DNA of 64,000 nt from Anaerolineales bacterium (GTDB lineage Bacteria; Chloroflexota; Anaerolineae; Aggregatilineales; J027). Made by a program: the position numbers and the translations under genes. How positions within the stretch are numbered: position 1 is the first letter of the stretch; each line of letters opens with the position of its first letter. Below are positions 1 to 64,000 of the stretch, piece after piece. Under the pieces are notes generated by a model that was not told the origin of the DNA, searched no databases, and saw only the letters and a list, made by a program, of their open reading frames with translations. The stretch spans positions 1,337,306-1,401,305 of the forward strand of contig JACKCI010000001.1 of assembly GCA_020634155.1 (NCBI GenBank), in the 5' to 3' direction.

Positions 1-38
1 AATCATCGTTCCGCGCGTTGTTGTCATACAGTCAATTG

Positions 39-3000
39 GTTGAAGGCTTGATTGACCCGTTGAGGGTACTGAAATGCCGAAAAAATGAAGGGCGCACGAA
101 GACGACGCGCGTTGAAGGCTTGATTGACCCGTTGAGGGTACTGAAATAAGATATTCAACATTCACATTATCCAACCACGTATACGTTGAAGGCTTGATTG
201 ACCCGTTGAGGGTACTGAAATCGGTGAAGCCTTTTGGCAAAAACGGTTTTTAATCAGTTGAAGGCTTGATTGACCCGTTGAGGGTACTGAAATGTGAGGA
301 CTGGCAAATAATCGGGCGGGACGACACCGTTGAAGGCTTGATTGACCCGTTGAGGGTACTGAAATAATGGCGTCCACATCCTGCTGGGTGTACTGAGCAG
401 GTTGAAGGCTTGATTGACCCGTTGAGGGTACTGAAATTTATTATGGCCCGACTTACGCCGCACCAATTCAAGGTTGAAGGCTTGATTGACCCGTTGAGGG
501 TACTGAAATCGCGTATAACCACCTTGTAGAAAGGTTGAATAGCCGTTGAAGGCTTGATTGACCCGTTGAGGGTACTGAAATCGCAACAAAAAAAAGACCC
601 CCGTCGCTCTGATGGGGGTTGAAGGCTTGATTGACCCGTTGAGGGTACTGAAATTTTGCGCCAACAATATAGGCTACCGCAACGATAACGTTGAAGGCTT
701 GATTGACCCGTTGAGGGTACTGAAATAGCGAATTGTGTGTACACGTATCCGACCACCCAAGGTTGAAGGCTTGATTGACCCGTTGAGGGTACTGAAATTG
801 CCTCGCGTGGTTCGCTGGTTGCGGGTGCTGCTTTGTTGAAGGCTTGATTGACCCGTTGAGGGTACTGAAATCACCCCTAGCCCATCCCCACACGTGGAGA
901 GGGGTGGTTGAAGGCTTGATTGACCCGTTGAGGGTACTGAAATATACTCAATCGAACCTCACTTAACTTTACATTGAGTTGAAGGCTTGATTGACCCGTT
1001 GAGGGTACTGAAATTTGTCAACGCCGACAAGGGCATTGGTGGTTTCGCCGTTGAAGGCTTGATTGACCCGTTGAGGGTACTGAAATTCATGAATCGGTTG
1101 GCGGGTTCCGTCTCATTATCTGTTGAAGGCTTGATTGACCCGTTGAGGGTACTGAAATTTGTCAGCCTGTGTGGATTACCAGCGGCCCGTATGGTTGAAG
1201 GCTTGATTGACCCGTTGAGGGTACTGAAATATGCAAGGGCATTAAAGGTGGCCTCAAGGTCGATTTGTTGAAGGCTTGATTGACCCGTTGAGGGTACTGA
1301 AATAACAGGATGTCCCATTGGGCGACGGTGAGGTTTAAGTTGAAGGCTTGATTGACCCGTTGAGGGTACTGAAATTGATGAATTTTATATTCCTAGCGAA
1401 TGGCGTTTAGTTGAAGGCTTGATTGACCCGTTGAGGGTACTGAAATAGCCAAAGAGAACTGCGATTCTTGCAAGCGTTACAGTTGAAGGCTTGATTGACC
1501 CGTTGAGGGTACTGAAATACGTCGCCCTCGCTTGATGACCTTATCAATATCGTGACGTTGAAGGCTTGATTGACCCGTTGAGGGTACTGAAATATCGGCC
1601 TAGCGGGTCATTTATACAGGCGTTGCCGGTTGAAGGCTTGATTGACCCGTTGAGGGTACTGAAATATAACTCGCCGCCTCCTTTGCGGCCTTTGCTCAAG
1701 GTTGAAGGCTTGATTGACCCGTTGAGGGTACTGAAATGATAGGGGAGGCGAGGCCGTAAACACCACAGACTGTTGAAGGCTTGATTGACCCGTTGAGGGT
1801 ACTGAAATCCCGCTTGGAAAATACCTACAAACGCGCCCGGCAAGTTGAAGGCTTGATTGACCCGTTGAGGGTACTGAAATGCAATTTATCACGCGGGTTT
1901 GGTGATGAACTCGGCGTTGAAGGCTTGATTGACCCGTTGAGGGTACTGAAATTCGGTCAACTGTTCGCAGAGCAGGAGGCTTAACAGTTGAAGGCTTGAT
2001 TGACCCGTTGAGGGTACTGAAATTAATGGGTTAATCTTAATTACAGAAAAAGCAATCGGTTGAAGGCTTGATTGACCCGTTGAGGGTACTGAAATTGCAC
2101 CATGACAATAGGTTTCATGGCGCTATTGGCAGTTGAAGGCTTGATTGACCCGTTGAGGGTACTGAAATAACGCTTGCCAACGCTAAATGACCTTGCGGCT
2201 GTGTTGAAGGCTTGATTGACCCGTTGAGGGTACTGAAATACCGCTACACCCAAACCAACGTGTGAGGTTGAATGGTTGAAGGCTTGATTGACCCGTTGAG
2301 GGTACTGAAATATTGGGTGGGGAATATGCGAGAGGGCAAGGTGTTAGTTGAAGGCTTGATTGACCCGTTGAGGGTACTGAAATATGAGGGGGAGTTTCAT
2401 AAGACGGGCTTCACGCGGGTTGAAGGCTTGATTGACCCGTTGAGGGTACTGAAATTCGCGTTGTCTTGAGAGTAGCACAGCGTTAAACATGTTGAAGGCT
2501 TGATTGACCCGTTGAGGGTACTGAAATTGCAAATCGCTCCCCGCCGCGCTCATGCCGTCACGGTTGAAGGCTTGATTGACCCGTTGAGGGTACTGAAATA
2601 CACGTGGAGAGGGGGATAAGACGGGGGGAGATGGGTTGAAGGCTTGATTGACCCGTTGAGGGTACTGAAATCGCCATGCTGCAATATGGCAAGTGGGCGT
2701 GGCGATGTTGAAGGCTTGATTGACCCGTTGAGGGTACTGAAATTGATGGAACGCATCTAGGGTCGCAACTGGTAGCAGTGGTTGAAGGCTTGATTGACCC
2801 GTTGAGGGTACTGAAATGTCCGGTTATCGCCTTAGTAGATTACAAAATGCTAGGTTGAAGGCTTGATTGACCCGTTGAGGGTACTGAAATTCAACAGCGC
2901 CTAGCAACCGTTCAAGCCGACGCTTGGTTGAAGGCTTGATTGACCCGTTGAGGGTACTGAAATCACTGATGGAAACGGTAGTAGTACATGCGGTTATAAG

Positions 3001-4190
3001 TTGAAGGCTTGATTGACCCGTTGAGGGTACTGAAATTCTTGAAACAGTGTAGCCCACGCAAGGCGGGCCTCGGTTGAAGGCTTGATTGACCCGTTGAGGG
3101 TACTGAAATAACAGGTCAACAACCAGCACCACCAACCGACGCAAGTTGAAGGCTTGATTGACCCGTTGAGGGTACTGAAATTACGTTTGCCATGCTCCTA
3201 GATGATGTTGCCGAGGGTTGAAGGCTTGATTGACCCGTTGAGGGTACTGAAATGTTAGTTCTTGCTCTTTATTAGCCGCCTCAATAATGTTGAAGGCTTG
3301 ATTGACCCGTTGAGGGTACTGAAATTTTTGGGTGCTAAAAGATGGTAAGCGCTCGATTATGTTGAAGGCTTGATTGACCCGTTGAGGGTACTGAAATCTA
3401 TACCTTCGATAGTAACGCCACTGCAGCAGCGCGTTGAAGGCTTGATTGACCCGTTGAGGGTACTGAAATTGCACTGCCGTAGGGTAGTACACAGTATCCA
3501 GATTGTTGAAGGCTTGATTGACCCGTTGAGGGTACTGAAATAGACATGACCATAGGCTATGAGCCTGTCATAATTCAGTTGAAGGCTTGATTGACCCGTT
3601 GAGGGTACTGAAATACTTCAGTTAAGTCGTTGTCGTTATTGCTGACAGTTGAAGGCTTGATTGACCCGTTGAGGGTACTGAAATGCCGTCGCAATGGTTA
3701 GGCGCGTGCTGAAGAAATCGTTGAAGGCTTGATTGACCCGTTGAGGGTACTGAAATTCGCAAATGCGAGGGTCATTGACCGTTCCGTCGTTGTTGAAGGC
3801 TTGATTGACCCGTTGAGGGTACTGAAATAATACACCCGGCTATGAGGCGGGGTTCTGGGCGGGGTTGAAGGCTTGATTGACCCGTTGAGGGTACTGAAAT
3901 ACTGTTCACAGATGACCGGGAACAGGGCATAGTCGGGTTGAAGGCTTGATTGACCCGTTGAGGGTACTGAAATTTTGCAGAGGGATTCACCAAACAGCAA
4001 CGGCGGGGGTTGAAGGCTTGATTGACCCGTTGAGGGTACTGAAATCACGCGCTAGGGCGGGGGGAGATAATCAAAAGTGGGGTTGAAGGCTTGATTGACC
4101 CGTTGAGGGTACTGAAATATTGACATTGTGGTATGAGTCGGGAAATGCGTTTAGTTGAAGGCTTGATTGACCCGTTGAGGGTACTGAAAT
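39..4190 (+). repeat. CRISPR repeat-allele block A: 58 consecutive repeats with T at repeat position 11
   Basis: Manual enumeration of repeat starts (39, 111, 185 ... 4082, 4154). All copies read GTTGAAGGCTTGATTG... Confidence 0.9.
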
Positions 4191-4225
4191 AGAACCCCGC
4201 CGACAGCGCTATCAGCACTGAGGAT

Positions 4226-5849
4226 GTTGAAGGCTCGATTGACCCGTTGAGGGTACTGAAATAACAATCTGCACTTGGTTGCTGGTCTTCGCCAGCTGTT
4301 GAAGGCTCGATTGACCCGTTGAGGGTACTGAAATTATAATTGACACCTGTCTCGCTCATGCTGGTCAACTGTTGAAGGCTCGATTGACCCGTTGAGGGTA
4401 CTGAAATGCAACGCCATTGCCACTCCCCGTCCAAGGCGTGCCGTTGAAGGCTCGATTGACCCGTTGAGGGTACTGAAATCCCCTCCCCAAGTCGATACTA
4501 CACTAGCTACGCCAGGTTGAAGGCTCGATTGACCCGTTGAGGGTACTGAAATAGCAGATTCGGGTACCGTTGTTCATCTACCAGCGCGTTGAAGGCTCGA
4601 TTGACCCGTTGAGGGTACTGAAATATTACGCGGAAAGAGAGGCGGCTGATGAGGCCGTCTGTTGAAGGCTCGATTGACCCGTTGAGGGTACTGAAATACG
4701 TCATGGGCAGACCCTCATCGGGCCGTTCATCGTTGAAGGCTCGATTGACCCGTTGAGGGTACTGAAATGCGTTTTTGCGGTTGATGCCGGGGGCCAATAG
4801 CATGTTGAAGGCTCGATTGACCCGTTGAGGGTACTGAAATGTGTTCAGTGACCCCCATCTTACCGCACGCCCGCCGTTGAAGGCTCGATTGACCCGTTGA
4901 GGGTACTGAAATATGACATCGTTGAAAGGATTATCTGACCAAAATGGGTTGAAGGCTCGATTGACCCGTTGAGGGTACTGAAATAAAGGCAAGCATGAAC
5001 AACCACCCCCGCCCACCACGTTGAAGGCTCGATTGACCCGTTGAGGGTACTGAAATAAAGCAATAATCATGTTCTATATTCAGTTGTTGACGGTTGAAGG
5101 CTCGATTGACCCGTTGAGGGTACTGAAATTCGCAGGTAGGGCAGCAAGTCCTGAGCAAATATGCGTTGAAGGCTCGATTGACCCGTTGAGGGTACTGAAA
5201 TAATTACATGCGGGCCATTGTACGCGACGCTGACGGTTGAAGGCTCGATTGACCCGTTGAGGGTACTGAAATAGCGCGGCCCGTGTCGCTTCCCGCGTAG
5301 GCATAAAGTTGAAGGCTCGATTGACCCGTTGAGGGTACTGAAATCTCGGATGGTTGCGGCTCGTTGCCATTATCACCCGGTTGAAGGCTCGATTGACCCG
5401 TTGAGGGTACTGAAATAATACAAAGCCTTGGTTGAGGCGCTGCGGGGTTAAGTTGAAGGCTCGATTGACCCGTTGAGGGTACTGAAATATGAACTTTGAG
5501 CAGATATTAGAGGCGTGGCGCTTGTTGAAGGCTCGATTGACCCGTTGAGGGTACTGAAATTTGTCAAATAAGCCCCTTGCAAGTTAGCCTCTTGCGTTGA
5601 AGGCTCGATTGACCCGTTGAGGGTACTGAAATATTTCCTCAGCGGTCATGCCCGTTTGCGCTTGTAGGTTGAAGGCTCGATTGACCCGTTGAGGGTACTG
5701 AAATATTGAAATACTTGGTCATCAGTCCCGACTATCCATGTTGAAGGCTCGATTGACCCGTTGAGGGTACTGAAATAACACATAGGCTATGCTTTGGTCA
5801 ATTCCGTTTTGGGTTGAAGGCTCGATTGACCCGTTGAGGGTACTGAAAT
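4226..5849 (+). repeat. CRISPR repeat-allele block B: 23 consecutive repeats with C at repeat position 11
   Basis: Repeat starts 4226, 4298 ... 5740, 5813 all read GTTGAAGGCTCGATTG... There is no intermixing with allele T. Confidence 0.9.
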
Positions 5850-6099
5850 CATAATGAGCGCGTGGTGCGGTTCAAAAATGCCAATGTTGAAATTGTTCTG
5901 TGCTACTTTCCAGCTATTTACATCAGACAATAAGACAAGCGTCTGCTACCGCGCAACAAGGCCTCAATCTCCGACTGATTCAGACCATGATTTACTACTA
6001 TTTCAATGTTTATAAAGCGTGAGAGAATATGAAAGGGATTGGAGTCGCATCCTCAGCAGCAAGCCATCTATTGGCTGCAAAAGGATCAATTCACAAAAC

Positions 6100-6246
6100 T
6101 TAGCCTTCTTGGCGAGGGCGTCGCGGCTTTTTGGTATTCTTTCCCTTATTAATCGCCCAAACAAAGCTGACCAGACCTACATTAAGGATGGTCAACCCCA
6201 TTGGCAACCAATGGTTAATATCAAAAAGTGGCACACACACGGTCAT
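6100..6246 (-). CDS. Possible 48-aa small membrane protein (below the ORF-track size cut-off)
   Basis: ATG at 6246-6244 is preceded by GAAAGGAG with a 4-nt spacer. Translation: MTVCVPLFDINHWLPMGLTILNVGLVSFVWAINKGKNTKKPRRPRQEG, one hydrophobic helix plus a basic tail. Stop TAA at 6102-6100. No homology was recognised. Confidence 0.3.
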   Translation of the reverse strand: MTVCVPLFDINHWLPMGLTILNVGLVSFVWAINKGKNTKKPRRPRQEG

Positions 6247-6814
6247 GCGGCTCCTTTCTGCTACTTGATAATGCTAGACCCGTTACGACCTAGTGCGAGG
6301 AGGCGCTCCATCCCAATTTTTTAGTATTGATGAGATGTGCTGTTTTCGCAAATCTTTCGGGTGTCGATTGACCACCATACTGGCTCAAGGTGGCGGAGAG
6401 TGCGCCTTAACTCCACCTATCCTACTGATTCACAAAGACGGCAATGCAGTTCAACATCGCCGTCTGCATGTTCACCAAGTTTGTGTCTCGATGGTCAAAT
6501 GGTTGGACAAGCGCAATACAATATTTGCCATTACCTACTCTTGAATGACGGCGTGAGTTAACTCGTTCAACGTCACCTCCAACGCCAAGGAGCGCAGGCG
6601 CGTCATCTAAGTGAAATCGGCTTTGGCATCAGGGGCCTCGGCATTCAGCAAATAGGTCGCTTTAGCTTGACCTGTATGAGTTGTTTATGGTCTAAGTCAT
6701 TGTTACTCAAAAAAGCTGGGGGGTAGATTGAAAATCCTCAAATTATGATCTACTGAGTATAATTCTCATAGCAACACTGAATGGACATGGGCTGACCAAT
6801 AAGAGAATTAGAAA

Positions 6815-7549
6815 ATGGGTGAACATACTGAGTCGTGGTTTGAAGAAAAACTGGTTGTTGATGACGCCACCCTTGCCAACATTGAAAAGTCACTAGCATC
6901 TACCCCTATTGCAAAAACAATTACCGATACCCAGCGGCTTGTCCGGGGAATTGTGCGTGTTGATCGACCGCGCTGGCGCAAACTTTCCCCCGACGGGCAC
7001 CAGTTCTTGACCGCTGGTACTGCCGCTGATTATTATCTGGTGCGCTTAGGCTTCCAATTTGATTTTCCACCAGAAGCCGAAGTCTATAACCCGCGTTTCG
7101 TCTTTGCACGGTGTGAAGCAGCAATTTGGCCCGAACATGACACCCAGCCAGCACCCGTCATTTACGACCTCTATCCCCAAAACCTGACAGATGGCAACAA
7201 GCCAATGCAAGTGTCGCTCAAATTTGCGCCTAAGATTACCGTTGCGCCCACCATAGAGGTAGCCGGGCCGGAAGCTGGGGTAGCATGGGAGCAAGGCATT
7301 GTCGAACCTTCGTGTACTGGATTTCCGGGTGAACATGAACAACGCCCTTATTGGACACTCCGCCCCAAAAGCAAGTCGTTGATCGGGTTGCGTCATTTTT
7401 GGATGGTGATTGAAGCACCGCAAACTTGCACAGGTATTCGGCTAAAGGTGCAGGCGCGGGCCGACATAGAGTCGAAGTTATTTGGACTTATCTCGATGAA
7501 GCCAAGTGAGCCGGAATGGGCATCACGGCGTAGTATTGTGATTTCTTGA
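6815..7549 (+). CDS. Hypothetical 244-aa protein, first gene of the target-1 operon
   Basis: Clean ORF on the same strand, ending 15 nt before the target-1 start, so co-transcription is likely. The ORFs overlapping it on the opposite strand (for example 6921-7154 and 7046-7423) look like antisense artefacts. I recognise no catalytic or binding motif and no signal peptide or TM segment. Confidence 0.6.
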   Translation: MGEHTESWFEEKLVVDDATLANIEKSLASTPIAKTITDTQRLVRGIVRVDRPRWRKLSPDGHQFLTAGTAADYYLVRLGFQFDFPPEAEVYNPRFVFARCEAAIWPEHDTQPAPVIYDLYPQNLTDGNKPMQVSLKFAPKITVAPTIEVAGPEAGVAWEQGIVEPSCTGFPGEHEQRPYWTLRPKSKSLIGLRHFWMVIEAPQTCTGIRLKVQARADIESKLFGLISMKPSEPEWASRRSIVIS

Positions 7550-7564
7550 GAGGACAAACGATTT

Positions 7565-10500
7565 ATGCCCGAAGATAAGGTGAAGATTCCGCCAGATGTG
7601 CGGACGAGTATTGACGACCCAGAACGGTTAGCCGCCATACTCAAGCTCTCCACGCGGCTAAACCAGATTCATATGCAGCGTGCGATTCATGAGGGCAAAT
7701 CCGGTGCGGGTGTTTATTTAGTGCAGCTTTACTTTGCCCGTACCCAAGATCGAGAACGTGGACTTGAGGGCTATGCCTATCTCAAGGTGGATACGGCTGA
7801 CATAATCAAGACTGAGCTAGGCAAACATGAATCCGTTCGTCGGGGTGCTATGGAGCCATTCGTACCCGAAATTATCGAGGACTTGCACGAGCCACCCAAT
7901 GGGAGACCGCCTCAAGCCGCCTTGTTCTACGCACCAGCGGGCAAGACGACCAAATCCGCCAATTCTTTCGCACAATTGGTGAAAAATGGCGAGGTAAGCA
8001 ACAGCGATGTGCAAAGCATTGTTCAGACATTGAGCAGCGCACTCACGGGTTGGAATCCGCCGGACACCTGCTACAAAGAGCGCATACCCATGACAGCACG
8101 GGAATGGTTCCTACACCTGCTCAACTGCGGTAGCGATTCGGGTATGCGCCTAAGCGATATTCAGCGCTTAGATGTCTGCCCCACTATCGACAAGCCCCTG
8201 ATGCGCTTTCGAGAGTTGGGATGGGAGCTACCCAACCCGCGAGCCTATGCGCTAAACACTGACTTGTGGCGGTCGGCAACGCTACATGGCCCAACGGGCA
8301 ACATTCATGGCGATTTACATGGCGGCAATATCATCTGTCGTACCGATAGCGTTGGCTCCTTGCAACTCATCGACTTTGCACGCCACCAGCGCGACAAAGC
8401 GATTTTCTATGACTTGGCCTATTTGGAACTCGACACCATTTTGCATGTGATGCGCGGTGCAGATTGGGATGAATGGCGGCAATTGTTGGAACACCTCGCC
8501 CCACCTGTCAGCCATGATAGGCCCGTGCCAGCGACCGTGCTGCTCGAAAAAGAGCCGCCCAAGGTGCTGGCTGATCGGGCATGGCACTTCGTTCAGCCTG
8601 TGCGCGAGGTCGCACAGACCTACCTTAATGCCTGTACCACCCCTGATCTCAAGACCGAATTTGCCCAGCAATGGTGGCTCGCCGCCGCCGCAGTGGGCTT
8701 GGTATTCGCACAACGCAGCAGCTTCGCCAATCACCCCGAACAAATGCAGGCCTATCTCTATGCGGCAGTCTGCCTTGAGCGGGCCTTGACTGCCTGTCAG
8801 ATTGACCTCCCTATTCAGACCGACCCTGCCCCATGTTCATTAAACGCTACCGCCAGCACATCAGCCCCTACCGTTAAACTACACCCCCTCATCACCGATT
8901 ATGGACGTGATTTAGCCGCAGCCCTGCAAGAGTATGGCGATTTTTATGTAGACATGAGTGGTGAACAAAGCCCCACTATCCTCAATCCGGAAACGCCCAC
9001 CTCGAGACGCTTTGACCATATCCCACGCCCACACGCCCACCGCATCAAGGTCACAGCAGGGTTGGAAATGAAAGATAACCCCAGCGAAGGGGCCGCCAGC
9101 AGCAAGCCGATTGCCAATGTGCGCGATGCCTTGCGCCAAGCAGGACGGATTGTGCTGTTGGGAGAGCCGGGCAGCGGCAAGACCACCACCCTCAATCGTT
9201 TGGCCTTGGATTATGCCCACAGTCTAGAGACCAACCCCAACGGCTTGATTCCCGTGGTGGTGCCATTAAGCAACTATCGGGGGAGCAGCATCGAGGACTT
9301 CCATGCCTATGTGCAGCAGTGCCTCGCAACGCCCAACTTGGCTGCTATCATTGACCGCAGCCGCCTGCTGGTGCTGTGCGACGCGCTCAACGAGATGCCG
9401 CGCCAAGACCCCCGCACCCTCACCTCATTGCAGCAAGCCCTGCCCGCCTACCCCCATGTGATGGTCTCCTGCCGTGAAAAAGACTTTAACAACAACGACC
9501 TAGACGGCGCAGGCCGCCTCGAAGTGGTGGACATTAAGCCCCTGACCCCACCCCAGATGAAAGCCATCATCGACCAATACCTCTATCGTGATGCTACCGA
9601 TGGCGAATGGCACGGGTTAGCACCCGCAACCGCCCACGACTTATGGGAACATGAGTTGCTCGGAAACGACCTGTTGTTGGCAGCATGGACTGAAATGGCT
9701 GACAACGATGCAGCAGCGGCTTTTTGGCGCAACGAAGACCCGCCCGAACCCCTGTTACGCGACAAGGATAGATACGGTGGCAATTGGTGGCGAGATTTGG
9801 ACAAGCGCGACGAGATGCGGCGGGCGATGCTTGGCGACAAGAAGGGCTTGATGCTGCTGTGTCGCAACCCCTATATGCTCAGTACCTTGGTGATTGGCCT
9901 ATATGTGGAGACCGGGCGCATCCCCAACAATCGCGGCGCGTTGTTTAACGATTTTGTGGATGCCTTGATTACCCGCGAGATTGAAAACGCGCAGAAGCGC
10001 CAAGAGCCTTGGCCGCCCCAAACCGACCAGCGCCTTATCGCAGCCCTTAGCAACCTTGCCGAGGCCATGCAACTGAAGCGTAACGTGACCAGCTTGCCCA
10101 AAACCGAGGCCATGCCGTTCTTGGGCGATGCGTTGTGGCCCCTAGCTGTGCAGTGCAGCATTCTACAAGACCTCAGCGATCGGGTGCGCTTCAGCCACCA
10201 ACTGCTCCAAGAGTATTTCGCCAGCCGCAAGATGGGCGAAGACATGGACAATGCGGTTCCAGCCACCAAGTATTGGGCGGCTGACCGTTGGTGGGAACGG
10301 GTGGGGGCCGAGCAAACCGCGCTAATTTTGGCGGGGGTGCGGGCGGCAGGCGACCGTCAAGGCTTGGTCGAGGTCGTCCAATGGATCGCCACAGCCCAGC
10401 CCGAATTGGCCCTCGATTGTGTCATCGAAGTCGATGGCGAACCGCCCACCCTTGACCTTGGGTTGCTGGACATCCTAGCAGCAGCAGCCCGCGCCAAGCA

Positions 10501-11470
10501 AAACGAACCCCATCCACACGGGCGGGCAGCGGCCTATCGTGTGTTAGGACGCATTGGGGCCGACCAGCGGCGCGGCATCGGGGTGGGGGCCGATGGCTTG
10601 CCAGAGATAGATTGGGTGGAGATACCCGCAGGCAAGTTCACCTATGGCAGCGATAAGGCCAAAGACCCACAAGCCTATAGCGATGAGACACCCCAACGCA
10701 CGCTCCATCTGGAGACCTTCCACATGAGCCGCTACCCCATCACCTATGCTCAATATCAGGTTTTTGTGGAGGCGGCTGACGGCTTCAGTGACCCGCGCTG
10801 GTGGCAGGGGTTGGCTAAACGAGAAACCTCAGTCGGCGAACAAGCCTTCAAGGTTGCCAACCATCCACGAGAGGGCGTGAGTTGGTACGATGCGATGGCC
10901 TTCTGTCGGTGGTGGAGTTGGCGCTTGACGGTCGTCCATCGGGGCGGGTCACAGACCGCGCCCCTACCACCCAACGGTGATTTACCAACTCTGGCAGGGG
11001 TTGACTGGATGAACCCGCTGACATGGCGGGTGCGCCTGCCCACCGAATTTGAGTGGGAGAAGGCGGCCCGCGGGACGGATGGGCGCGTCTATCCATGGGG
11101 CGAGGACTATATCAGCGGCTATGCCAACATTAATGAAACAGGGGGTGGGGTTGGGCCATACTATCTGCGGCAAACAAGTGCAGTGGGCATGTACCCGCAC
11201 CGCGCCCCTGACCAGTCGCCCTATGGGGTAGCGGACTTGAGTGGCAACGTCTGGGAGTGGTGCCTGACCGAGTACGATGAACCCAGCAAAGACATAGATA
11301 TTACTAAGAGTTCGCCCCGTGTGGTGCGTGGCGGCTCGTGGCTCAGCGACCAAGACGATGCGCGGGCCGCCGTCCGCTACTTCGACGACCCGAACTACCG
11401 CGGCAGCGGCAGGGGGTTTCGGGTGGTGGCGTCTGCCCCTATTCTTGGTGCTCTGGTCTCTGGGGGGTGA
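7565..11470 (+). CDS. DGR target protein 1 (1301 aa): APH/kinase-like N-domain + STAND/NACHT-like P-loop NTPase + C-terminal FGE-sulfatase (C-type-lectin fold) domain carrying VR1
   Basis: RBS GAGAGGA lies about 9 nt upstream. The kinase-like region has GKSGAGVYLV, IHGDLHGGNII (HxDxxxxN catalytic-loop type) and LIDFARH. Walker A is VLLGEPGSGKTT and the Walker B-like motif is LLVLCDALNEM. FGE-sulfatase motifs are HPREGVSWYDAMAFCRW, RLPTEFEWEKAARG, GNVWEWC and RGGSW...RGFRVV. The last roughly 40 codons are VR1. Confidence 0.9.
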   Translation: MPEDKVKIPPDVRTSIDDPERLAAILKLSTRLNQIHMQRAIHEGKSGAGVYLVQLYFARTQDRERGLEGYAYLKVDTADIIKTELGKHESVRRGAMEPFVPEIIEDLHEPPNGRPPQAALFYAPAGKTTKSANSFAQLVKNGEVSNSDVQSIVQTLSSALTGWNPPDTCYKERIPMTAREWFLHLLNCGSDSGMRLSDIQRLDVCPTIDKPLMRFRELGWELPNPRAYALNTDLWRSATLHGPTGNIHGDLHGGNIICRTDSVGSLQLIDFARHQRDKAIFYDLAYLELDTILHVMRGADWDEWRQLLEHLAPPVSHDRPVPATVLLEKEPPKVLADRAWHFVQPVREVAQTYLNACTTPDLKTEFAQQWWLAAAAVGLVFAQRSSFANHPEQMQAYLYAAVCLERALTACQIDLPIQTDPAPCSLNATASTSAPTVKLHPLITDYGRDLAAALQEYGDFYVDMSGEQSPTILNPETPTSRRFDHIPRPHAHRIKVTAGLEMKDNPSEGAASSKPIANVRDALRQAGRIVLLGEPGSGKTTTLNRLALDYAHSLETNPNGLIPVVVPLSNYRGSSIEDFHAYVQQCLATPNLAAIIDRSRLLVLCDALNEMPRQDPRTLTSLQQALPAYPHVMVSCREKDFNNNDLDGAGRLEVVDIKPLTPPQMKAIIDQYLYRDATDGEWHGLAPATAHDLWEHELLGNDLLLAAWTEMADNDAAAAFWRNEDPPEPLLRDKDRYGGNWWRDLDKRDEMRRAMLGDKKGLMLLCRNPYMLSTLVIGLYVETGRIPNNRGALFNDFVDALITREIENAQKRQEPWPPQTDQRLIAALSNLAEAMQLKRNVTSLPKTEAMPFLGDALWPLAVQCSILQDLSDRVRFSHQLLQEYFASRKMGEDMDNAVPATKYWAADRWWERVGAEQTALILAGVRAAGDRQGLVEVVQWIATAQPELALDCVIEVDGEPPTLDLGLLDILAAAARAKQNEPHPHGRAAAYRVLGRIGADQRRGIGVGADGLPEIDWVEIPAGKFTYGSDKAKDPQAYSDETPQRTLHLETFHMSRYPITYAQYQVFVEAADGFSDPRWWQGLAKRETSVGEQAFKVANHPREGVSWYDAMAFCRWWSWRLTVVHRGGSQTAPLPPNGDLPTLAGVDWMNPLTWRVRLPTEFEWEKAARGTDGRVYPWGEDYISGYANINETGGGVGPYYLRQTSAVGMYPHRAPDQSPYGVADLSGNVWEWCLTEYDEPSKDIDITKSSPRVVRGGSWLSDQDDARAAVRYFDDPNYRGSGRGFRVVASAPILGALVSGG
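11313..11438 (+). repeat. DGR variable repeat VR1 (3' end of target 1)
   Basis: This 126-nt sequence is collinear with the reverse complement of 13127-13252. By manual alignment there are 16 mismatches, all at TR adenines. The 5' 29 nt and the 3' 28 nt (AGGGGGTTTCGGGTGGTGGCGTCTGCCC) are identical. Confidence 0.92.
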
Positions 11471-11480
11471 GCGAAGCGAA

Positions 11481-11501
11481 CCCCAAAAAAATTTTTTGGG
11501 G
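11481..11501. terminator. Perfect palindrome CCCCAAAAAA-A-TTTTTTGGGG between convergent target 1 and RT; candidate bidirectional terminator and/or DGR target-recognition hairpin
   Basis: Read directly from the sequence. It lies 42 nt after the VR1 end and 10 nt after the target-1 stop. A related A/T palindrome occurs in the same relative position after VR2. Confidence 0.5.
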
Positions 11502-11509
11502 GAGGGGTC

Positions 11510-12601
11510 CTAGGATTTTTTAGGCGGGCGGATGCGGAGGTTGCCCAATACATGCTCGCGCAGGCCCCACGTATCCGCATAGCGCACATGGTTAATCCAA
11601 CCTTGGACGCTGGCATCAAGTTCAGCAAAGCTGATACGCCCCTCGGCATAATCGCTGATACGGTCGGCAATGCGCTGCTGAAAATGCACCAGATTGCGGC
11701 GCTTAAGCAAGCGGTGGTGGGGATAGACCACAAAGCCCAGCCATGGAATGCCATGCTCAACGGGGATGACTTGGGCCTCAGTCTCATGGATGGTCAGGCG
11801 CAGATGGGCAAGGCGCTCGGTGAGGCGCTGCTTCCAACGATTCAGTTGGCGCTTGCTGTTGCTAAAGAGGGCGAAATCGTCCACATAGCGCAGGTAGGCG
11901 GAGCAGCCCAACTCGCGCACCACGAACCAATCCAAGGGGTTCATATACACATTCGACCAGAACTGCGAGGTCAGGTTGCCGATGGGTAGCCCTCGCGGAC
12001 GGTTGACCGCGAACAGGTCATCGCCCGCAAAATAGACCATGCGGTACTCGTCATCCAAGACACCCACCCCACTGGCGAGAATGCGCTCAATCAACCACAG
12101 GATGCGTGGGTCATCCAGCGCTTGGCCTAGGGTATCACGTAGCACGGCATGGTCAAGTGAGGGGAAGTGCTTGACAATATCGGCTCGCAGCACATAGGCA
12201 TAGGCGCGGCTAAAGGCTTGTAGGCGGTCAATGGCGCGGTGGGTGCCTTTGCCGATGCGGTTGGCATAGCTATCGGGGATGAAGCGCTGGTCGAAATAGG
12301 GTTCGATGATGTTGCACAGGGCATGATGCACCACACGGTCACGGAAGGGGGCCGCGCTGATTTTGCGCTGCTTGGGTTCATTGATATAGAAATGGGTATA
12401 GGGGCCGGGTTGGTAGGTCTGGGTGTGGAGGTCGTGCTGCAAAGCCGCTAACCGATCTGCAACCCGATGCTCGAAGTGGCTGGCGGGGTGTTGACCGCGC
12501 TTGCCCTTGGCGGCCCGTCGAAAGGCCAACCAGAGATTATCCCATGTAGTGATGGAGTCAAAAGATGGTGATTTTGAGTCGGACGTATGATTTGTTGGCA
12601 T
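11510..12601 (-). CDS. DGR-type reverse transcriptase
   Basis: Carries YVDDFALF (the YxDD catalytic motif) and [18 protein letters not shown] (the [I/L]GxxxSQ motif characteristic of DGR RTs). The N-terminus [17 protein letters not shown] is typical of the family. The ORF track starts at GTG 12655; I prefer ATG 12601 ([11 protein letters not shown]...). Either start overlaps the avd 5' end on the opposite strand. Confidence 0.92.
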
Positions 12602-12894
12602 GGGTGCTACCCCGCACCGAAAAATTCCCGCGTTTGTATCGCAACACCATAACACGGCGCTTGCTGGATGCCTTGCTCGATTTTCAGGAACTGCTATATG
12701 AGGCCAATGCCGCCCAAGGCTCCAAACGGCTGACGTATCTGCGGCGGGCCGATGGTCATTTGGACAAGCTACGGCTCTATCTGCGCTTGGCCTTCGACTT
12801 GCAGTGGCTCACTAGCGGGCAATATGAGCATGTCAGCCGCATGGTCGAGGAGGTTGGGCGCTTGTTGGGTGGGTGGATTCGAGAGAGTAGCTAG
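12565..12894 (+). CDS. avd: Avd-like accessory variability determinant (four-helix-bundle / 23S rRNA-IVS protein family), 109 aa
   Basis: GGAG RBS about 7 nt upstream. The sequence is [33 protein letters not shown]...[40 protein letters not shown]. It matches the family pattern as I remember it: basic, all-helical and about 110 aa. It is encoded on the strand opposite to RT and TR. Confidence 0.85.
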
Positions 12895-12896
12895 GC

Positions 12897-12934
12897 GGGT
12901 ACAGTGGGAGCGAATCCAGACTGTACCCAGTTTT
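12897..12934 (+). terminator. Candidate rho-independent terminator of avd
   Basis: GGGTACAGT (12897-12905) pairs with ACTGTACCC (12920-12928) across a 14-nt loop. It is followed by AGTTTTAT and begins 3 nt after the avd stop. Confidence 0.5.
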
Positions 12935-13126
12935 ATGTATGTGCCTGACGGCAACCCAAGGCCACCGTGCAGACCAGACACACCTGCGCTATTCTTCATC
13001 CTTCGCCGCATCCAGCAAACCGTAGTCGGCTGGCCCTATTGGAAGCGGTGACCCTATGGTGGGGGGCCGCTCGCACTGCCCATCGCCCGTAGGCAACAGG
13101 CCGCCTGAGAAGGCGCAGACGAACAT

Positions 13127-13252
13127 GGGCAGACGCCACCACCCGAAACCCCCTGTTGTTGTTGCGGTTGTTCGGGTTGTTGTTGTTGCGGACGGCGGCC
13201 CGCGCATTGTCTTGGTTGTTGTTCCACGAGCCGCCACGCACCACACGGGGCG
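13127..13252 (-). repeat. DGR template repeat (TR)
   Basis: Non-coding copy of the VR sequence. The minus strand reads ...TGG AAC AAC AAC CAA GAC AAT GCG CGG GCC GCC GTC CGC AAC AAC AAC AAC CCG AAC AAC CGC AAC AAC AAC AGG GGG... It has 30 adenines, 12 of its codons being AAC. Track ORF 12996-13244 (MVRGGSWNNNQDNARAAVRNNNNPNNRNNNRGFRVV) is just its translation. Confidence 0.92.
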
Positions 13253-13322
13253 TCTGGTCTCAGGGTGCCTGACGAATGGGTACCCACCCGTAAAAACCAG
13301 TATACCGCAAGACCCCATTTTT

Positions 13323-13338
13323 CAAAAAAAATTTTTTG
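13323..13338. promoter_or_regulatory. A/T palindrome CAAAAAAAATTTTTTG downstream of VR2 (counterpart of 11481-11501)
   Basis: Lies 12 nt after the target-2 stop on the minus strand. It is preceded by the same TGAGCGAAGCGA sequence found after target 1. Confidence 0.45.
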
Positions 13339-13350
13339 CGCTCGCTTCGC

Positions 13351-16300
13351 TCACGCCCCAGAGACCAGAGCACCAGAGGGTATAGGGGCAGACGCCACCA
13401 CCCGAAACCCCCTGAAGGTGAGGCGGTAGCTCGGGACGAGGTAGTGGCGGACGGCGGCCCGCGCATCGTCCCGGGCGCTGAGCCACGAGCCGCCACGCAC
13501 CACACGGGGCGAACTATTAGTAATATCTATGTCTTTATTGGGTTCACGGTACTCGGTCAGACACCATTCCCAGACGTTGCCGCTCAAGTCCGCTACCCCA
13601 TAGGGCGACTGGTCAGGGGCGCGGTGCGGGTACATGCCCACTGCACTCGTTTGACCGAGAGTGAATGGCCCCACTTTGGTACCACCAAAACGTGCTGTTT
13701 CGTCAATGTTGGCATAGCCGCTGATATACTCATTGCCCCACGGATAGACACGCCCATCCGTCCCGCGGGCCGCCTTCTCCCACTCAAACTCGGTGGGCAG
13801 GCGCACCAGCCATGTCAGCGGGTTCATCCAGTCAACCCCTGCCAGAGTTGGTAAATCACCGTTGGGTGGTAGGGGCGCGGTCTGTGACCCGCCCCGATGG
13901 ACGACCGTCAAGCGCCAACTCCACCATCGACAGAAGGCCATCGCGTCGTACCAACTCACGCGCTCGCGGGGGTGGTTGGCAACCTTGAAGGCTTGTTCGC
14001 CGACTTGGGATTGGTTACGGCGTCGGTCTTCATCATCCGCCAACCCCTGCCACCAGCGCGGGTCACTGAAGCCGTCAGCCGCCTCCACAAAGACCTGAAA
14101 TTGAGCATAGGTGATGGGGTAGCGGCTCATGTGGAAGGTTGAGAGTGGCTCATGGGTGCGGTCTTGATACGTCCATTTCCCGTCGTCGGGTATCTCCACC
14201 CAATCTATCTCTGGCAAGCCATCGGCCCCCACCCCGATGCCGCGTCGCTGGTCGGCCCCCACAAGCCCCAAGATGCGGTAGGCCGCCGCCCGTCCGTATG
14301 GGTGGGGTTCGGCGCTGTGGTGTCGTGCGCCTTCAATCAGCGCCTGCCGACCTGCTTCGGTCAAATCAGCCAGCGTCTTGCCCTCCCCATTGCGTAACAG
14401 CACACTCAGGGCCAGTTCGGGGGTGACGGGAGCCAGCCATGTCAAAACGCGGATGGGGTCGCGCACCAACTCGCCCAGAATCACGATGGTCTCACGCCAT
14501 GGCCCGGCCTCCCACCAATCCGGTGTAAAGAAAGGCGCAGGCGATTGCCCACCCTCTAGGGCGACCAACAACTCAGCCGTGGCGAAGTATTCTTGAAAGA
14601 GTTGGTGGCTAAATTGAAGGGTTGTCCCCAACTGGATGAGGTTGGCAGCTTCGGCGTCGCGCAAGAGGGCCTCAGCGCTGGCAGCATCTAGGCTGCTATC
14701 CACAGCTTGGGCCGCTTGCAGGGCCGCCGCACGGGTAATTTCGGTGCGTTGTTCGGTGCGTTGCACAGCAGCAGCAATCGCGGAAAGGACGGTCTCGATA
14801 CGGGCTTTGTGTTCAGGGGGCCATGGTTGCTGGCGTTTTTCTGCCAACTCCGCTTCATGATTCAGCAGCTTGGTGACAAAGCCGTTGAACAAACCCGCCC
14901 GATTGCCGGGCAAGGCCTGTTCGGGGGGCAAGCCCTTGTCGATAGCCCAGCGGAACAAGCCAATCACCAATTGCCCCAAGGTGAAGGGATTACGACACGC
15001 CAACAGCAGACGCCGCTTATCCTGATGGACACGCTGTCGGGCGTTGCGGTGCTGTCCATAGGCTTGGGGGTAGTCAATGCGCCATGCCTCGTTGGACTGG
15101 AGGCGTTGGGCAATTGCTGCGCGTTCATCTTCGGGAAAATAAAGCACCTTCACCGTATCGGGAATGGGGCAACTCGGCTGCCAGAAGTCGTCTTCGTGGT
15201 CTACAAAATAGTCCCATGCCGCGATTAGGTCGGCGCTCCCGTGCATCAATTGCCACAACTGCTCGCCCTGTTCGGGCAGGCGTTGGGTAATGATGCGATA
15301 GATTTGGGCCGGGGTCAGGTCACGCAATTGCAGCCGATCAAGGTGCGGGATGCTGCTCAACTCGTTGGTGTAGTCACGCACCCGACACGACACCACAAAG
15401 CGCTCGCAGCCTTGGATAAAGGCCAGCACTTCGGGCATCAGCTTGCGCTTGTCTGGCCCCGTGCGCGGCATCTCGTTCAGGGCGTCAAAGAGCCACACCA
15501 GCTTCAAATCGGCACGATAGGGTTGCAAGGCCCCTAGCTGCCCCTCGGCATATTCGCTGAAGCTGGTCTTCCCATCAAAGCCTGAAAGCTTCACAAAGAC
15601 GGGCAAGGGTGGGGCTTCCCCATCGGCCTTGGTAGCCTTGTCATCGGCATAGTCCAGCGTCAGGCGTTGCAGCAGGGTCGTCTTGCCGCTGCCCGGCTCA
15701 CCCAACAGCACCACCCGCTTCAACTTCATGAGGCGTTCCCGCACCTTGGGCACCCGCTCGCCTGCCTCCTGCGCTTTCTCGCTCATGGCGGGGATGGTGG
15801 CGGCAAATAAACTGCCGAATAAGTCCTCCAACTCATCGGGGGATGGCTCTAGTGCCCGCGTTGGGTGGTAGGGTTCGGGGCGTTGCTCCCCGCGCAGGTC
15901 AATGGTGGTCTTCAATTCATCGTGCATTTCCCGTAACAACCCCTCCCGATAGGCAGCAATGTCATCAGGACGCAGGGGGGCGCTGCCCGCTTGCCACTGC
16001 ACTTGATAAGGCAGCGTTTGGCTCGGCTCCAAGCCAATCTGTTGGAGTAGGTGGCGTAGCGCACTCGCCGCATACAGGAGCGTGACCTTGCGCTGTTGAG
16101 GGGTGGTGTTGTGGCTGCGGCGGGTAGCGATGGTTCCAGCCGCCACGACTGCCAACCAGAAGGCATTTTCGTACTGCTCGGCAATGCTCTCATCAAATGG
16201 TTGTAAGAACTGGGCGAGATACTGTCGGATAGGCTGAATGAGTTGCCACACCGAGGCGGGCTTGATGCCTTGAGGCAGGCCCGGTGGCACCACCCCTCGC

Positions 16301-17217
16301 GCCAGAAATTGCGTCAAGTGTACCCAATCATTCCAATCGGCCTCGGTTTCGGCCCCCAACGTCCGCAACATCACATCCAATTCGAGATAAGCCAAATCGA
16401 ACAACGGGAAGCCGTTTTCATCAAACTGCTGGAGGTCAATCAACCAAGGTGGGGTGTCGGCGGGCTGGTTGAGTGCATCGAGCTTGCACATCAGGTTATC
16501 AGCATGAAAATCGCCGTGCATCGGCCCCCGCGGGATGGTGAGCTTCTTGTCATGCCACAACGCGGCATTCAAAGCATAAGCAATTGGGTTGGGAAACGAG
16601 GCGGATAAATCGTGTCCGGGCCAAAAGCTGACGTTATCTTGCACATTAGGTGGCAAGCCCATCTCGCGGGCGCGGCTATTGATGTCGCGGGTGCGTTTTT
16701 TACCCCCGACGTTAATCATGGCCTGTAGTGCTTCATATATGGGTATTGACGCACGGCCTTGGCGTATATCGCGGGCATCATGCCAGCACTTCAGTACAGG
16801 GTCAAATGAATAAGTAATCTGCTTGGTACAGGAGCTAATCAGTTGATGCTCAATCAGCTTTGCCAACGAGGTGGCACTTTGGGTGCGGTGCTGCGCGGGT
16901 TGATAGAGCAACAGCGCATACTCCACCTCATCCTGCACAACCGGCCCAATCAATCCGCCAATAATCCCTGCTAAATACGACTTGATACACTCGTCAGTTG
17001 CGCGTTGTTGATTCCTCAGCGCCTTCTCCATCGCGTCTTTGGTGTCAATTTTAGCGAAGGCCAAGCCATCATATTGCCGTGAGGTCGAGCCTTGAATGTC
17101 TACCAGCACAACTTGTGCGCCCGAAAGCCCGCCCGCCATACGCTCCATGGGCGTAATCTTGCCATCTTGATAAGCCTCGAATAACTGTTGGACATAGCGC
17201 GGATACACCTCGCTCAT
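13351..17217 (-). CDS. DGR target protein 2 (1288 aa): same kinase-like + STAND/NACHT-like NTPase + FGE-sulfatase/CLec architecture, carrying VR2
   Basis: RBS GGGAGGA lies upstream. Motifs are MHGDFHADNLMC, WLIDLQQF, Walker A VVLLGEPGSGKTT and Walker B-like LVWLFDALNEM. The C-terminal roughly 300 aa are nearly identical to target 1 (for example VSWYDAMAFCRWWSWRLTVVHRGGSQTAPLPPNGDLPTLAGVDWMNPLTW). The N-terminal two-thirds are much more divergent. Confidence 0.9.
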   Translation of the reverse strand: MSEVYPRYVQQLFEAYQDGKITPMERMAGGLSGAQVVLVDIQGSTSRQYDGLAFAKIDTKDAMEKALRNQQRATDECIKSYLAGIIGGLIGPVVQDEVEYALLLYQPAQHRTQSATSLAKLIEHQLISSCTKQITYSFDPVLKCWHDARDIRQGRASIPIYEALQAMINVGGKKRTRDINSRAREMGLPPNVQDNVSFWPGHDLSASFPNPIAYALNAALWHDKKLTIPRGPMHGDFHADNLMCKLDALNQPADTPPWLIDLQQFDENGFPLFDLAYLELDVMLRTLGAETEADWNDWVHLTQFLARGVVPPGLPQGIKPASVWQLIQPIRQYLAQFLQPFDESIAEQYENAFWLAVVAAGTIATRRSHNTTPQQRKVTLLYAASALRHLLQQIGLEPSQTLPYQVQWQAGSAPLRPDDIAAYREGLLREMHDELKTTIDLRGEQRPEPYHPTRALEPSPDELEDLFGSLFAATIPAMSEKAQEAGERVPKVRERLMKLKRVVLLGEPGSGKTTLLQRLTLDYADDKATKADGEAPPLPVFVKLSGFDGKTSFSEYAEGQLGALQPYRADLKLVWLFDALNEMPRTGPDKRKLMPEVLAFIQGCERFVVSCRVRDYTNELSSIPHLDRLQLRDLTPAQIYRIITQRLPEQGEQLWQLMHGSADLIAAWDYFVDHEDDFWQPSCPIPDTVKVLYFPEDERAAIAQRLQSNEAWRIDYPQAYGQHRNARQRVHQDKRRLLLACRNPFTLGQLVIGLFRWAIDKGLPPEQALPGNRAGLFNGFVTKLLNHEAELAEKRQQPWPPEHKARIETVLSAIAAAVQRTEQRTEITRAAALQAAQAVDSSLDAASAEALLRDAEAANLIQLGTTLQFSHQLFQEYFATAELLVALEGGQSPAPFFTPDWWEAGPWRETIVILGELVRDPIRVLTWLAPVTPELALSVLLRNGEGKTLADLTEAGRQALIEGARHHSAEPHPYGRAAAYRILGLVGADQRRGIGVGADGLPEIDWVEIPDDGKWTYQDRTHEPLSTFHMSRYPITYAQFQVFVEAADGFSDPRWWQGLADDEDRRRNQSQVGEQAFKVANHPRERVSWYDAMAFCRWWSWRLTVVHRGGSQTAPLPPNGDLPTLAGVDWMNPLTWLVRLPTEFEWEKAARGTDGRVYPWGNEYISGYANIDETARFGGTKVGPFTLGQTSAVGMYPHRAPDQSPYGVADLSGNVWEWCLTEYREPNKDIDITNSSPRVVRGGSWLSARDDARAAVRHYLVPSYRLTFRGFRVVASAPIPSGALVSGA
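13386..13511 (-). repeat. DGR variable repeat VR2 (3' end of target 2)
   Basis: This 126-nt sequence is collinear with TR on the same strand. By manual alignment there are 21 mismatches, all at TR adenines, and the flanking blocks are invariant. Confidence 0.92.
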
Positions 17218-17237
17218 CAGACTTTATCCTCCCACCC

Positions 17238-19115
17238 TTACTCGTTCACCAGTAGAACTATTTTATCCATTTGTGGCGTGCTAAAACGGGGTTGTTGTTC
17301 TTTGCCAACACTTAAAGCCCGCCGCTTGACTTCCTCGCGCAGCAATCTAAACACATCCAACACCTCGACCTCACCGGGATGGCTCATCGCCTCAATCAGC
17401 ACCTCAGTAAAGAGGCTATTGTGGTGTCCACCGAGGATATAGGATGACTGCGTTTCGGTAGAGGAGGCAATCAACGCCCGCCCACTGCCTGCTAACAACT
17501 GGGGGTTGATTGCTTTAGGAATCAAGTCGGCTTGGAAAACATCTTTGGTCAAGACCGCCCCACCTGCATGGCAACAATCAAGGAAAACGACCATACGTTG
17601 AGCGCTCACATCTTGTAGCCATGTGTTGAACATGCTCATATTAAGGGCGGTACTCAGAAAATCGTGCGGATTATACTCATGTGGGATAAAGAAGTAGTCA
17701 TCTGTTGTAGTAGCCATCCCATGTCCAGAATAGTACACAATCGCGGTGGCATTGGCATCAACTCTGACCTTCTCGCGTAGCCAGTCAAACGCTGCTTGAA
17801 TGGTAGGAATGGCGGCCTGTTCATCAGTCAACACTTTGACCTGTTCAGACAAATAACCTGCGCGTTTTGTGAGAAACTCCTTGACCGCCAAGGCATCATT
17901 GGCCGTGATAGGCAATGAATATTTGGGGTTCTTGGTCTCACCCACCCCAATTACCAAGGCATACCCGTGTTCAAATGGTTGCACTGGGCGTATTCCGTGA
18001 ACAATGGCGATTTGGGCAAGGGGTTGCGTAGGAGCGAGAACCTCAATCTGGGTGCTGTCGGTAGTTGGTAAGTTGAATGCTTCTGCTACTTGGGCAAAAG
18101 CCAATGTTCCATAGACCAATGCCGCCTTGCGATACAGGTCTGATGCTTGTGGGTCGGCAAATGCGCGTAATGCAGCGATAGTACCACACATCCAATAGGC
18201 GGTTTCAATCCGTTCACCCAGTGTAGAGTGCATGGCGTCCATATAGGCTTTAATGCTTTGACGCAAGGGCAGAATTATTTGTAGCGCATGAGATGCAATG
18301 AAACCCGCAATATCGTGGGGATTGGGTGTGATGGCAGTACAAATATGAGAGCATAGCCCAACCCACTCCTCCCATGAGGCACGCTCCAACATGAACTGCT
18401 GAAGCACTGATAGTTCCAACATTGTCCAGTCCAAAAGGATAGGGCCTTGTTCATCAAGTGTCCGCACATCCATGAGGACGGGTTCATTCTTGGCAATGTA
18501 CACGTGGCTGACATCCAATTGTCCGTGCATGATTCCCATCGGCATCAGCAGTGATTGATTGGTTGACCAAAGCGCATCGTTCATGACCCATGCCACTGGA
18601 TTCCTATAAACTCGATTTCCTATCGAGATTGTGTCATGAATTGTGGTTGCGGATGAGAAAGGTGTGTATTGACGTAGCCAATCGCGTAGATTGAAGGCCT
18701 CGCGCTTCAAATCCCGCACATCATTCCAATTTTTGAGATAACCTGCCAACTTCTCCAACAAGGCTACCATCTCATTGATTCGCGGACTGGCGTCTTGAAG
18801 GTACGTCACCAAGGGGCGGATATGGTTAATATGCGGCACATCCACTAAACACCCAACGGTACCAGCAGTGTCCACCAATTCAGCTACTGAAGTGGGAAAC
18901 ATCTCTAGTTTAAGCCGTTCCACACGTCTTTGTTGGCTAGTGATTGCGTCGGGGTCGCCAGTGGCGTAACGCTGCAAGAGATACATACCTTGCACGTCGC
19001 GTTGTCGTATGGCGTTGCTATCGACACGATAGAGTTTTAACGAGGGAATAGCAGAGGGTACTTCGTCATAAAGCACTAATGGTGGCGAAAAAAGATTCAA
19101 CAGCTTATAAACCAT
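17238..19115 (-). CDS. Caspase-fold (peptidase C14) protein with an N-terminal degenerate kinase-like domain homologous to the N-termini of the DGR targets (625 aa)
   Basis: The C-terminal roughly 260 aa carry ALVIGV, IVYYSGHG (catalytic His) and VVFLDCCHAGG (catalytic Cys). The N-terminal roughly 330 aa align by eye with both targets at three blocks. These are NPVAWVMNDALW vs NPIAYALNAALW / NPRAYALNTDLW, HGQLDVSHVYI vs HGDFHADNLMC / HGDLHGGNIIC, and LLDWTMLELSVL vs LFDLAYLELDVML / FYDLAYLELDTIL. The gene ends 20 nt before the target-2 start. Confidence 0.85.
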   Translation of the reverse strand: MVYKLLNLFSPPLVLYDEVPSAIPSLKLYRVDSNAIRQRDVQGMYLLQRYATGDPDAITSQQRRVERLKLEMFPTSVAELVDTAGTVGCLVDVPHINHIRPLVTYLQDASPRINEMVALLEKLAGYLKNWNDVRDLKREAFNLRDWLRQYTPFSSATTIHDTISIGNRVYRNPVAWVMNDALWSTNQSLLMPMGIMHGQLDVSHVYIAKNEPVLMDVRTLDEQGPILLDWTMLELSVLQQFMLERASWEEWVGLCSHICTAITPNPHDIAGFIASHALQIILPLRQSIKAYMDAMHSTLGERIETAYWMCGTIAALRAFADPQASDLYRKAALVYGTLAFAQVAEAFNLPTTDSTQIEVLAPTQPLAQIAIVHGIRPVQPFEHGYALVIGVGETKNPKYSLPITANDALAVKEFLTKRAGYLSEQVKVLTDEQAAIPTIQAAFDWLREKVRVDANATAIVYYSGHGMATTTDDYFFIPHEYNPHDFLSTALNMSMFNTWLQDVSAQRMVVFLDCCHAGGAVLTKDVFQADLIPKAINPQLLAGSGRALIASSTETQSSYILGGHHNSLFTEVLIEAMSHPGEVEVLDVFRLLREEVKRRALSVGKEQQPRFSTPQMDKIVLLVNE

Positions 19116-20084
19116 CTCTATAGCTCCACAAGAATCAATAACAAGCAGTATCTATATTGCAGCGATCAACATTCGACTGTAAATGACTATCAGCAAATCT
19201 AGTTTGTTGGCTGACTAAAGCAACCTCAAACTTTGTTAGGGGTGATACCCCAATAATAAATGAATATGTTTGTGAGTATAGATAGCTTTCGGGAAAAAGC
19301 CAAAATGGTGGCTGTGGTAAGTTACTGTTCATCCCAGAGTCTGGGGCAAATCATTCCTTACTATATTGTCCGCGCTTGCTTCTCCTCTGATCTGTTTTAC
19401 GTTACCCAGAGACATCTTTGCACTCCACTATAGCAGGACATTTCCTGATAGGTTAGGTGCCTTCATAGACGCAAAGACCTCGCAATCTAATCAAGTTTGC
19501 GAGGTTGATGAATCAGTAAAGGGTTTTGCTATTGACGCATCTGGTTATTGCAGGTCACCTACCAGTTACGATTGCACTTCAATCGTGTTAGCTGTCTCCG
19601 CTACCTTCGGACTACATTCGGTACCTCTACCCCCACATACAGCCTCGAAAGCACCTTTTCAACAGCTTCTACTAGAGAAAAGCGTGGGATGGGTTCGAAC
19701 CTCGTATGGGGCATTAGTATAAATTATTTCATACTACAAAATCTCACCCCACTCAATACATTTTCACCATAAAATCTAAATCACCTCACTATGAGCATAG
19801 TATAAGCGTAGGGAAGTCGTATACTTATAGCATTCATTTCACAACTTACCATCGAAAAATCCAAGCATGATGTCTCAACCACTTTTTTACCAATTTTCGA
19901 CACTTTAGAATTCACATCTAGCGAACCACCAACAGATTATTGCCTTGGATATGCAGTCACGGATTAGAGCAAAGTAGGAGCAGCGCATCGTCCGTCTAAA
20001 CCATAAACTTACCCCCGCGCCCAACGCCCAGCACTCCACTGGTCAGCTACAGTTAGTTGCAATCTGCTGACTTTGGGTCAGAGT

Positions 20085-21843
20085 TCAGAGCCTAAGTTGA
20101 CCACTATACAACCGTGCATACATCCCATCTCGAGCAAGTAGCTCCTTGTGTGTTCCTTGTTCTGATATGCCATCCTCCGATAGCATTAGAATTCGATCCG
20201 CATTCTGAACAGTTGATAAACGATGTGCAATCACCAGTGTTGTTCGGTTATCCGCAAGTTGTTCCATCGCAAGCTGAACGGCACGTTCACTCTCGTTATC
20301 TAACGAACTGGTGGCTTCATCAAATATGATAATTGGCGGATCCTTGAGGAACAGACGGGCAATGCTCAGACGCTGCTTCTGCCCACCTGATAACTTCACA
20401 CCACGTTGACCAATATCTGTATTGTATCCATTGGGAAGGGCCATAATAAAGCCATGTGCATTCGCTTTGACCGCCGAATCTATAATCTCCGCTTGGTTTG
20501 CGCTCGGCTTGCCATAATTGATATTCTCATAGACTGTACCTGAAAACAGATATGTGTCCTGATGCACGATACCGATATTTCGGCGTAGTGACCGCAAACT
20601 GATGTCACATATGTTATGACCATCAATCAGAATATCACCCTCGGTCACCTCGTAAAAACGCGGAAGCAAGGACAAGAGTGTTGTTTTCCCGATACCCGAT
20701 ACCCCGACCAGTGCAACATATTCCCCCATCCGGATTTCCAGTGAGATGTTCTTCACCACATAATCAAGATGCTCACGATATTTAAAACTGACATTCCGAA
20801 ATTCAACATGCCCCTGAGCCTGTTTCAGTTCAATAGCATCGGGTGAATCTTGGATTTCCGGCTCAATTTCCATGATTTCCATAAACCGATTAAATCCGGT
20901 GACACCTTCCTGATAGAGTCGGGCAAGATTCGCAAACTTTGAAATTGGGTCAATCAGAATTGCGATGAATAACAGGTAAGTTACCAAATCAGTTAAATCC
21001 AATGAAGCATGCAGAATCGCAATACCACCGAAGATAATTACACCCATCGTCAGCACCTGTGTAAACGCCATCATCCCTTCATAGAAGAAAGCTTCACTTC
21101 GATATATATCGCGTCTGGTAGTAACAAACCGTGCGTTTTCATAGGCAAATTTCTGCTTTTCCACTGTTTCATTGGTGAACGATTGAACAACTTTGATACC
21201 AGTCAGCATATCTTCCACCTGTGCATTGATGTCACCGATTCGCGTCCGGCTTTCAGTCAACGCACTGTTAAGGCGTCGATTGTAATGCAACGCATAGAAA
21301 GCCATAAATGGCATCAGGAGAAAAATCGCCATTGTCAGCGGGATGTTGATGCTCAACAGGATGGTAAATGCGCCAAGCAACTTCAACAGCGCAATCAACG
21401 ATTCTTCAGGGCCATGATGTGCCAACTCGCTAATTGCAAACAAGTCGTTGGTGATACGAGATAACAAGTGGCCTGTTCGCTGTTCGTCATAGAAGCTAAA
21501 TGACAACTTTTGATAATGGTCGAATAGGTCACGTCGCATATCACTTTCCATATGTGTACCCATCATATGCCCCTGATAATCCACAAATGTATTGCATACG
21601 ATCTGGATAAGAATCAAACCAACCATCACCAACCCCATTAGAATGATCTGATTGAGAGCATCCGGCGCGTTATTTTGCAAGATGTTCTGGGTGATATATC
21701 TGGCACAAAGGGGAAGAACAAGAGCAGTTGCTGAAACAATAACAGCGCAAACGAGATCAACAACCAGTAAACCCCAATAAGGCTGGTAATACGAAAAGAA
21801 TTTCTTGCTCCGCGAAGGCAAGTGGTCACGCGAGTTCGACATG
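20085..21843 (-). CDS. ABC exporter half-transporter (TMD-NBD fusion, MsbA/MdlB-like)
   Basis: Six predicted N-terminal TM helices. Walker A GVSGIGKTT, ABC signature LSGGQKQR, Walker B IIIFDEATSSLD and H-loop LVIAHRLST. I prefer ATG 21843 (MSNSRDHLPS...) over the track's TTG at 21866. The gene is visibly AT-richer (about 40-43% GC by eye) than its neighbours. Confidence 0.9.
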
Positions 21844-22358
21844 GAATGTCTGTCCCTTAAGTTCAATTGATTAATTCAAGTTGAAATGGACAATGTGGCA
21901 GAAATATCGCCCCCATTGCTAAGGAAATCAGGCCAACCAAGTCGAGTAAGAACCTATGTGGCTTTACAGGAGGTCTGGGTTTATCCAAGCGAAAGTGCTA
22001 TTCGCTGTCTTCCGTTTATGGAGCTATTGAGCGAGGTCCCGCCAATTACCTCTAGGAATCTACAACAACCCTATCTCGGTGGTTTTGCCTGTTTTGATGA
22101 CTAAGAATATAATAGAGTTCCTCATTGTAGAATCACCTTTCTAATCATCCGAACAGATTGCGGTTAGTTTACTATGTAGCAGTATCCATAGGCAACCACG
22201 AGGCTTCGCTTTGAATGCCCGCAATCAACCGTAGCACCGCCGCATCCATAATGAACTTGCCCCATTCACCCCACAGATTGATAGCTATTGACATAATTTT
22301 GGCTATACACCATTGCGTGCTATAGTTATTCGCATCCGACACCATAGAGACACTAACC

Positions 22359-23240
22359 ATGAAACCAGCCCCTTTTGAATATCTGATTTCAGATTCCCTT
22401 GATGAAGTAATCGAATGGCTCTCCCAAGCGGGTGATACTGCCAAAGTCTTGGCAGGGGGGCAAAGCCTTGTCTCAGCCATGAATTTTCGTCAGGTAACCC
22501 CCAGCGTCTTGATTGATTTAAATAATTTAACAACGCTCAGTTACCTTCAACTCGCCGCCGACGGCACGCTCCATATTGGAGCCATGACCCGCCAGCGCCA
22601 ACTGGAGTTGGAAACAGCCGTGTTATGCCCTCTACTCTATGAAACCATGCCCCACATCGGCAGACCCCAGATTCGCAATCGAGGCACCTTGGGGGGAAGT
22701 TTGGCTCATGCTGCACCAGCCGCCGAATTGCCAGCGGTGATGGTGGCGCTGGATGCTGAGTTAGTAGCTAGAAGCGGGCGTGGTGAGCGTCAATTGAGCG
22801 CACGTCATTTTTTCGTCGGCCCCTATCGCACCCAACTGGCTGCGGATGAGATACTCACCGAAATTATCATTCCCCCACCCCACTCACGCACAGGCACAGC
22901 CTTTGTCGAATTTTCACGCCAATTTAGTGGCCTAGCAGTCTTGGGTGTAGCTGTAGTTCTGGCATTAGATGAGGATACTATCTGCCGCCATGTACGACTT
23001 GCCTATTTAAACGCTCACGCCACCACCTATGATGCCTCTGCCACCGCGCAACACTTGATGCTTAACGAAGCCTATACACCTGCACTCCTTGAGGAAGTTA
23101 CGCAGACCATTGCCTATCAAGACCTCAACCCACTCGGCAGTCTACATGGCACCTCAAGTTACCAACGCCATCTAGCCACTGTGCTAACCCGCCAAGCGTT
23201 TAACACTGCTGCCAGCCGTAGTCAAGGAGCCGCCCAATGA
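22359..23240 (+). CDS. Molybdenum hydroxylase FAD-binding medium subunit (CoxM/XdhB-like)
   Basis: MKPAPFEY...KVLAGGQSLVSAMNFR is a typical FAD_binding_5 N-terminus. The stop overlaps the next gene's start (ATGA). Confidence 0.85.
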   Translation: MKPAPFEYLISDSLDEVIEWLSQAGDTAKVLAGGQSLVSAMNFRQVTPSVLIDLNNLTTLSYLQLAADGTLHIGAMTRQRQLELETAVLCPLLYETMPHIGRPQIRNRGTLGGSLAHAAPAAELPAVMVALDAELVARSGRGERQLSARHFFVGPYRTQLAADEILTEIIIPPPHSRTGTAFVEFSRQFSGLAVLGVAVVLALDEDTICRHVRLAYLNAHATTYDASATAQHLMLNEAYTPALLEEVTQTIAYQDLNPLGSLHGTSSYQRHLATVLTRQAFNTAASRSQGAAQ

Positions 23241-23710
23241 TTCAGATCACCGTAATTGTGAATGGCATCACTCATACCCTCCAAGTAGAGCCACGCCTGC
23301 TTTTGAGCGACTTCTTACGCCAAGATTTGGGGCTAACCGGAACCCATGTTGGGTGCGAGCATGGTGTCTGTGGCAGTTGCACCATCTTGTTCGATGGAGA
23401 TGCAGTACGGGCGTGTTTAATGTTTGCGGTACAAGCCAACGGGCATGAAATTACAACGGTCGAGAGTCTAACCACAGACATGGAGCGACTACACCCCATT
23501 CAACGAGCCTTTCGTGAGACTCATGCTCTGCAGTGCGGCTTCTGCACCTCCGGCATTCTCATGACCTTGATTCCATTCTTAGAAAAAAATCCTGACCCCA
23601 CAGAAGCCGATATTCGCCAAGCCCTAACCGGAAATCTGTGCCGCTGTACAGGCTATCAGCACATAGTGGCCGCGGTTCAACGTGCTGCCCAACTTCAACA
23701 AAAACCATAA
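23237..23710 (+). CDS. Molybdenum hydroxylase [2Fe-2S] small subunit (CoxS-like)
   Basis: Two cluster motifs: CEHGVCGSCT and CGFCTSG...CRCTGY. Confidence 0.9.
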   Translation: MIQITVIVNGITHTLQVEPRLLLSDFLRQDLGLTGTHVGCEHGVCGSCTILFDGDAVRACLMFAVQANGHEITTVESLTTDMERLHPIQRAFRETHALQCGFCTSGILMTLIPFLEKNPDPTEADIRQALTGNLCRCTGYQHIVAAVQRAAQLQQKP

Positions 23711-23721
23711 GGACATCACCG

Positions 23722-26067
23722 ATGGCAACCCGTTATTTTGGACAACGCATCCAACGCAATGAAGACCCGCGCCTCCTCACAGGTCAAGCACTGTTTGTTG
23801 ATGATGTTATGCTGCCCCGCCTAGCCCATATCGCTTTTGTCCGCAGCCCTCATGCCCACGCCCTTATTCACCGTATTGATACCAAGTCAGCGCTCAAACG
23901 CGAAGGCGTTATCGCTATTTTTACAGCCGAGGATTTAGGGGACTATTGGCAACCTGCCCCCATCGTTGTACCTCCTCCCCCTATTCAAGATATGACCTTC
24001 AACAAACGCACCCAACCCCCTCTAGCCAAGGGCAAAGCACGCTTTGTTGGTGAACCAATCGCTGTAATTGTGGCAGAAAGCCGCTATATTGCCGAAGACG
24101 CCATCCGCGATATGCAAATCGAATACGAGTTGCTGTCCCCAGTCCTAGACATTGAACACGCCCTTGATGCCAACCAGCCCCTAATACACGATGACCTTCC
24201 TGACAACCTCGGCGCACATGTTGTTCAACGAAAAGGAGACTATGACCGTGCCGCTCAAAGCGCCGATCTCATCATCAAGCGCCGCTTTGACTATGACCGG
24301 GGCACCGCCGCGGCTATAGAAAATCGTGGTATTGTTGCCAGTTGGGATACACGCGACCAACGATTGACCATCTGGGATACTACCCAAGCCCCTGTACCTA
24401 TTCGCAATGGGTTAGCTAAATTACTGGGCCTTGGTGAAAACCAAGTAAGGGTGATTGCCCCCTTCATTGGCGGTGGATTTGGGCCAAAAGTGATGATGTT
24501 TTACCAAGAGGAGTTGATTGTGCCTTGGGTGGCTATGCACCTTGGGCGACCCGTTAAATGGATTGAAGACCGCGCCGAGAATTTTGTTGGCACCTCACAT
24601 GAACGGGGACAAGTCCACGAATCAGAGATAGCCCTTACCGCTGATGGCAAAATCATTGGGGTTAAAGACACCTTCATTCATGACTGTGGAGCCTATATCC
24701 CCTATGGCCTAACTCTCCCGCTCAACACCCAATGCACGCTGCTTGGATGTTATGATGTGCAGCATTACACCACCGAATTTGAGGCCGTTTTCACCAACAA
24801 AACACTAGTGGCACCCTATCGTGGGGCCGGACGCCAACACGGGGTCTTTGTGATGGAGCGCTTATTGGATATTGCCGCTAAGGAACTTGGCATCGACCGT
24901 GCCGAAATCCGCCGTCGCAACCTTATCCCTCCCGATGCGTTCCCTTATCACAACGAGATTATCTATCAAGATTTTGCGCCGCTGGTCTATGACAGCGGCA
25001 ACTATGAACCCTCGCTTGACAAAGCCCTAGAGATGATAGACTATCAAGACTTTATTGAAAATATTCAGCCGCAGCTAAAAGCAGAAGGCCGCTATGTAGG
25101 CATCGGCATTGCAACCTACGTGGAAGGCACAGGCATTGGCCCTTATGAAGGCGCACGGGTGCAAGTCATGGGCAACGGCAAAGTATCCGTTGTTACGGGT
25201 ATTGGCACCCAAGGCCAAGGTCATTTCACAAGTTTCGCCCAAATCGTTGCCGACCAACTCGGCGTTGAGGTCTGCGATGTCAGCATCACGACAGGCGATA
25301 CCAATTTATTTTATTGGGGGGCGGGCACCTTTGCCAGTCGTGGAGCCGTTGTTGCGGGCAATGCCATCAATGAGGCCGCCAAAGATGTCCGCCAGAAAAT
25401 TCTCAAATTAGCCGCTGAGAAGCTCCATGTAACCGAAGACGAACTTGAATTAACACAGGGGGTAGTGCATCTCAAGCACAATCCCAATATCTTTATTGCT
25501 CTCGGTGACCTTGCCACCCAAGCCAATCCATTGCGTGGCGCAGTCAAGCCGGGAACCGAGCCGGGATTAGAAGCAACCAATTACTTCGGGCCAGAACGAG
25601 GGGCCACCGCCAACGGTGTCCATGCGGCTATTGTTGAAGTTGACCCCGACACCTTTGATGTCCACATCTTGCGCTATGTAGTTGTGCATGACTGCGGCAA
25701 TGTCATCAATCCCCTCATCCTCGATGGGCAAATTCATGGGGGTACTGCACAGGGTATTGGTAATGCCTTCTATGAGAAATTGGTCTACGACGACCAAGGC
25801 CACCTCTTGAGCATCAGTCTACTCGATTATCTGCTCCCTAACGCCATGAATATCCCTCATATTGAAATTGGGCATGAGGTCACGCCCTCCCCTCTCAATC
25901 CACTAGGCATTAAAGGAGCAGGTGAGGCAGGAGCCATCCCCGTAGGGCCAGTTTTTGCCCAAGCCGTTGAGGACGCTTTGTCCGAATTTGGCGTTGAAAT
26001 CCGTGAAATCCCCTTAAGTCCCAGCCGACTTTGGGAGTTAGTACAGCAAGCCCAAGGGAAGGTGTAG
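23722..26067 (+). CDS. Molybdopterin-binding large subunit, form-II CoxL-like (substrate unknown)
   Basis: Start re-set to ATG 23722 (MATRYFGQRIQRNEDPRLLTG), with AAGGA 8 nt upstream. Carries IGGGFGPK. The active-site loop VAPYRGAGRQHG matches the AYRGAGR form-II signature, not the CO-dehydrogenase AYRCSFR. Confidence 0.85.
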   Translation: MATRYFGQRIQRNEDPRLLTGQALFVDDVMLPRLAHIAFVRSPHAHALIHRIDTKSALKREGVIAIFTAEDLGDYWQPAPIVVPPPPIQDMTFNKRTQPPLAKGKARFVGEPIAVIVAESRYIAEDAIRDMQIEYELLSPVLDIEHALDANQPLIHDDLPDNLGAHVVQRKGDYDRAAQSADLIIKRRFDYDRGTAAAIENRGIVASWDTRDQRLTIWDTTQAPVPIRNGLAKLLGLGENQVRVIAPFIGGGFGPKVMMFYQEELIVPWVAMHLGRPVKWIEDRAENFVGTSHERGQVHESEIALTADGKIIGVKDTFIHDCGAYIPYGLTLPLNTQCTLLGCYDVQHYTTEFEAVFTNKTLVAPYRGAGRQHGVFVMERLLDIAAKELGIDRAEIRRRNLIPPDAFPYHNEIIYQDFAPLVYDSGNYEPSLDKALEMIDYQDFIENIQPQLKAEGRYVGIGIATYVEGTGIGPYEGARVQVMGNGKVSVVTGIGTQGQGHFTSFAQIVADQLGVEVCDVSITTGDTNLFYWGAGTFASRGAVVAGNAINEAAKDVRQKILKLAAEKLHVTEDELELTQGVVHLKHNPNIFIALGDLATQANPLRGAVKPGTEPGLEATNYFGPERGATANGVHAAIVEVDPDTFDVHILRYVVVHDCGNVINPLILDGQIHGGTAQGIGNAFYEKLVYDDQGHLLSISLLDYLLPNAMNIPHIEIGHEVTPSPLNPLGIKGAGEAGAIPVGPVFAQAVEDALSEFGVEIREIPLSPSRLWELVQQAQGKV

Positions 26068-26069
26068 AC

Positions 26070-27596
26070 GTGGCAATCCGCTTTGTACTTAAACCGAGCC
26101 AGTATTTTGACTCAGTTTCATTAATGAATATCGCCGCCGAATTGCAGCGCTTGGCAGGCATTGAAGATGCCGCGTTGGTAATGGGTACCACCGCCAACAA
26201 AACTCTCTTAGAAGCTGTCGCACCCCTCACGCCCGCCGTTCAAGATGCCAAATCGACCGACTTAATTGTATTGCTGGTCGGTGATGAAGCCACCCTGCCC
26301 GATGCCCTTGTTACCGTTGACCGCCTTTTGACTGAAAAACCCACCGCGACCTTCAACACGGGTCAATCCCAACCGCGCACCCTCCGCACCGCCCAACGCA
26401 TGTCCCCCCACGCCAATTTGGTGATGATTTCAGTCGCTGGTGAATATGCCGTTGCTGAGGCATGGGCGGCTTTACACCAAGGATTAAATGTCTTCTTATT
26501 TAGCGACAACGTAGCCTTAGATGATGAACGGCATCTGAAAACCTATGCCATTGAACGCAATTTGTTACTAATGGGGCCGGGGGCTGGTACTGCCATCATT
26601 AATGGGGTTGGCCTTGGCTTTGCCAATCAAGTACCGCATGGCACCGTTGGGATTGTCTCCGCAGCAGGCACAGGTCTGCAAGAAGTGAGCAGTATCTTAG
26701 CCCAGCATGGGGTAGGCATCTCCCAAGCTATTGGCGTTGGCGGGCGTGATTTATCTGAGACTATCGGCGGCTTGATGACCTTCCATGCCATTAACGCCCT
26801 TCAAGCTGACCCTCAAACTCAATTCATTGTCGCTATCTCCAAGCTACCCGCCTCTCATATTGCCCAACAAGTGATGGATAGACTCGCCGCCAGTGGTAAG
26901 CCAAGTGTGGTGATATTCATGTCTGCCGAGCGCCCAGTACCCCCTGACGGCATATATCTAGCGGAAACGCTAGAAGAAGCCGCCTGTTTCGCTGCCAGCC
27001 TTGCCACAGGCCGTGATATTAAACCAAGCGCAGGTACTCTGTCCGTACAATACCGATTTAGCCCATCACAACGTTACCTGCGCGGGCTATTCAGCGGTGG
27101 AACTCTCTGTGAGGAAGCCATGCGCCTATGGTCACAACATATCGGTGATGTGTGGTCAAATGGTCCACTTTTGCCTCATCTCAAGTTGCCTAATTCGCAC
27201 CACAGCCATCACCACTGCGCGATTGACCTTGGCGAAGAAGAATTTACGCTTGGACGCCCCCACCCCATGATTGATAACACCTTACGAATTCAACGTCTAT
27301 TACAAGAAAGCCATGACCCACAAGTGGCGGTCATTCAAATGGATGTGGTTTTAGGTTATGGTGCCCATCCCAATCCCGCCGCCGAGCTTGGCCCAGCAAT
27401 TGCCCAAGCAAGAACCATCGCGCAACTCGATAATCGAGACTTAGCCGTGATTGTGTCTATCACAGGCACCCCCAATGACCCACAAAACTACGCCCAGCAA
27501 AAAAGTCTGCTTGAAGCCAGTGGCGCAGTCGTGGCGGGTAGCAATGCTGCGGCCTCTCGTCTAGCAGTTGTCGCCATCAGTGGGGTTCACTCATGA
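26070..27596 (+). CDS. fdrA: FdrA-like acyl-CoA synthetase/succinyl-CoA-ligase-fold protein
   Basis: The N-terminus ...KPSQYFDSVSLMNIAAEL... resembles E. coli FdrA (FQDSVSLM, from memory). The likely start is GTG 26070, just after the upstream stop, with a GGAAGG RBS; the track start at 26031 overlaps the large subunit. Confidence 0.65.
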   Translation: MAIRFVLKPSQYFDSVSLMNIAAELQRLAGIEDAALVMGTTANKTLLEAVAPLTPAVQDAKSTDLIVLLVGDEATLPDALVTVDRLLTEKPTATFNTGQSQPRTLRTAQRMSPHANLVMISVAGEYAVAEAWAALHQGLNVFLFSDNVALDDERHLKTYAIERNLLLMGPGAGTAIINGVGLGFANQVPHGTVGIVSAAGTGLQEVSSILAQHGVGISQAIGVGGRDLSETIGGLMTFHAINALQADPQTQFIVAISKLPASHIAQQVMDRLAASGKPSVVIFMSAERPVPPDGIYLAETLEEAACFAASLATGRDIKPSAGTLSVQYRFSPSQRYLRGLFSGGTLCEEAMRLWSQHIGDVWSNGPLLPHLKLPNSHHSHHHCAIDLGEEEFTLGRPHPMIDNTLRIQRLLQESHDPQVAVIQMDVVLGYGAHPNPAAELGPAIAQARTIAQLDNRDLAVIVSITGTPNDPQNYAQQKSLLEASGAVVAGSNAAASRLAVVAISGVHS

Positions 27597-28966
27597 ACAA
27601 GTTGTTTAATCAACCACTATCCATCATCAACATCGGCTTACCACGCTTTGCCGAAAGCGTCCAAGCACAAGGTGTGCCAACCCTCCATCTGGATTGGTCA
27701 CCCCCTCTGGTTCCCCACTACAGTCACACCCGCAATGGCACCTCCATTGACGCAGCCAATCAAGAGGCCATTGAGCGCCTCTTGGCGGGTCGTCCCATGA
27801 TTGTCGGTCTGGGCTTGGCCCGCGACGTTATCCCTAACCTGACTAACCACACCATTTTGCATGCTGGCCCACCTATCGAATGGGAGCATATGTGCGGCCC
27901 TACACGCGGGGCCATCTTGGGTGCCTTGGTCTATGAAGGCCTAGCCCCTGACCCAGAAGCTGCTGCCACTATGGTAGATGAACTCCACTTTGCACCCTGT
28001 CATCATCACCATGCAGTGGGGCCAATGGCTGGCGTAATTTCACCCTCTATGCCTGTGTGGATAATCGAAAACGCGACCTATGGTAATCGCGCCTATTGCA
28101 CACTCAATGAAGGTCTCGGCAAGGTCTTGCGTTATGGAGCCTACGGAGAAGAAGTCTATCAGCGCTTACACTGGATGGCAGATATTCTGTATCCCATACT
28201 AGCTGAGGCTGTTGCGTTCAGTGGCCCAATTGACCTGCGGAGTATGATTGCCCAAGCGCTGCACATGGGCGATGAGTGCCATAACCGCAACCGTGCTGGC
28301 ACCTCTCTGCTGTTACGTGCTTTGGGGCCAGCCCTCGCCCGCACCTGTACCAATACAGAATATCTTGCCCAAGTGTTGGAATTTATCGACGGTAACGACC
28401 ACTTCTTCCTCAATCTCGCCATGCCTGCCGCCAAAGCTACCCTTGAACCCGCCGAGGGCATCGAAGGCTCAACTATTATCACCATCATGGCTCGCAATGG
28501 AACCGACTTTGGGATACAGGTCTCTGGGGCAGCAGGTCAATGGTTTACCGCACCTGCCGCACAGGTCGATGGTCTCTATTTACCGGGATATAATGAGGAC
28601 GATGCTAACCCCGATATTGGAGATAGCACCATCACCGAGACCGCCGGCTATGGGGCCTTTGCGATGGCAGGTGCCCCTGCGATTGCCAGCTTTGTGGGTG
28701 GGACTGCCCAAGATGCCATTGCCACCACCCTTGAGATGTACACCATCTGCTTTGCCGAACACCAACACCTCACCATCCCCGCCCTCGAATTTCGCGGCAC
28801 CCCTTTGGGTCTCGATGTGCGCCTGATTATGGAGACGGGTATCTTGCCTAAACTCAATACAGGCATTGCCCATAAACATCCGGGGATTGGGATGGTTGGG
28901 GCGGGGGTATTACGTGCGCCCTATCAAAGTTTTGCCGATGCATTTGAAGCCATCACAACATGGTAG
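27593..28966 (+). CDS. Conserved protein, YlbE/DUF1116-like by context
   Basis: ATGA overlap with the fdrA-like gene. Its size (457 aa) and position after fdrA match the fdrA-ylbE-ylbF arrangement. I cannot verify family membership by motif. Confidence 0.5.
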   Translation: MNKLFNQPLSIINIGLPRFAESVQAQGVPTLHLDWSPPLVPHYSHTRNGTSIDAANQEAIERLLAGRPMIVGLGLARDVIPNLTNHTILHAGPPIEWEHMCGPTRGAILGALVYEGLAPDPEAAATMVDELHFAPCHHHHAVGPMAGVISPSMPVWIIENATYGNRAYCTLNEGLGKVLRYGAYGEEVYQRLHWMADILYPILAEAVAFSGPIDLRSMIAQALHMGDECHNRNRAGTSLLLRALGPALARTCTNTEYLAQVLEFIDGNDHFFLNLAMPAAKATLEPAEGIEGSTIITIMARNGTDFGIQVSGAAGQWFTAPAAQVDGLYLPGYNEDDANPDIGDSTITETAGYGAFAMAGAPAIASFVGGTAQDAIATTLEMYTICFAEHQHLTIPALEFRGTPLGLDVRLIMETGILPKLNTGIAHKHPGIGMVGAGVLRAPYQSFADAFEAITTW

Positions 28967-28979
28967 AAAAGGATAAATC

Positions 28980-29828
28980 ATGAAAATAATCGACCTCAGT
29001 ATTCCGCTTGGTATTGGTACCCCCGCATGGCCCACCTACGAGCCGTTACAGGTCAAATACTTTAAGCGCCTCGCCCCCAACGGAGCCAATGGGCAATTGG
29101 TCACGCATTCCAACCATCTCGGCACCCATCTCGATGGTGAGATTCACTTTCACACCCCCGGTAAGGACATCGCCAGCCTCGATTTTGATTTTTTGCACGG
29201 CCCCGGTGTCATTGTCGATTTATCCGATGCAGTAGGCGATTATGATATCTATACCTCGCAAATGATTGAAGAACGGGTCGAGGTACGGGAGGGGGATATT
29301 CTGATTATCCATACGGGTTATCACCGCTACGGTTGGGACCAGCCGACGGCAGATGAGGTGCGCTATATGGTTAAGCATCCCGGCCCTGACCGCGAGTTTG
29401 CCGATTGGTGCAAAGCCAAGAAAATCAAGTGGTTAGGGGTCGATTGCGGCAGCGCCGATCACCCCATGAACACCATCATCCGCCAATGGATGCCACGTCA
29501 AGCCGCCGAAGCCGAGCGCCATTTCCAAGCCAAGTACGGCAAATCATTGGCGGAGGTCTTTACCGACGATACGTACCAACTGATGCACATTGACCTCTTT
29601 CCGCATGGTATCATCCATGCCGAGTGTATCGGCGGCAATATTGATTTATTGCTCAATGAACGGGTGGAGATTGGGTGCTTTCCGTGGCGTTTTGTTGATG
29701 GAGAGGCCAGCATTTCGCGGATTGTGGCTTTTGTCGATGATGAGCGCTACGCCGCCCTTATGCAGAAAAAGAACCAATTTAACGCGACCCGCTTTGGGGA
29801 TTGTGTGTGTCAACGACCCCAGTTATAG
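28980..29828 (+). CDS. Putative cyclase / kynurenine-formamidase-family metal hydrolase
   Basis: Carries the HxGTHxDxxxH motif (HLGTHLDGEIHF). AAAGGA RBS upstream. Confidence 0.75.
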   Translation: MKIIDLSIPLGIGTPAWPTYEPLQVKYFKRLAPNGANGQLVTHSNHLGTHLDGEIHFHTPGKDIASLDFDFLHGPGVIVDLSDAVGDYDIYTSQMIEERVEVREGDILIIHTGYHRYGWDQPTADEVRYMVKHPGPDREFADWCKAKKIKWLGVDCGSADHPMNTIIRQWMPRQAAEAERHFQAKYGKSLAEVFTDDTYQLMHIDLFPHGIIHAECIGGNIDLLLNERVEIGCFPWRFVDGEASISRIVAFVDDERYAALMQKKNQFNATRFGDCVCQRPQL

Positions 29829-30550
29829 CCCTTTCTCTGACAAACTATGCCCGAACATGGCTGCAAACTGCCCAGCATGTTCGGGTTTTACATCGTTTTG
29901 AGCATGTGCATAACCTTATTGATAATAACGGATGGGTTGTTTCATTAGTTACACCCACTATCGGCAATGGCCCCTTTCATGTCGTTGTACCCCATCTATG
30001 CGACTATCAAGATGTAGACCCCACCTATGCCACCCTATGGAATGCTCAACCCGATTGGCACCGAGCAAGCCATATCAAAAAGCACCTTGCCCTGCTCAAG
30101 TCATACCTTATTAGCCATACCCCAGCCCCAACCTCACCATTTGAACAAAGGGTACATTACCACCTAGAGACGACAACCCATCGCGTCCTTGAAGCTCTCC
30201 ATCATCCTGTGCTGTTACAGCAGGCGGTACAAATCGTAGCGGGACAAGGGCTAGGCTTGACTCCTGCTGGAGACGATTGGCTTGTGGGTTGTATGATTGC
30301 GCTCTATCTGGAAGGTTACCCTGAGATTGCCTTGCACATCGCCCAGACAGCGAGACCCGCAACCACGCCCCTTTCTGCGGCATGGGTATGGATGGCAGGT
30401 CAAGGGCAAGTTAGTGAACACTGGCACCACTTACTCAATGCCCATTCAATACAAGCCATCGAAAGCGCTAATCTAGCCATTCTCAATCAAGGTCATTCAT
30501 CGGGAGTCGATGCGATGCGCGGCTTTATCCAAACACTCGACGCGCTATGA
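29801..30550 (+). CDS. Hypothetical protein, possibly YlbF/DUF2877-like by context
   Basis: ORF with a non-ATG start (TTG 29801 or GTG 29807) overlapping the cyclase 3' end. The functional call rests only on gene-neighbourhood memory. Confidence 0.4.
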   Translation: MCVSTTPVIALSLTNYARTWLQTAQHVRVLHRFEHVHNLIDNNGWVVSLVTPTIGNGPFHVVVPHLCDYQDVDPTYATLWNAQPDWHRASHIKKHLALLKSYLISHTPAPTSPFEQRVHYHLETTTHRVLEALHHPVLLQQAVQIVAGQGLGLTPAGDDWLVGCMIALYLEGYPEIALHIAQTARPATTPLSAAWVWMAGQGQVSEHWHHLLNAHSIQAIESANLAILNQGHSSGVDAMRGFIQTLDAL

Positions 30551-31877
30551 AGGCCGCGAGTTGCAGCAAGCGCTCATTATCGAGCGCCATCAACTGCAAG
30601 CCGATTGGCAAGCCTTCCGTTGGCATCGGAATTGAAATAGCAGGTAATCCCGCTACATTGGCAAGACGTGTATAAGCAATAAGCTTGCCACCAAGTGTTG
30701 GATCAGCTTCTAGCGCGGCAAAAGTTGGTGCGACCATCTGGACTGTGGGGCCAATCGTGCAGTCAACGCCCATCAGAAGGGCTTGCATTTCAGCACGAAT
30801 CTGGTGACGGAGGTCGAGTGCTGCCAAGTAGTCGATGGCACGTACCATCAAACCACGCTGAAGCCACCCCCGAACATCGACCCCATAGTCGTCCATACGC
30901 TCCAGATAGGTTTGATGCACGTGAGCCGCTTCAGAAAAAGTTATTGTTGTGGCAGTAGCTGACACTTGACGATAATCCGGCAAGGTCACATCCACCAACT
31001 GGCACCCATAGGCTGATAAGGCTTGGATAAGGCTGTCAAATTGAGTTTGGATACTCGACTCGGCCCGCTCAATCTCGGCTCGAATAACGCCTACCCGCAA
31101 CGGCTGAACTTGACCATATGTCGGACAAGCCACTAAGCTATGAACAGCCTGTATCTCCTCAACCGATCGCGCCAAGAGGCCCATATGGTCAAGACTTGGT
31201 GCAAGCGGGAAGACCCCATCGCGTGAGTAGGTATCGTAAGCAGGTTTAAACCCAACCACCCCACATAAAGCGGCTGGTAACCGAACCGATCCCCCCGTAT
31301 CTGTTCCAATAGCAATCTGGGCTGACCTCTCAGCCACCGCCACCGCTGACCCCGTGCTGGAGCCACCCGCAATCCTGAGTGCATCATGCGGATTGACAGT
31401 CGTACCACTAAAATCGTTAATGCCCGTAACCCCGAAAGCAAATTCATGCAAGGAGGTTAAGCCAATCAGCGTTGCACCCGCCCCAACCAGTTGGGCTACG
31501 AGTGTTGCATGACGCGCTTCAAGGGGTGCATCTTGGCGCAGTTTCGATCCTGCACCAATTCGATACCCTGCAACGGCCATCAAGTCCTTGACAGCAACCG
31601 TTACACCAGTGAAGGGGCCATATTGCTGAGGAGTGGCACTATGAAAAATAGCAGTATACGCCCCACCATCATAAACACCACGGGCACGGCTCAAAGCTTC
31701 CGCAATAATTGTATCAGAGGGTTGGTCAGCGGGTACGATTGAGGGAATAGCGTGGAATTTAGGAACATGTTGCAAGTGAGTGCGGATATGAGCGACAAAG
31801 GCTTCTGCGTCAGGTCTATCATTCACAACAACCACCACTTTCGGATACTTGTATCCATACCAAAAGCAATCATACAA
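30525..31877 (-). CDS. Amidase-signature (AS) family amidase
   Basis: Carries AVKDLMAVAG (catalytic Lys region) and GGSSTGSAVAVA (the GGSS motif). The 3' end overlaps the convergent gene by 26 nt. Confidence 0.85.
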   Translation of the reverse strand: MYDCFWYGYKYPKVVVVVNDRPDAEAFVAHIRTHLQHVPKFHAIPSIVPADQPSDTIIAEALSRARGVYDGGAYTAIFHSATPQQYGPFTGVTVAVKDLMAVAGYRIGAGSKLRQDAPLEARHATLVAQLVGAGATLIGLTSLHEFAFGVTGINDFSGTTVNPHDALRIAGGSSTGSAVAVAERSAQIAIGTDTGGSVRLPAALCGVVGFKPAYDTYSRDGVFPLAPSLDHMGLLARSVEEIQAVHSLVACPTYGQVQPLRVGVIRAEIERAESSIQTQFDSLIQALSAYGCQLVDVTLPDYRQVSATATTITFSEAAHVHQTYLERMDDYGVDVRGWLQRGLMVRAIDYLAALDLRHQIRAEMQALLMGVDCTIGPTVQMVAPTFAALEADPTLGGKLIAYTRLANVAGLPAISIPMPTEGLPIGLQLMALDNERLLQLAAFIARRVFG

Positions 31878-32318
31878 TACTGATATTCATACAGAAAGCC
31901 CAATTCTGCATTATTTCAGTAGCTAGACTTGCCCCGAAAGAGTGGAGAACGGAAAAAAAGAGCGCGGCGGTAAACACCACCTCCCGCATTTCTTAGATGC
32001 CTTCATTGAGCAATACCCCATCCTAGAACAACTGGCGGCCTATATCATCGAGCAGCATGAAACCCTTGCCGACAACCTCAATTTTGTGCCAATACGAGTG
32101 AATGACCCAAGGTTATGCTGCAAGCCATTGAGTGCCTCAACCCCAAATTACGCGGGCAACAGCACCACAAAAAACGGCTTGAAACCAAAAAATTGCCGAG
32201 CCTACGGTGACATCCACCTTGCTCACGATTTAGGAAATATCCCAACTGGTTATTCTAAGTAACTCCGGCAGCAATAGGTAAATTCAACACAGATTCGTCC
32301 TTTTCTCTCATAGTCTTT

Positions 32319-35264
32319 TCAGGATAGCAACAACACCTGCCGCACCAGTGCCACAACGTGTGATAAGTCAGCTTGGCGGCCCTGTTGTTGAGATGCGCGA
32401 AGATCGGTCTCCTCAAGGTGTGGTTGCATTGTTTGAAGCAATGCCTGAGCAGTAGTCTTGGTATCCGGATTAAGGGTATGTTGACTAAGAACAAAGCTCG
32501 TGGTAACGACGGTTTCACAACTATACCCTCTCTGTCTCATAATCTCACCCAATCCAACTAAAGAGTCAAAAATGATCGGATCAAGATTTGCTTGTTGCGC
32601 CGCTTGCAGTGCTCCTAGAAAGTGATGCGCCGCTTCTTCAAGGCGTGACATCTGGCAGGCATTATGTCCCAATGTATTCAATGCCCAAGCAACACCCTGC
32701 TCGTAATTCAATTCCCGATATTCTTGCAGGCTCTTTAGCAAACGTTCATGGGCCTCAAGATGCTTGCCCTGACAATAATGTATGTGACCATGTTGCCAGT
32801 CGATGTTGGCCTGTCCACGCGGGCGATAACGCTCCTGCTCACGGGCTGCGGCACTTACCAACAATTTTTCAGCATCTTCACTATCGCCCATTGCATTCAG
32901 CAATCTTGCATACCGCCATAATACGCTTCCAATGCGAGTGATCGAACCCTTTTCCAGTAAATCCAGATTGGTCTCAATGAAATTTCTCGCTTCAAACTGC
33001 TGGGTCTCAGTGGTTGCTAGTTCGGCCAAAACACTGGCAGACAAAATATACGCTTCATAGGCATTTAGTTCATGTAGCAGGATTACCCCCTGCCGTGCCA
33101 ATTTGTACCCCACATCCATTTTTCCGGTGCGCCCCAAAAAGTAGCCATAAAGAGCCAAGCAACGTCCGTATTGAACACGTGCTACAGGTTCGGTTTGCAT
33201 TTCAAGCGCCTGCACCGCCTGCTGAAAAATGTTAGCCCCATCTTGTAACCGACTTTGAGCATCAAACAAGGCCCACAAACCCTCACGCAATTGCTCAATA
33301 GAAACCCAATCAAGTTGGTCGATGGCAGTATGCCAAGCCTGCTGGATATTCTCAAAGTCGGCTACAGCAATCTGGTAGTTGCCTCCAATGATGGACGATT
33401 CATGTTCGATAATAAACGAGGCATAGTAATGAGCATGGTTGGTGTTGGTTTCAGCTAATAAGTCAGGCTGTTGCTGGAGTTTCTCCTGCAAATAGTGTTG
33501 GAGCAACTGATGAATCTCATAGCGGGTCTGATACATGCGAAAAATCAACGATTTACTGAGCAGGATATTCAACATCCCCAGACTAGCGCCAGCCACCTGT
33601 TGTGCCGCTTGGCGTGAGAAGCCGTTACGAAATGTGGATAACCGCAATAACATTTCTTGTTCACCCGCATTCAAACGTTGCCACGTTGCTTCAAAAATCG
33701 TTCGGATGCTCCGATGACGCTCTGGGGTATTAATTTGTTCAGTGGACAAGAGATCAATGCCCGACACAATCTCGTCGCGGATTTCGCCTAAAGTGAGCAG
33801 CGACACCCAACTAGCCGCCAGTTCGAGGGCCAATGGCATTCCACGTACCATCCAGCAGATGTCACCGACTAATTCAGCTTCCTCAGTAGCAAGAGTAAAA
33901 GCAGGGTTACTCCGTCGTGCGCTCTGTAAGAAGAGTTGGGTCGCATCAGTCTGCGATACAGTGTTGCCCAAATCAGCTCGTACAAAACCTAGGCCATCAA
34001 GTGGAAATAAGGTTTCACCCCGTAAATACAGTACATCTCGTGAAGTAATAAGCGTATATAAATTAGGCGCGGCCATCAACAACTCCGCCACCAATTCAGC
34101 ACTTCCAAGGAGATGCTCAAAATTATCCAACACCAATAGCATCTTCTTATCCGCTAGAAACGTTTTCAATGCCTGACTTGGAGATTCCCCGCTATTAAAA
34201 TCCAGATTAATCGTTGCCGCGATGACCGGGATGAGTTGATCAATGACTTTCACAGTGGTCAAGCCAACAAGAAAAACACCATCAGAGAAGCCTTCCATCA
34301 CATCTTCAGCCACTTTAAGCGCCAGCCTTGACTTACCGACTCCGCCTAAACCAACAATCGTAATCAAGCGAGCAGCCGATTGCTCGATTAGCTTTCGTAG
34401 CTCTTGGCGTTCAGATTTACGACCCACAAAAGCCGTCAGATGGCTTGGTAGGTTATTGGGCGTGATTCCAGCAGCCATGGAAATTGAGGTTGTTTGTTGG
34501 ATAGATTCACTCACAGGCTTTTCACCAGCAAGAATCCGTTGATAGAAACGCTCGGTTTCTTGTTCAGGTGCAATCCCAAAAGCTTTTTCCAAAATATCAC
34601 AACACACTTGATAGTGTCGCAAGGCCGCTACTCGTTGACCTGATAAGGCCAACAAGACCATATAGAGGCGATGCGCTTCTTCATCAAGGTCATCTAACAT
34701 CAACAAATGACTAACGGTCTCAATGCCGCGGTCATAGCGTTGTTGTTGCAGATCATAGTTAGCGAGTAAATGAAGTCCCTGAACCACGCGCCGTACCAGA
34801 CGATTTCGTTCAGCGACCATCCAACGCTCGAATTCACTGCTATCAACATAGAATCCCTCTAGGAAACCACCCCGATACAAATTCAGGGCCGTCTGAAGTC
34901 GCACGACATGTTCCTCAGTCAGTGTCTCCGTACCGGACAGGAGGCAATCCTCCAGTTCAGCAAAATCAAATCGAATGTTTGCCGCCATATTGATGGAGAC
35001 AAAATCACCCCGCGGTGCGAGTAAGAAATCGCCAATTCCATGCCGTAAGTTACACAGCATTCGTCTTAAGTTGCGTAGCGCATCACTCTGCGAATACCCC
35101 TCCCAAAACATCTCTGCTAATGCTTCGCGCGGATGAGGTCTAGCGGTTCCTAGCAGATAGACAAAAAGAGCAGCCTCTTTGCGTGTTTCAAACGCCACAT
35201 CTTGATCAACGCGCAGCACACGCAATCCCCCTAAAGCCATGACGGTCAATTGCTCAGTTGTCAT
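32319..35264 (-). CDS. SARP/BTAD-family transcriptional regulator fused to NB-ARC-type ATPase and TPR repeats
   Basis: N-terminal winged-helix plus BTAD region (LRVLRVDQDVAFETRKEAALFVYLL..., RLYMVLLALSGQRVAALRHYQVCCDILEKAFGIAPEQET). Walker A GLGGVGKSRLA and Walker B LLVLDNFEH. The C-terminal half is long and helical-repeat in character. Start preferred at ATG 35264 (MTTEQLTVMALGG). Confidence 0.85.
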   Translation of the reverse strand: MTTEQLTVMALGGLRVLRVDQDVAFETRKEAALFVYLLGTARPHPREALAEMFWEGYSQSDALRNLRRMLCNLRHGIGDFLLAPRGDFVSINMAANIRFDFAELEDCLLSGTETLTEEHVVRLQTALNLYRGGFLEGFYVDSSEFERWMVAERNRLVRRVVQGLHLLANYDLQQQRYDRGIETVSHLLMLDDLDEEAHRLYMVLLALSGQRVAALRHYQVCCDILEKAFGIAPEQETERFYQRILAGEKPVSESIQQTTSISMAAGITPNNLPSHLTAFVGRKSERQELRKLIEQSAARLITIVGLGGVGKSRLALKVAEDVMEGFSDGVFLVGLTTVKVIDQLIPVIAATINLDFNSGESPSQALKTFLADKKMLLVLDNFEHLLGSAELVAELLMAAPNLYTLITSRDVLYLRGETLFPLDGLGFVRADLGNTVSQTDATQLFLQSARRSNPAFTLATEEAELVGDICWMVRGMPLALELAASWVSLLTLGEIRDEIVSGIDLLSTEQINTPERHRSIRTIFEATWQRLNAGEQEMLLRLSTFRNGFSRQAAQQVAGASLGMLNILLSKSLIFRMYQTRYEIHQLLQHYLQEKLQQQPDLLAETNTNHAHYYASFIIEHESSIIGGNYQIAVADFENIQQAWHTAIDQLDWVSIEQLREGLWALFDAQSRLQDGANIFQQAVQALEMQTEPVARVQYGRCLALYGYFLGRTGKMDVGYKLARQGVILLHELNAYEAYILSASVLAELATTETQQFEARNFIETNLDLLEKGSITRIGSVLWRYARLLNAMGDSEDAEKLLVSAAAREQERYRPRGQANIDWQHGHIHYCQGKHLEAHERLLKSLQEYRELNYEQGVAWALNTLGHNACQMSRLEEAAHHFLGALQAAQQANLDPIIFDSLVGLGEIMRQRGYSCETVVTTSFVLSQHTLNPDTKTTAQALLQTMQPHLEETDLRASQQQGRQADLSHVVALVRQVLLLS

Positions 35265-35394
35265 TTGCCGTGTCCTTTTTCCAACAACACGTTGTCCGAA
35301 TGATTCTCGAACGTTCTTAGGTCGGATCTTCAACTATGGTCGAATGTCGGTTTCCTATTCTGTAGTCAATAACGAGCAACTAAAGGAGGCCATC

Positions 35395-36246
35395 GTGTTT
35401 CAGCTAAAACCAACCTACCTCCATAATTGGATACAAGGAATCATTATTGTCATCTTTGTCACAACTATTATCACCAATTTTCCCACAGATCGTCAACCAC
35501 CGACAGTTGGATCAGATGATATTAGTATTGATGAGTTGCTCGCATTAGAAGCCAGTGGGGAAGGTCAATCTGCTGTAATACAGGTCACTCAACTGGCTTA
35601 TGAACTAGGTCATTGGGCACCTGCTCCCGGCGATATAATCGTATATGATGCATTTATGTCACACCGCTGTCGCGGTGCAACAATTGACTACGACGAACTG
35701 CCTGAAGCATGTACGAGCAATCGTCCAGAAATGACCTTTGACAGTGAAATTTGTGCCGCTGAGTTCTGGGCACAAGAGCCAATGGTGCGCTTTGGTCGAT
35801 CCTTCTTCACAACCCCCATTGGTGGCGGAAAAGTTGTGCCTCGTACAATAGACGATGTGTTGGCAACGTTTATCGAAGAGACTGGACATTCGTGGCAAGA
35901 ATATCAGTTTGAGACGGACGGTCACGGCGGGGAGCGCATTCACCCAACCACACTCGAAGAATCCCGCTATTGGGCACCGGGGCGTGAATATCAAGTCAAA
36001 CGCTACATCTTAAGTCTTGATGGTACCCTGTTGAATTTATCCGCCACACAGCGTGCCAACACAGTGACCTACATCTGTACGGGGTATGCCAACCCTATTG
36101 GAAGCGAAGTGCCTCCTTATTCTGCTCCTCCAGAATGGCCCAACCCTGAAGGATGGCCGACCACCAACCCAACACCCGACGAGCTTATGGACTTCTGCAG
36201 CACAGCAACTTTCAACCCTGATAGTGGCATTATTCCACTCAATTAG
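35395..36246 (+). CDS. Hypothetical membrane-anchored/exported protein (about 283 aa)
   Basis: A strong RBS (AAGGAGG) lies 5 nt before GTG 35395. The N-terminal TM helix is WIQGIIIVIFVTTIITNF. No catalytic motif was recognised. The track start at 35239 overlaps the regulator gene and is unlikely. Confidence 0.55.
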   Translation: MFQLKPTYLHNWIQGIIIVIFVTTIITNFPTDRQPPTVGSDDISIDELLALEASGEGQSAVIQVTQLAYELGHWAPAPGDIIVYDAFMSHRCRGATIDYDELPEACTSNRPEMTFDSEICAAEFWAQEPMVRFGRSFFTTPIGGGKVVPRTIDDVLATFIEETGHSWQEYQFETDGHGGERIHPTTLEESRYWAPGREYQVKRYILSLDGTLLNLSATQRANTVTYICTGYANPIGSEVPPYSAPPEWPNPEGWPTTNPTPDELMDFCSTATFNPDSGIIPLN

Positions 36247-36260
36247 GGAAAGTCCATACT

Positions 36261-36929
36261 TCAGAGTCCGTCCGTGTGTTTAGGTGAAGCACCCCGATGA
36301 ATCAACCCCAACTCAATGGCTTTCACCACCGCCTCGGTACGGGTCTCAACTTCGAGCTTCTTTAAAATCGCACTGACATAAAACTTGATAGTCGCCACAC
36401 TCAAGGATAATTGCTCGGCAATCTGCGGATTGGTCAGACCCTCGCCCATCAGTTGCAGCACCTCAACCTCACGTTCTTTGAGGTCATGGGTACTCCCCGG
36501 TCCAAGGCGCACATGGATTAACGCCTGCGCCGCTTCAGGCGAGAGGATAGGCTTGCCTTGATAGGCCAAATGAATAGCCCGCACCATCTCATGAATGGAG
36601 ATATTTTTGAGGATATAACCAATGGCTCCAGCTTCCAACGCACGCTCGACCAAGTCTTCATCATCAAAACTGGTCAACGCCAAAATCTGCACCTGTGGAT
36701 ACTGACGGCGGATAAGCTGGATGGCATCAACCCCACTCATCTCTGGCATCACCAAATCCATCAAGATAACATCAGGTTGCACCTTGGGGCACAGTTCCAG
36801 AATCTCACGCCCATTGCTGGCCTCCCCAACCAATTCCACATCAGGGAACGCCCGCAGAAAATTAGCCAATCCGGAACGCACAATGGCATGGTCATCGGCA
36901 ATTGCCACCCGAATAATTTTGGATACCAT
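36261..36929 (-). CDS. NarL/LuxR-family response regulator
   Basis: Receiver motifs are RVAIADDH and ILMDLVMPEMSG. The C-terminal LuxR HTH is REVEVLQLMGEGLTNPQIAEQLSLSVATIKFYVSAILKKL. Confidence 0.9.
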   Translation of the reverse strand: MVSKIIRVAIADDHAIVRSGLANFLRAFPDVELVGEASNGREILELCPKVQPDVILMDLVMPEMSGVDAIQLIRRQYPQVQILALTSFDDEDLVERALEAGAIGYILKNISIHEMVRAIHLAYQGKPILSPEAAQALIHVRLGPGSTHDLKEREVEVLQLMGEGLTNPQIAEQLSLSVATIKFYVSAILKKLEVETRTEAVVKAIELGLIHRGASPKHTDGL

Positions 36930-36932
36930 ACC

Positions 36933-37973
36933 TTATTGCACCCCACTTGCCCAACGTAAATGAACAATAGTACCTTGGTCAGGGTAACTTTCAATCTGGA
37001 ACTGAGCAGCAATCGAATCCGCTCGTTCCTGCATATTCCCCAACCCAAAATGACTGGGGGGCATATCCTCAATATCAAAGCCGCGTCCATTGTCACGAAT
37101 CGTCAAGACAATATCCATGTTATCTTGGTAAAAGCGAATCTCGATATGGGTTGCGTGGGCATACTTAGCAATGTTATTCAGCGCTTCTTGGGCTATCCGA
37201 TAAAAGACCAGATGTACCTCTTGTGGCAAACTTAGCTCCGGTTCGGCAGAGAGCGTAATATCCGCATTCGTCCGCTTGCTATAGACCTCTGCCAATTGGC
37301 GCAACAACTCGCCAAGCCGCACTTTGGATAAGATTTCAGGGCGCAATTCAAAAAGCAAGATACGTAACTCCAACAAGGCCGATTGTGAAAGCTGGTGTAT
37401 CTGCTGGAGGCTTCCTTCAAGCTGTTCGGGATATTCTTGATACTGGAAAATAGCGCTTTCAGCAATGATGCTGATGGAAAACAGCGTTTGGCTCACTGCA
37501 TCATGCAAGTCACGGGCCAGACGTTGGCGCTCTTGTAGGGCCGCCAATTCTAAGGATTGCTGATAGAACCGATACAGCATCAATTGGCTTTCCACCCGTG
37601 CAATAACCTCCTCTACTTGGAATGGCTTAGTCACATAATCCACCGCTCCAAGTTGGAAAGCCTTTATCTTATCAATAGTCTCATCCGCCGAGCTAATGAA
37701 AATAACCGGAATTTGGCGCAGATGCTCACTGGCCTTAAGTTGCTCACACACTTGGTAGCCATCAATGTCAGGCATTTTGATGTCGAGCAAAATGATGTCG
37801 GGGGTGATGGCACGGGCCGCCACCAACCCCATCGTCCCGCTCACTACTGCCCGTACTTTGTGGCCGCGTTCCTCCAAGATTGAAGAAAGAAGCTGCAAAT
37901 TCGCCGGGGTGTCGTCAATGATGAGAATGTCCCCTTTGGTATTTCGATATTGACCAAAAGGCATTGCGGTCAC
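36933..37973 (-). CDS. Receiver-domain-containing histidine kinase (REC + HisKA_3 + HATPase)
   Basis: Receiver motifs ILIIDD and LLDIKMPDIDG, H-box LARDLHDAVSQTL, N-box EALNNIAKYA, G-boxes RDNGRGF and GLGNMQERA. The gene ends 3 nt before the LuxR-type response regulator gene. Confidence 0.85.
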   Translation of the reverse strand: MTAMPFGQYRNTKGDILIIDDTPANLQLLSSILEERGHKVRAVVSGTMGLVAARAITPDIILLDIKMPDIDGYQVCEQLKASEHLRQIPVIFISSADETIDKIKAFQLGAVDYVTKPFQVEEVIARVESQLMLYRFYQQSLELAALQERQRLARDLHDAVSQTLFSISIIAESAIFQYQEYPEQLEGSLQQIHQLSQSALLELRILLFELRPEILSKVRLGELLRQLAEVYSKRTNADITLSAEPELSLPQEVHLVFYRIAQEALNNIAKYAHATHIEIRFYQDNMDIVLTIRDNGRGFDIEDMPPSHFGLGNMQERADSIAAQFQIESYPDQGTIVHLRWASGVQ

Positions 37974-38007
37974 TCTTTCAAAAAAAGTCGGTGTTGGAGG
38001 TATCCCC

Positions 38008-38898
38008 CTACCCCTTCACGGCACCTGCCGTTAGCCCGCCGACAATCTGTCGCTGGAAGATCAACACCAAAACAATCAAAGGTATGGTAACAACCACCGT
38101 CGCCGCCATAATCTCAGCAACTGGGTCTTGGAATGCAACTTCGCCAGAGAATAACGCAATCGAAACTGGCACAGTATATGAGTCGGCGTTGGTCGCCGTG
38201 AAGGTCAAGGCAAAGAGATATTCATTCCACGCCGCAATAAAGGTCAACAACCCTGTTGTCACCAAGGCGGGCAGTGTCAAAGGCAGCAAAATGCGATAGA
38301 ACACCTGAAACGGTGAGGCCCCATCTACCAAAGCTGCCTGCTCAAGTTCACTCGGCAACCCCTTAAAGAAGGCCGTCAATACCCATACAGTAAATGGCAG
38401 AGTAAAGATGGGATAGGAAATCACCAAGGACATGACACTCCCTGTCAAGTCAAGCTCACGCACAATGCCATACAAGCCCGACAAAATCGAGATTTGCGGG
38501 AACATCGTCATCGCCAGCACCGCGTACATCATAAACACGCGACCACGAAACCGCACCCGCCCCAGCGCATAGGCCGCAAACGACCCAATGACCAGCGACA
38601 GCACCACTGAAATTGATGAGACAATCGTAGAGTTAAGCAAGGCATTCGTAAACTGCTCATTGTTAAAGACGGCCTCATAATTGCTAAAGGTCGGGTCGTC
38701 ATGAATGTACTTGGTGGGCAAGATAGCCTGCTGTTCGGTCTTAATGGACGTGTTGAACGCCCAGTAAAACGGGAACACTGTGTAGATGAAAATGCCACCC
38801 ACTAAGATATAAAAGGTGATTTTCCCGACAATATTCATCACGCGATCAACATTGTGTTTGTTGAGGACTGAATTCTGGGTTGGTTGATTTTCGCTCAT
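38008..38898 (-). CDS. Sugar ABC transporter permease (MalG/CUT1 type)
   Basis: Six TM helices and an EAA loop (LEQAALVDGASPFQVFYRILLP). 4-nt overlap with the upstream permease. Confidence 0.88.
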   Translation of the reverse strand: MSENQPTQNSVLNKHNVDRVMNIVGKITFYILVGGIFIYTVFPFYWAFNTSIKTEQQAILPTKYIHDDPTFSNYEAVFNNEQFTNALLNSTIVSSISVVLSLVIGSFAAYALGRVRFRGRVFMMYAVLAMTMFPQISILSGLYGIVRELDLTGSVMSLVISYPIFTLPFTVWVLTAFFKGLPSELEQAALVDGASPFQVFYRILLPLTLPALVTTGLLTFIAAWNEYLFALTFTATNADSYTVPVSIALFSGEVAFQDPVAEIMAATVVVTIPLIVLVLIFQRQIVGGLTAGAVKG

Positions 38899-40523
38899 TG
38901 GTCGGACTCGATTCCTAATATACGCATATAGATGGCCGTAAAGACGAAAATAAGCACAAAGATGACAACTCCAATGGCAGAGGCATAACCTGCATCACGG
39001 TTCGCAATCAGTTGCTCATAGTTGTATGTTGCCATTGACAGACGCTGCCGCCCCAACAGCACTTGGAACACATCGAACACCCGCAAGGCGTCCAAAGTAC
39101 GGAAGACCAGCGCCACTGCAATCGTCGGGCGCAGCAAGGGCAAGGTAATCGAGAAGAATTGCCGCATTTTTGATGCCCCATCGACATCGGCTGCCTCATA
39201 AATATCCTCCGGCAGTGTTTGCAACCCCGCAAGGATAAGCAGCGCCATAAAGGGGGCCGTCTTCCACACATCGACTGCAACAATCGACCCCAATTGTAAA
39301 TTGGCTTCCGTAAACCATGCCTTTGACTGCTCAATTAGGCCAATATCGAGGGCAAATTTGTTGATAATGCCAGAGCTATTATCCCGCATCATGGTTTGCC
39401 ACAGTCGCGCCGAGACCACCGTCGGAATGGCCCAAGGCACCAACATTGCGGCCCGCATCAACCCCCGTCCCTTAAAGCTCGAATTGACGACCATGGCAAT
39501 CATCAAGCCTAACGTCAATTCCAAGATGACAGAGATGACGGTAAACCGTAGCGTGTTAAATGTCGCTAACACAAAGTCATCGTCAGTACCGCTAATGGCA
39601 ACCCCGCGCCCGCCGCCAATACCAACGACATCGGCAGTACGGTAGCCCTCTTCCAACAAGTCACGGTCGATGAGTTCCCACCGCACCTTGCCTGTACGCT
39701 CATTAACTAGGCATTCGTTATTATCATCCTTGCGGCATTCCACAATATCGAAACGGAAGGTCAGCAGTTGCTTATAATTATCCAGCCCAATAAATTCAAC
39801 CTCTTGTTCACCTGTCGCAAAGCGCTTATTGGTAACGCTGGTGATAAACGTCTCTTCAAGGGGTCGAACTGCTACCACCATCAACAAAGCAACCGTTGGA
39901 ATAAGCAAGTTCCATGCTACCCGCGAGTTGGCTGAAGTAAGGGGTTCTTCACCAATAAACAGGGTATCGACAATAGAATTCATGCCAAACCACGTCAGAG
40001 CCAAGGGGATGACCATCAGAAAAAAGGTACTGGAACTCGCCAAAGCCGAAGCAAGCTGAAATCCGGTTTCACCCGCGACATCATCAGGTTGGCCTGAAAC
40101 CACAAAACGCACCACCCCAATCACTAATGAGCCAATTGTCATCCATGTCAGGGCCACCACTGTCCAGCGGGCAGCCGTAATGGTGCGGTGCCGCAAGAGG
40201 GTATAACCAAGTTTGGCAATCCCTAAGCCAATACCAATGGTGAAGATAGGGATTGAGATACCAAAGCCATCCAGATAGGCCAATACTACTGAGCCATCAC
40301 CATCTATTGCCGATTTGATGGCTTCATTCGTAAAAATAAAATAGAGCAACGTACCAATGGAACCAATGCCTAATAAAATCAAGAAGATCGCCGTTGCATA
40401 AATGAAATTTTGTTCTTGGGGGGTGGGGTCACGTCGCCCATATTGGTTGACAGGTCTAGGGGTACCCACAGTAACACACTCCTTTGGTTGACGAGATATA
40501 AGCTTAAGGGGAGTTAAAAGCAA
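38895..40523 (-). CDS. Sugar ABC transporter permease (MalF type) with about 200-aa extra N-terminal multi-TM extension
   Basis: EAA loop IYEAADVDGASKMRQFFSITLPLL. The extra hydrophobic N-terminal region is IFLILLGIGSIGTLLYF..., IPIFTIGIGLGIAKLGY... The exact start is uncertain. Confidence 0.8.
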   Translation of the reverse strand: MLLTPLKLISRQPKECVTVGTPRPVNQYGRRDPTPQEQNFIYATAIFLILLGIGSIGTLLYFIFTNEAIKSAIDGDGSVVLAYLDGFGISIPIFTIGIGLGIAKLGYTLLRHRTITAARWTVVALTWMTIGSLVIGVVRFVVSGQPDDVAGETGFQLASALASSSTFFLMVIPLALTWFGMNSIVDTLFIGEEPLTSANSRVAWNLLIPTVALLMVVAVRPLEETFITSVTNKRFATGEQEVEFIGLDNYKQLLTFRFDIVECRKDDNNECLVNERTGKVRWELIDRDLLEEGYRTADVVGIGGGRGVAISGTDDDFVLATFNTLRFTVISVILELTLGLMIAMVVNSSFKGRGLMRAAMLVPWAIPTVVSARLWQTMMRDNSSGIINKFALDIGLIEQSKAWFTEANLQLGSIVAVDVWKTAPFMALLILAGLQTLPEDIYEAADVDGASKMRQFFSITLPLLRPTIAVALVFRTLDALRVFDVFQVLLGRQRLSMATYNYEQLIANRDAGYASAIGVVIFVLIFVFTAIYMRILGIESDQ

Positions 40524-40551
40524 CTCCCCTCAAGTTTAGAACAATAGAGGC

Positions 40552-41868
40552 TTACTCACCCAAAAGTTCGGCGAGGTCTAGCTCAAGGAGCGTCATCGCG
40601 GTTTCAGCATCTTCGTCACCGCTCAACACACTGTGAACTGCCGTGAAGTACAGAGTCGAAACTTGATTGTATTGTGGTGCAGACACGGTTGAGGGACGCG
40701 CAACGGTGCTGACGAATACATCATAGAGGCTACCAAAGATGGGGGTAGCTTCGAGGACTTCGGCGTCTTGATAAACACTACCAATGGTGGGGTTGTAGGA
40801 ACCCACTATGGCGCGGTGTTTCTGTTGAGCTTCGCTGGTCATAAAGACCGCAACTGCCGCCGCAGCATCTGGATTAGAGCTGTACTTGGAAACAGCAATT
40901 TGCCAACCACCCAAGGTCGCTGCACCATGACCAGCCGCGCCAGAGGGCAACACGGTCGCGTCAAACAGACCCGCGATGGGGCTATCTTCGGCGCTGCCGA
41001 GGCTATAGGCATACGGCCAATTACGCATAAACGCAGCATTTCCTTGTTGGAAGACGTTACGGGCATCTTCTTCTTGGTAGCCAATGACACCGGGAGGGCT
41101 GATGGTGCCAACCCAGCCAGCGGCCATATCAAGCATCTCAATCCAAGCGGGGTCAGTAACTTCGATTTCGCCCGTCTCGGGGTTCACGATACGGGTATCA
41201 GAAGAACTCCATTGCCATTCAAGGGCATCGCAGGTCAAGCCTTCATAGGCATTACCTTGCCAAACATAACCCCAGAATTCAGCATTACCCTCAGCACGCT
41301 CACCCTCTTGGATAGCGGTCGCCATCTCGGTCAATTCTTCCCAAGTGGCGGGTGCGGCATCATAACCATATTTTTCCAATAGATCAGCGCGATAGTAGAG
41401 CAGGCCAGCATCCGTGTAGAAGGGAATACCAACCAAGTGACCATCAACCGTATTGTTTTCGATGATGGCGGGGAAATGGGCATCAATTTCTTCTTGGCTC
41501 ATGTAAGGGGCCAGATCGAGCAGGTGTTCAGCCAAGTCGCCGGGCCAAATCACGTCGAGCAACAGCACGTCGATGTCCGAGCTTTGGGCCTCAAAGAATT
41601 GCAAATACAGGCTGATACGATCGGTGGCGCTTTCGGGCAGGTCGAGGGGCTTGATGGTGATATTGGGGCAAGCTGCCTCAAATTCGGCATAGGCTTCTTC
41701 CATCAAGGTCTTTTGGGTACCAACGGTGTCGGTTCCGACAATCACGGTGACTTCTTCGTCAGTCCCGCAATTAATCATCATTTCACCACCGTCTTGGGCT
41801 TGTACCACTGGCACAAGGGCGATAATCAGCATCGCCGCAATCAAAAAGAGGGAAAGGCGTTTAAACAT
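40552..41868 (-). CDS. Extracellular sugar-binding protein (ABC CUT1 family SBP)
   Basis: Start re-set to MFKRLSLFLIAAMLIIALVPVVQA (signal/anchor), with a GAGGAG RBS. It is acidic and Trp/Tyr-rich, typical of SBP_bac_1. Confidence 0.85.
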   Translation of the reverse strand: MFKRLSLFLIAAMLIIALVPVVQAQDGGEMMINCGTDEEVTVIVGTDTVGTQKTLMEEAYAEFEAACPNITIKPLDLPESATDRISLYLQFFEAQSSDIDVLLLDVIWPGDLAEHLLDLAPYMSQEEIDAHFPAIIENNTVDGHLVGIPFYTDAGLLYYRADLLEKYGYDAAPATWEELTEMATAIQEGERAEGNAEFWGYVWQGNAYEGLTCDALEWQWSSSDTRIVNPETGEIEVTDPAWIEMLDMAAGWVGTISPPGVIGYQEEDARNVFQQGNAAFMRNWPYAYSLGSAEDSPIAGLFDATVLPSGAAGHGAATLGGWQIAVSKYSSNPDAAAAVAVFMTSEAQQKHRAIVGSYNPTIGSVYQDAEVLEATPIFGSLYDVFVSTVARPSTVSAPQYNQVSTLYFTAVHSVLSGDEDAETAMTLLELDLAELLGE

Positions 41869-42040
41869 CTTCTTGGACTCCTCAAAAGGGTTAATCGGAT
41901 GAGATTGCATTCAGGCTGGGGGTACTCACCCAACCTTTTATTTGTAAGGCCAAGCGATTTTGACCTTACACCTTATTAGAGTATGAACTTTGAAACTTAG
42001 CATCTGGCAAGTGGATAAATCTCATTAGACCATCGTCTAA

Positions 42041-45000
42041 TTAATTACCCTCATTACTTCTATGTGTCAGGTGCATAATCGTATCAAAACGATACTGCTT
42101 AACGAGGTCAGCCAACGCACTGGCAAGGGTGGGGTTAAGGGAAGCAATCTGCTCAATCCACCGCAGCGATTCGCCACTTTGGGCGGTCATTGCAATTTTA
42201 TATAAGCCATCTATCCACTCTAGCGGCAAGTCTTCTAAATCCGTTGGTGTTAAGTGTATATCTGGCTCCGCTTGGATATCTTCCATGGACTGATAAACGA
42301 ACCTTACCTGCAAATGGGTATGAATCTTGTCAAATAGCTGCGATTCTTGAAACGGCTTACTGACATAATCATCACACCCAACCGCTAGAATCTCTGATAA
42401 TTCATGTTCAAAAGCACTGGATGTCACCGCAATAATCTTAATTTGAGGGTACGAGCGCTTGATAATGCGCGTTGCCTCATAGCCATCCATCACAGGCATC
42501 CGCATATCCATCAAAATCAAGTCTGGTTGCCATGTTGCCAATAACTTCAGCGCATCTTGACCATGGATAGCGGCCTGAAGGATAAAGCCCACGGGTGTTA
42601 ACAACTCTTGGAGAAGTTTGCGGCTCTCCCACTTATCTTCCACAATCATAATCTTGGGCGCAGGCTGTCCCGCTGCCAACCCCACAACTCGTCGTTGCGG
42701 AGTCTTCGGCGGAATCTGGGCAATATTCAGCACCCGCACACGAATATCAACCCGAAACGTTGCCCCCTTCCCTATAATACTTTGAACGCCAATCTGTCCC
42801 CCCATCAAATGGACATACTCGCGGCTAATTGCCAGCCCTAACCCAGCCCCCTCACGCAGTTGCTGTCCGCTCATCGTTTGAGAAAAAGGTTGAAAAATTC
42901 TATCCATATCAGTGGTCGCAATCCCCGGCCCTGTATCCTTGACCTCAAAGCGGATATACTCATCACCGTGGGGTTGAATCATGAAGGTAATTTCACCTTG
43001 TTTAGTAAATTTAATGGCATTACCGATTAAGTTGATAATCACCTGTCGGAGTTTGCGCTCGTCAGCTTCGACATAGCGTGGCAACTGCGGCGCACGCACA
43101 ACCTTAAATTGCAACCCTTTGGCCTCAGCCCGTGCGCGTAGGGTCTGCTCAAGGTGATACAGCATCGTATACAAATCAAAGCTATTCAGATTCAGCGAAA
43201 CCCGCCCCGCCTCAATCTTGGACATCTCCAAAACATCATTAATGAGTTGTAATAGATGTTCGCTGTTGTTGGTGATAATATCGAGTTTCTCGCGTTGATC
43301 AGCAGTGATGGTGGAATCACGATTCAGCAACTGCGTAAACCCTAATATGGCATTGAGGGGGGTCCGCAATTCATGGCTCATATTCGCCAAGAATACACTC
43401 TTAGCCGCGCTCGACATCTCAGCAGCCCGCTTGGACGCTTGAGCATTGGCGAATAACTGGGCATTACGAACCGCAATCGTCAATTGCTCGGCAAGGGTCT
43501 TAAACACCCGCATCGCATCATCGTCAAAGTGTGAGAGTTCACGGGCCTGCAAGCTTAGTACCCCTAGAAGATGCCGCCCAAGGAGCATCGGAATCGCCAA
43601 CTCATGGCCTACCTCCGTAAAATCAACCACACTTTCTAGCACCGCCTCACGGGTTTGCGCGGCCCGTTTTGCTACCGAGCGAGGATTACTTAACTCTATC
43701 TCTAATGGGCCATCCTGTGCATTGGCGCTTGCCCGAATCGCTAATTTGCCATCCCCATCAATGAGGTAAATCGACACCGCGTGTAAATCGAAAGCCTGTG
43801 CGGTTGCCAACACCAAGCGCTGTAACAAGGTATCAATATCCAGAATCGTCGTAATCTGCTTGGATACTTCAGCCGCCAATTGCAAATCACGGGTACGGGC
43901 ATTGACCCGCTCCTCTAGATGATCAACCAATACACCCATCTGCTGGGCCATACTGTTAAATGAGCGGGCCAGCACGCCAATCTCATCTTTGCGGTTGTTA
44001 TGCACCCGTTGACTCAAATCCCCTTCAGCAATAAGGGTACTGATGCGCGTCAATTCAACCACAGGACGGCTGACACTCCGCGCAAAATAGAAAGCAATCG
44101 CTATTGCCAACGTCCCCACCAACACAAAAGCAAGCGCCAAGGTTGCCTCCTGTTGGCGCACAGGCGACAAAATCGCATCGGTGGGCCGTATCGAAAACAC
44201 CCCCCAATGAAAATCAGCTTGTCCCGGGGGGATAATAGTCTGGAATACGGCTAAATCCTCACCTATCTCTAGGGTGCCGTGTTCGTGTTGGGTCAATGCT
44301 TGTGCCAGCGTAGGATAATCATTGTTGAGGTTATAGTCTTGGCCTAACTCGGCCCCAAAGCGGTAGGTTGGGTCTGGATGTGAAAGATAATAACCGTCCT
44401 GATCAACCAAAAACGCAGTGGTCTTAGTCGGCAAATTGGCGCTAACCAAATCCAAAAAGCCTTCTGCACGAACATCAGTGACCAGCACCCCTAGTAACTC
44501 ATCCCCTATATATATCGGGGTGCTATAGTGCATGACTGGATTATGGGGTTCTTGGATACGTCCGTATTCTTTGACCAGCGAAACCGAGGACACATAGAGT
44601 TCATCTTGAGTCAAATCAAGCGCTCTTGCAAAATAATCTTCGCTACGGCGGAAGTTGTAGGTGGTTACAATCGTAGCTTGCCCGTTAACATTATCCACCC
44701 GCACCAGTTCAAAGCCCTCAGTGTCAAGAAACCGCACCCGTTCATAAATAGAAGCATTGCTAAAGTTGCGGTTTTCCATGAGGTTCTCAAACTCGGCTTC
44801 TAAAACTTGACGCGACTGCTGCAACCCTATCCAATCTTTATCATGAATGTCTGTTGCCACATAATGCATCGCAGTCGAATGGCTTACCAGCAAAATATCC
44901 TCAGCAAGGGTGCCAAGAAAACGGTTGATGTCGCTCACGGTATCTTGGAGCCGCGCTTGTTCATCTTCAATTTGCTGGTGGCGGAGAATGGTACCCGTTA

Positions 45001-45139
45001 AACTGATGTTGATAAAGCTTGTAATCAACAATGGCACTAAACTGATGACAAGAAAAATCAGTAGAAGCTTCAACCATAGATTAAACCGTACTTCGTCTTG
45101 TACCATAGCGCTTAACTTTTTTATTATTTTACCATGCAA
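42041..45139 (-). CDS. Hybrid sensor histidine kinase (TM + Cache-like sensor + HAMP + GAF + HisKA/HATPase + receiver + C-terminal extension)
   Basis: H-box SHELRTPLNAILGF, N-box NLIGNAIKFT, G-boxes KDTGPGI and GAGLGLAIS, receiver motifs IMIVEDK and LILMDMRMPVMDG. A second TM is followed by a HAMP-like segment (SRPVVELTRISTLIAEGDLSQRV). The start may instead be ATG 45106. Confidence 0.88.
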   Translation of the reverse strand: MHGKIIKKLSAMVQDEVRFNLWLKLLLIFLVISLVPLLITSFINISLTGTILRHQQIEDEQARLQDTVSDINRFLGTLAEDILLVSHSTAMHYVATDIHDKDWIGLQQSRQVLEAEFENLMENRNFSNASIYERVRFLDTEGFELVRVDNVNGQATIVTTYNFRRSEDYFARALDLTQDELYVSSVSLVKEYGRIQEPHNPVMHYSTPIYIGDELLGVLVTDVRAEGFLDLVSANLPTKTTAFLVDQDGYYLSHPDPTYRFGAELGQDYNLNNDYPTLAQALTQHEHGTLEIGEDLAVFQTIIPPGQADFHWGVFSIRPTDAILSPVRQQEATLALAFVLVGTLAIAIAFYFARSVSRPVVELTRISTLIAEGDLSQRVHNNRKDEIGVLARSFNSMAQQMGVLVDHLEERVNARTRDLQLAAEVSKQITTILDIDTLLQRLVLATAQAFDLHAVSIYLIDGDGKLAIRASANAQDGPLEIELSNPRSVAKRAAQTREAVLESVVDFTEVGHELAIPMLLGRHLLGVLSLQARELSHFDDDAMRVFKTLAEQLTIAVRNAQLFANAQASKRAAEMSSAAKSVFLANMSHELRTPLNAILGFTQLLNRDSTITADQREKLDIITNNSEHLLQLINDVLEMSKIEAGRVSLNLNSFDLYTMLYHLEQTLRARAEAKGLQFKVVRAPQLPRYVEADERKLRQVIINLIGNAIKFTKQGEITFMIQPHGDEYIRFEVKDTGPGIATTDMDRIFQPFSQTMSGQQLREGAGLGLAISREYVHLMGGQIGVQSIIGKGATFRVDIRVRVLNIAQIPPKTPQRRVVGLAAGQPAPKIMIVEDKWESRKLLQELLTPVGFILQAAIHGQDALKLLATWQPDLILMDMRMPVMDGYEATRIIKRSYPQIKIIAVTSSAFEHELSEILAVGCDDYVSKPFQESQLFDKIHTHLQVRFVYQSMEDIQAEPDIHLTPTDLEDLPLEWIDGLYKIAMTAQSGESLRWIEQIASLNPTLASALADLVKQYRFDTIMHLTHRSNEGN

Positions 45140-45218
45140 TGCTGCGATGACTTTTGGCGTATATTCTATCTAGACTTACGATTGATTGATGTTGAACGAA
45201 TTTTGAGAATCAACCATC

Positions 45219-46271
45219 ATGCTTAAGGGCTTCTGTTTTTTCCTATTACTTGGGTTAACCGTTGTTTCTTTTGCTCAGGCACAAGGACCATCTCCTTATC
45301 CCCCGCTCACTACCTGCCCGCTTAATGACCAAACACTGACCATCGCTTGGATTCCCAAAGCCTTAAACAACCCCATTTTTGAGCCGGGGCGGGTTGGAGC
45401 CGAGACCCGCGCCGAAGAATTGACCGAGCAAGGCCCCTGCGCTGTTGAGGTCTTCTATGTCGCCCCCCTCAACACCGACGCCCAAGCCCAAGTCGATATT
45501 ATGCAAGCGTTGATAGATTTACGATATTTCGATGCCATTGCAGTCTCCTGCATTGACCCCGGCCAGTGCCTTGACCCTATCAATAAAGCCGTTGCCGCAG
45601 GTATCCCCGTCATCACATGGGACTCCGACTCTCCCACCAGCAATCGCCTCACCTATCTCGGCATCAACAACTATGCAGGGGGGCAAGCAGCGGCGGATTT
45701 ACTGGTGCGGATTATGGGCGAGCAAGGCAAGGTGGCCCTCTTGAGCGGTGTTCCCGGTTCCCTCAACCTCGAAGATCGTATCCAAGGCTTCCGCGATGAA
45801 ATTAGCCGCTACCCCTCTATTGAAATCGTCGTAACCGTCTACAGTAATGACCTCGCCACCACGGGCGTTGATGTTGTTGAGGCCGTCATGCAAGACTATC
45901 CCGACCTCAATGGCTGGTTCTTTGTGGGTATGTGGCCGCTATTCGTCGGGCGTGGAGCCATGCCACGTTGGGAAGCCGCCAGCCAACGGGGTGACCTCGT
46001 AACGGTTGCCTTCGACACCCTCCCACTCGAACTTGAGCTCATGCAAGACGGTTATCTGCATGGACTTATCGGGCAAAAATACTGGGGGTGGGGCTACGAT
46101 ACAGTGTCGATGCTCTATGAGCATATTTTATATGGGCGCGAGTTTGAAGACTTCACTGATTCCGGCATGGATATTGTGACCCCACTCAATGTTGAGACCA
46201 TGATAGAGGCGTGGGAGCATATCGACTTCAGCCGACCGCTCCCCTCCGCCTTTGACGAAGACAATAACTAA
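45219..46271 (+). CDS. Periplasmic-binding-protein type I (ribose/sugar-binding-like) exported protein
   Basis: Signal peptide [21 protein letters not shown]. Motifs [24 protein letters not shown] and [20 protein letters not shown]. It is divergent from the hybrid kinase gene. Confidence 0.8.
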
Positions 46272-47332
46272 GCTTTAAAGACAAGGCTGGCAGCTTCGCG
46301 CTCAATGACTGCGCCAATCTGCCACCACAGGCTATCCTGCCTTGCCATCTCTGCACGAAACACGGACAATTGGTCGGGTGCTACCGCTATGAGTAAGCCT
46401 CCGCTGGTCTGGGTGTCAAAAACCAGCATCTTCATTTCATCGGTGGGGCTACCCTCATAGCGCACGCTTTTCTCAAACGCCAGTTTATTATCAGAGGTAC
46501 CACCGGGGAAAATCCACTGTTCGCCATAGACCTTGGCACCCGTTAAGAAGGGCAAGCGTTCCATCTCAATGAGGAACGTCACTTGGCTGGCATCGGCCAT
46601 CTCAAGGGCATGCCCCGGCAGGCCAAAGCCAGTGACATCCGTCGCCGCTTTCGCCTGTGCTTTGAGGGCAGCTTGCGCTGCGGCACGATTAAGTCGCATC
46701 ATCGAAGCGACAGCTTCCTCAACATACACCGCCTCGGCCTTGTCATTCTTGGCAGCAGTTGTAATCGTGCCAGTGCCGAGCGGCTTGGTCAGAATCAGCA
46801 CATCACCGACACGCGCTCCAGTTTTTGTCATCAATCTGTCAGGGTGGGCCATTCCAATCACCGCCAAGCCAACCTTGGGTTCCTTGTCTTGGATGGTATG
46901 ACCGCCCGCGATAACTGCCCCTGCCTCAAACACCTTATCAGCCAACCCGCGCATGATTTCGGTACTCATCTCAAGCGGCAGATTCGGCGGAAGGGCAGCG
47001 ATATTCAACGCGAGTACAGGCGTGCCACCCATCGCGTAGACATCGCTTAGGGCGTTGGCGGCTGCAATCGCGCCATAGTGGTAGGGGTCGTCAACAATCG
47101 GCGTGAAGAAGTCAGTGGTGACCACAAGCGCCCGTTCATCGTCCAATCGATAAACAGCAGCATCATCCGGTGTGCCTAACCCTACCAGCAAATCAGGATA
47201 TTCGGTTGCATAAAAACGTTCTTGTACGGGACGCACAACTTGCGCCAAGGCCTCAGCGGCCAGTTTAGACGCTCACCCCGCACAAGAAGACAATGCCGTC
47301 AAACGGATGATTTCTTGCTTGCTCACATTCAT
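46268..47332 (-). CDS. selD: Selenide, water dikinase SelD with in-frame UGA (selenocysteine) at 47275-47273
   Basis: Track ORF 46268-47248 lacks the SelD N-terminus. Reading on through TGA gives [33 protein letters not shown]... The UGA aligns with the catalytic Cys17 of E. coli SelD (LTQYSHGAGCGCKISPKVL, from memory). An AGGAG lies just upstream, so the start is ATG 47332 or GTG 47326. Downstream motifs are [18 protein letters not shown] and SDVYAMGG. Confidence 0.8.
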
Positions 47333-47519
47333 CTCCTGTTTAGATTGCGTGCATGGAGTACGACAATTCACCAATAAGTCCATCTAGTTTGACACGCCCC
47401 GCCCCATCTGACAACACCCTGTTAGGCGGTTGGCCCGCTGATAAAACCTATACAGCCCCGCCCATCCTTCGTACAATAAAGCCGTCAGCAAGACACTAGT
47501 GAGATGGGAGCCTGTGCCA

Positions 47520-48209
47520 ATGACCCATAAAATTTTAATCGCCGATGACGAGCAACATATTCTAGATTCCGTCACTGCCTATTTTGAAGAAAGCGGCTTT
47601 GTCGTCCTCACCGCCAGCAATGGACGCGAGGCCCTCTATACCTTCCGCCATGAGCAGCCCGACTTGATTATCCTTGACGTGATGATGCCGGAGATGGATG
47701 GCTTGACCGCCGCCCAACTCATTCGCAAGGAGAGCGCCGTACCCCTCTTTTTCCTGACAGCACGGGTTGATGACATAGACCGTGTGGCGGGCCTTGAAAT
47801 CGGGGCCGATGAGTACATCACCAAGCCCTTCAGCCCGCGTGTTTTAGTCGCCCAAGCACGGGCCATGCTGCGGCGTGTTCATGGCGAATTAGCCGCCCAA
47901 CCGACCATCTACCGCGTCGGCGACCTCGAACTCAACGCCGATACCCACACCTTTACCCAAGCAGGCCAGCGTATCGAACTCACACCCATTGAGTTTGACC
48001 TCCTCGCGGCGTTGATGGCCCGTCCGGGGCGCGTCTTCACCCGTCTAGAATTACTCGACCATGTGCGCGATCAAGCTTATGCTGCCTATGAACGGGCTAT
48101 TGATGTCCACATCAAAAATCTCCGCGCCAAGATTGAGGCCGACTCACGCAACCCTCAATACATCGAAACCGTCTACGGCATTGGCTATCGGATGCGGGAG
48201 TCAGTATGA
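47520..48209 (+). CDS. OmpR/PhoB-family response regulator
   Basis: Receiver motifs KILIADDE and LIILDVMMPEMDG. The winged helix is LTPIEFDLLAALMARPGRVFTR...YIETVYGIGYRM. Start re-set to MTHKIL. Confidence 0.9.
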   Translation: MTHKILIADDEQHILDSVTAYFEESGFVVLTASNGREALYTFRHEQPDLIILDVMMPEMDGLTAAQLIRKESAVPLFFLTARVDDIDRVAGLEIGADEYITKPFSPRVLVAQARAMLRRVHGELAAQPTIYRVGDLELNADTHTFTQAGQRIELTPIEFDLLAALMARPGRVFTRLELLDHVRDQAYAAYERAIDVHIKNLRAKIEADSRNPQYIETVYGIGYRMRESV

Positions 48210-49609
48210 ACCGCCTACCCGTGCGCCTAGTTGTCACTTTTTTGCTGCTCAATTGGCTCGCAATTGGGGTTATTGCAGTCGTTTTGCGTAATTCAATTGA
48301 GGGTGGCTTCCGTGACTATGTAAGTGGACAAGAAGTGGCCTCCGTACCCGAATTTTTGCCGGAAGCCCTCGAAACCTATTATGCCGAGCAAGGTACATGG
48401 CAAGGAGCCGAAAGCCAGTTCTCAGGTGCAGGACGTAGTGGCAGCGGTGGAAACAGCAGCGGACAGCATGGCAACAATGCCCAAGGCCGCCAATACTTCG
48501 TCCTCGACCTCACGCGCCATATAGTCGCCAGCGCTGACCCCGCCATGCTAGGCGATACATTCGACCCTGACACGCTGCAAGATGCGATTGCCCTCAGCAT
48601 GGATGGACAGCAGGTGGGCTGGTTGACATGGCAGACTCCCGGTCAACAACGCTTTGGGGCTGCCGAGCAATCCTTCTTGGATGACATGACCACCGCCCTA
48701 ATTGCCGTTGGCGTTGGCGTTGGATTTCTGACACTGGCCGTTGGCATCGGCTTGGCATGGCAACTGACCCGCCCTCTTGGGCATCTGCGGGCCGCCGTTC
48801 ATGAGCTATCCGAAGGTCAACGCGGACGCCAAGTCACCTTAGAAGGCACGGTTGAGATTCGCGCCGTTGCCACCGCTTTTAATCGCATGTCCAGCGCCCT
48901 CGCCCGTAGCGAACAGTCCCGCCAACGCATGGCCGCTGATGTCGCCCATGAACTCCGCACCCCGGTCACTGTCATCAGCAGCCACTTAGAGGGCATGCTG
49001 GATAATGTCTTGCCCAATTCCAAGGAACAAATTGCTATAGCTTATGACCAAACCCTCCACCTCAAGCGCTTAATTGAGGACTTGCGGCTGCTAACTTTAG
49101 CTGAAATCCGCCAACTCCCCTTGGAAAAGCAAGCCATCAATATCACCGCGTTCCTCAATGGGGTCTATCTGGCCTTTGAACCACTAGCGCTTGACCAGAA
49201 TATCCAACTCGCGTTAGATTGCCCTACTGACTTACCACCCCTGCACGCTGATGCGGGCCGCTTGCGTCAAGTCATCGGCAACCTGATGACCAACGCCTTG
49301 CGCCATACCCCCGCCGAAGGTCATATCACCTTGAGCGCCAAGTCTCTAGGTCAACACCTCATACTATCCGTGACCAATACGGGTGTAACCCTCTCCGAGG
49401 AAGATGCCGCGCACCTCTTTGACCCTTTCTGGCGTGCCGACGACGCCCGTGACCGTGACCGAGGGGGCAGTGGGCTAGGGCTTGCTATTGCCCGTCAGTT
49501 GATTGAATTACATGGCGGAACCATTGCGGTTAAGCGGGAAACAGGCAGCACCACCTTTGAGATGATGCTACCTGAGATCAATGAGACACCGCCCCAAGCA
49601 AGGGAGTAG
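48206..49609 (+). CDS. Sensor histidine kinase (2 TM + HAMP + HisKA + HATPase), cognate to the OmpR-type regulator
   Basis: ATGA overlap with the regulator gene. H-box AHELRTPVTVI, N-box NLMTNALRHT, G-box GGSGLGLAIARQL. Confidence 0.9.
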   Translation: MNRLPVRLVVTFLLLNWLAIGVIAVVLRNSIEGGFRDYVSGQEVASVPEFLPEALETYYAEQGTWQGAESQFSGAGRSGSGGNSSGQHGNNAQGRQYFVLDLTRHIVASADPAMLGDTFDPDTLQDAIALSMDGQQVGWLTWQTPGQQRFGAAEQSFLDDMTTALIAVGVGVGFLTLAVGIGLAWQLTRPLGHLRAAVHELSEGQRGRQVTLEGTVEIRAVATAFNRMSSALARSEQSRQRMAADVAHELRTPVTVISSHLEGMLDNVLPNSKEQIAIAYDQTLHLKRLIEDLRLLTLAEIRQLPLEKQAINITAFLNGVYLAFEPLALDQNIQLALDCPTDLPPLHADAGRLRQVIGNLMTNALRHTPAEGHITLSAKSLGQHLILSVTNTGVTLSEEDAAHLFDPFWRADDARDRDRGGSGLGLAIARQLIELHGGTIAVKRETGSTTFEMMLPEINETPPQARE

Positions 49610-49615
49610 CCTTGC

Positions 49616-50665
49616 TTAGGGGGTTACGATAGGGGGAGCATTTGGCTCCCAAGACCGGATAAATGCGGTAATAGCGGCGATATTCGCCTCTGAAAGATAA
49701 CCCGCCCATGCTGGCATAGCCGTCCCCGACACCCCGCCCGCGATAATCTGCTGAATAGCGGCATTGGGGGTATCCGCCAAAAAGACTTGGTTATTGAGGG
49801 CCGGTGCCAGCGGCGTCCCATAGCCCTGCGTGCCATGACATTGGGTACACAACAGACTATAGAGTCGTTGCCCCTCGGCAATTGCAGCCGGACTCATGTC
49901 AATGGTTGGGACTTCAATGGTGGGCAACTCAATCCCGGCAAACTGGATTTCCTGCCAGCGTGTGATGAAGGTAATCAGGGTGTTGACCTCCTCATCAGTG
50001 AAGGTCTTATCCCAACTCGCCATCAGGGTACCCGTCACCCCTTCGTTAATGATACGGGTCATGTCCAGATAGTTGCGGGTGGCGGGCGTCAACGCAGGCG
50101 CAATCGCGGTGCCTTCCAGATTGGCCCCATGACAGGCCACACAGTGGTCAGCATAGAGCGTTAACCCCGCCCCAAGCGCATCCCCATCCGGCAAAGCACT
50201 AATCGAAGTCAAAACCTCCTCCGAGACATCAATCGTCACCATCTCTGGCGGTGTCAGCCCCATTGCATCAACCACCTCCGCCACATAGCCCCATGAGCCG
50301 TATTGAATGAGAACCATCAGGGCCTCAATTTGCTGACTGGTGAAGATACCACCCTCCTCAGCGCTGAAGGCCGCCATAATCGTGCCATAGCGTCCCCGTG
50401 CAATGGTGTTGTAGAGGGTCGTCTCATCCATCTCACGCACACCCTCGCTATTGAGGGGTGGATTCGCTGCGATACCTTCACCTTGCGAGCCATGACAGAT
50501 AACGCAGTTCTCCGCATAGAGTGTGGTTGCCATCACCACCGCCTCCTCGCGTTGTTCTAGGGCCACGGCTTCACGTCGGTCATTCTCGCGCATGGCGGCA
50601 AAACCCAACGTCACAAGAATAAGCCCCATTCCCAACAAACCGATGATGTTTAGTTCGCGTGTCAT
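49616..50665 (-). CDS. Membrane-anchored c-type cytochrome with three CxxCH haem-binding motifs
   Basis: N-terminal TM IIGLLGMGLILVTLGFAAM. The three motifs are CVICH, CVACH and CTQCH, spaced about 100-130 aa apart. Confidence 0.85.
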   Translation of the reverse strand: MTRELNIIGLLGMGLILVTLGFAAMRENDRREAVALEQREEAVVMATTLYAENCVICHGSQGEGIAANPPLNSEGVREMDETTLYNTIARGRYGTIMAAFSAEEGGIFTSQQIEALMVLIQYGSWGYVAEVVDAMGLTPPEMVTIDVSEEVLTSISALPDGDALGAGLTLYADHCVACHGANLEGTAIAPALTPATRNYLDMTRIINEGVTGTLMASWDKTFTDEEVNTLITFITRWQEIQFAGIELPTIEVPTIDMSPAAIAEGQRLYSLLCTQCHGTQGYGTPLAPALNNQVFLADTPNAAIQQIIAGGVSGTAMPAWAGYLSEANIAAITAFIRSWEPNAPPIVTP

Positions 50666-50677
50666 TTCAATATCCTC

Positions 50678-51151
50678 CTAGGCGTAGACCACATCATCAG
50701 GGCTGGTATGGTCGCGGGTAATGGTTGTCCCCGTGTCCACGCTGACCTGCCCATCGGCAATTGTCACCACAAAACGGTCAAGCGGACGCGGTGCGGGTGG
50801 ATTGCGAACTTGCCCATCCATCTCAAATTCAGACGCATGGCACGGGCAGATAAATCTTCCCTCGGCTTGGTTCCACGGCACCGCACACCCCAGATGAGTA
50901 CACTTACGATACAGTGCCAAGAACCCGCCATCCTCCAAGCGCACCAAGTAGAAGCGGCCTGCATTAAAAGGTGTCACGCTCCCCGGCGGGAAATCATCAA
51001 CAGCCCCTACCTTAAACACCCCCCCAAACTCCCCATCAACGACCTGTGGTGAGAAGAACTGCAAACCTACCCAACCCGCTTCGCCCAGTACCGCGAGGCC
51101 TGCCGCGCCCCAGACGACCTTCAAAAAGTCGCGTCGTTTCATCTCGGACAT
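50678..51151 (-). CDS. Rieske [2Fe-2S] protein with Tat signal
   Basis: RRDFLK twin-arginine motif. Cluster boxes are CTHLGC and CPCHAS. Start re-set to MSEMKRRDFLK, 2 nt after the cytochrome b stop. Confidence 0.88.
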   Translation of the reverse strand: MSEMKRRDFLKVVWGAAGLAVLGEAGWVGLQFFSPQVVDGEFGGVFKVGAVDDFPPGSVTPFNAGRFYLVRLEDGGFLALYRKCTHLGCAVPWNQAEGRFICPCHASEFEMDGQVRNPPAPRPLDRFVVTIADGQVSVDTGTTITRDHTSPDDVVYA

Positions 51152-51153
51152 GG

Positions 51154-52536
51154 TTAGACCTCCCAAGGCCACATCAGGGCCATGCCTTCACCACGAAAGG
51201 CGATACCGATAATCGTCAGAACAATAAATCCGGTCAGTAGCAACGTGAACACGCTCTGGCGCACCTCACAACTGGCGGCATGAAAAACCCGCTTGAGCAT
51301 GCCCGCATACAAGATGAGCAACAGCAGTATCCCTGCCAACGGCACCCACCCATTGCTAATGATCGTCGGCAAGCTCGGCAGCAAATCCGGCAGATTGACA
51401 ACATACTCATCCAATAGCACCAACAAAGGCGTGGCAATTAGGCCCGTGAAAAAGCCGATCCATGCCAATTTGCGCCCCATTCGTGAACGGAACCAAACGC
51501 CCTCCGTATCCATATCGGTGCGGAGATAGGGCAACATCATCAAGCCCCCCAACGCCAAGGCCGGAATAACAATCGCGGCAAAGAAGGGGTGGAAGTGCAA
51601 CAAAAGTTCCTGCAAGCCCATAAAATACCACGCCGCCTTCGCCGGATTGGGGCTATGGTCGGGATTAGCCGCTTCCTCCAATGGCGCATTAACCCATGTT
51701 GACCACAGCAGAATCAGCCCAATCATCACAATCGCAAAGACGGCCTCACGCGATACTAGATGTGGGAGGGTCGTGACCTTCTCCAAGCGCTTCAGCGGCT
51801 CTTCATCCAGATTGCGCGGCACCGTGCCTACATCCCGCCGCACGCGGAAGATATGCACCGAGACAATCATCAAAATCATCATAGGGACGATTGCCAAGTG
51901 CAAGCCATAGAAATTGCGAAGGGTGGCCCCACTCACCTCTGGCCCGCCAAGGATAAGCAAGCTAATTTGCTCACCCACCACTGGCACATAATCCAGCAAA
52001 CTGGTGCCAACCGTAACCGCCCAATACGCCAACTGGTCCCACGGCAACAGATAGCCTGTGAAATTCGCCATCACCACCAGCAGGAGCAAACCGACGCCTA
52101 TCACCCAGTTAAATTCGCGGGGGTGCCGAAACGCGCCCGTATAGAAGACCCGCAACATGTGCAGGAACACCACCACCAGCAACAGATTGCCGCTCCAATG
52201 GTGTAAATTGCGGATGAGTTGCCCAAAAGCCACCGTACTTTGCAGCGCCAGCATATCCGTATAGGCACTGTCCGGCGAGGGCGTATAGACGAACATCAGC
52301 ATAATCCCCGTGACAATCAGCATCATGATAAGCAGCAGGGACAGCCCACCCAAACCGAAGGTATAGGTGAATTTCAGACTGCGTGCGGGTACCTTGCTGG
52401 CATGAATGTGCAGGAGTAGGCTATTCATCACCGCTTTCATGCGGTCGCGTTCATCTTCCGAAAAAGGCTTGTCGCGTTGTATCGACTCCGCGACCCGCTG
52501 CGGTAGACTCTCAGGACGTGGGTCGAGGGTGGTCAT
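51154..52536 (-). CDS. Cytochrome b (fused b6 + subunit-IV-like, 460 aa)
   Basis: FGQLIRNLHHWSGNLLLVVVFLHMLRVFYTGAF and PWDQLAYWAVTVGT are classic cytochrome b/b6 helix B-D motifs. There are 8 or more TM helices. Confidence 0.88.
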   Translation of the reverse strand: MTTLDPRPESLPQRVAESIQRDKPFSEDERDRMKAVMNSLLLHIHASKVPARSLKFTYTFGLGGLSLLLIMMLIVTGIMLMFVYTPSPDSAYTDMLALQSTVAFGQLIRNLHHWSGNLLLVVVFLHMLRVFYTGAFRHPREFNWVIGVGLLLLVVMANFTGYLLPWDQLAYWAVTVGTSLLDYVPVVGEQISLLILGGPEVSGATLRNFYGLHLAIVPMMILMIVSVHIFRVRRDVGTVPRNLDEEPLKRLEKVTTLPHLVSREAVFAIVMIGLILLWSTWVNAPLEEAANPDHSPNPAKAAWYFMGLQELLLHFHPFFAAIVIPALALGGLMMLPYLRTDMDTEGVWFRSRMGRKLAWIGFFTGLIATPLLVLLDEYVVNLPDLLPSLPTIISNGWVPLAGILLLLILYAGMLKRVFHAASCEVRQSVFTLLLTGFIVLTIIGIAFRGEGMALMWPWEV

Positions 52537-53507
52537 TGAGTGACCTCCGTCGTTGGGGTGGTGCTGGTGCGCCCACCCCGATACCCATTACCCTGACCGC
52601 CCGTTGCTTGCTCTGTGCCAGTCGTTGCGCTGGAATTGCCGCCGCGCCCGGGGCCACCCCACAATGGACGACCATTGGGGTCAAGCAGGAGCAAGGTCTC
52701 GCCTGTAGCGGTCTTGGTCAAGGTGCCTACCCGCAACTGACCATTCTGCCAATACCCACTCGTCTCCACCAAATCACCCACCATGAAGGTAATCCCTTGG
52801 TCATCACGGAAGCGCGGTTGACCGAGTTGGAGGGTAATTACCTGCCCATCAGTGGTCTGCAAGATAAGGCTGTTGTTCATGACCGTCGTCAGCACACCTG
52901 TATAGGTCTCCCATTCGGACATGGGTACCTGTTGCTCATTCTGACCGCTATTCTCTGCACCATTTTCGCCAACCCCGCCTGACCACAACGGCTGTCCATC
53001 CGCCGTGCGGAAAGCATAGGTCTCGCCATTGACCGTCAAGGTCTGGGTGTGAATTTGTTCGCCATTATTGAAGCCCACAATGCCCACCGTGTCGCCTACA
53101 TTCAGTGGTACATCAACCCAATAAAAGCTAGGGGCTAACTCGACATAGGTGCCGTCAGTCAAAGTCATGCCAACATCATCCAAGGCCGCCACAATCCCGA
53201 CACCTGCCCAGTTGTCCCCCACCATCTCCATACTATTTTGCAAGGGGTCGGGGGTTGCCGAGGGGGTGAGGCTATCAGTCGCTTCTATTGCCCCCTGCAC
53301 AGTTCCATCCACTGCAACCGTCGGATTCACCACAGGTTCAGAAGTGGGCGTGTTTTGAATAGCGACCACTTGGGCAGTTGGCGTGGCCTCAGCCCGTAGC
53401 ACGATATTCTCGGTTGGCGTGTCTTGGCTGGACTCATAAACACCCAAGCCTATCGCCGCCACTACCGTCAAGACTAATGCGCCGATTGTTAGTTTTTGCA
53501 ACATCAT
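52533..53507 (-). CDS. Hypothetical membrane-anchored protein with an internal duplication, translationally coupled to cytochrome b
   Basis: N-terminal TM LTIGALVLTVVAAIGLGVY. There are two roughly 70-aa modules, each ending in a related motif: ...VGDTVGIVGFNNGEQIHTQTLTVNGETYAFRTADGQPLWSGG and ...VGDLVETSGYWQNGQLRVGTLTKTATGETLLLLDPNGRPLWGGPG. The C-terminal tail is Gly/Arg/Thr-rich. ATGA overlap with cytochrome b. Confidence 0.6.
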   Translation of the reverse strand: MMLQKLTIGALVLTVVAAIGLGVYESSQDTPTENIVLRAEATPTAQVVAIQNTPTSEPVVNPTVAVDGTVQGAIEATDSLTPSATPDPLQNSMEMVGDNWAGVGIVAALDDVGMTLTDGTYVELAPSFYWVDVPLNVGDTVGIVGFNNGEQIHTQTLTVNGETYAFRTADGQPLWSGGVGENGAENSGQNEQQVPMSEWETYTGVLTTVMNNSLILQTTDGQVITLQLGQPRFRDDQGITFMVGDLVETSGYWQNGQLRVGTLTKTATGETLLLLDPNGRPLWGGPGRGGNSSATTGTEQATGGQGNGYRGGRTSTTPTTEVTQ

Positions 53508-53872
53508 CTAGCTCCATGGTTATCGCTTTACTCATCGATCTTAGGGATTATGATGCGGCAAAAATGTGTGAAACTCGTGTGGATGATGTGTCTGGCCTAT
53601 GTGATGATAAACGAGGCTATTATCAACTACGAATACAATTAAATCTTTTTAATCTTTTTGCTAAAATTTTCACTCGAAACTAAACCGATTTACCTTTAAG
53701 CCCTGATTCATGCGATTTTCTCATGAATAAAGCCTCTACGCTTCGTAAGAAGTCTGTAAATTTTAAACAATCCGTCACGGAAAATAAGGTAGAAATTCCC
53801 TTTATATGTTATGCTTACGGATGTAATTTTGTAGTATCTCTCAGCCAAAAACGATTAAAAGGAAGACCCTAA

Positions 53873-55171
53873 ATGAAAAAATCTTTCAAACTCTTAAGCA
53901 TTGTTGCCCTCGTCGTGGTGATGATTGCAACAGCCATTGCCCCAACAATGGCAAGCAACAAAGCGACCGATTCCGAGTCCAATAACGCCCAACTCCCCGC
54001 CGTTGACCTCCTCCTGTGGTCAAAAGAAGCGGGTACCTTCCATGAAGATACTGGTCTGGTTGCCGCTTTCGACGCATGGGCAGCCGAAAACGCCCCCGGC
54101 TCAACCTTGACCGTTGAGACCATGGACGTTGAAGAACTGCGCCAAAACCTGCAAAACGCTGCGTTGGCTGGCGAAGGCTTGCCTGATTTCCTCTGGACCG
54201 TTGCTGACCACGCTGGCCCCTTCACCGAAGCTGGCTTGGTTCAACCTCTGGACGAACTCTTCGACATGGATGCCTACCTCAACACCGTCGTCCTTGATGG
54301 CGAAACTTGGGGTATCCCCTTCAGCGCTGGTAATCACCTGATGCTGATCTACAACAAGCAATTCATTGAGACCCCACCAGCCACCGTCGAGGAATTGATT
54401 GCCATGAGTGAACAACTCAAGGCCGACAATGCCGATGTTGAAGGCTTCACCCCCTTCCTCTTCCATCAAGGTGAGAGCTTCTGGGTACTGCCTTGGATGC
54501 AAGCCATCAACCCCGATGGTGTGCCCTTCGTTGGTTTCGCCGCCGACGGTGTGACCCCCGACCTCAACAATGACTCTGTGGTTAAGACCTATGCCATGCT
54601 CTACAGCCTCAAGGAAATGGGCGTGACCGCCAACGAATGCGATTATGACTGCCTTGATGGCTTCTTCAAAGAAGGCAAGGCTGCCATGACCATCAATGGT
54701 GACTGGAGCCTCGGTGGTGATACTGGTATGATTGCCTCTATCGGTGAAGAAAACCTCGGTTTGGCCCCCTTCCCCATGTTCGAAGGTGGACAACCTGCTC
54801 CACTGGTTGGTGGTGCTTATGCAATGATTCCCGCCGCCACCGAAGGCGACAAGTTGGATGTTGTGGTTGCTTTCCTTGACTGGTACACCACCGATGTCCC
54901 AACCGTGTTGACCTACACCCTCGACCAAGGCCGTTTGCCCGGTGTGTTGGCTGCCTTTGATGACCCCGCCATCAGCGAGAACCGCCTGATTGGTGAGAGC
55001 GCTGCGGCTTTGGCAACTGGCGTTCCCCAACCCGTTAATGTTGAGATGCGCTGCATCTTCGACGGCATCACCCAAGAATACCAAGCGGTGATGAATGGTA
55101 GCTCCACCCCAGAAGAAGCTGCGGCCAACGCCCAAGCTTTTGCTGAAACCTGTATTGCTGACTTCGAGTAA
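53873..55171 (+). CDS. Maltose/maltodextrin-type extracellular solute-binding protein
   Basis: AAAGGAAG RBS. Signal/anchor MKKSFKLLSIVALVVVMIATAIAP. MalE-like features include GKAAMTINGDWS. The 344-aa antisense ORF 54101-55135 is rejected. Confidence 0.85.
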   Translation: MKKSFKLLSIVALVVVMIATAIAPTMASNKATDSESNNAQLPAVDLLLWSKEAGTFHEDTGLVAAFDAWAAENAPGSTLTVETMDVEELRQNLQNAALAGEGLPDFLWTVADHAGPFTEAGLVQPLDELFDMDAYLNTVVLDGETWGIPFSAGNHLMLIYNKQFIETPPATVEELIAMSEQLKADNADVEGFTPFLFHQGESFWVLPWMQAINPDGVPFVGFAADGVTPDLNNDSVVKTYAMLYSLKEMGVTANECDYDCLDGFFKEGKAAMTINGDWSLGGDTGMIASIGEENLGLAPFPMFEGGQPAPLVGGAYAMIPAATEGDKLDVVVAFLDWYTTDVPTVLTYTLDQGRLPGVLAAFDDPAISENRLIGESAAALATGVPQPVNVEMRCIFDGITQEYQAVMNGSSTPEEAAANAQAFAETCIADFE

Positions 55172-55283
55172 ATCGACGCAGCCAGCATTCGCAATTGAAT
55201 AATTGCGCGAAACCAGCGAGCAGAAAACACCCTACTCGTTGGTTTCCTTTCATATTTATGGGGAAGTTGATAGGATTTGCTTA

Positions 55284-58043
55284 ATGAAGGGCTTAACATT
55301 TGACATCGCAGTGGAACGCTTGTTTGACCTGTTGCCGCTGCTTATTTTGACCATTATTGGTACGATTATCCTCGAATTCGCTCTTTACTTGTTGCTTAGT
55401 AAAGTCATCAAAACGAAACACGCCTTGCCCTTTACGCTGGTGGCCCCAGCCGTTGTCGCACTCTCCATTTTTACCATCTACCCTTTTCTATTCAATATTC
55501 AACTCGCCTTCTCGGATCTGCGCCTCAAAACGCTTTCCTGCTACATCGGCAATGAGAATATCAGCAACGCCCCCTGCTCTTTGGGTCAAGCCGCCCTCAA
55601 CGCTGATGTCAACATCAACCTAGATGAGATTCCAGTGCGGGTCGAGCCATCTGAAACAGCCGATGTCGCCTACGTCCTTGAAAAAGGGGATGAGGTACGG
55701 GTCACTGCTAAATCGAAGGCCGTTGGCTATGTGGCACTAACGGGTTTTGCCACTACTGAGCAAGGTACCGTCTGCAACCCATTAGACGCCGAGTGTATTC
55801 GCCGTCAACGCGAAGCCGAGGCCGCTATCGCTACCCAAGACCAGCGCGACTGGTGGGAAGTCAAAACTCCCGATGGCGACTCTGGTTGGATACCCGATGT
55901 CACGTTCTTCATGGGTAACAACGCCGACATCTATGCCGACTCATTCGCAGGGGGCGATATTATTGGAAGTGTCACAGAGGGCCAGCAAGTTCGCCTTGTA
56001 ACCCGCCAACGTGAAGATTGGTTCCAAATCGAAACCGCTGATGGGACCGTCGGTTGGGTCACTGATGAACCCCGCCAAGTCAATCTCTATATCGCAGCCG
56101 AGGCCCTCACCATTTACCGCGCCCAAAGCTCCGATAGCGAAGTAATGGGTGAATTGAGCGCCGACCAAGAAGTCAACTTGCTCCGTAACCAACCCGTGAC
56201 ATGGTATGAAATTGAGACAGCCGATGGCAGCGCTTGGACTAATGTTGAACTGAGCGTCACCCAATTCTATGAGCCAACCGAGGCCCTCACCCTCTTGGCA
56301 GATTCCACCTTCGTCTCCGAACCATCGGTTACCCTTGAGGCTGACCAAAGCGCCCGTCTCGTCAATCAAAGCACCGAGACATGGTATGAAGTCGCTGACC
56401 TGAGCGGACAACGCGGCTGGGTCAATATTGAGCCAGAAACCGTCGAAGCCTTCGAGATTTCGGATACCCAAGACATAATGAGCGCCCCCTCTGGTGAGGA
56501 AGTTGAAGTCTTAGGCGAGGTTGATTCTGGCGATTTGGTGGTCAATCTCAGCAGCACCACCGTTGATGAGGACATTTGGTACTACATCCAGACCCAAGAC
56601 AACATCACTGGATGGGTCAAAGCCACCCCACAAGAGTTTACCGACATCGTGATTATCCCCGAAGAGGCTATTCTCCTAGCCGACTTGGAAAGCACCTTGG
56701 TGATAGCAACCCTCTCTGGCGGCACACAAGTTGAGGAATTCGGCACTGCTGAATTGGTCTGGTATGAGCTACGCCTTGAAGATGGAAGCTCTGGCTTTAC
56801 CAATATCGACCCTGATACCATCAGTGAACGCTATGCCGCCCCAGAAGAGATTAGCGCCTATGCCGCCTTCAACGACATCAGCCAAATCGCCGCCACCATC
56901 CCTGAAGATACTGAGTTGACCGTCCTTAGCACCCAAGATGCCCCTTGGTACCAAATCCAAACGCGGGGCGAAGAACGGGTTGTGGGTTGGGTTAATGCCG
57001 AACCTGCCGAGACACGCACAATTTTCTCCACCACCGAAGATGGCGCACTCTACACCGATCCATCACGTTTATCAGAGGCCATCACAGAAGTAGCCAGCGG
57101 TGATACCGTGCAGGTGCGCGACAATGACAGCCGCTATTGGTATCAAATCCGTGTTGAAGATGGCTCCATCGGGTGGGTTGAGGCGATTCCTGAGCAGGAA
57201 ATCACAACCGAACGCGATATTGTCCTCTATAGCCTGCAATACGGCTGGGAAAACTTCAAACGGGTATTTGTCGATGAAGACCCCGCTACGGGCGAAATAC
57301 GCGGTTGGGGTCGTCTGCTCCAAACTGAAAACTCAACCTTCCCACGTTTGATGAAAACCACCCTCATCTGGACTTTCTTCAATGTGATTTTCCATCTCTT
57401 CTTTGGGATGATTTTGGCACTCATTCTCAATCGTAAGGGATTGAAGTTTGTGGGTATCTACCGCGCCATCATTATCCTACCTTGGGCCATTCCTCAAGTC
57501 ATTATCGCCCTCGCTTGGCGCGGCGAGTTCAATTACCAATTCGGCTTTGTGAATGCACTTGCCCGAGACCTTGGCTTAGACCCTGTAGAATGGCTGCGCT
57601 CTCCAACACCAGCCTTGGTTGCGGTGACCTTCGTCAATATCTGGCTCGGCATCCCCTTCTACATGGTCACCTTGTTGGGTGGCCTCCAATCCATTGCCCC
57701 CGACTACTATGAAGCCGCTTCAATGGATGGAGCCAATGCCTTCCAACGTTTTAGAGGCATCACCGTGCCACTCATCCGCCCCGTTGCTGTCCCGATTATC
57801 ACCCTTGATGTCATCTGGACATTCAATAACTTCAACGTCATCTTCTTGATTACACGCGGTGGCCCCAATGAAAGCACCAATATCTTGGTGACAGCCCTCT
57901 ACAACGCGGCCTTTGGTGCTAATGGGCAATTCCAACTTGGTTTTGCAGCAGCCTTTTCACTCGTAATTTTCGCGGTACTCATTTTGTTTGCCTCAGTGTG
58001 GGTCACACAAAGCGGGGCATTGAAAGGGATTTATGAAAAATGA
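55284..58043 (+). CDS. MalF-type ABC permease with a roughly 550-aa extracytoplasmic insert made of about 8 tandem SH3-like repeats
   Basis: Start re-set to ATG 55284 (MKGLTFDIAV). Two N-terminal TM helices are followed by repeats, each ending W[WFY]x[VI]....G..GW[VI]. They are WWEVKTPDGDSGWI, WFQIETADGTVGWV, WYEIETADGSAW, WYEVADLSGQRGWV, WYYIQTQDNITGWV, WYELRLEDGSSGF, WYQIQTRGEERVVGWV and WYQIRVEDGSIGWV. A canonical permease core with EAA loop YYEAASMDGANAFQRFRGITVPLI follows. Confidence 0.85.
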   Translation: MKGLTFDIAVERLFDLLPLLILTIIGTIILEFALYLLLSKVIKTKHALPFTLVAPAVVALSIFTIYPFLFNIQLAFSDLRLKTLSCYIGNENISNAPCSLGQAALNADVNINLDEIPVRVEPSETADVAYVLEKGDEVRVTAKSKAVGYVALTGFATTEQGTVCNPLDAECIRRQREAEAAIATQDQRDWWEVKTPDGDSGWIPDVTFFMGNNADIYADSFAGGDIIGSVTEGQQVRLVTRQREDWFQIETADGTVGWVTDEPRQVNLYIAAEALTIYRAQSSDSEVMGELSADQEVNLLRNQPVTWYEIETADGSAWTNVELSVTQFYEPTEALTLLADSTFVSEPSVTLEADQSARLVNQSTETWYEVADLSGQRGWVNIEPETVEAFEISDTQDIMSAPSGEEVEVLGEVDSGDLVVNLSSTTVDEDIWYYIQTQDNITGWVKATPQEFTDIVIIPEEAILLADLESTLVIATLSGGTQVEEFGTAELVWYELRLEDGSSGFTNIDPDTISERYAAPEEISAYAAFNDISQIAATIPEDTELTVLSTQDAPWYQIQTRGEERVVGWVNAEPAETRTIFSTTEDGALYTDPSRLSEAITEVASGDTVQVRDNDSRYWYQIRVEDGSIGWVEAIPEQEITTERDIVLYSLQYGWENFKRVFVDEDPATGEIRGWGRLLQTENSTFPRLMKTTLIWTFFNVIFHLFFGMILALILNRKGLKFVGIYRAIIILPWAIPQVIIALAWRGEFNYQFGFVNALARDLGLDPVEWLRSPTPALVAVTFVNIWLGIPFYMVTLLGGLQSIAPDYYEAASMDGANAFQRFRGITVPLIRPVAVPIITLDVIWTFNNFNVIFLITRGGPNESTNILVTALYNAAFGANGQFQLGFAAAFSLVIFAVLILFASVWVTQSGALKGIYEK

Positions 58044-59041
58044 ACGCAATACTTCAAGACTGGCAAACCCGCTTCTGGCAACCTCAAGACCTCGAAACAC
58101 CAGTTAATCTATGGTTACGGCGTGGGCGTGGCTTTGCTGCTATTGCGCTCCTCGTCGTGGGGTTACTGATCGGCCTGATTAACGGCAACCTTTTCATGGT
58201 AGCTACCGCCATCTGGTTAGCAATCGCTGTGGCCTACCCAGTACATGGCTTTTTGATACTCTACTGCCTGATTACCGTGTACCCCATCTCGCGGGTGGTC
58301 ACCATTTCTCTACGCCCTGCCCAAAACCTGCTTTCAACCACATTGGCAGTCATCCCCGAAGGGGCCACCTTGCAGTCCTATCGTAACTTATTCACCGAGC
58401 ATAATTTTGCGCTCTGGGTCTGGAATAGCTTGGTGATTACCGTTGTCGTCTCTATCCTTGGTGTGATTGTTGCCGCTACCAGCGCCTATGCCTTCTCACG
58501 CTGGAAGTTCCCCGGACGTAACGCGGGCTTGTTCTTGCTGCTCTCCACCCAAATGATTCCGGCGGGTATGCTGCTCATCCCTATTTACATCATCGTGGCC
58601 CGTCTCAATCTGGTCAACAATGTGTTGGGTCTGGCTCTCGCCTACACCACCACCGCCATCCCCTTGTCGATTTGGATTTTGCGGGGTTATTACGACACCA
58701 TCCCCTTCGACCTTGAGGAAGCCGCTATGGTGGACGGCGCAACCCGTTTGGCAGCCTTCTGGCGCGTGATTTTGCCCTTGTCCACCCCTGCCCTCGCCGT
58801 GATTTTCTTGTTCAACTTCCTCGGCGCATGGAATGAGTACATGGTGGCAAACGTCATCTTGAAAGCCGATGAGATGCAGACATGGCCGCTGGGCTTGAAT
58901 TCCTTAATCGGTCAATTCCAGACCGAGTGGGGCACTTTTGCGGCTGGCTCGGTACTCATTACTGTTCCAGTAGTTGCCTTGTTCCTCTATAGCTCACGCT
59001 GGCTAGTCGGTGGTTTGACCCTCGGCTCGGTCAAGGGCTAA
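58040..59041 (+). CDS. MalG-type ABC permease
   Basis: ATGA overlap with the upstream permease. EAA loop LEEAAMVDGATRLAAFWRVILP. Confidence 0.88.
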   Translation: MNAILQDWQTRFWQPQDLETPVNLWLRRGRGFAAIALLVVGLLIGLINGNLFMVATAIWLAIAVAYPVHGFLILYCLITVYPISRVVTISLRPAQNLLSTTLAVIPEGATLQSYRNLFTEHNFALWVWNSLVITVVVSILGVIVAATSAYAFSRWKFPGRNAGLFLLLSTQMIPAGMLLIPIYIIVARLNLVNNVLGLALAYTTTAIPLSIWILRGYYDTIPFDLEEAAMVDGATRLAAFWRVILPLSTPALAVIFLFNFLGAWNEYMVANVILKADEMQTWPLGLNSLIGQFQTEWGTFAAGSVLITVPVVALFLYSSRWLVGGLTLGSVKG

Positions 59042-59063
59042 AGCCATCTATTTCGCTTGAATC

Positions 59064-59099
59064 AAAAGGGAGCGGTCATTGCAGGTCACTCCCTTTTTT
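59064..59099. terminator. Candidate bidirectional rho-independent terminator between convergent permease and glucosidase genes
   Basis: AAAAGGGAG (59064-59072) pairs with CTCCCTTTT (59089-59097), followed by a T-run on the + strand and preceded by an A-run (a T-run on the minus strand). The loop is long (16 nt), so the strength is uncertain. Confidence 0.45.
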
Positions 59100-59119
59100 G
59101 TTATCTCAATTCCCACAGT

Positions 59120-60796
59120 TTATCGCGCTATCCCGACATAGACCTCATACGGTTGCAACACCAGCGCCGCCAGATTATCCTCGGCGGAGTGGGCATGGGT
59201 GCCAAAAACAAACTTGCCCGCTTGGGCATCCAATTGCACTGTAACCGCCTCATCCGACATATTAAGCGCCACTAGGCAGCGTTGGTCGGCAATCTCACGC
59301 CAAAAGGCCAACACCGTCGTATGTTCCACAAAGCGAATGACACCGCGCCGCAACGCCTTATGGTTCTGACGCACCGCAATTAGGCGACGGACATAGTGCA
59401 GCACCGACTCGGGGTCTTGCTCTTGCTCGGCAACATTTACCCCTACAGCGTAGTTGGGATTAACGGGTAGCCATGTCTGCACCCCACTAGGCGAAAAACC
59501 GCCGTTAGGCATATTCGCCCACTGCATAGGGGTACGGCACTTGTCACGCCCCATGATGTTGGCAAACATCAGCGCTTCTTCCTGCCCAATTTGGCGCTTC
59601 TGCTGCAAAACGCGATAGATCCACACCCCCAAGTTATCCTTAAACCAGCTTATATCCTGCATAGGATAGTCGCCCATGCCGATTTCTTCCCCGTTATAGA
59701 TAACAGGCGTGCCATGCAACAACACCGCCATCGCCAAGGCCACCCGATACCGCGCCGGATGCTCCCCATAAAACGAAAACGAGCGTGAACGGTCATGGTT
59801 GCTCAAGGTGTTGCATTCCCACACCCCATCCGGCAGACGGGGCTGGCGCTCCAATAGCTTTTGGCGAATCTGGCTGGCATCAAAATTCTCGTCGGGATGA
59901 AAGCGCAAGATGTCAAAATTAAAGACCGAGTGCAACTCATCGACACCATTGCCATAATAACGCGGGTCATCGGTCTCCCCTAGCAGCACGCGGTCTTCGT
60001 AAGTGTCAATCAACTCGCGCAGGGCCTTCATCAGACCGTGATTTTCGGGCAAGTCATCCTGATAGCGGATTTTTTGGCGGAAGGCCTCGGTTGTCCCCTC
60101 CAGCACACCCATCGTCCAATTCAGGAATATCTCCTCCAGCCCAACATTCACCTCAGCGTCAGGCAAATCAGGGTCTTCATAAATCGCCCCAATCGCATCT
60201 AACCGAAAGCCATCCACACCGCGATCCAGCCAAAAGCGCACCTCGTCAAACATGCGTTGCTTAACGACTGGATTGCGCCAATTGAGGTCAGGCTGCTCTT
60301 TGAAAAAGTAGTGATAGTAATATTGGCCTACCGTCTCATCGTATTGCCACGCCGAGCCACCAAAAATCGACTCCCAGTCATTCGGCGGGCCACCATCCCG
60401 ACCCTCGCGCCAAATGTACCAATCATGATAAGGGTTATCCGGCCCAAGTCGTGATTGCTGGAACCACTCATGCTGGTCAGAGGTATGATTCAACACCAAG
60501 TCCAGCAAGACCCGAATCCCACGTTGATGGGCAGCCGCCAGCAAGTGGTCAAAATCGTCCAAGCTACCATAATCAGGATCAACATCCCGATAATCAGAGA
60601 TGTCATAGCCCACATCAAATTGCGGAGAAGGAAAAAAAGGCGAGAGCCACAAAACCGTAACCCCCAACCACTGCAAATAATCGAGTTTATCAATGATTCC
60701 TCGCAGGTCGCCTATCCCGTCCCCGTTGGCATCAGCAAAGGAGCGCGGATAAATTTGATAACATACAGCATCTTTCCACCAACTGGGTGTTGTCAT
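59120..60796 (-). CDS. GH13 alpha-glucosidase / oligo-1,6-glucosidase family
   Basis: WWKDAVCYQIYPRSFADANGDGIGDLRGI, DLVLNHTSDQHEWF, GFRLDAI and the NHD region are typical of GH13 subfamily exo-glucosidases. Start re-set to MTTPSWW. Confidence 0.9.
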   Translation of the reverse strand: MTTPSWWKDAVCYQIYPRSFADANGDGIGDLRGIIDKLDYLQWLGVTVLWLSPFFPSPQFDVGYDISDYRDVDPDYGSLDDFDHLLAAAHQRGIRVLLDLVLNHTSDQHEWFQQSRLGPDNPYHDWYIWREGRDGGPPNDWESIFGGSAWQYDETVGQYYYHYFFKEQPDLNWRNPVVKQRMFDEVRFWLDRGVDGFRLDAIGAIYEDPDLPDAEVNVGLEEIFLNWTMGVLEGTTEAFRQKIRYQDDLPENHGLMKALRELIDTYEDRVLLGETDDPRYYGNGVDELHSVFNFDILRFHPDENFDASQIRQKLLERQPRLPDGVWECNTLSNHDRSRSFSFYGEHPARYRVALAMAVLLHGTPVIYNGEEIGMGDYPMQDISWFKDNLGVWIYRVLQQKRQIGQEEALMFANIMGRDKCRTPMQWANMPNGGFSPSGVQTWLPVNPNYAVGVNVAEQEQDPESVLHYVRRLIAVRQNHKALRRGVIRFVEHTTVLAFWREIADQRCLVALNMSDEAVTVQLDAQAGKFVFGTHAHSAEDNLAALVLQPYEVYVGIAR

Positions 60797-61056
60797 GGTC
60801 TGCCTTTCATGGCGTGCTTCATGCACGGTTGTTTGCACAAGATTATGGGAAGTTACGAGATATTCGTCTTGAGTGTTTAGCCCCTACAGACACTGCATTC
60901 TCAATAGTCGCCATTAAAATGTCAAGGCTCAACAAGCGGCCTCCAAACTTGCATTCTACACTGAAAAGACTTCTACTTATCATCAATATCATCCATTTTC
61001 GCTAAATTCTTGTATCATTGATATATCATTGCTTGATTCTTTTTTAAGGATTGTTG

Positions 61057-62835
61057 ATGGAAAAGCACTGGCAGCAAGCATGGACATCCGTTCAAAGCCA
61101 TCCGCAGCACCACCTCATCCTGACCCTCGTCGCGCTAAATGGCCTCTCACTTGCCGAGGCGGAAGCCATTACTGACCAAAGTTTTAATGTTGACCAACAG
61201 GCCATCCGCACCCCACAGGCCACCTACCCCCTCTTAATGCAAACTCAAGCAATCCTCGATACGCTCACGGCACCCTTCAGCTTTGAACACGGCACCGCCC
61301 AACGCCTTTTCGATGACTTATCCTTATCAGAAACCGATGCTCATCGGCGCTTGGCGGGCGCTATCTGGCTAACCTCGCGTGAGACTCTCGACATCCTGCA
61401 ACTGACCAACACCTCCGAGGCCCCCATCTTGCCGTTGCGCTTCACCTTCCCCTTCTCAATTGTTGGACAGGTGCATCCGATTGAACATGCCGATATGTTC
61501 AGCCAAAGCCGCGAGACTCTGCAACACGCCGCCGACTGGCTCACCCAAGAAACTATCAAACCCAAGCGCAAATTAGCCCTCAAACAATTATTGTTGCAAG
61601 GTAGTACCATCTTTTTAATCAGCAACCTCGGCGTCAATGGCCTCAATTTCTTGCACAATCTGGTGATGGGGCGACTCCTTAGCCCCCAAGCCTATGGGCA
61701 ACTTAGCCTACTCATCACCCTTCAGTTATTTTTAGGCATCATCCCCGCAGTGGCTCAAACCGTCAACGCCCGCTATGGTTCACGCTATCTGGCTAACAAT
61801 GACCTACAAAGCATCAGCCAACTCCAAACCTTTTTCCGACGCACCGTCGTGCTGATTGGCATTGCCAGTGCTATGCTCTTCCTCATCAGTTCGGGGCTGC
61901 TGGCGACTATCTTTCAAATTGATAAACGCAGCCTGTTTATACCATTGGGGGTCGCCATTCCGTTCTTTTTCCTGATGGGGTCAGATCGTGGCTTGCTCCA
62001 AACCTTCGAGCGCTACCATTGGCTCTCAGCGGTGTATGTCAGCGAGAGCACCATCCGTCTAGGCGTCGGGTTTATCTTGGTGCTGCTACTGCGTGATAGC
62101 GGGACAGGCCTCGATGGGGCCGTCTGGGCCGTTGGGCAAGCCATGTTCATTACATGGTTTATCGGCTGGTTAGCCATGCGCCATATCTCCCTACCCGCAT
62201 CAGAAGCGCCCCTAAGCACCGAAACCCGCGTCGATTGGCAAAATCTCGCCGCCGTGACCTCCATGGCCTTGTTGGGGCAGGCTCTCATCACCAATAGTGA
62301 CTTCCTACTCGTCAAAAATCTCTTTTCGCCAGATGAAGCGGGTCTCTATGCCGCCGTCAGTGTGCTAGGCCGTATTGCCTATTTCGGCGTCTTGCCCTTG
62401 ACCATCTTGGTAGTGCCAATGGTCGCCAAGCAACAAGCCCTCGGCTACCCCACCAGCCGTCTCTTGATGCTGTTACTCGGTGGGGGTATCGCCATCTGTG
62501 GCACCTTGGTCATCGGCTCAAGCCTGTTTCCCAAGCTTATTTTGGGCCTGATGTTTGGTGATGCTTATACCGATGCCGCCAATCTCTTACCCGCCTATAC
62601 CTTTGCGGCATCGCTTTTTGTGATGACCAACTTGATTATCACCTATCAAATCGCACTTGGGCGGGGTGGCGAGACATGGATGCCCTTTGTGGCCTCTGGT
62701 CTACAAGTCATAGCAATTCTCTTGTTTCATCGTACCTTGCAACAAGTCATCATCATTCAGATTATCTTGATGGCCTTGCTGCTCAGTGGGGTTATGTGGC
62801 GTGTCTTTGGACGACAAGCACTTCAGCGGCATTGA
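61057..62835 (+). CDS. Polysaccharide-biosynthesis/flippase-like (MOP/Wzx-type) polytopic membrane protein with about 190-aa soluble N-terminal extension
   Basis: AAGGA lies 6 nt before ATG 61057. There are 12 or more hydrophobic helices after residue roughly 190. The family call rests on topology and overall resemblance only. Confidence 0.6.
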   Translation: MEKHWQQAWTSVQSHPQHHLILTLVALNGLSLAEAEAITDQSFNVDQQAIRTPQATYPLLMQTQAILDTLTAPFSFEHGTAQRLFDDLSLSETDAHRRLAGAIWLTSRETLDILQLTNTSEAPILPLRFTFPFSIVGQVHPIEHADMFSQSRETLQHAADWLTQETIKPKRKLALKQLLLQGSTIFLISNLGVNGLNFLHNLVMGRLLSPQAYGQLSLLITLQLFLGIIPAVAQTVNARYGSRYLANNDLQSISQLQTFFRRTVVLIGIASAMLFLISSGLLATIFQIDKRSLFIPLGVAIPFFFLMGSDRGLLQTFERYHWLSAVYVSESTIRLGVGFILVLLLRDSGTGLDGAVWAVGQAMFITWFIGWLAMRHISLPASEAPLSTETRVDWQNLAAVTSMALLGQALITNSDFLLVKNLFSPDEAGLYAAVSVLGRIAYFGVLPLTILVVPMVAKQQALGYPTSRLLMLLLGGGIAICGTLVIGSSLFPKLILGLMFGDAYTDAANLLPAYTFAASLFVMTNLIITYQIALGRGGETWMPFVASGLQVIAILLFHRTLQQVIIIQIILMALLLSGVMWRVFGRQALQRH

Positions 62836-62872
62836 GGCTTGGTTTCAACACTACCGCCTCGTCATATTAGCT

Positions 62873-64000
62873 ATGGTCGGCAGCTTTGTCTTCCATGGCG
62901 CTTTGCTGTTGGCTGGCACCTACCGCAACACCTATGATGCCTATGTCCATATCTTCTTTGCTGACCACTACGCCCGCACATGGTGGGATTTATGGGAGCC
63001 GCGCTGGTATACGGGTTTCACGATGGTCAGCTATCCGCCCCTGACCCATCATCTGACCGCCCTGCTCTCCTACCCCTTTAGCCTCACCAGCGGCTTCATT
63101 ATCGTGATGGTGACATCCTCAGTCCTCACCACCCTTGGCGTCTATCGCTTTAGCTTGCTCTGGGTTGACCATCGACCTGCCTGCTATGCCGCCTTGCTCG
63201 TCGTCTTCAGCAGCAGCATTGCCGAGACCATCCACCTCTTTGGGCAACTCCCCACCATGTTCGTGATGGGGGTTATGCTCAACGCCCTGCCCTTTGTCGC
63301 AGCATGGATTGAGCGCGGCAATCCTCTCGATTTTATCAAAGGCTTGGCGCTGTTGATGGTGGCGGCGGCGGGACATCATGTCACCACGTTGTTTGGCATG
63401 GTCTTTTTTAGCGGCCCTATCTTCGCCACCCTGTTGCTCGATAAATTCCGCACCCCCCGCGCCGATGAACCGGACTACAGCCAACAACGCTTCACGCTCG
63501 GCATTCTCCGCAAGCGCATCATCATTCGCATCAAGCGCGTTTTCCCAACCCTGATTCGTTGCGCCATGATTGGGGTAGCGCTGATATTCATTATTGTTTT
63601 CACGGTACTCCCCTATTGGCTATGGAGCAGCAGCGACCCCATCACCCAAATCAGCATCCCACACGGAAGCCGCGAGAATTTCATCCAAAATCAGAGCATC
63701 GGCTTCATGTTCTTCGTGGTGCCTTGGGGCCTGATGATACTCATTCTGCCCTACGCTTTATATAAGGGCTTCAGCAGCCGCAACTGGATTGTGGCCTGTT
63801 CGCTGGCCTTGATGACCTTACTTGGCACGGGTGGCACCACCCCCATCCCTGCTTTCCTATTACGGGCCGCCTTCTATATCCTCACCCTTGACCGCTTCAC
63901 CTTCTGGTCAACCATCATCATCCTGCCCTTTGCAGGTCAATTTGTGGAAAGTCTGGTGCATGGGCGGCTCGGTCTATGGCTCAGTGGGCATTTCGGCAAC
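62873..64000 (+). CDS. Polytopic membrane protein, 3'-truncated by window end (possible GT-C-type glycosyltransferase; function uncertain)
   Basis: An open frame runs from after the stop at 62768-62770 to the window end with no stop; it is absent from the track because it is open-ended. Possible starts are GTG 62786, GTG 62801 or ATG 62873. The translation MVGSFVFHGALLLAGTYRNTYDAYVHIFFADHYARTWWDLWEPRWYTGF... is highly hydrophobic. Confidence 0.6.
   Translation, partial: MVGSFVFHGALLLAGTYRNTYDAYVHIFFADHYARTWWDLWEPRWYTGFTMVSYPPLTHHLTALLSYPFSLTSGFIIVMVTSSVLTTLGVYRFSLLWVDHRPACYAALLVVFSSSIAETIHLFGQLPTMFVMGVMLNALPFVAAWIERGNPLDFIKGLALLMVAAAGHHVTTLFGMVFFSGPIFATLLLDKFRTPRADEPDYSQQRFTLGILRKRIIIRIKRVFPTLIRCAMIGVALIFIIVFTVLPYWLWSSSDPITQISIPHGSRENFIQNQSIGFMFFVVPWGLMILILPYALYKGFSSRNWIVACSLALMTLLGTGGTTPIPAFLLRAAFYILTLDRFTFWSTIIILPFAGQFVESLVHGRLGLWLSGHFGN

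Follow-up and report, generated by a model that had tools for sequence, protein, structure and literature searches.

A complete diversity-generating retroelement between two putative NLR-like receptors in an Anaerolineales bacterium

The window, by which we mean the whole 64,000-nucleotide stretch of DNA analysed here, contains a complete diversity-generating retroelement (DGR), comprising reverse transcriptase (RT), accessory protein Avd and TR, that lies between its two target genes, T1 and T2. We interpret T1 and T2 as paralogous cytoplasmic NLR-like receptors that use this one DGR; the explanation as a whole, including the mechanism and the caspase coupling proposed below, we hold to be somewhat better than an even bet. 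The features on which the argument turns are as follows (open reading frame coordinates are exact; the start codons of T1 and T2 are at 7565 and, on the minus strand, 17217).

39–5849, plus strand: CRISPR array, in which a 37-nt repeat occurs at least 81 times with a period of about 72 nt; it continues past the left edge of the window
6815–7549, plus strand: orf244, a conserved hypothetical gene 16 nt upstream of T1
7565–11470, plus strand: T1, DGR target 1, 1301 aa, with TCAD9 kinase-like, NACHT and FGE-type C-lectin (CLec) modules
7565–8884, plus strand: T1 N-terminal protein-kinase-like (TCAD9) domain, aa 1–440 (Pfam, AF2, Foldseek)
8867–10564, plus strand: T1 NACHT-type STAND module, aa about 435–1000 (Pfam, motifs, family profile)
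9161–9187, 9365–9397, 9464–9475 and 10190–10219, plus strand: T1 Walker A, Walker B, VSCR and FSHQLLQEYF motifs, respectively
10520–11467, plus strand: T1 CLec domain, aa 986–1301 (Pfam, PDB sequence matches, AF2, Foldseek)
11313–11438, plus strand: VR1, 126 nt, T1 codons 1250–1291, of which 16 are A-programmable (TR comparison)
11446–11498, no strand assigned: 53-nt element conserved 3′ of both VRs; partner copy at 13323–13375
11510–12604, minus strand: DGR RT, 364 aa from the ATG at 12604, the frame being open back to 12655
12565–12894, plus strand: Avd accessory protein (Pfam bAvd, 1.7e-19; NCBIfam DivGenRetAVD)
13127–13252, sense on the minus strand: TR, with 30 adenines and 13 AAY codons plus CAA, GAC and AGG
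13351–17217, minus strand: T2, DGR target 2, 1288 aa, with the same three modules as T1
15958–17217, about 14251–15762, and 13354–14295, minus strand: T2 N-domain, NACHT module and CLec domain, respectively
13386–13511, minus strand: VR2, 126 nt (TR comparison)
17238–19115, minus strand: predicted TCAD9-pseudokinase–caspase protein, 625 aa; its gene shares the strand of T2 and lies 20 nt upstream of it
18006–19115 and 17271–17966, minus strand: its pseudokinase and Peptidase_C14 parts, respectively

The RT is recognised by Pfam (RVT_1) and by PADLOC (RT, 3e-49) and carries the IGNLTSQ and YVDD motifs; Avd scores 100.9 bits against NCBIfam DivGenRetAVD (cut-off 80). The avd gene occupies the strand opposite to RT and TR, its 5′ end overlapping that of the RT gene. 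A comparison of TR with the two variable regions (VRs) reveals that mismatches are confined to TR adenines: this is true of 16 of 16 in VR1 (P = 2e-12), 21 of 21 in VR2 (P = 3e-17), and all 14 differences between VR1 and VR2, with all 96 non-A positions identical among the three sequences. Identity between T1 and T2 in the flanking CLec DNA is only 88–98%, and the contrast implies recent homing into both targets. From the intact parts we infer ongoing DGR activity at this locus. Diversification is not universal: in the P0002 lineage the VR is frozen across nine population variants. The sole second assembly of the source organism breaks before the VR.

Both VRs, each the last ~40 codons of a CLec domain, are templated by the single TR, and with 16 adenine-programmable codons per VR there are about 1e17 possible protein variants per receptor. 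The 16 codon positions are hypervariable in 34 homologues (3.06 bits, compared to 0.98 bits for scaffold positions inside the VR; P = 1e-6), and the residues that occupy them in T1 and T2 are mostly polar or charged (LSDQDD, YFDD, NY and GSGR in T1). Among CLec-fold DGR proteins of known structure, the variable residues are in every case exposed to solvent and make up the binding site (PMC6328139); by analogy, the VR is the predicted binding face of the CLec domain in T1 and T2. The 53-nt element, an inverted repeat 89% complementary, contains an A/T palindrome between T1 and RT; its predicted fold is not clearly better than that of shuffled sequences (z = −2.2 and −0.5).

A preliminary description of this DNA had assigned three modules to each target: an APH/protein-kinase-like N-terminal module, a central NACHT-like P-loop NTPase and a C-terminal FGE-sulfatase domain of C-type-lectin fold. 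All three were recovered by profile search, two of them also by structure prediction, and every motif quoted in their favour is present. Equally sound was the statement that both proteins lack signal peptides and transmembrane segments: hydropathy detected no transmembrane segment in either (maximum Kyte-Doolittle 19-residue mean 1.29–1.41), and neither start is signal-peptide-like, both N-termini being charged. For the C-terminal domain, Pfam FGE-sulfatase matches T1 and T2 with E values of 1e-52 and 1e-43; PDB sequence matches of the T1 domain are FGE, CalU17 and TvpA, and the AF2 model (pLDDT 90.7) gives a best Foldseek E of 4e-17, with the DGR target TvpA among the matches (4.5e-14).

The N-terminal domain exceeds the Pfam TCAD9 cut-off of 40 bits in both proteins (59.5 bits in T1, 57.6 in T2); the Pfam APH match is weak (about 17 bits). 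The motifs HGDLHGGN (T1 248–255) and HGDFHADN (T2 234–241) are accompanied by IDF and IDL. Key residues in T1 are the Gly-rich loop (G44–V50), K74, E84, H248-G-D250, N255 and D270, and the catalytic set (K74, E84, D250, N255, D270) is invariant across 12 relatives. The AF2 model (pLDDT 87, pTM 0.89) has choline kinase, glucosamine kinase, APH(3′)-Ia and receptor Ser/Thr kinases as its top Foldseek matches. Because the catalytic set is intact, real phosphotransfer by the T1 and T2 domains is suggested; because the catalytic motif has been lost in some family members, several of them sensor-type, a scaffold role can be argued as well.

In the central module, GEPGSGKTT is found at T1 533–541 and T2 506–514, along with LCDALNEM and LFDALNEM. 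Pfam NACHT scores 28.2 bits in T1, above the cut-off of 26.7, and 25.9 bits in T2, just under it; among relatives NACHT is matched by 41 of 44 (best E 2e-16), and the family profile finds the NACHT domains of NLRC4 and NLRP6 in the PDB. The NACHT–CLec chassis is shared by 235 relatives at E ≤ 1e-30, with the CLec domain in 136 of the top 152. On this chassis the N-termini are swapped: of 44 relatives, 20 carry TIR, 15 EAD8, 12 Pkinase, 6 CHAT and 6 trypsin. Such swapping supports the NLR/STAND logic proposed in the preliminary description, in which a predicted sensor and switch are joined to an N-terminal output, and we infer an immune function for T1 and T2. Searches of PADLOC and NCBIfam place neither protein in a characterised anti-phage family, the matches lying at the P-loop only.

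The gene upstream of T2 provides a possible partner. Pfam recognises Peptidase_C14 (3.7e-23) and TCAD9 (31 bits) in its product, and the caspase His/Cys dyad is intact (YSGHG, DCCHAG). The N-terminal domain aligns with the full T1/T2 N-domain, with K replaced by Q, HGD by HGQ and N by H; having lost the K, catalytic D and N, it is predicted to be a catalytically dead TCAD9. Orthologues at two related loci, L001 and L029, show the same losses. Pairing of the sensor with a pseudokinase–caspase recurs in two other lineages, being found in L001–L003 and L029, and mirrors the published rule that puts one adaptor-domain copy on the NTPase and a second on the effector protein (PMC8195603). The caspase and sensor genes of L029 are divergent, not co-directional; operon linkage is thus not fixed. 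Upstream of T1 is orf244, for which Pfam, PADLOC, NCBIfam and PDB sequences returned no family or PDB match. At locus L035 a 77% orthologue precedes a 71–75% T1 orthologue by 14 nt, and 45% homologues adjoin a CpXC-TPR-CHAT protein; orf244 is a candidate accessory or effector.

The locus appears to sit in a defence context, a role for which we argue from architecture and neighbourhood. It adjoins a very large CRISPR array (81 repeat matches, compared to none expected), and relatives adjoin Cas_APE2256, DarT/Macro, a PLD-like/HATPase_c_3/helicase gene set, HicAB and a WD40-Roc protein. L029 is a syntenic relative with a decayed copy of the cassette, in which two convergent paralogues enclose a TR, VRs and what remains of RT and Avd. 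Several close homologues stand alone amid housekeeping genes and have no RT within 10 kb. Elsewhere the window encodes ordinary metabolism and two-component regulators. The caspase gene, orf244 and the CRISPR array, all absent from the preliminary description, make a kinase-like domain coupled to a caspase, in place of the kinase itself, the likely output.

The mechanism we propose begins with reverse transcription of TR RNA with adenine-specific errors, the cDNA replacing VR1 or VR2 and so re-specifying the two ligand-binding faces independently. A VR variant would bind an intracellular ligand, most likely a molecule of a phage or other invader, leading to nucleotide exchange at NACHT and oligomerisation. 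The clustered TCAD9 N-domains may then engage the dead TCAD9 of the adjacent caspase protein by kinase–pseudokinase pairing, phosphorylation, or both; the caspase, activated by proximity, would kill the cell or arrest its growth and thereby protect kin. T1 would instead be paired with orf244, which may be a second output.

If T1 and T2 were regulatory or developmental receptors, then endogenous or environmental ligands would tune physiology or differentiation via the kinase domains, and the DGR would retune specificity. This is the reading proposed for cyanobacterial DGR targets in work by Vallota-Eastman et al., as summarised in PMC10907252, and it accords with the full catalytic set kept in T1 and T2, with the metabolic and housekeeping surroundings of several homologues and with the remaining content of the window. 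We consider it unlikely, given that relatives on this chassis bear effectors typical of suicide or immunity (TIR, CHAT, trypsin, EAD8), that the caspase partner is conserved, that the locus is next to a CRISPR array and its relatives next to other defence-type genes, and that a physiological ligand that stays fixed hardly calls for some 1e17 variants per receptor. Distinctly unlikely, in our view, is that the kinase-like domain serves as the terminal effector in its own right, as a small-molecule or protein kinase of APH/choline-kinase type switched on by ligand, with the caspase gene and orf244 as independent neighbours. Small-molecule kinases are indeed its closest folds, its catalytic residues are invariant, a canonical Pkinase takes the same position in 12 of 44 relatives, and many homologues have no caspase nearby; yet the caspase protein bears a dead homologous copy of the same rare domain, their pairing is found in three lineages, the catalytic motif is gone from several sensor-type members of the family, and the orf244–T1 adjacency is also conserved.

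Two further alternatives concern the DGR and its target domain. The DGR might be a recent fossil, T1 and T2 now being fixed in specificity and their A-specific differences recording past diversification only; L029, which lost most of RT/Avd and kept TR and VRs with the same mismatch pattern, and the frozen VR of P0002 are precedents. With RT and Avd full-length, the RT motifs present, Avd above its equivalog cut-off and the non-A positions identical beside diverged flanks, we regard this as improbable. That the C-terminal domain is an enzyme of FGE, EgtB or OvoA type, and not a binding module, is scarcely credible: FGE-superfamily enzymes are its best sequence and fold matches, but its scores are far under equivalog cut-offs (85 compared to 360 bits for EgtB), the DGR binding protein TvpA matches equally well, and what corresponds to the FGE catalytic loop is the VR itself, which is AAC-coded in TR and contains no cysteine in T1 or T2.

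The favoured reading, of diversified NLR-like receptors, belongs to a published concept (Kaur 2020/2021; Doré 2024), and the locus is a clean, testable new example rather than a new kind of system. DGR-diversified STAND NTPase–FGS (CLec) conflict systems have been predicted by comparative genomics (Kaur 2021, eLife, PMC8195603; Doré 2024, PNAS, PMC10907252), a class without functional data for any member (PMC10907252); the literature searched contained no experimental test of it, in agreement with the preliminary description on both counts. Like these systems, among them the RT 'clade 5D' loci of Doré 2024 (for example, Thiohalocapsa PB-PSB1 DGR 3 and DGR 6), our locus combines a central NACHT-type STAND, a C-terminal FGE-type CLec with VR, an RT and a four-helix Avd, with two paralogous targets as predicted cytoplasmic antigen sensors, an N-terminal adaptor/effector domain that is found again on a separate peptidase effector, and relatives from filamentous or multicellular lineages. 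It differs in that the N-domain is TCAD9 with catalytic residues, not EAD8, bacterial Death-like, TIR or canonical Pkinase; the partner is a caspase with a TCAD9 pseudokinase, not trypsin with EAD8; a conserved 244-aa protein partners T1; and avd is inverted relative to RT and TR.

The antiviral STANDs of bacteria that have been characterised by experiment, Avs1–5 and bNACHT (Nature 2026, PMC13581612), share the order of N-terminal effector, STAND NTPase and C-terminal sensor, and the homology to the NACHT of NLRC4 and NLRP6; FGE-sulfatase sensors have been noted among defence-associated STANDs (PMC13581612). Theirs are germline-fixed sensors (TPR and similar) with fused nuclease, protease or TIR effectors, whereas the T1/T2 sensor is somatically diversifiable and its likely effector a separate gene. 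TCAD9 takes its name from the system context of PMC7159879 (2020), whose systems also feature FGS domains, caspases and DGRs and are enriched in multicellular bacteria; the ORFs scanned around our locus include no MoxR, vWA or VMAP genes, and here a NACHT NTPase, joined to the sensor in one protein, serves as the switch. With Mtd (phage BPP-1), TvpA (Treponema) and TaqVP our targets share the FGE-subtype CLec, the C-terminal VR, AAY-coded variable positions and an invariant 3′ end acting as IMH, but those proteins are extracellular or surface receptor-binding, the CLec being alone or with phage-tail domains, whereas T1 and T2 are predicted 1300-aa intracellular multidomain switches. An analogy may be drawn with the apoptosome and inflammasome, in which an NLR oligomer recruits a caspase via a shared adaptor fold, and with RIPK3–MLKL, in which an active kinase works with an executioner that bears a pseudokinase, the sequence relationship extending to the general kinase fold and no further. 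New in this analysis are the kinase/pseudokinase–caspase twist, the conserved orf244, the adjoining CRISPR array and the decayed cassette of a syntenic relative.

T1 and T2, the two target genes of the diversity-generating retroelement (DGR), are convergent open reading frames that enclose what is, judged by its sequence, a complete DGR: an RT, an Avd, one template repeat (TR) and a variable repeat (VR) in each target. The interval 7565-17217, singled out in the preliminary description, runs from the start codon of T1 to that of T2. The elements of the locus are as follows.

39-5849, (+): CRISPR array; a 37-nt repeat, GTTGAAGGCTTGATTGACCCGTTGAGGGTACTGAAAT, occurs at least 81 times, with spacers of ~35 nt; runs past the left edge of the window
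6815-7549, (+): orf244, a conserved 244-aa hypothetical gene, 16 nt upstream of T1
7565-11470, (+): T1, 1301 aa; HGDLHGGN at residues 248-255
11313-11438: VR1, in T1
11510-12604, (-): RT (RVT_1 2.3e-14; PADLOC RT 3e-49; ORF region 11510-12655)
12565-12894, (+): Avd (NCBIfam DivGenRetAVD equivalog 100.9 bits, cut-off 80; Pfam bAvd 70.7 bits, cut-off 40)
13127-13252, sense on (-): TR, 126 nt
13386-13511: VR2, in T2
13351-17217, (-): T2, 1288 aa; HGDFHADN at residues 234-241
17238-19115, (-): caspase partner, 625 aa, 20 nt upstream of T2

A comparison of the repeats reveals a strict bias toward adenine. All 16 mismatches between TR and VR1 and all 21 between TR and VR2 fall on TR adenines, of which there are 30 in 126 nt (P = 2e-12 and P = 3e-17, respectively); the 14 differences between VR1 and VR2 lie, without exception, at TR-A positions, and 96/96 non-A positions are identical across the three repeats. 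The 30 adenines occupy 13 AAY codons together with CAA, GAC and AGG, and ~1e17 possible protein variants per target were computed from the TR codons (core). The sequence GGGGGTTTCGGGTGGTGGCGTCTGCCC is common to TR, VR1 and VR2 at a GC-rich 3' end, immediately after which TR and VRs diverge; it probably acts as the IMH (the invariant 3' end of the VR), and the pattern resembles an IMH/IMH* pair. A target-recognition hairpin in the conserved 53-nt element 3' of the VRs was not distinguishable from shuffled sequences for T2 (z -0.5) and marginal for T1 (z -2.2).

The RT carries IGNLTSQ at residues 208-214 and YVDD at residues 240-243; the IGxxxSQ motif is a hallmark of DGR-type RTs. The avd gene is placed between RT and TR on the strand opposite to both, and its 5' end overlaps the 5' end of the RT gene in antisense by ~40 nt. 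No promoter or terminator signal above chance level was detected, and Rfam returned no match in the window. A second, independent assembly of the source organism (L034) stops at T2 residue 1001, before the VR, and the protein cluster of T1 has a single member.

The two targets are far from uniform in their similarity: their N-domains share 25% identity, their NACHT modules 30% and their C-lectin (CLec) domains 79%. At the DNA level the CLec-coding ends form an inverted repeat of ~1 kb (10504-11498 vs 13323-14311) with 88-98% identity, which points to concerted evolution of the DGR-targeted domain or to gene conversion within it. T1, T2 and RT have a G+C content of 55-62%, against a window mean of 51.8%, 48.9% in the caspase gene and ~45% in the flanking ABC transporter region; the raised G+C of positions 8000-16000 may reflect foreign origin, or constraint on the CLec and TR sequence.

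Each target had been described as a fusion of three modules, and profile searches recovered kinase-like, NACHT and FGE-sulfatase domains in both; every motif quoted in that description, IDF and IDL included, is present in the proteins. The proteins were also said to be free of signal peptides and transmembrane segments. Kyte-Doolittle means over 19 residues peak at only 1.3-1.4 and the N-termini are charged, and we therefore concur that neither has a transmembrane segment or a signal-peptide-like start.

The N-domain, at first described as APH- or kinase-like, matches Pfam TCAD9, a protein-kinase-like family, with 59.5 bits in T1 and 57.6 in T2 (cut-off 40); the APH match is weak. An AlphaFold2 (AF2) model built from an alignment of 12 relatives (pLDDT 87, pTM 0.89) was compared to PDB structures with Foldseek: all matches at E<=1e-3 are kinases, with modest TM-scores of 0.39-0.50, headed by choline kinase, glucosamine kinase, APH(3')-Ia and TGF-beta-receptor kinases. 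Fold and family agree with the kinase-like assignment. A sequence search of PDB with the N-domain profile gave only a macrolide phosphotransferase at the HGD motif, which was non-significant (E 0.56). Across T1, T2 and 10 relatives the catalytic set comprising K74 (beta3 Lys), E84 (alphaC Glu), D250 (HxD Asp), N255 and D270 (metal-binding Asp) is invariant or near-invariant, as are the Gly-rich loop and H248-G-D250. Because the Gly-rich loop and these five residues are kept, the kinase-like domains of T1 and T2 look catalytically competent.

The central module carries the Walker A sequence GEPGSGKTT in both proteins, with LLVLCDALNEM and LVWLFDALNEM as Walker B, which conform to GxxxxGK[ST] and to hhhhD with an acidic residue after it, respectively. 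Pfam NACHT scores 28.2 bits in T1, above the cut-off of 26.7, and 25.9 in T2, just under it. Evidence for the NACHT-like P-loop NTPase seen in the initial reading is stronger at the level of the family: NACHT is matched by 41 of 44 relatives, at best with E 2.1e-16. The family profile, compared to PDB, finds the NACHT domains of NLRC4 (1.4e-5) and NLRP6; when the NTPase region alone was searched against PDB sequences, there was no match. Retained in the family consensus are LLGEPGSGKT, DALNEMP, VSCR and VRFxHQLLQEYFAA, the last of which we take to be the NLR winged-helix histidine motif. It conforms to FxHxxxQE[YF]hAA, is present as FSHQLLQEYFAS in T1 (876-887) and as FSHQLFQEYFAT in T2, and is near-invariant in the 44 relatives.

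The C-terminal module is an FGE-type CLec domain. Pfam FGE-sulfatase matches with E 1e-52 in T1 and 1e-43 in T2, and PDB sequence matches comprise FGE, CalU17 and TvpA. The AF2 model (pLDDT 90.7) has a best Foldseek E of 4e-17 and matches the DGR target TvpA with E 4.5e-14 (TM 0.57/0.65). Pfam, AF2 and Foldseek concur on the C-type-lectin fold, with the VR at its end, that had been read from the sequence. The active-site cysteine pair of FGE sits in a C-terminal loop. That the CLec domain might be a catalytic FGE was considered and rejected, because this loop holds no such pair: the VR, which is equivalent to the catalytic loop, lacks cysteine in T1 and T2, and the TR has AAC codons there (for the position of the FGE cysteine in the C-terminal loop, see PMC6328139).

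VR1 spans codons 1250-1291 of the 1301 in T1. One way to quantify its variability is to compare programmable and scaffold positions among homologues: in 34 of these, mean column entropy is 3.06 bits at the 16 TR-programmable positions and 0.98 bits in the interleaved scaffold (P = 1e-6). The scaffold comprises RGGSW, ARAAxR, P, R and GFRVV. In T1 and T2 polar or charged residues predominate at the programmable positions, and the VR positions align with the C-terminal region of TvpA and of FGE paralogues; in every solved DGR protein with the CLec fold, the binding site is made up of the variable residues, which are exposed to solvent (PMC6328139). Indirect evidence thus favors an exposed face over a buried core as the probable place of the VR residues of T1 and T2.

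When T1 residues 1-1000 were used in an exhaustive search without a profile, 3388 relatives were returned at E<=1e-3, 235 of them at E<=1e-30. The CLec domain is found at the end of 136 of the 152 top relatives, and about two dozen of the 152 begin with a TCAD9-like domain. The N-terminal domains of 44 relatives that lack TCAD9 are TIR (20), EAD8 (15), Pkinase (12), CHAT (6), trypsin (6) and DUF4062 (4). Such a layout, in which switch and sensor stay constant and the effector or adaptor at the N-terminus is exchanged, is the NLR pattern; the NLR/STAND logic attributed to T1 and T2 in the preliminary description is supported by the swapping of domains and fits Kaur et al. 2021 and Doré et al. 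2024. Word-indexed homologue searches were less productive, with 3 proteins for full-length T1 and one for the N-domain alignment. Scans of genome and metagenome contigs gave at least 2-3 true relatives among the matches listed, the closest of which are on contigs with Chloroflexota names, Aggregatilineales UBA2796 and Anaerolineaceae.

The Aggregatilineales UBA2796 contig (L029) shares the layout of the locus, in that a pair of TCAD9-NACHT-CLec paralogues converges and is accompanied by a TR and two VRs. Its paralogues have the same homogenised CLec ends (5236-6057 vs 7600-8448), and avd is likewise inverted relative to RT (7180-7429). The cassette (6100-7550) is decayed: the TR (6251-6381) and both VRs are kept, Avd is reduced to its last ~24 aa and RT to its last ~62 aa, and the gap is filled by the toxin-antitoxin genes hicA/hicB. 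A different situation obtains in the lineage of contigs L001-L003, where nine full-length variants of one protein cluster (P0002), from different metagenomes, are identical at the VR-equivalent hypervariable positions, and no RT is present on a 13-kb contig. This homologue appears to be frozen and non-diversifying, which argues against universal DGR activity and has no bearing on the T1/T2 locus.

The genes immediately 5' of T1 and T2, and the CRISPR array, were overlooked in the preliminary description. The C-terminal part of the caspase partner matches Peptidase_C14 with 82.9 bits (cut-off 21.4), and its dyad is intact, in YSGHG (H465) and DCCHAG (C515), as it is in three orthologues; the NCBIfam model of EACC1-type caspases scores 93, under its threshold of 140. 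The N-terminal 370 residues can be aligned over their full length with the kinase-like domain of T1 and T2, and here the beta3 Lys is replaced by Q, the catalytic Asp is lost (HGQ) and the Asn is replaced by H. On account of these three losses we regard the domain as a pseudokinase. Two further lineages, L001-L003 and L029, have orthologous pseudokinase-caspases with the same losses beside their TCAD9-NACHT-CLec genes, and the sensors of both retain the catalytic set. L001 carries, in addition, a Cas_APE2256 gene and the gene of a third TCAD9-domain protein, which is 1410 aa long and has no further Pfam match.

The second partner, orf244, has no match in Pfam, PHROGs, NCBIfam, PADLOC or PDB sequences. 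A 77% orthologue (6159-6893 on contig L035) is separated by 14 nt from the 71-75% T1 orthologue downstream of it, and 45% homologues (8001-8705 on contig L037) lie directly downstream of a 1737-aa CpXC-TPR-CHAT protein. It is possible that orf244 is a protease-linked effector; a gasdermin-like role is only a lead. In the CRISPR array, the 23 repeats closest to the DGR locus carry one substitution, T11C, and no cas gene was found in the examined part of the window. Small ORFs at 250-5376 were discarded as artefacts of the CRISPR repeats. On the other side of the locus, positions 22359-31877 hold a purine/oxamate catabolism cluster, an ordinary chromosomal context, with xanthine-dehydrogenase-type FAD, 2Fe-2S and molybdopterin subunits, AllG/AllH oxamate carbamoyltransferase subunits, a cyclase and an amidase. 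Beyond it, a 1004-aa BTAD + NB-ARC + TPR protein at 32319-35333 (-), an AfsR/SARP-like STAND regulator, is unrelated to T1 and T2.

How might these parts work together? Adenine-mutagenised cDNA of the TR would replace VR1 or VR2; a VR variant that binds an intracellular ligand would release the NACHT switch, and the receptor would oligomerise. The clustered TCAD9 domains could then engage the pseudokinase of the caspase partner by pairing, phosphorylation or both, and the caspase would be activated by proximity. It is a published rule that an adaptor domain borne by the NTPase recurs on the effector (Kaur et al. 2021, PMC8195603), and TCAD9, present on T1 and T2 and also on the caspase partner, fits this rule. 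Tentatively, and with the balance in our judgment against it, TCAD9 may be an adaptor akin to Death-fold or EAD domains: a DGR-programmed NACHT receptor would cluster active TCAD9 and so recruit, and perhaps phosphorylate, the TCAD9 pseudokinase-caspase, with one TR programming two receptors that have different outputs, the caspase (T2) and orf244 (T1).

We infer a role in defence from the effector repertoire of the relatives, the neighboring CRISPR array and the defence-type neighbors of homologues. Against this reading stand the solitary occurrence of some homologues, in housekeeping contexts, the VR that is frozen in one lineage, and the fact that no member of the class has ever been tested experimentally (Doré et al. 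2024, PMC10907252). Curated defence models match T1 and T2 only at the length of the P-loop (EruA 35 bits, cut-off 1000; PADLOC E>=1e-4), and PADLOC gave no meaningful match for T1, T2 or orf244.

For DGR-diversified intracellular proteins, the leading hypothesis is an adaptive-like, retroelement-driven repertoire of NLR-type antigen sensors in multicellular bacteria. The locus is compact (~12.3 kb) and apparently intact, combining a single RT/Avd/TR cassette, two sensors and a dedicated caspase partner, with a kinase-like domain common to sensors and partner as the link, and the decayed cassette of L029 provides a natural comparison; it is therefore a good candidate for reconstitution. Such work could ask whether the VR sets specificity, whether the caspase is controlled by NACHT activity, and whether coupling runs through the kinase/pseudokinase pair. 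The locus is thus suited to a first experimental test of the 'hypermutating NLR' hypothesis.

With respect to known systems, a vWA-MoxR-VMAP ternary system was rejected, because the ORFs of at least 150 aa between 6.8 and 40.5 kb include none for MoxR, vWA or VMAP. We did not find descriptions in the literature of TCAD9 kinase/pseudokinase pairing with a caspase, of the orf244 partner or of an inverted avd. The locus falls within the class of DGR-associated STAND-FGS/CLec systems that Kaur et al. 2021 (PMC8195603) and Doré et al. 2024 (PMC10907252) predicted, and a 2026 survey (PMC13581612) likewise depicts STANDs with FGE sensors; the locus sets up no new class, and a specialist would not be surprised by it. 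T1 and T2 fall in none of the characterised families of Avs or bNACHT, and the executioner relay of kinase and pseudokinase proposed for T2 and its caspase partner would, if true, be alike in logic to RIPK3-MLKL.

Follow-up and report, generated by a model that had tools for sequence, protein, structure and literature searches.

What might explain why one 126-nt sequence occurs three times, in both orientations, in the 64,000-nt stretch of DNA analysed here (the window), twice at the very end of a large gene and once outside any evident gene? A preliminary description took the three copies for the template repeat (TR) and two variable repeats (VR1 and VR2) of a complete DGR. We consider it very probable (about 0.85) that the locus is a complete chromosomal DGR of an uncultured Anaerolineae-like Chloroflexota, proposed to rewrite the ligand-binding tips of two NLR-like sensors. 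Completeness, as first described, is borne out by adenine-only mismatches, a BPP-1-like reverse transcriptase (RT), an Avd that passes its family model and a layout that recurs in relatives. The repeats are as follows:

13127-13252, minus strand: TR, template repeat, 126 nt, with 30 adenines and 12 AAC codons
11313-11438, plus strand: VR1, variable repeat of target 1, 126 nt, inverted relative to TR
13386-13511, minus strand: VR2, variable repeat of target 2, 126 nt, in the orientation of TR

Formal ungapped comparison, with which a repeat finder was concordant on the three copies, places them exactly where they had been reported, with VR2 upstream of TR by 259 nt from start to start. VR1 differs from TR at 16 positions, 16/16 of them TR adenines (hypergeometric p = 2e-12), and VR2 at 21, 21/21 of them TR adenines (p = 3e-17); pooled, 37/37 mismatches fall on TR adenines, and the non-A positions are identical across TR, VR1 and VR2 (96/96), including the invariant 3' 28 nt, AGGGGGTTTCGGGTGGTGGCGTCTGCCC. 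These differences, the non-A identity and the three encoded peptides match the preliminary description, and the finding it had named as adverse to a DGR, substitution at non-adenine TR positions, is absent from the 37 mismatches. TR is composed of 30 A, 42 C, 39 G and 15 T; as claimed, 24 of its 30 adenines lie within the 12 AAC codons, the remainder being in CAA, GAC, AAT and AGG. A stop codon is unreachable from any TR codon by mutation, and each VR could encode about 1.2e17 protein variants. The VRs, first read as the last codons of their genes, end 32 nt (VR1) and 35 nt (VR2) before the stops of CDS 7565-11470 and CDS 13351-17217. There is no fourth copy in the window, even with 12 substitutions tolerated at non-A positions. 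The statement that TR is non-coding holds with a small correction: mechanically called ORFs do overlap TR, one of them sharing the VR reading frame, as is expected of a stop-free copy of coding sequence, and these ORFs are not evidence for a gene. A Logan contig 100% identical to the cassette breaks off precisely where TR ends, and another stops 5 nt short of that point, the expected behavior of a repeat.

Each VR falls at the C-terminal end of an FGE-type C-type-lectin domain, in one of two large multidomain genes:

7565-11470, plus strand: target gene 1, 1301 aa; TCAD9, NACHT/STAND NTPase and C-terminal FGE-type C-type-lectin domain
13351-17217, minus strand: target gene 2, 1288 aa; TCAD9, STAND NTPase and FGE-type C-type-lectin domain

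Target 1 matches Pfam FGE-sulfatase (1.3e-52), TCAD9 (4.4e-16) and NACHT (28.2 bits, cut-off 26.7), with a kinase-like TCAD9 motif HGDLHGGN at residue 248 and a Walker A motif GEPGSGKTT at residue 533; over its C-terminal 289 aa it matches structures of the FGE family and resembles TvpA, a DGR variable protein of Treponema denticola (PDB 2y3c, E 7e-10). Target 2 matches FGE-sulfatase (1.3e-43), TCAD9 (1.6e-15) and, just below the cut-off of 26.7, NACHT (25.9 bits), with HGDFHADN at residue 234 (TCAD9) and GEPGSGKTT at residue 506. The two proteins are 25-35% identical across their first ~1000 aa, and at the DNA level the final ~940 nt of their genes are 88-98% identical, forming an inverted repeat that extends far past the VR. 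Such a repeat is what ordinary duplicated coding sequence would leave after gene conversion between inverted paralogues, with the adenine bias coincidental or due to another mutational process, and the C-type-lectin (CLec) module has clearly undergone gene conversion or a recent duplication. As the whole explanation this is vanishingly improbable and effectively refuted by the adenine-only mismatches: the adenines, 30 of the 126 positions, account for all 37 differences, the TR copy, AAC-rich and non-coding, is set in a conserved structured RNA beside a DGR RT and Avd, and the same pattern is found in dozens of related loci.

The genes for the DGR machinery lie between VR1 and TR:

11510-12601, minus strand: DGR reverse transcriptase (Pfam RVT_1), 363 aa when started at the ATG at 12601
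12565-12894, plus strand: avd accessory gene, 109 aa, on the strand opposite RT and TR

The mechanical RT ORF reaches further, to a GTG at 12655. YVDD (residue 239) and IGNLTSQ (residue 207) are both present, as had been noticed, and the best PDB match is the BPP-1 DGR RT (bRT, 8ub7; E 2.4e-48, 168 bits), which is ahead of group II intron RTs (at most 72 bits, E 3e-19) by 96 bits; PDB chains deposited as retron-type RT reach at most 65 bits. The protein also scores far under both cut-offs of the NCBIfam group II and retron models. Together, the PDB scores and the NCBIfam cut-offs speak against a group II intron or retron-type RT, in agreement with the DGR assignment first made. The avd and RT starts overlap head-to-head by 37 nt. 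The gene earlier called Avd-like scores 100.9 bits with NCBIfam DivGenRetAVD, above the curated cut-off of 80, and matches Pfam bAvd (1.7e-19) and the PDB Bbp7/Avd structure (E 1e-5).

TR is enclosed by a structured DGR RNA of ~400 nt that is supported by covariation in alignments of 34 and 33 sequences, those from which the 3' domain was defined. Its elements and the putative promoter are:

13253-13325, minus strand: putative TR-RNA promoter and leader, from an alignment of 34 loci
13325-13320, minus strand: -35-like TTGAAA, promoter/leader element
13304-13299, minus strand: conserved -10 TATACT (TAnnnT box conserved in the 34-locus alignment)
13291-13272, minus strand: 5' hairpin, conserved in the 34-locus alignment
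13267-13261, minus strand: 5' strand of a long-range duplex (helix 1), double-sided changes in 6/8 pairs
12897-13126, minus strand: DGR RNA 3' domain, counterpart of the BPP-1 spacer (Sp)
13123-13109, minus strand: pyrimidine tract, pairing with the purine tract 13004-12992
13033-13012, minus strand: stem-loop with UACG tetraloop, Avd-binding-like
12986-12979, minus strand: 3' strand of the long-range duplex, in the 3' domain
12974-12943, minus strand: stem-loop in the 3' domain
12942-12929, minus strand: A-rich run in the 3' domain
12928-12897, minus strand: hairpin, which on the plus strand also reads as an avd terminator

RNAalifold finds compensatory changes in 19/25 pairs. In the manually built structure 88.8% of cells pair; shuffles reach 74% and slid controls 38-50%. 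Double-sided changes are seen in 38/45 pairs of this structure, and every covarying helix can form in the window sequence. No Rfam family matches the RNA; its 9-bp UNCG stem-loop and TR-enclosing long-range duplex match elements described for the DGR RNAs of Handa et al. A generic sigma-70 scan of 11300-13600 detected no promoter, and the -35-to--10 spacer of 15 nt falls outside the 16-18 nt window of the scan, so that it is conservation that points to the putative TR-RNA promoter.

In the mechanism that we propose, this dedicated promoter (-10 at 13304-13299, minus strand) would drive the ~400-nt RNA in which TR is embedded, and an RT-Avd complex would bind it, as in the family. Priming may start within the RNA itself, at the purine-rich tract that closely follows TR, by analogy with BPP-1; TR would then be copied into cDNA with misincorporation opposite the 30 template adenines, and one or the other target gene would have its homologous 3'-terminal 126 nt replaced by the cDNA. 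Since the VRs differ from TR only at TR adenines and are homogenized elsewhere, the outcome of homing is directly visible in the sequence.

How would the acceptors be told from the donor? The homology starts exactly at the first base of the repeats and its last shared bases are GTCTGCCC, beyond which TR continues with ATGTTCG and the VRs with CTATTCT and CTATACC. The IMH-type boundary of the preliminary description is thus real; the GC-rich block in front of it, being the same in TR and VRs, cannot alone separate acceptor from donor, and acceptor identity must be encoded further downstream, where the following elements lie:

11451-11462, plus strand: C[T/A]CTG array downstream of VR1, two motif copies with spacing 7 (CTCTGGTCTCTG)
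13359-13378, minus strand: C[T/A]CTG array downstream of VR2, three motif copies spaced by 8 and 7 (CTCTGGTGCTCTGGTCTCTG)
11464-11484, plus strand: imperfect palindrome GGGGT-GA-GCGAAGC-GA-ACCCC, spanning the target 1 stop codon
13338-13356, minus strand: imperfect palindrome GCGTGA-GCGAAGC-GAGCGC, spanning the target 2 stop codon, counterpart of 11464-11484
11481-11501, plus strand: perfect palindrome with an A/T core, CCCCAAAAAAATTTTTTGGGG, where the target 1 and RT genes converge
13338-13322, minus strand: A/T palindrome after the target 2 palindrome

The C[T/A]CTG array, with 7-8-nt spacing, is found downstream of 49/49 VRs examined in this RT clade, unlike in BPP-1-like DGRs, where it is missing after 43 VRs, and TRs are seldom followed by the motif (on average 0.21 per 70 nt); we regard the array as a candidate acceptor-site signal. 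The two imperfect palindromes share a GCGAAGC core and lie within 53 nt over which the two targets are 89% complementary and which run past the stop codons, and relatives have GC-rich hairpins at the equivalent site. Their DNA folds are not significantly more stable than shuffles, in contrast to the strong GC hairpins after the VRs of BPP-1-like DGRs, so that 11464-11484 is assigned only tentatively as a candidate hairpin/cruciform element. Our hypothesis is that acceptor identity would be given by the array followed by the GCGAAGC-centered palindrome, which stand after both VRs and not after TR. The palindrome at 11481-11501, located between the convergent stop codons at 11470 and 11510, is likely to be a bidirectional terminator.

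When did homing take place? The 139 nt upstream of the VRs carry 9 differences between the targets (6.5%) and the 96 non-A VR positions carry none (Fisher p = 0.012), which is evidence that homing is more recent than paralogue divergence. In the 5' part of the repeats, at TR positions 30-45, the five adenines mutated in both VRs have the same substitutions in VR1 and VR2, so part of the VR pattern may stem not from independent homing but from inheritance through duplication or gene conversion, or from fixation by selection. In the 3' two-thirds, 10 positions are mutated in both VRs, 3 alike and 7 differently, which is the rate for independent random substitution. A recently silenced or fossil DGR, with all parts present, homing ceased and the VR differences its relics, would fit the shared 5' substitutions better than fresh homing, and would agree with the weak hairpins after the VRs, with the degenerate loci and unequal activity of VRs within one locus described by Doré et al. 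2024, and with our finding no sister genomes or metagenome contigs that carry these VRs. We judge it unlikely: all DGR ORFs are intact, RT, avd and both targets with their catalytic motifs, the covarying RNA helices can all form, the non-A positions are identical in TR and VRs despite the diverged flank, and the 3' two-thirds of the VRs differ at the rate of independent random substitution.

Beyond the DGR itself there are two neighboring genes:

17238-19115, minus strand: TCAD9-caspase gene, 625 aa, immediately upstream of target 2
6815-7549, plus strand: 244-aa ORF, ending 15 nt before the target 1 start

The caspase protein matches Pfam Peptidase_C14 (3.7e-23) and TCAD9, and the PADLOC caspase model (1.3e-17); its catalytic dyad is intact (SGHG at residue 463, DCCH at residue 513), and in its N-terminal domain it shares homology with the TCAD9 of target 2 (E 3e-21) and target 1 (E 2e-9). 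It is a predicted effector protease. The 244-aa ORF is a possible operon partner of target 1 whose membership of the system is uncertain: it has no Pfam or PADLOC match and no similarity to the caspase protein or target 1, and was found in none of the 80 related loci. A CRISPR array of 81 repeats adjoins the DGR locus, and two-component regulators are abundant in the window.

The diversified residues would form the ligand-binding face of the FGE-type C-type-lectin domain, to which a STAND (NACHT) NTPase and, at the N-terminus, a kinase-like TCAD9 domain are fused, with the TCAD9-caspase as the likely effector, recruited via the shared TCAD9 domain. If so, the locus couples two hypervariable NLR-like sensors to a protease, a function that we infer from domain logic and published proposals and that agrees with the sensor-plus-protease theme of Doré et al. 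2024. On the locus, PADLOC returned only the generic caspase model and a weak candidate-system match on the target 2 P-loop, and no characterized defense-system model that would match an immune-sensor role. The targets of an active DGR might, rather than being anti-invader sensors, be hypervariable receptors by which a filamentous bacterium signals, recognizes kin or self, or carries out developmental programmed cell death, in line with the "regulatory pathway tuning" proposed for cyanobacterial DGR targets. They match no characterized defense family, the TCAD9 kinase-like HGDxHxxN motif is kept and there are weak APH matches, suggesting signaling, the window's regulators are in keeping with such a role, and Vallota-Eastman et al. 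2020 (PMC7517822) favor regulatory roles. Against this, the adjoining CRISPR array is a defense-island context, and the logic of NACHT, caspase and shared adaptor has been assigned to conflict systems (Kaur 2020, Doré 2024); we hold the non-defense alternative to be doubtful, though a serious contender to the sensor-protease reading.

The order of the locus is target 1 ending in VR1 (forward), RT (reverse), avd (forward), TR (reverse) and target 2 ending in VR2 (reverse). The preliminary description had pointed to two targets with VR1 inverted relative to TR, which is correct and is not unusual. RT relatives were sought in genome collections, where 254 were found and 80 kept, with up to 74% identity; avd is divergent in 78/78 relatives with upstream DNA available, and the layout VR - TR - (avd) - RT - inverted VR occurs in at least 11 related loci of Chloroflexota, Acidobacteriota and Proteobacteria. 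In this RT clade an inverted second target and an antisense avd are the norm, and both features have been published before (Wu 2018, Doré 2024). The architecture is B3 of Wu 2018 and the locus matches the two-target STAND-NTPase DGRs of Doré 2024, so that this class of DGR is already described; no earlier report seems to exist of the conserved signals, in DNA and in RNA, that surround the repeats.

How does a DGR tell a variable repeat from its template when both end in the same sequence? The clade to which the locus described here belongs poses this question cleanly, because the GC-rich 3' block is identical in the donor and the acceptors. The preliminary description had called the locus a complete DGR, with one template repeat (TR) and two adenine-mutagenised variable repeats (VR1 and VR2) on opposite strands, and this call is real and was correctly interpreted. 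The genes and repeats concerned are these:

7565-11470, + strand, target 1, carrying VR1
11313-11438, + strand, VR1
11510-12601, - strand, reverse transcriptase (RT)
12565-12894, + strand, avd
13127-13252, - strand, TR
13351-17217, - strand, target 2, carrying VR2
13386-13511, - strand, VR2
17238-19115, - strand, TCAD9-caspase (Peptidase_C14) protein of 625 aa, directly upstream of target 2, with catalytic histidine and cysteine intact

A repeat finder independently recovered all three 126-nt copies where the preliminary description had placed them, and there is no fourth copy in the 64-kb window. Ungapped comparison reproduced its mismatch counts, 16 between TR and VR1 and 21 between TR and VR2, with 37 of 37 at adenines of the TR. 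Since the TR contains 30 adenines in 126 nt, the hypergeometric probability of an adenine-only pattern is 2e-12 for VR1 and 3e-17 for VR2, and none of the non-A positions differs among the copies (96/96 identical). Differences confined, or almost confined, to template adenines define the TR/VR relationship of a DGR, and that is the pattern found. The preliminary description was likewise right about the peptides, about the 12 AAC codons, and about the GC-rich 3' block of 28 nt being invariant. Homology between TR and VRs begins exactly at base 1 and ends after GTCTGCCC. None of the TR codons is able to mutate to a stop codon, and approximately 1.2e17 protein variants are possible for each VR.

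RTs of the DGR clade carry [I/L]GxxxSQ where group II intron and retron RTs have QGxxxSP, in addition to the YxDD catalytic motif. The RT of this locus has IGNLTSQ at residue 207 and YVDD at residue 239, and its best match in the PDB is the BPP-1 DGR enzyme bRT (8ub7, E 2.4e-48, 168 bits), compared with 3e-19 and no more than 72 bits for group II intron RTs and 4e-17 for chains deposited as retron-type RT. The preliminary description had allowed that the enzyme might fall into the group II or retron clade, and the outcome was in favor of the DGR clade, an assignment made from the PDB match, the motifs, and the avd and TR/VR neighbors of its relatives. A group II intron or retron identity can be rejected because the RT scores far below both curated family cut-offs (141.7 bits against the NCBIfam model group_II_RT_mat, cut-off 300; 38 bits against the retron model, cut-off 235) and because there is no sign of an intron RNA or msr/msd RNA, with no Rfam family matching either the window at gathering thresholds or 11400-13420 at E ≤1. 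The accessory gene is also present: the 109-aa avd product scores 100.9 bits with NCBIfam DivGenRetAVD (cut-off 80) and 70.7 bits with Pfam bAvd (cut-off 40), and matches the solved BPP-1 Avd (PDB, Bbp7/Avd). The avd gene lies between TR and RT on the opposite strand, and the two gene starts overlap head-to-head by 37 nt (12565-12601), so that the promoter of each must sit inside the coding sequence of the other or further off. Translation of the RT may take place from a TR transcript that reads through and runs antisense to all of avd. Across the clade, the avd and RT starts overlap or nearly abut in similar ways. A generic promoter scan of 11300-13600 found none, and terminator-like matches were at chance level.

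The inverted second target and the antisense avd stand out most in this locus, and both are the norm for the clade. Relatives of the RT at 63-74% identity are found in Anaerolineae and other Chloroflexota, Accumulibacter, Contendobacter and Acidobacteriota, and many of the 80 relatives that we kept adjoin TR/VR pairs. In all 78 of these 80 with enough upstream DNA, avd diverges from the RT as it does here. An adenine-biased repeat-pair scan found the same full arrangement in 11 loci (L015, L018, L027, L033, L037, L054, L066, L071, L072, L074 and L077), that is, a VR 250-300 nt upstream of the TR, then the TR, the antisense avd, the RT, and an inverted VR just downstream of the RT; several shorter related contigs show parts of it. 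Loci arranged in this way come from Chloroflexota, Acidobacteriota and Proteobacteria. There are also variants: in L002 and L004 the TR is reversed, on the avd strand directly after avd, and in L007, L016, L019 and L035 it lies 3-5 kb from the RT, behind a target gene. TR orientation relative to the RT is therefore not fixed in this RT clade. The core order and reversed avd are those of the B3 type, TR-(avd)-RT, of Wu et al. 2018 NAR (PMC5758913). In that data set B3 is almost confined to candidate-phyla-radiation genomes, whereas the large clade examined here, from Chloroflexota, Acidobacteriota and Proteobacteria, has this layout universally. The same authors put the share of two-target DGRs at 13% and recorded that the parts of a DGR may be on different strands.

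What, then, might distinguish acceptor from donor? As the GC-rich block does not differ between TR and VRs, whatever marks a VR has to lie beyond it, further downstream. Wu et al. 2018 (PMC5758913), who noted that IMH and IMH* are sometimes identical, were explicit that downstream marking is needed in DGRs with an identical block. We aligned the 110 nt that follow each VR of the clade and counted motifs over the first 70 of these. A sense-oriented array of C[T/A]CTG follows all 49 of the 49 VRs, with a mean of 3.6 motifs per 70 nt (range 1-6), the spacing being 7 nt in 64 cases and 8 nt in 31. Against a background of 0.11 per 70 nt per strand, the frequency after TRs is 0.21 per 70 nt; no reverse-oriented motif occurs after the VRs and none at all in the 70 nt upstream of them. 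In about 0.9 Mb of related loci, arrays of at least three copies are found almost exclusively beside VR 3' ends. The clade-wide order after the VR is the array, then a GC-rich hairpin whose loop is often a GNA triloop or GACT, and then an A/T run. The corresponding elements here are the following:

11451-11462, + strand, C[T/A]CTG array after VR1, 2 copies
13359-13378, - strand, C[T/A]CTG array after VR2, 3 copies
11464-11484 (+ strand) and 13356-13338 (- strand), GCGAAGC-centered imperfect palindrome, 26-30 nt after each VR

The only other C[T/A]CTG array in the window is a chance 2-copy match at 20079-20090. The 28-nt GC block, the IMH-type element, is the same in TR and VRs, homology breaks off directly behind it, and the array and the candidate palindrome are VR-specific and downstream. 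DNA folding of the sequence after the VRs gives z-scores of -0.8 to -1.0, and the hairpin is not backed by thermodynamics alone. The heptamer GCGAAGC itself is found after both VRs, at 11471-11477 (+) and 13344-13350 (-), and relatives have GCGTAGC or GCGCAGC as the hairpin tip at the equivalent site; d(GCGAAGC) is a classic and extraordinarily stable DNA mini-hairpin (review PMC13037366).

The array may be an acceptor-site determinant, which would mark the recipient of the cDNA and so separate VR from TR, probably by being read by the RT-Avd ribonucleoprotein, and we would give this about three chances in ten. The period of the array is not a multiple of three, and the target ORF of those relatives that were read in frame stops inside the first repeats or close to them, which argues for a constraint on nucleic acid and not on protein. 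A function as stop codons in three frames was rejected, since CTCTGG occurs almost as often as CTCTGA and the copies in the window all read CTCTGG. A host Chi-like site would be an alternative explanation, and is unlikely, we infer, because the motif tracks the DGR clade across at least three phyla, which makes an RT-Avd reader likelier than a host factor. Pairing of the spacer-like RNA with the bottom strand of the target was a further candidate, as that RNA includes UCUGGUCU, a stretch that is also present in the array after the VRs. Belonging to one locus does not lengthen the longest shared words (7.2 within a locus, 6.96 between loci); there is thus no co-variation, and RNA-array pairing was dropped. 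The motif is absent after 43 control VRs from BPP-1-like viral DGRs; these have, immediately after the VR, the canonical GC hairpin with GRNA loop that was described for BPP-1-type elements by Guo 2011. A full-text search, which covers few subscription journals and makes "unreported" a provisional term, returned no literature linking CTCTG to DGRs. As a VR-only array followed by a palindrome, the element is a concrete and mutable candidate answer to the question of how a VR is told from a TR.

The other side of the transfer, the template RNA, is conserved as well. The region from the TR 3' end to the avd stop codon is conserved across 34 loci, and RNAalifold places three local helices in it, with compensatory changes in 19 of 25 pairs. 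Alignment of the regions upstream of the TR revealed a conserved -10-like box (TATACT/TATGAT/TAAACT; 13304-13299 on the minus strand here), followed by a hairpin and a CAGGC..CCTGG motif. Predictions of whole-region leader/trailer RNA duplexes gave long, gappy and uninformative duplexes, and were replaced by column-wise counting of covariation. For this, a structure was written by hand on a 33-sequence alignment spanning the whole TR-RNA unit. Standard pairs fill 88.8% of its cells, compared with 74% in shuffles and 38-50% after shifting the partners by 1-3 columns; both sides have changed in 38 of 45 pairs, and 0 of 500 shuffles reached any of the observed measures. The predicted helices, all on the minus strand, are:

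13267-13261 with 12986-12979, minus strand, long-range duplex enclosing the TR, covariation in 33 loci
13123-13109 with 13004-12992, minus strand, pyrimidine tract from 4 nt after the TR pairing with a purine-rich tract
13033-13012, minus strand, 9-bp stem-loop with UACG tetraloop, covariation
12974-12943, minus strand, second stem-loop, then an A-rich run
12928-12897, minus strand, terminal hairpin; a T-run follows on the + strand

All of these helices show compensatory changes across the 33 loci, and covariation thus backs the structure strongly. With the -10 box and the 5' hairpin, the structured RNA around the TR extends over about 400 nt (window 12897-13304, minus strand), and no family in Rfam 15 covers it. 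Owing to the T-run after it on the + strand, the terminal hairpin could just as well serve as the terminator of avd. By analogy with BPP-1, priming would start from a nucleotide at the 3' end of the purine tract, near 12992-12990, a position that would explain why TR/VR homology ends at 13127.

Compared with the prototype BPP-1 DGR (mtd-avd-TR-brt), the locus shares adenine-specific transfer from TR to VR, a homologous RT (8ub7) and Avd, a VR at the C-terminus of a C-type-lectin fold, and a GC-rich 3' end of the repeat. By its published description, BPP-1 likewise has structured RNA flanking the TR, with a stem-loop after the TR and a long-range duplex around it. Unlike the locus described here, BPP-1 has one target and all parts on one strand, its IMH differs from IMH* where the GC block of this locus is identical in TR and VRs, and its VR is followed, at a distance of 4 nt, by a strong 8-bp GC hairpin with a GRNA loop. 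The present locus instead has an antisense avd, two convergent targets, and the C[T/A]CTG array between the VR and a weak palindrome. The covariation-backed TR-RNA model provides a second, phylogenetically distant system to set against the priming and termination mechanism of BPP-1, and the antisense avd overlapping the RT start is a further feature for that comparison. For specialists, the clade-wide VR-specific array and the covariation-backed DGR RNA are worth more than the locus itself, which is one more well-preserved example of a DGR class described in detail in 2018-2024 and, given also that its layout is normal for its clade, is of modest interest.

The two target proteins (1301 aa for target 1, 1288 aa for target 2) are built alike: each begins with a TCAD9 domain bearing a kinase-like HGDxHxxN motif, continues with a NACHT/STAND NTPase, and ends in an FGE-type C-type-lectin domain. 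The STAND NTPase is recognized in both by NACHT and nSTAND matches and by the Walker A sequence GEPGSGKTT, with target 1 passing the NACHT cut-off and target 2 falling short by 0.8 bits. The C-termini match Pfam FGE-sulfatase at 1.3e-52 (target 1) and 1.3e-43 (target 2), and the lectin domain has sequence matches to FGE structures and to TvpA, the DGR variable protein of Treponema denticola (2y3c); each VR thus sits at the C-terminus of a domain of C-type-lectin type. No solved relative of the N-terminal 1012 aa of target 1 is detectable by sequence. The N-terminal domain of the TCAD9-caspase protein is related by BLASTP to the TCAD9 domain of target 2 (E 3e-21) and of target 1 (2e-9), and that protein is thus a predicted peptidase effector beside the targets that has an adaptor domain in common with them. 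Neither PADLOC nor NCBIfam contains a characterized defense system that matches the targets, and no MoxR, vWA or VMAP was found in any ORF tested in 6-22 kb of the window. Upstream of target 1 is a 244-aa ORF that matches no known family, resembles none of the other components, and has no equivalent in the related loci.

Over their first ~1000 residues the two targets are only 25-35% identical as proteins and are distant paralogues. Their C-terminal lectin modules form an inverted repeat of ~940 nt that flanks the cassette (10504-11498 versus 13323-14311), with 88-98% DNA identity. In related loci the inverted homology between targets covers just 170-290 nt in 11 of the 13 examined, and more in L072 and L051. 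None of the 80 related loci has a counterpart of the N-terminal TCAD9/NACHT parts, a sign of module shuffling. The G+C content of the DGR core (8-16 kb) is 57-60%, compared with 45-52% in the flanks and in the outer TCAD9/caspase parts of the locus, which fits acquisition of the cassette and lectin module from a higher-GC donor.

This arrangement is reminiscent of the STAND-NTPase "antigen sensor" DGRs of multicellular bacteria described by Doré et al. 2024 (PMC10907252), in which CLec modules have been duplicated onto divergent N-termini. [quoted passage not shown] Their hosts include Chloroflexi and Accumulibacter, and the taxa given above for the relatives of this RT are among those that their paper lists. 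Unlike in clade 5D, the shared domain is the kinase-like TCAD9 and not EAD8, and the peptidase is a caspase and not a trypsin-like protease. Judged from domain matches, the locus is the STAND-sensor/peptidase theme of Doré et al. with TCAD9 as the shared domain and a caspase as the protease. It supports the recent proposal that bacteria which form filaments or aggregates subject NLR-like sensors to hypermutation and couple them to death proteases, and does so from a poorly sampled Chloroflexota lineage and beside a large CRISPR array.

The Pfam name of TCAD9, ternary complex associated domain 9, indicates the ternary systems of Kaur et al. 2020 eLife (PMC7159879), which are DGR-linked MoxR-vWA (VMAP) conflict systems of cyanobacteria and gammaproteobacteria. 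Shared with those systems are a hypervariable FGS/FGE domain C-terminal to signaling domains, adaptor domains, caspase or trypsin effectors, and a DGR in the neighborhood. Unlike in those systems, there is no MoxR ATPase, vWA or VMAP in 6-20 kb, and a NACHT-type STAND is fused to the sensor. By the ORFs tested between 6 and 22 kb, the locus is accordingly not a MoxR-vWA-VMAP ternary conflict system, and TCAD9 is its sole link to Kaur et al. (PMC7159879). The succession of effector or adaptor, STAND NTPase and C-terminal sensor is also that of Avs and the bacterial NACHT antiviral STAND/NLR-like proteins. In contrast to those, a lectin fold diversified by the DGR takes the place of TPR-type repeats as the sensor, the predicted effector is a caspase on a protein of its own, and no PADLOC model of a characterized defense family matches the targets.

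Has homing occurred recently? The non-A positions of the VRs in both targets match the TR, and in the 139 nt upstream of the VRs there are 9 differences between the targets, compared with 0 in the 96 non-A VR positions (Fisher p = 0.012), a pattern that fits homing events postdating the divergence of the flanks. Of the co-mutated adenines in the 3' two-thirds of the VRs, 3 have changed to the same base and 7 to different bases, which is the chance rate. In the 5' third, 5 of 5 are identical (11342-11357 and 13467-13482, TR positions 30-45), giving W-L-S...D-D in both target proteins. These identical changes suggest shared ancestry, selection, or perhaps 5'-truncated homing events with their 5' junction inside the VR. 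The 126-nt repeat with N at each TR adenine gave 0 matches in metagenome and genome collections, and a comparison of the last 177 aa of target 1 with a database of 5.8 billion proteins returned no lectin protein above 65% identity. An exact look-up of Avd recovered just two Logan contigs of about 1.3 kb, from SRR12358675 and SRR12358676, which are 100% identical to 11957-13252 or 11957-13247 and therefore end at the end of the TR or 5 nt short of it.

About 1 kb from the DGR/sensor locus is a CRISPR array, at 39-5849 (+), with 81 copies of the 37-nt repeat GTTGAAGGCT[T/C]GATTGACCCGTTGAGGGTACTGAAAT and spacers of 33-38 nt, mostly 35. Position 11 of the repeat is T in the 58 left-hand repeats and changes to C from 4226 on, in the 23 right-hand repeats. 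The start of the window cuts into the array, no cas gene is visible in the window, and the exact repeat has 0 matches in genome representatives. Elsewhere the genes of the window have functions that are ordinary for a chromosome (two-component systems, sugar ABC transporters, a cytochrome bc complex, an amylase), with no tRNA genes and no Rfam matches. A xanthine-dehydrogenase-family protein is 72-74% identical to proteins from Chloroflexi, Anaerolineae and Promineifilaceae MAGs, which puts the host close to Chloroflexota/Anaerolineae; for this xanthine-dehydrogenase-like protein a peptide-pattern scan found just one Fictibacillus locus, 28% identical. A second STAND-type protein, of 1004 aa, is encoded at 32319-35333 (-), with BTAD, NB-ARC and TPR domains; it has the architecture of a SARP/AfsR-like regulator and is unrelated to the DGR targets. 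At 55203-58043 (+) is a 946-aa ORF in which several bacterial SH3/GW-type repeats are joined to an ABC permease domain at the C-terminus (BPD_transp_1), an unusual fusion for a binding-protein-dependent transporter.
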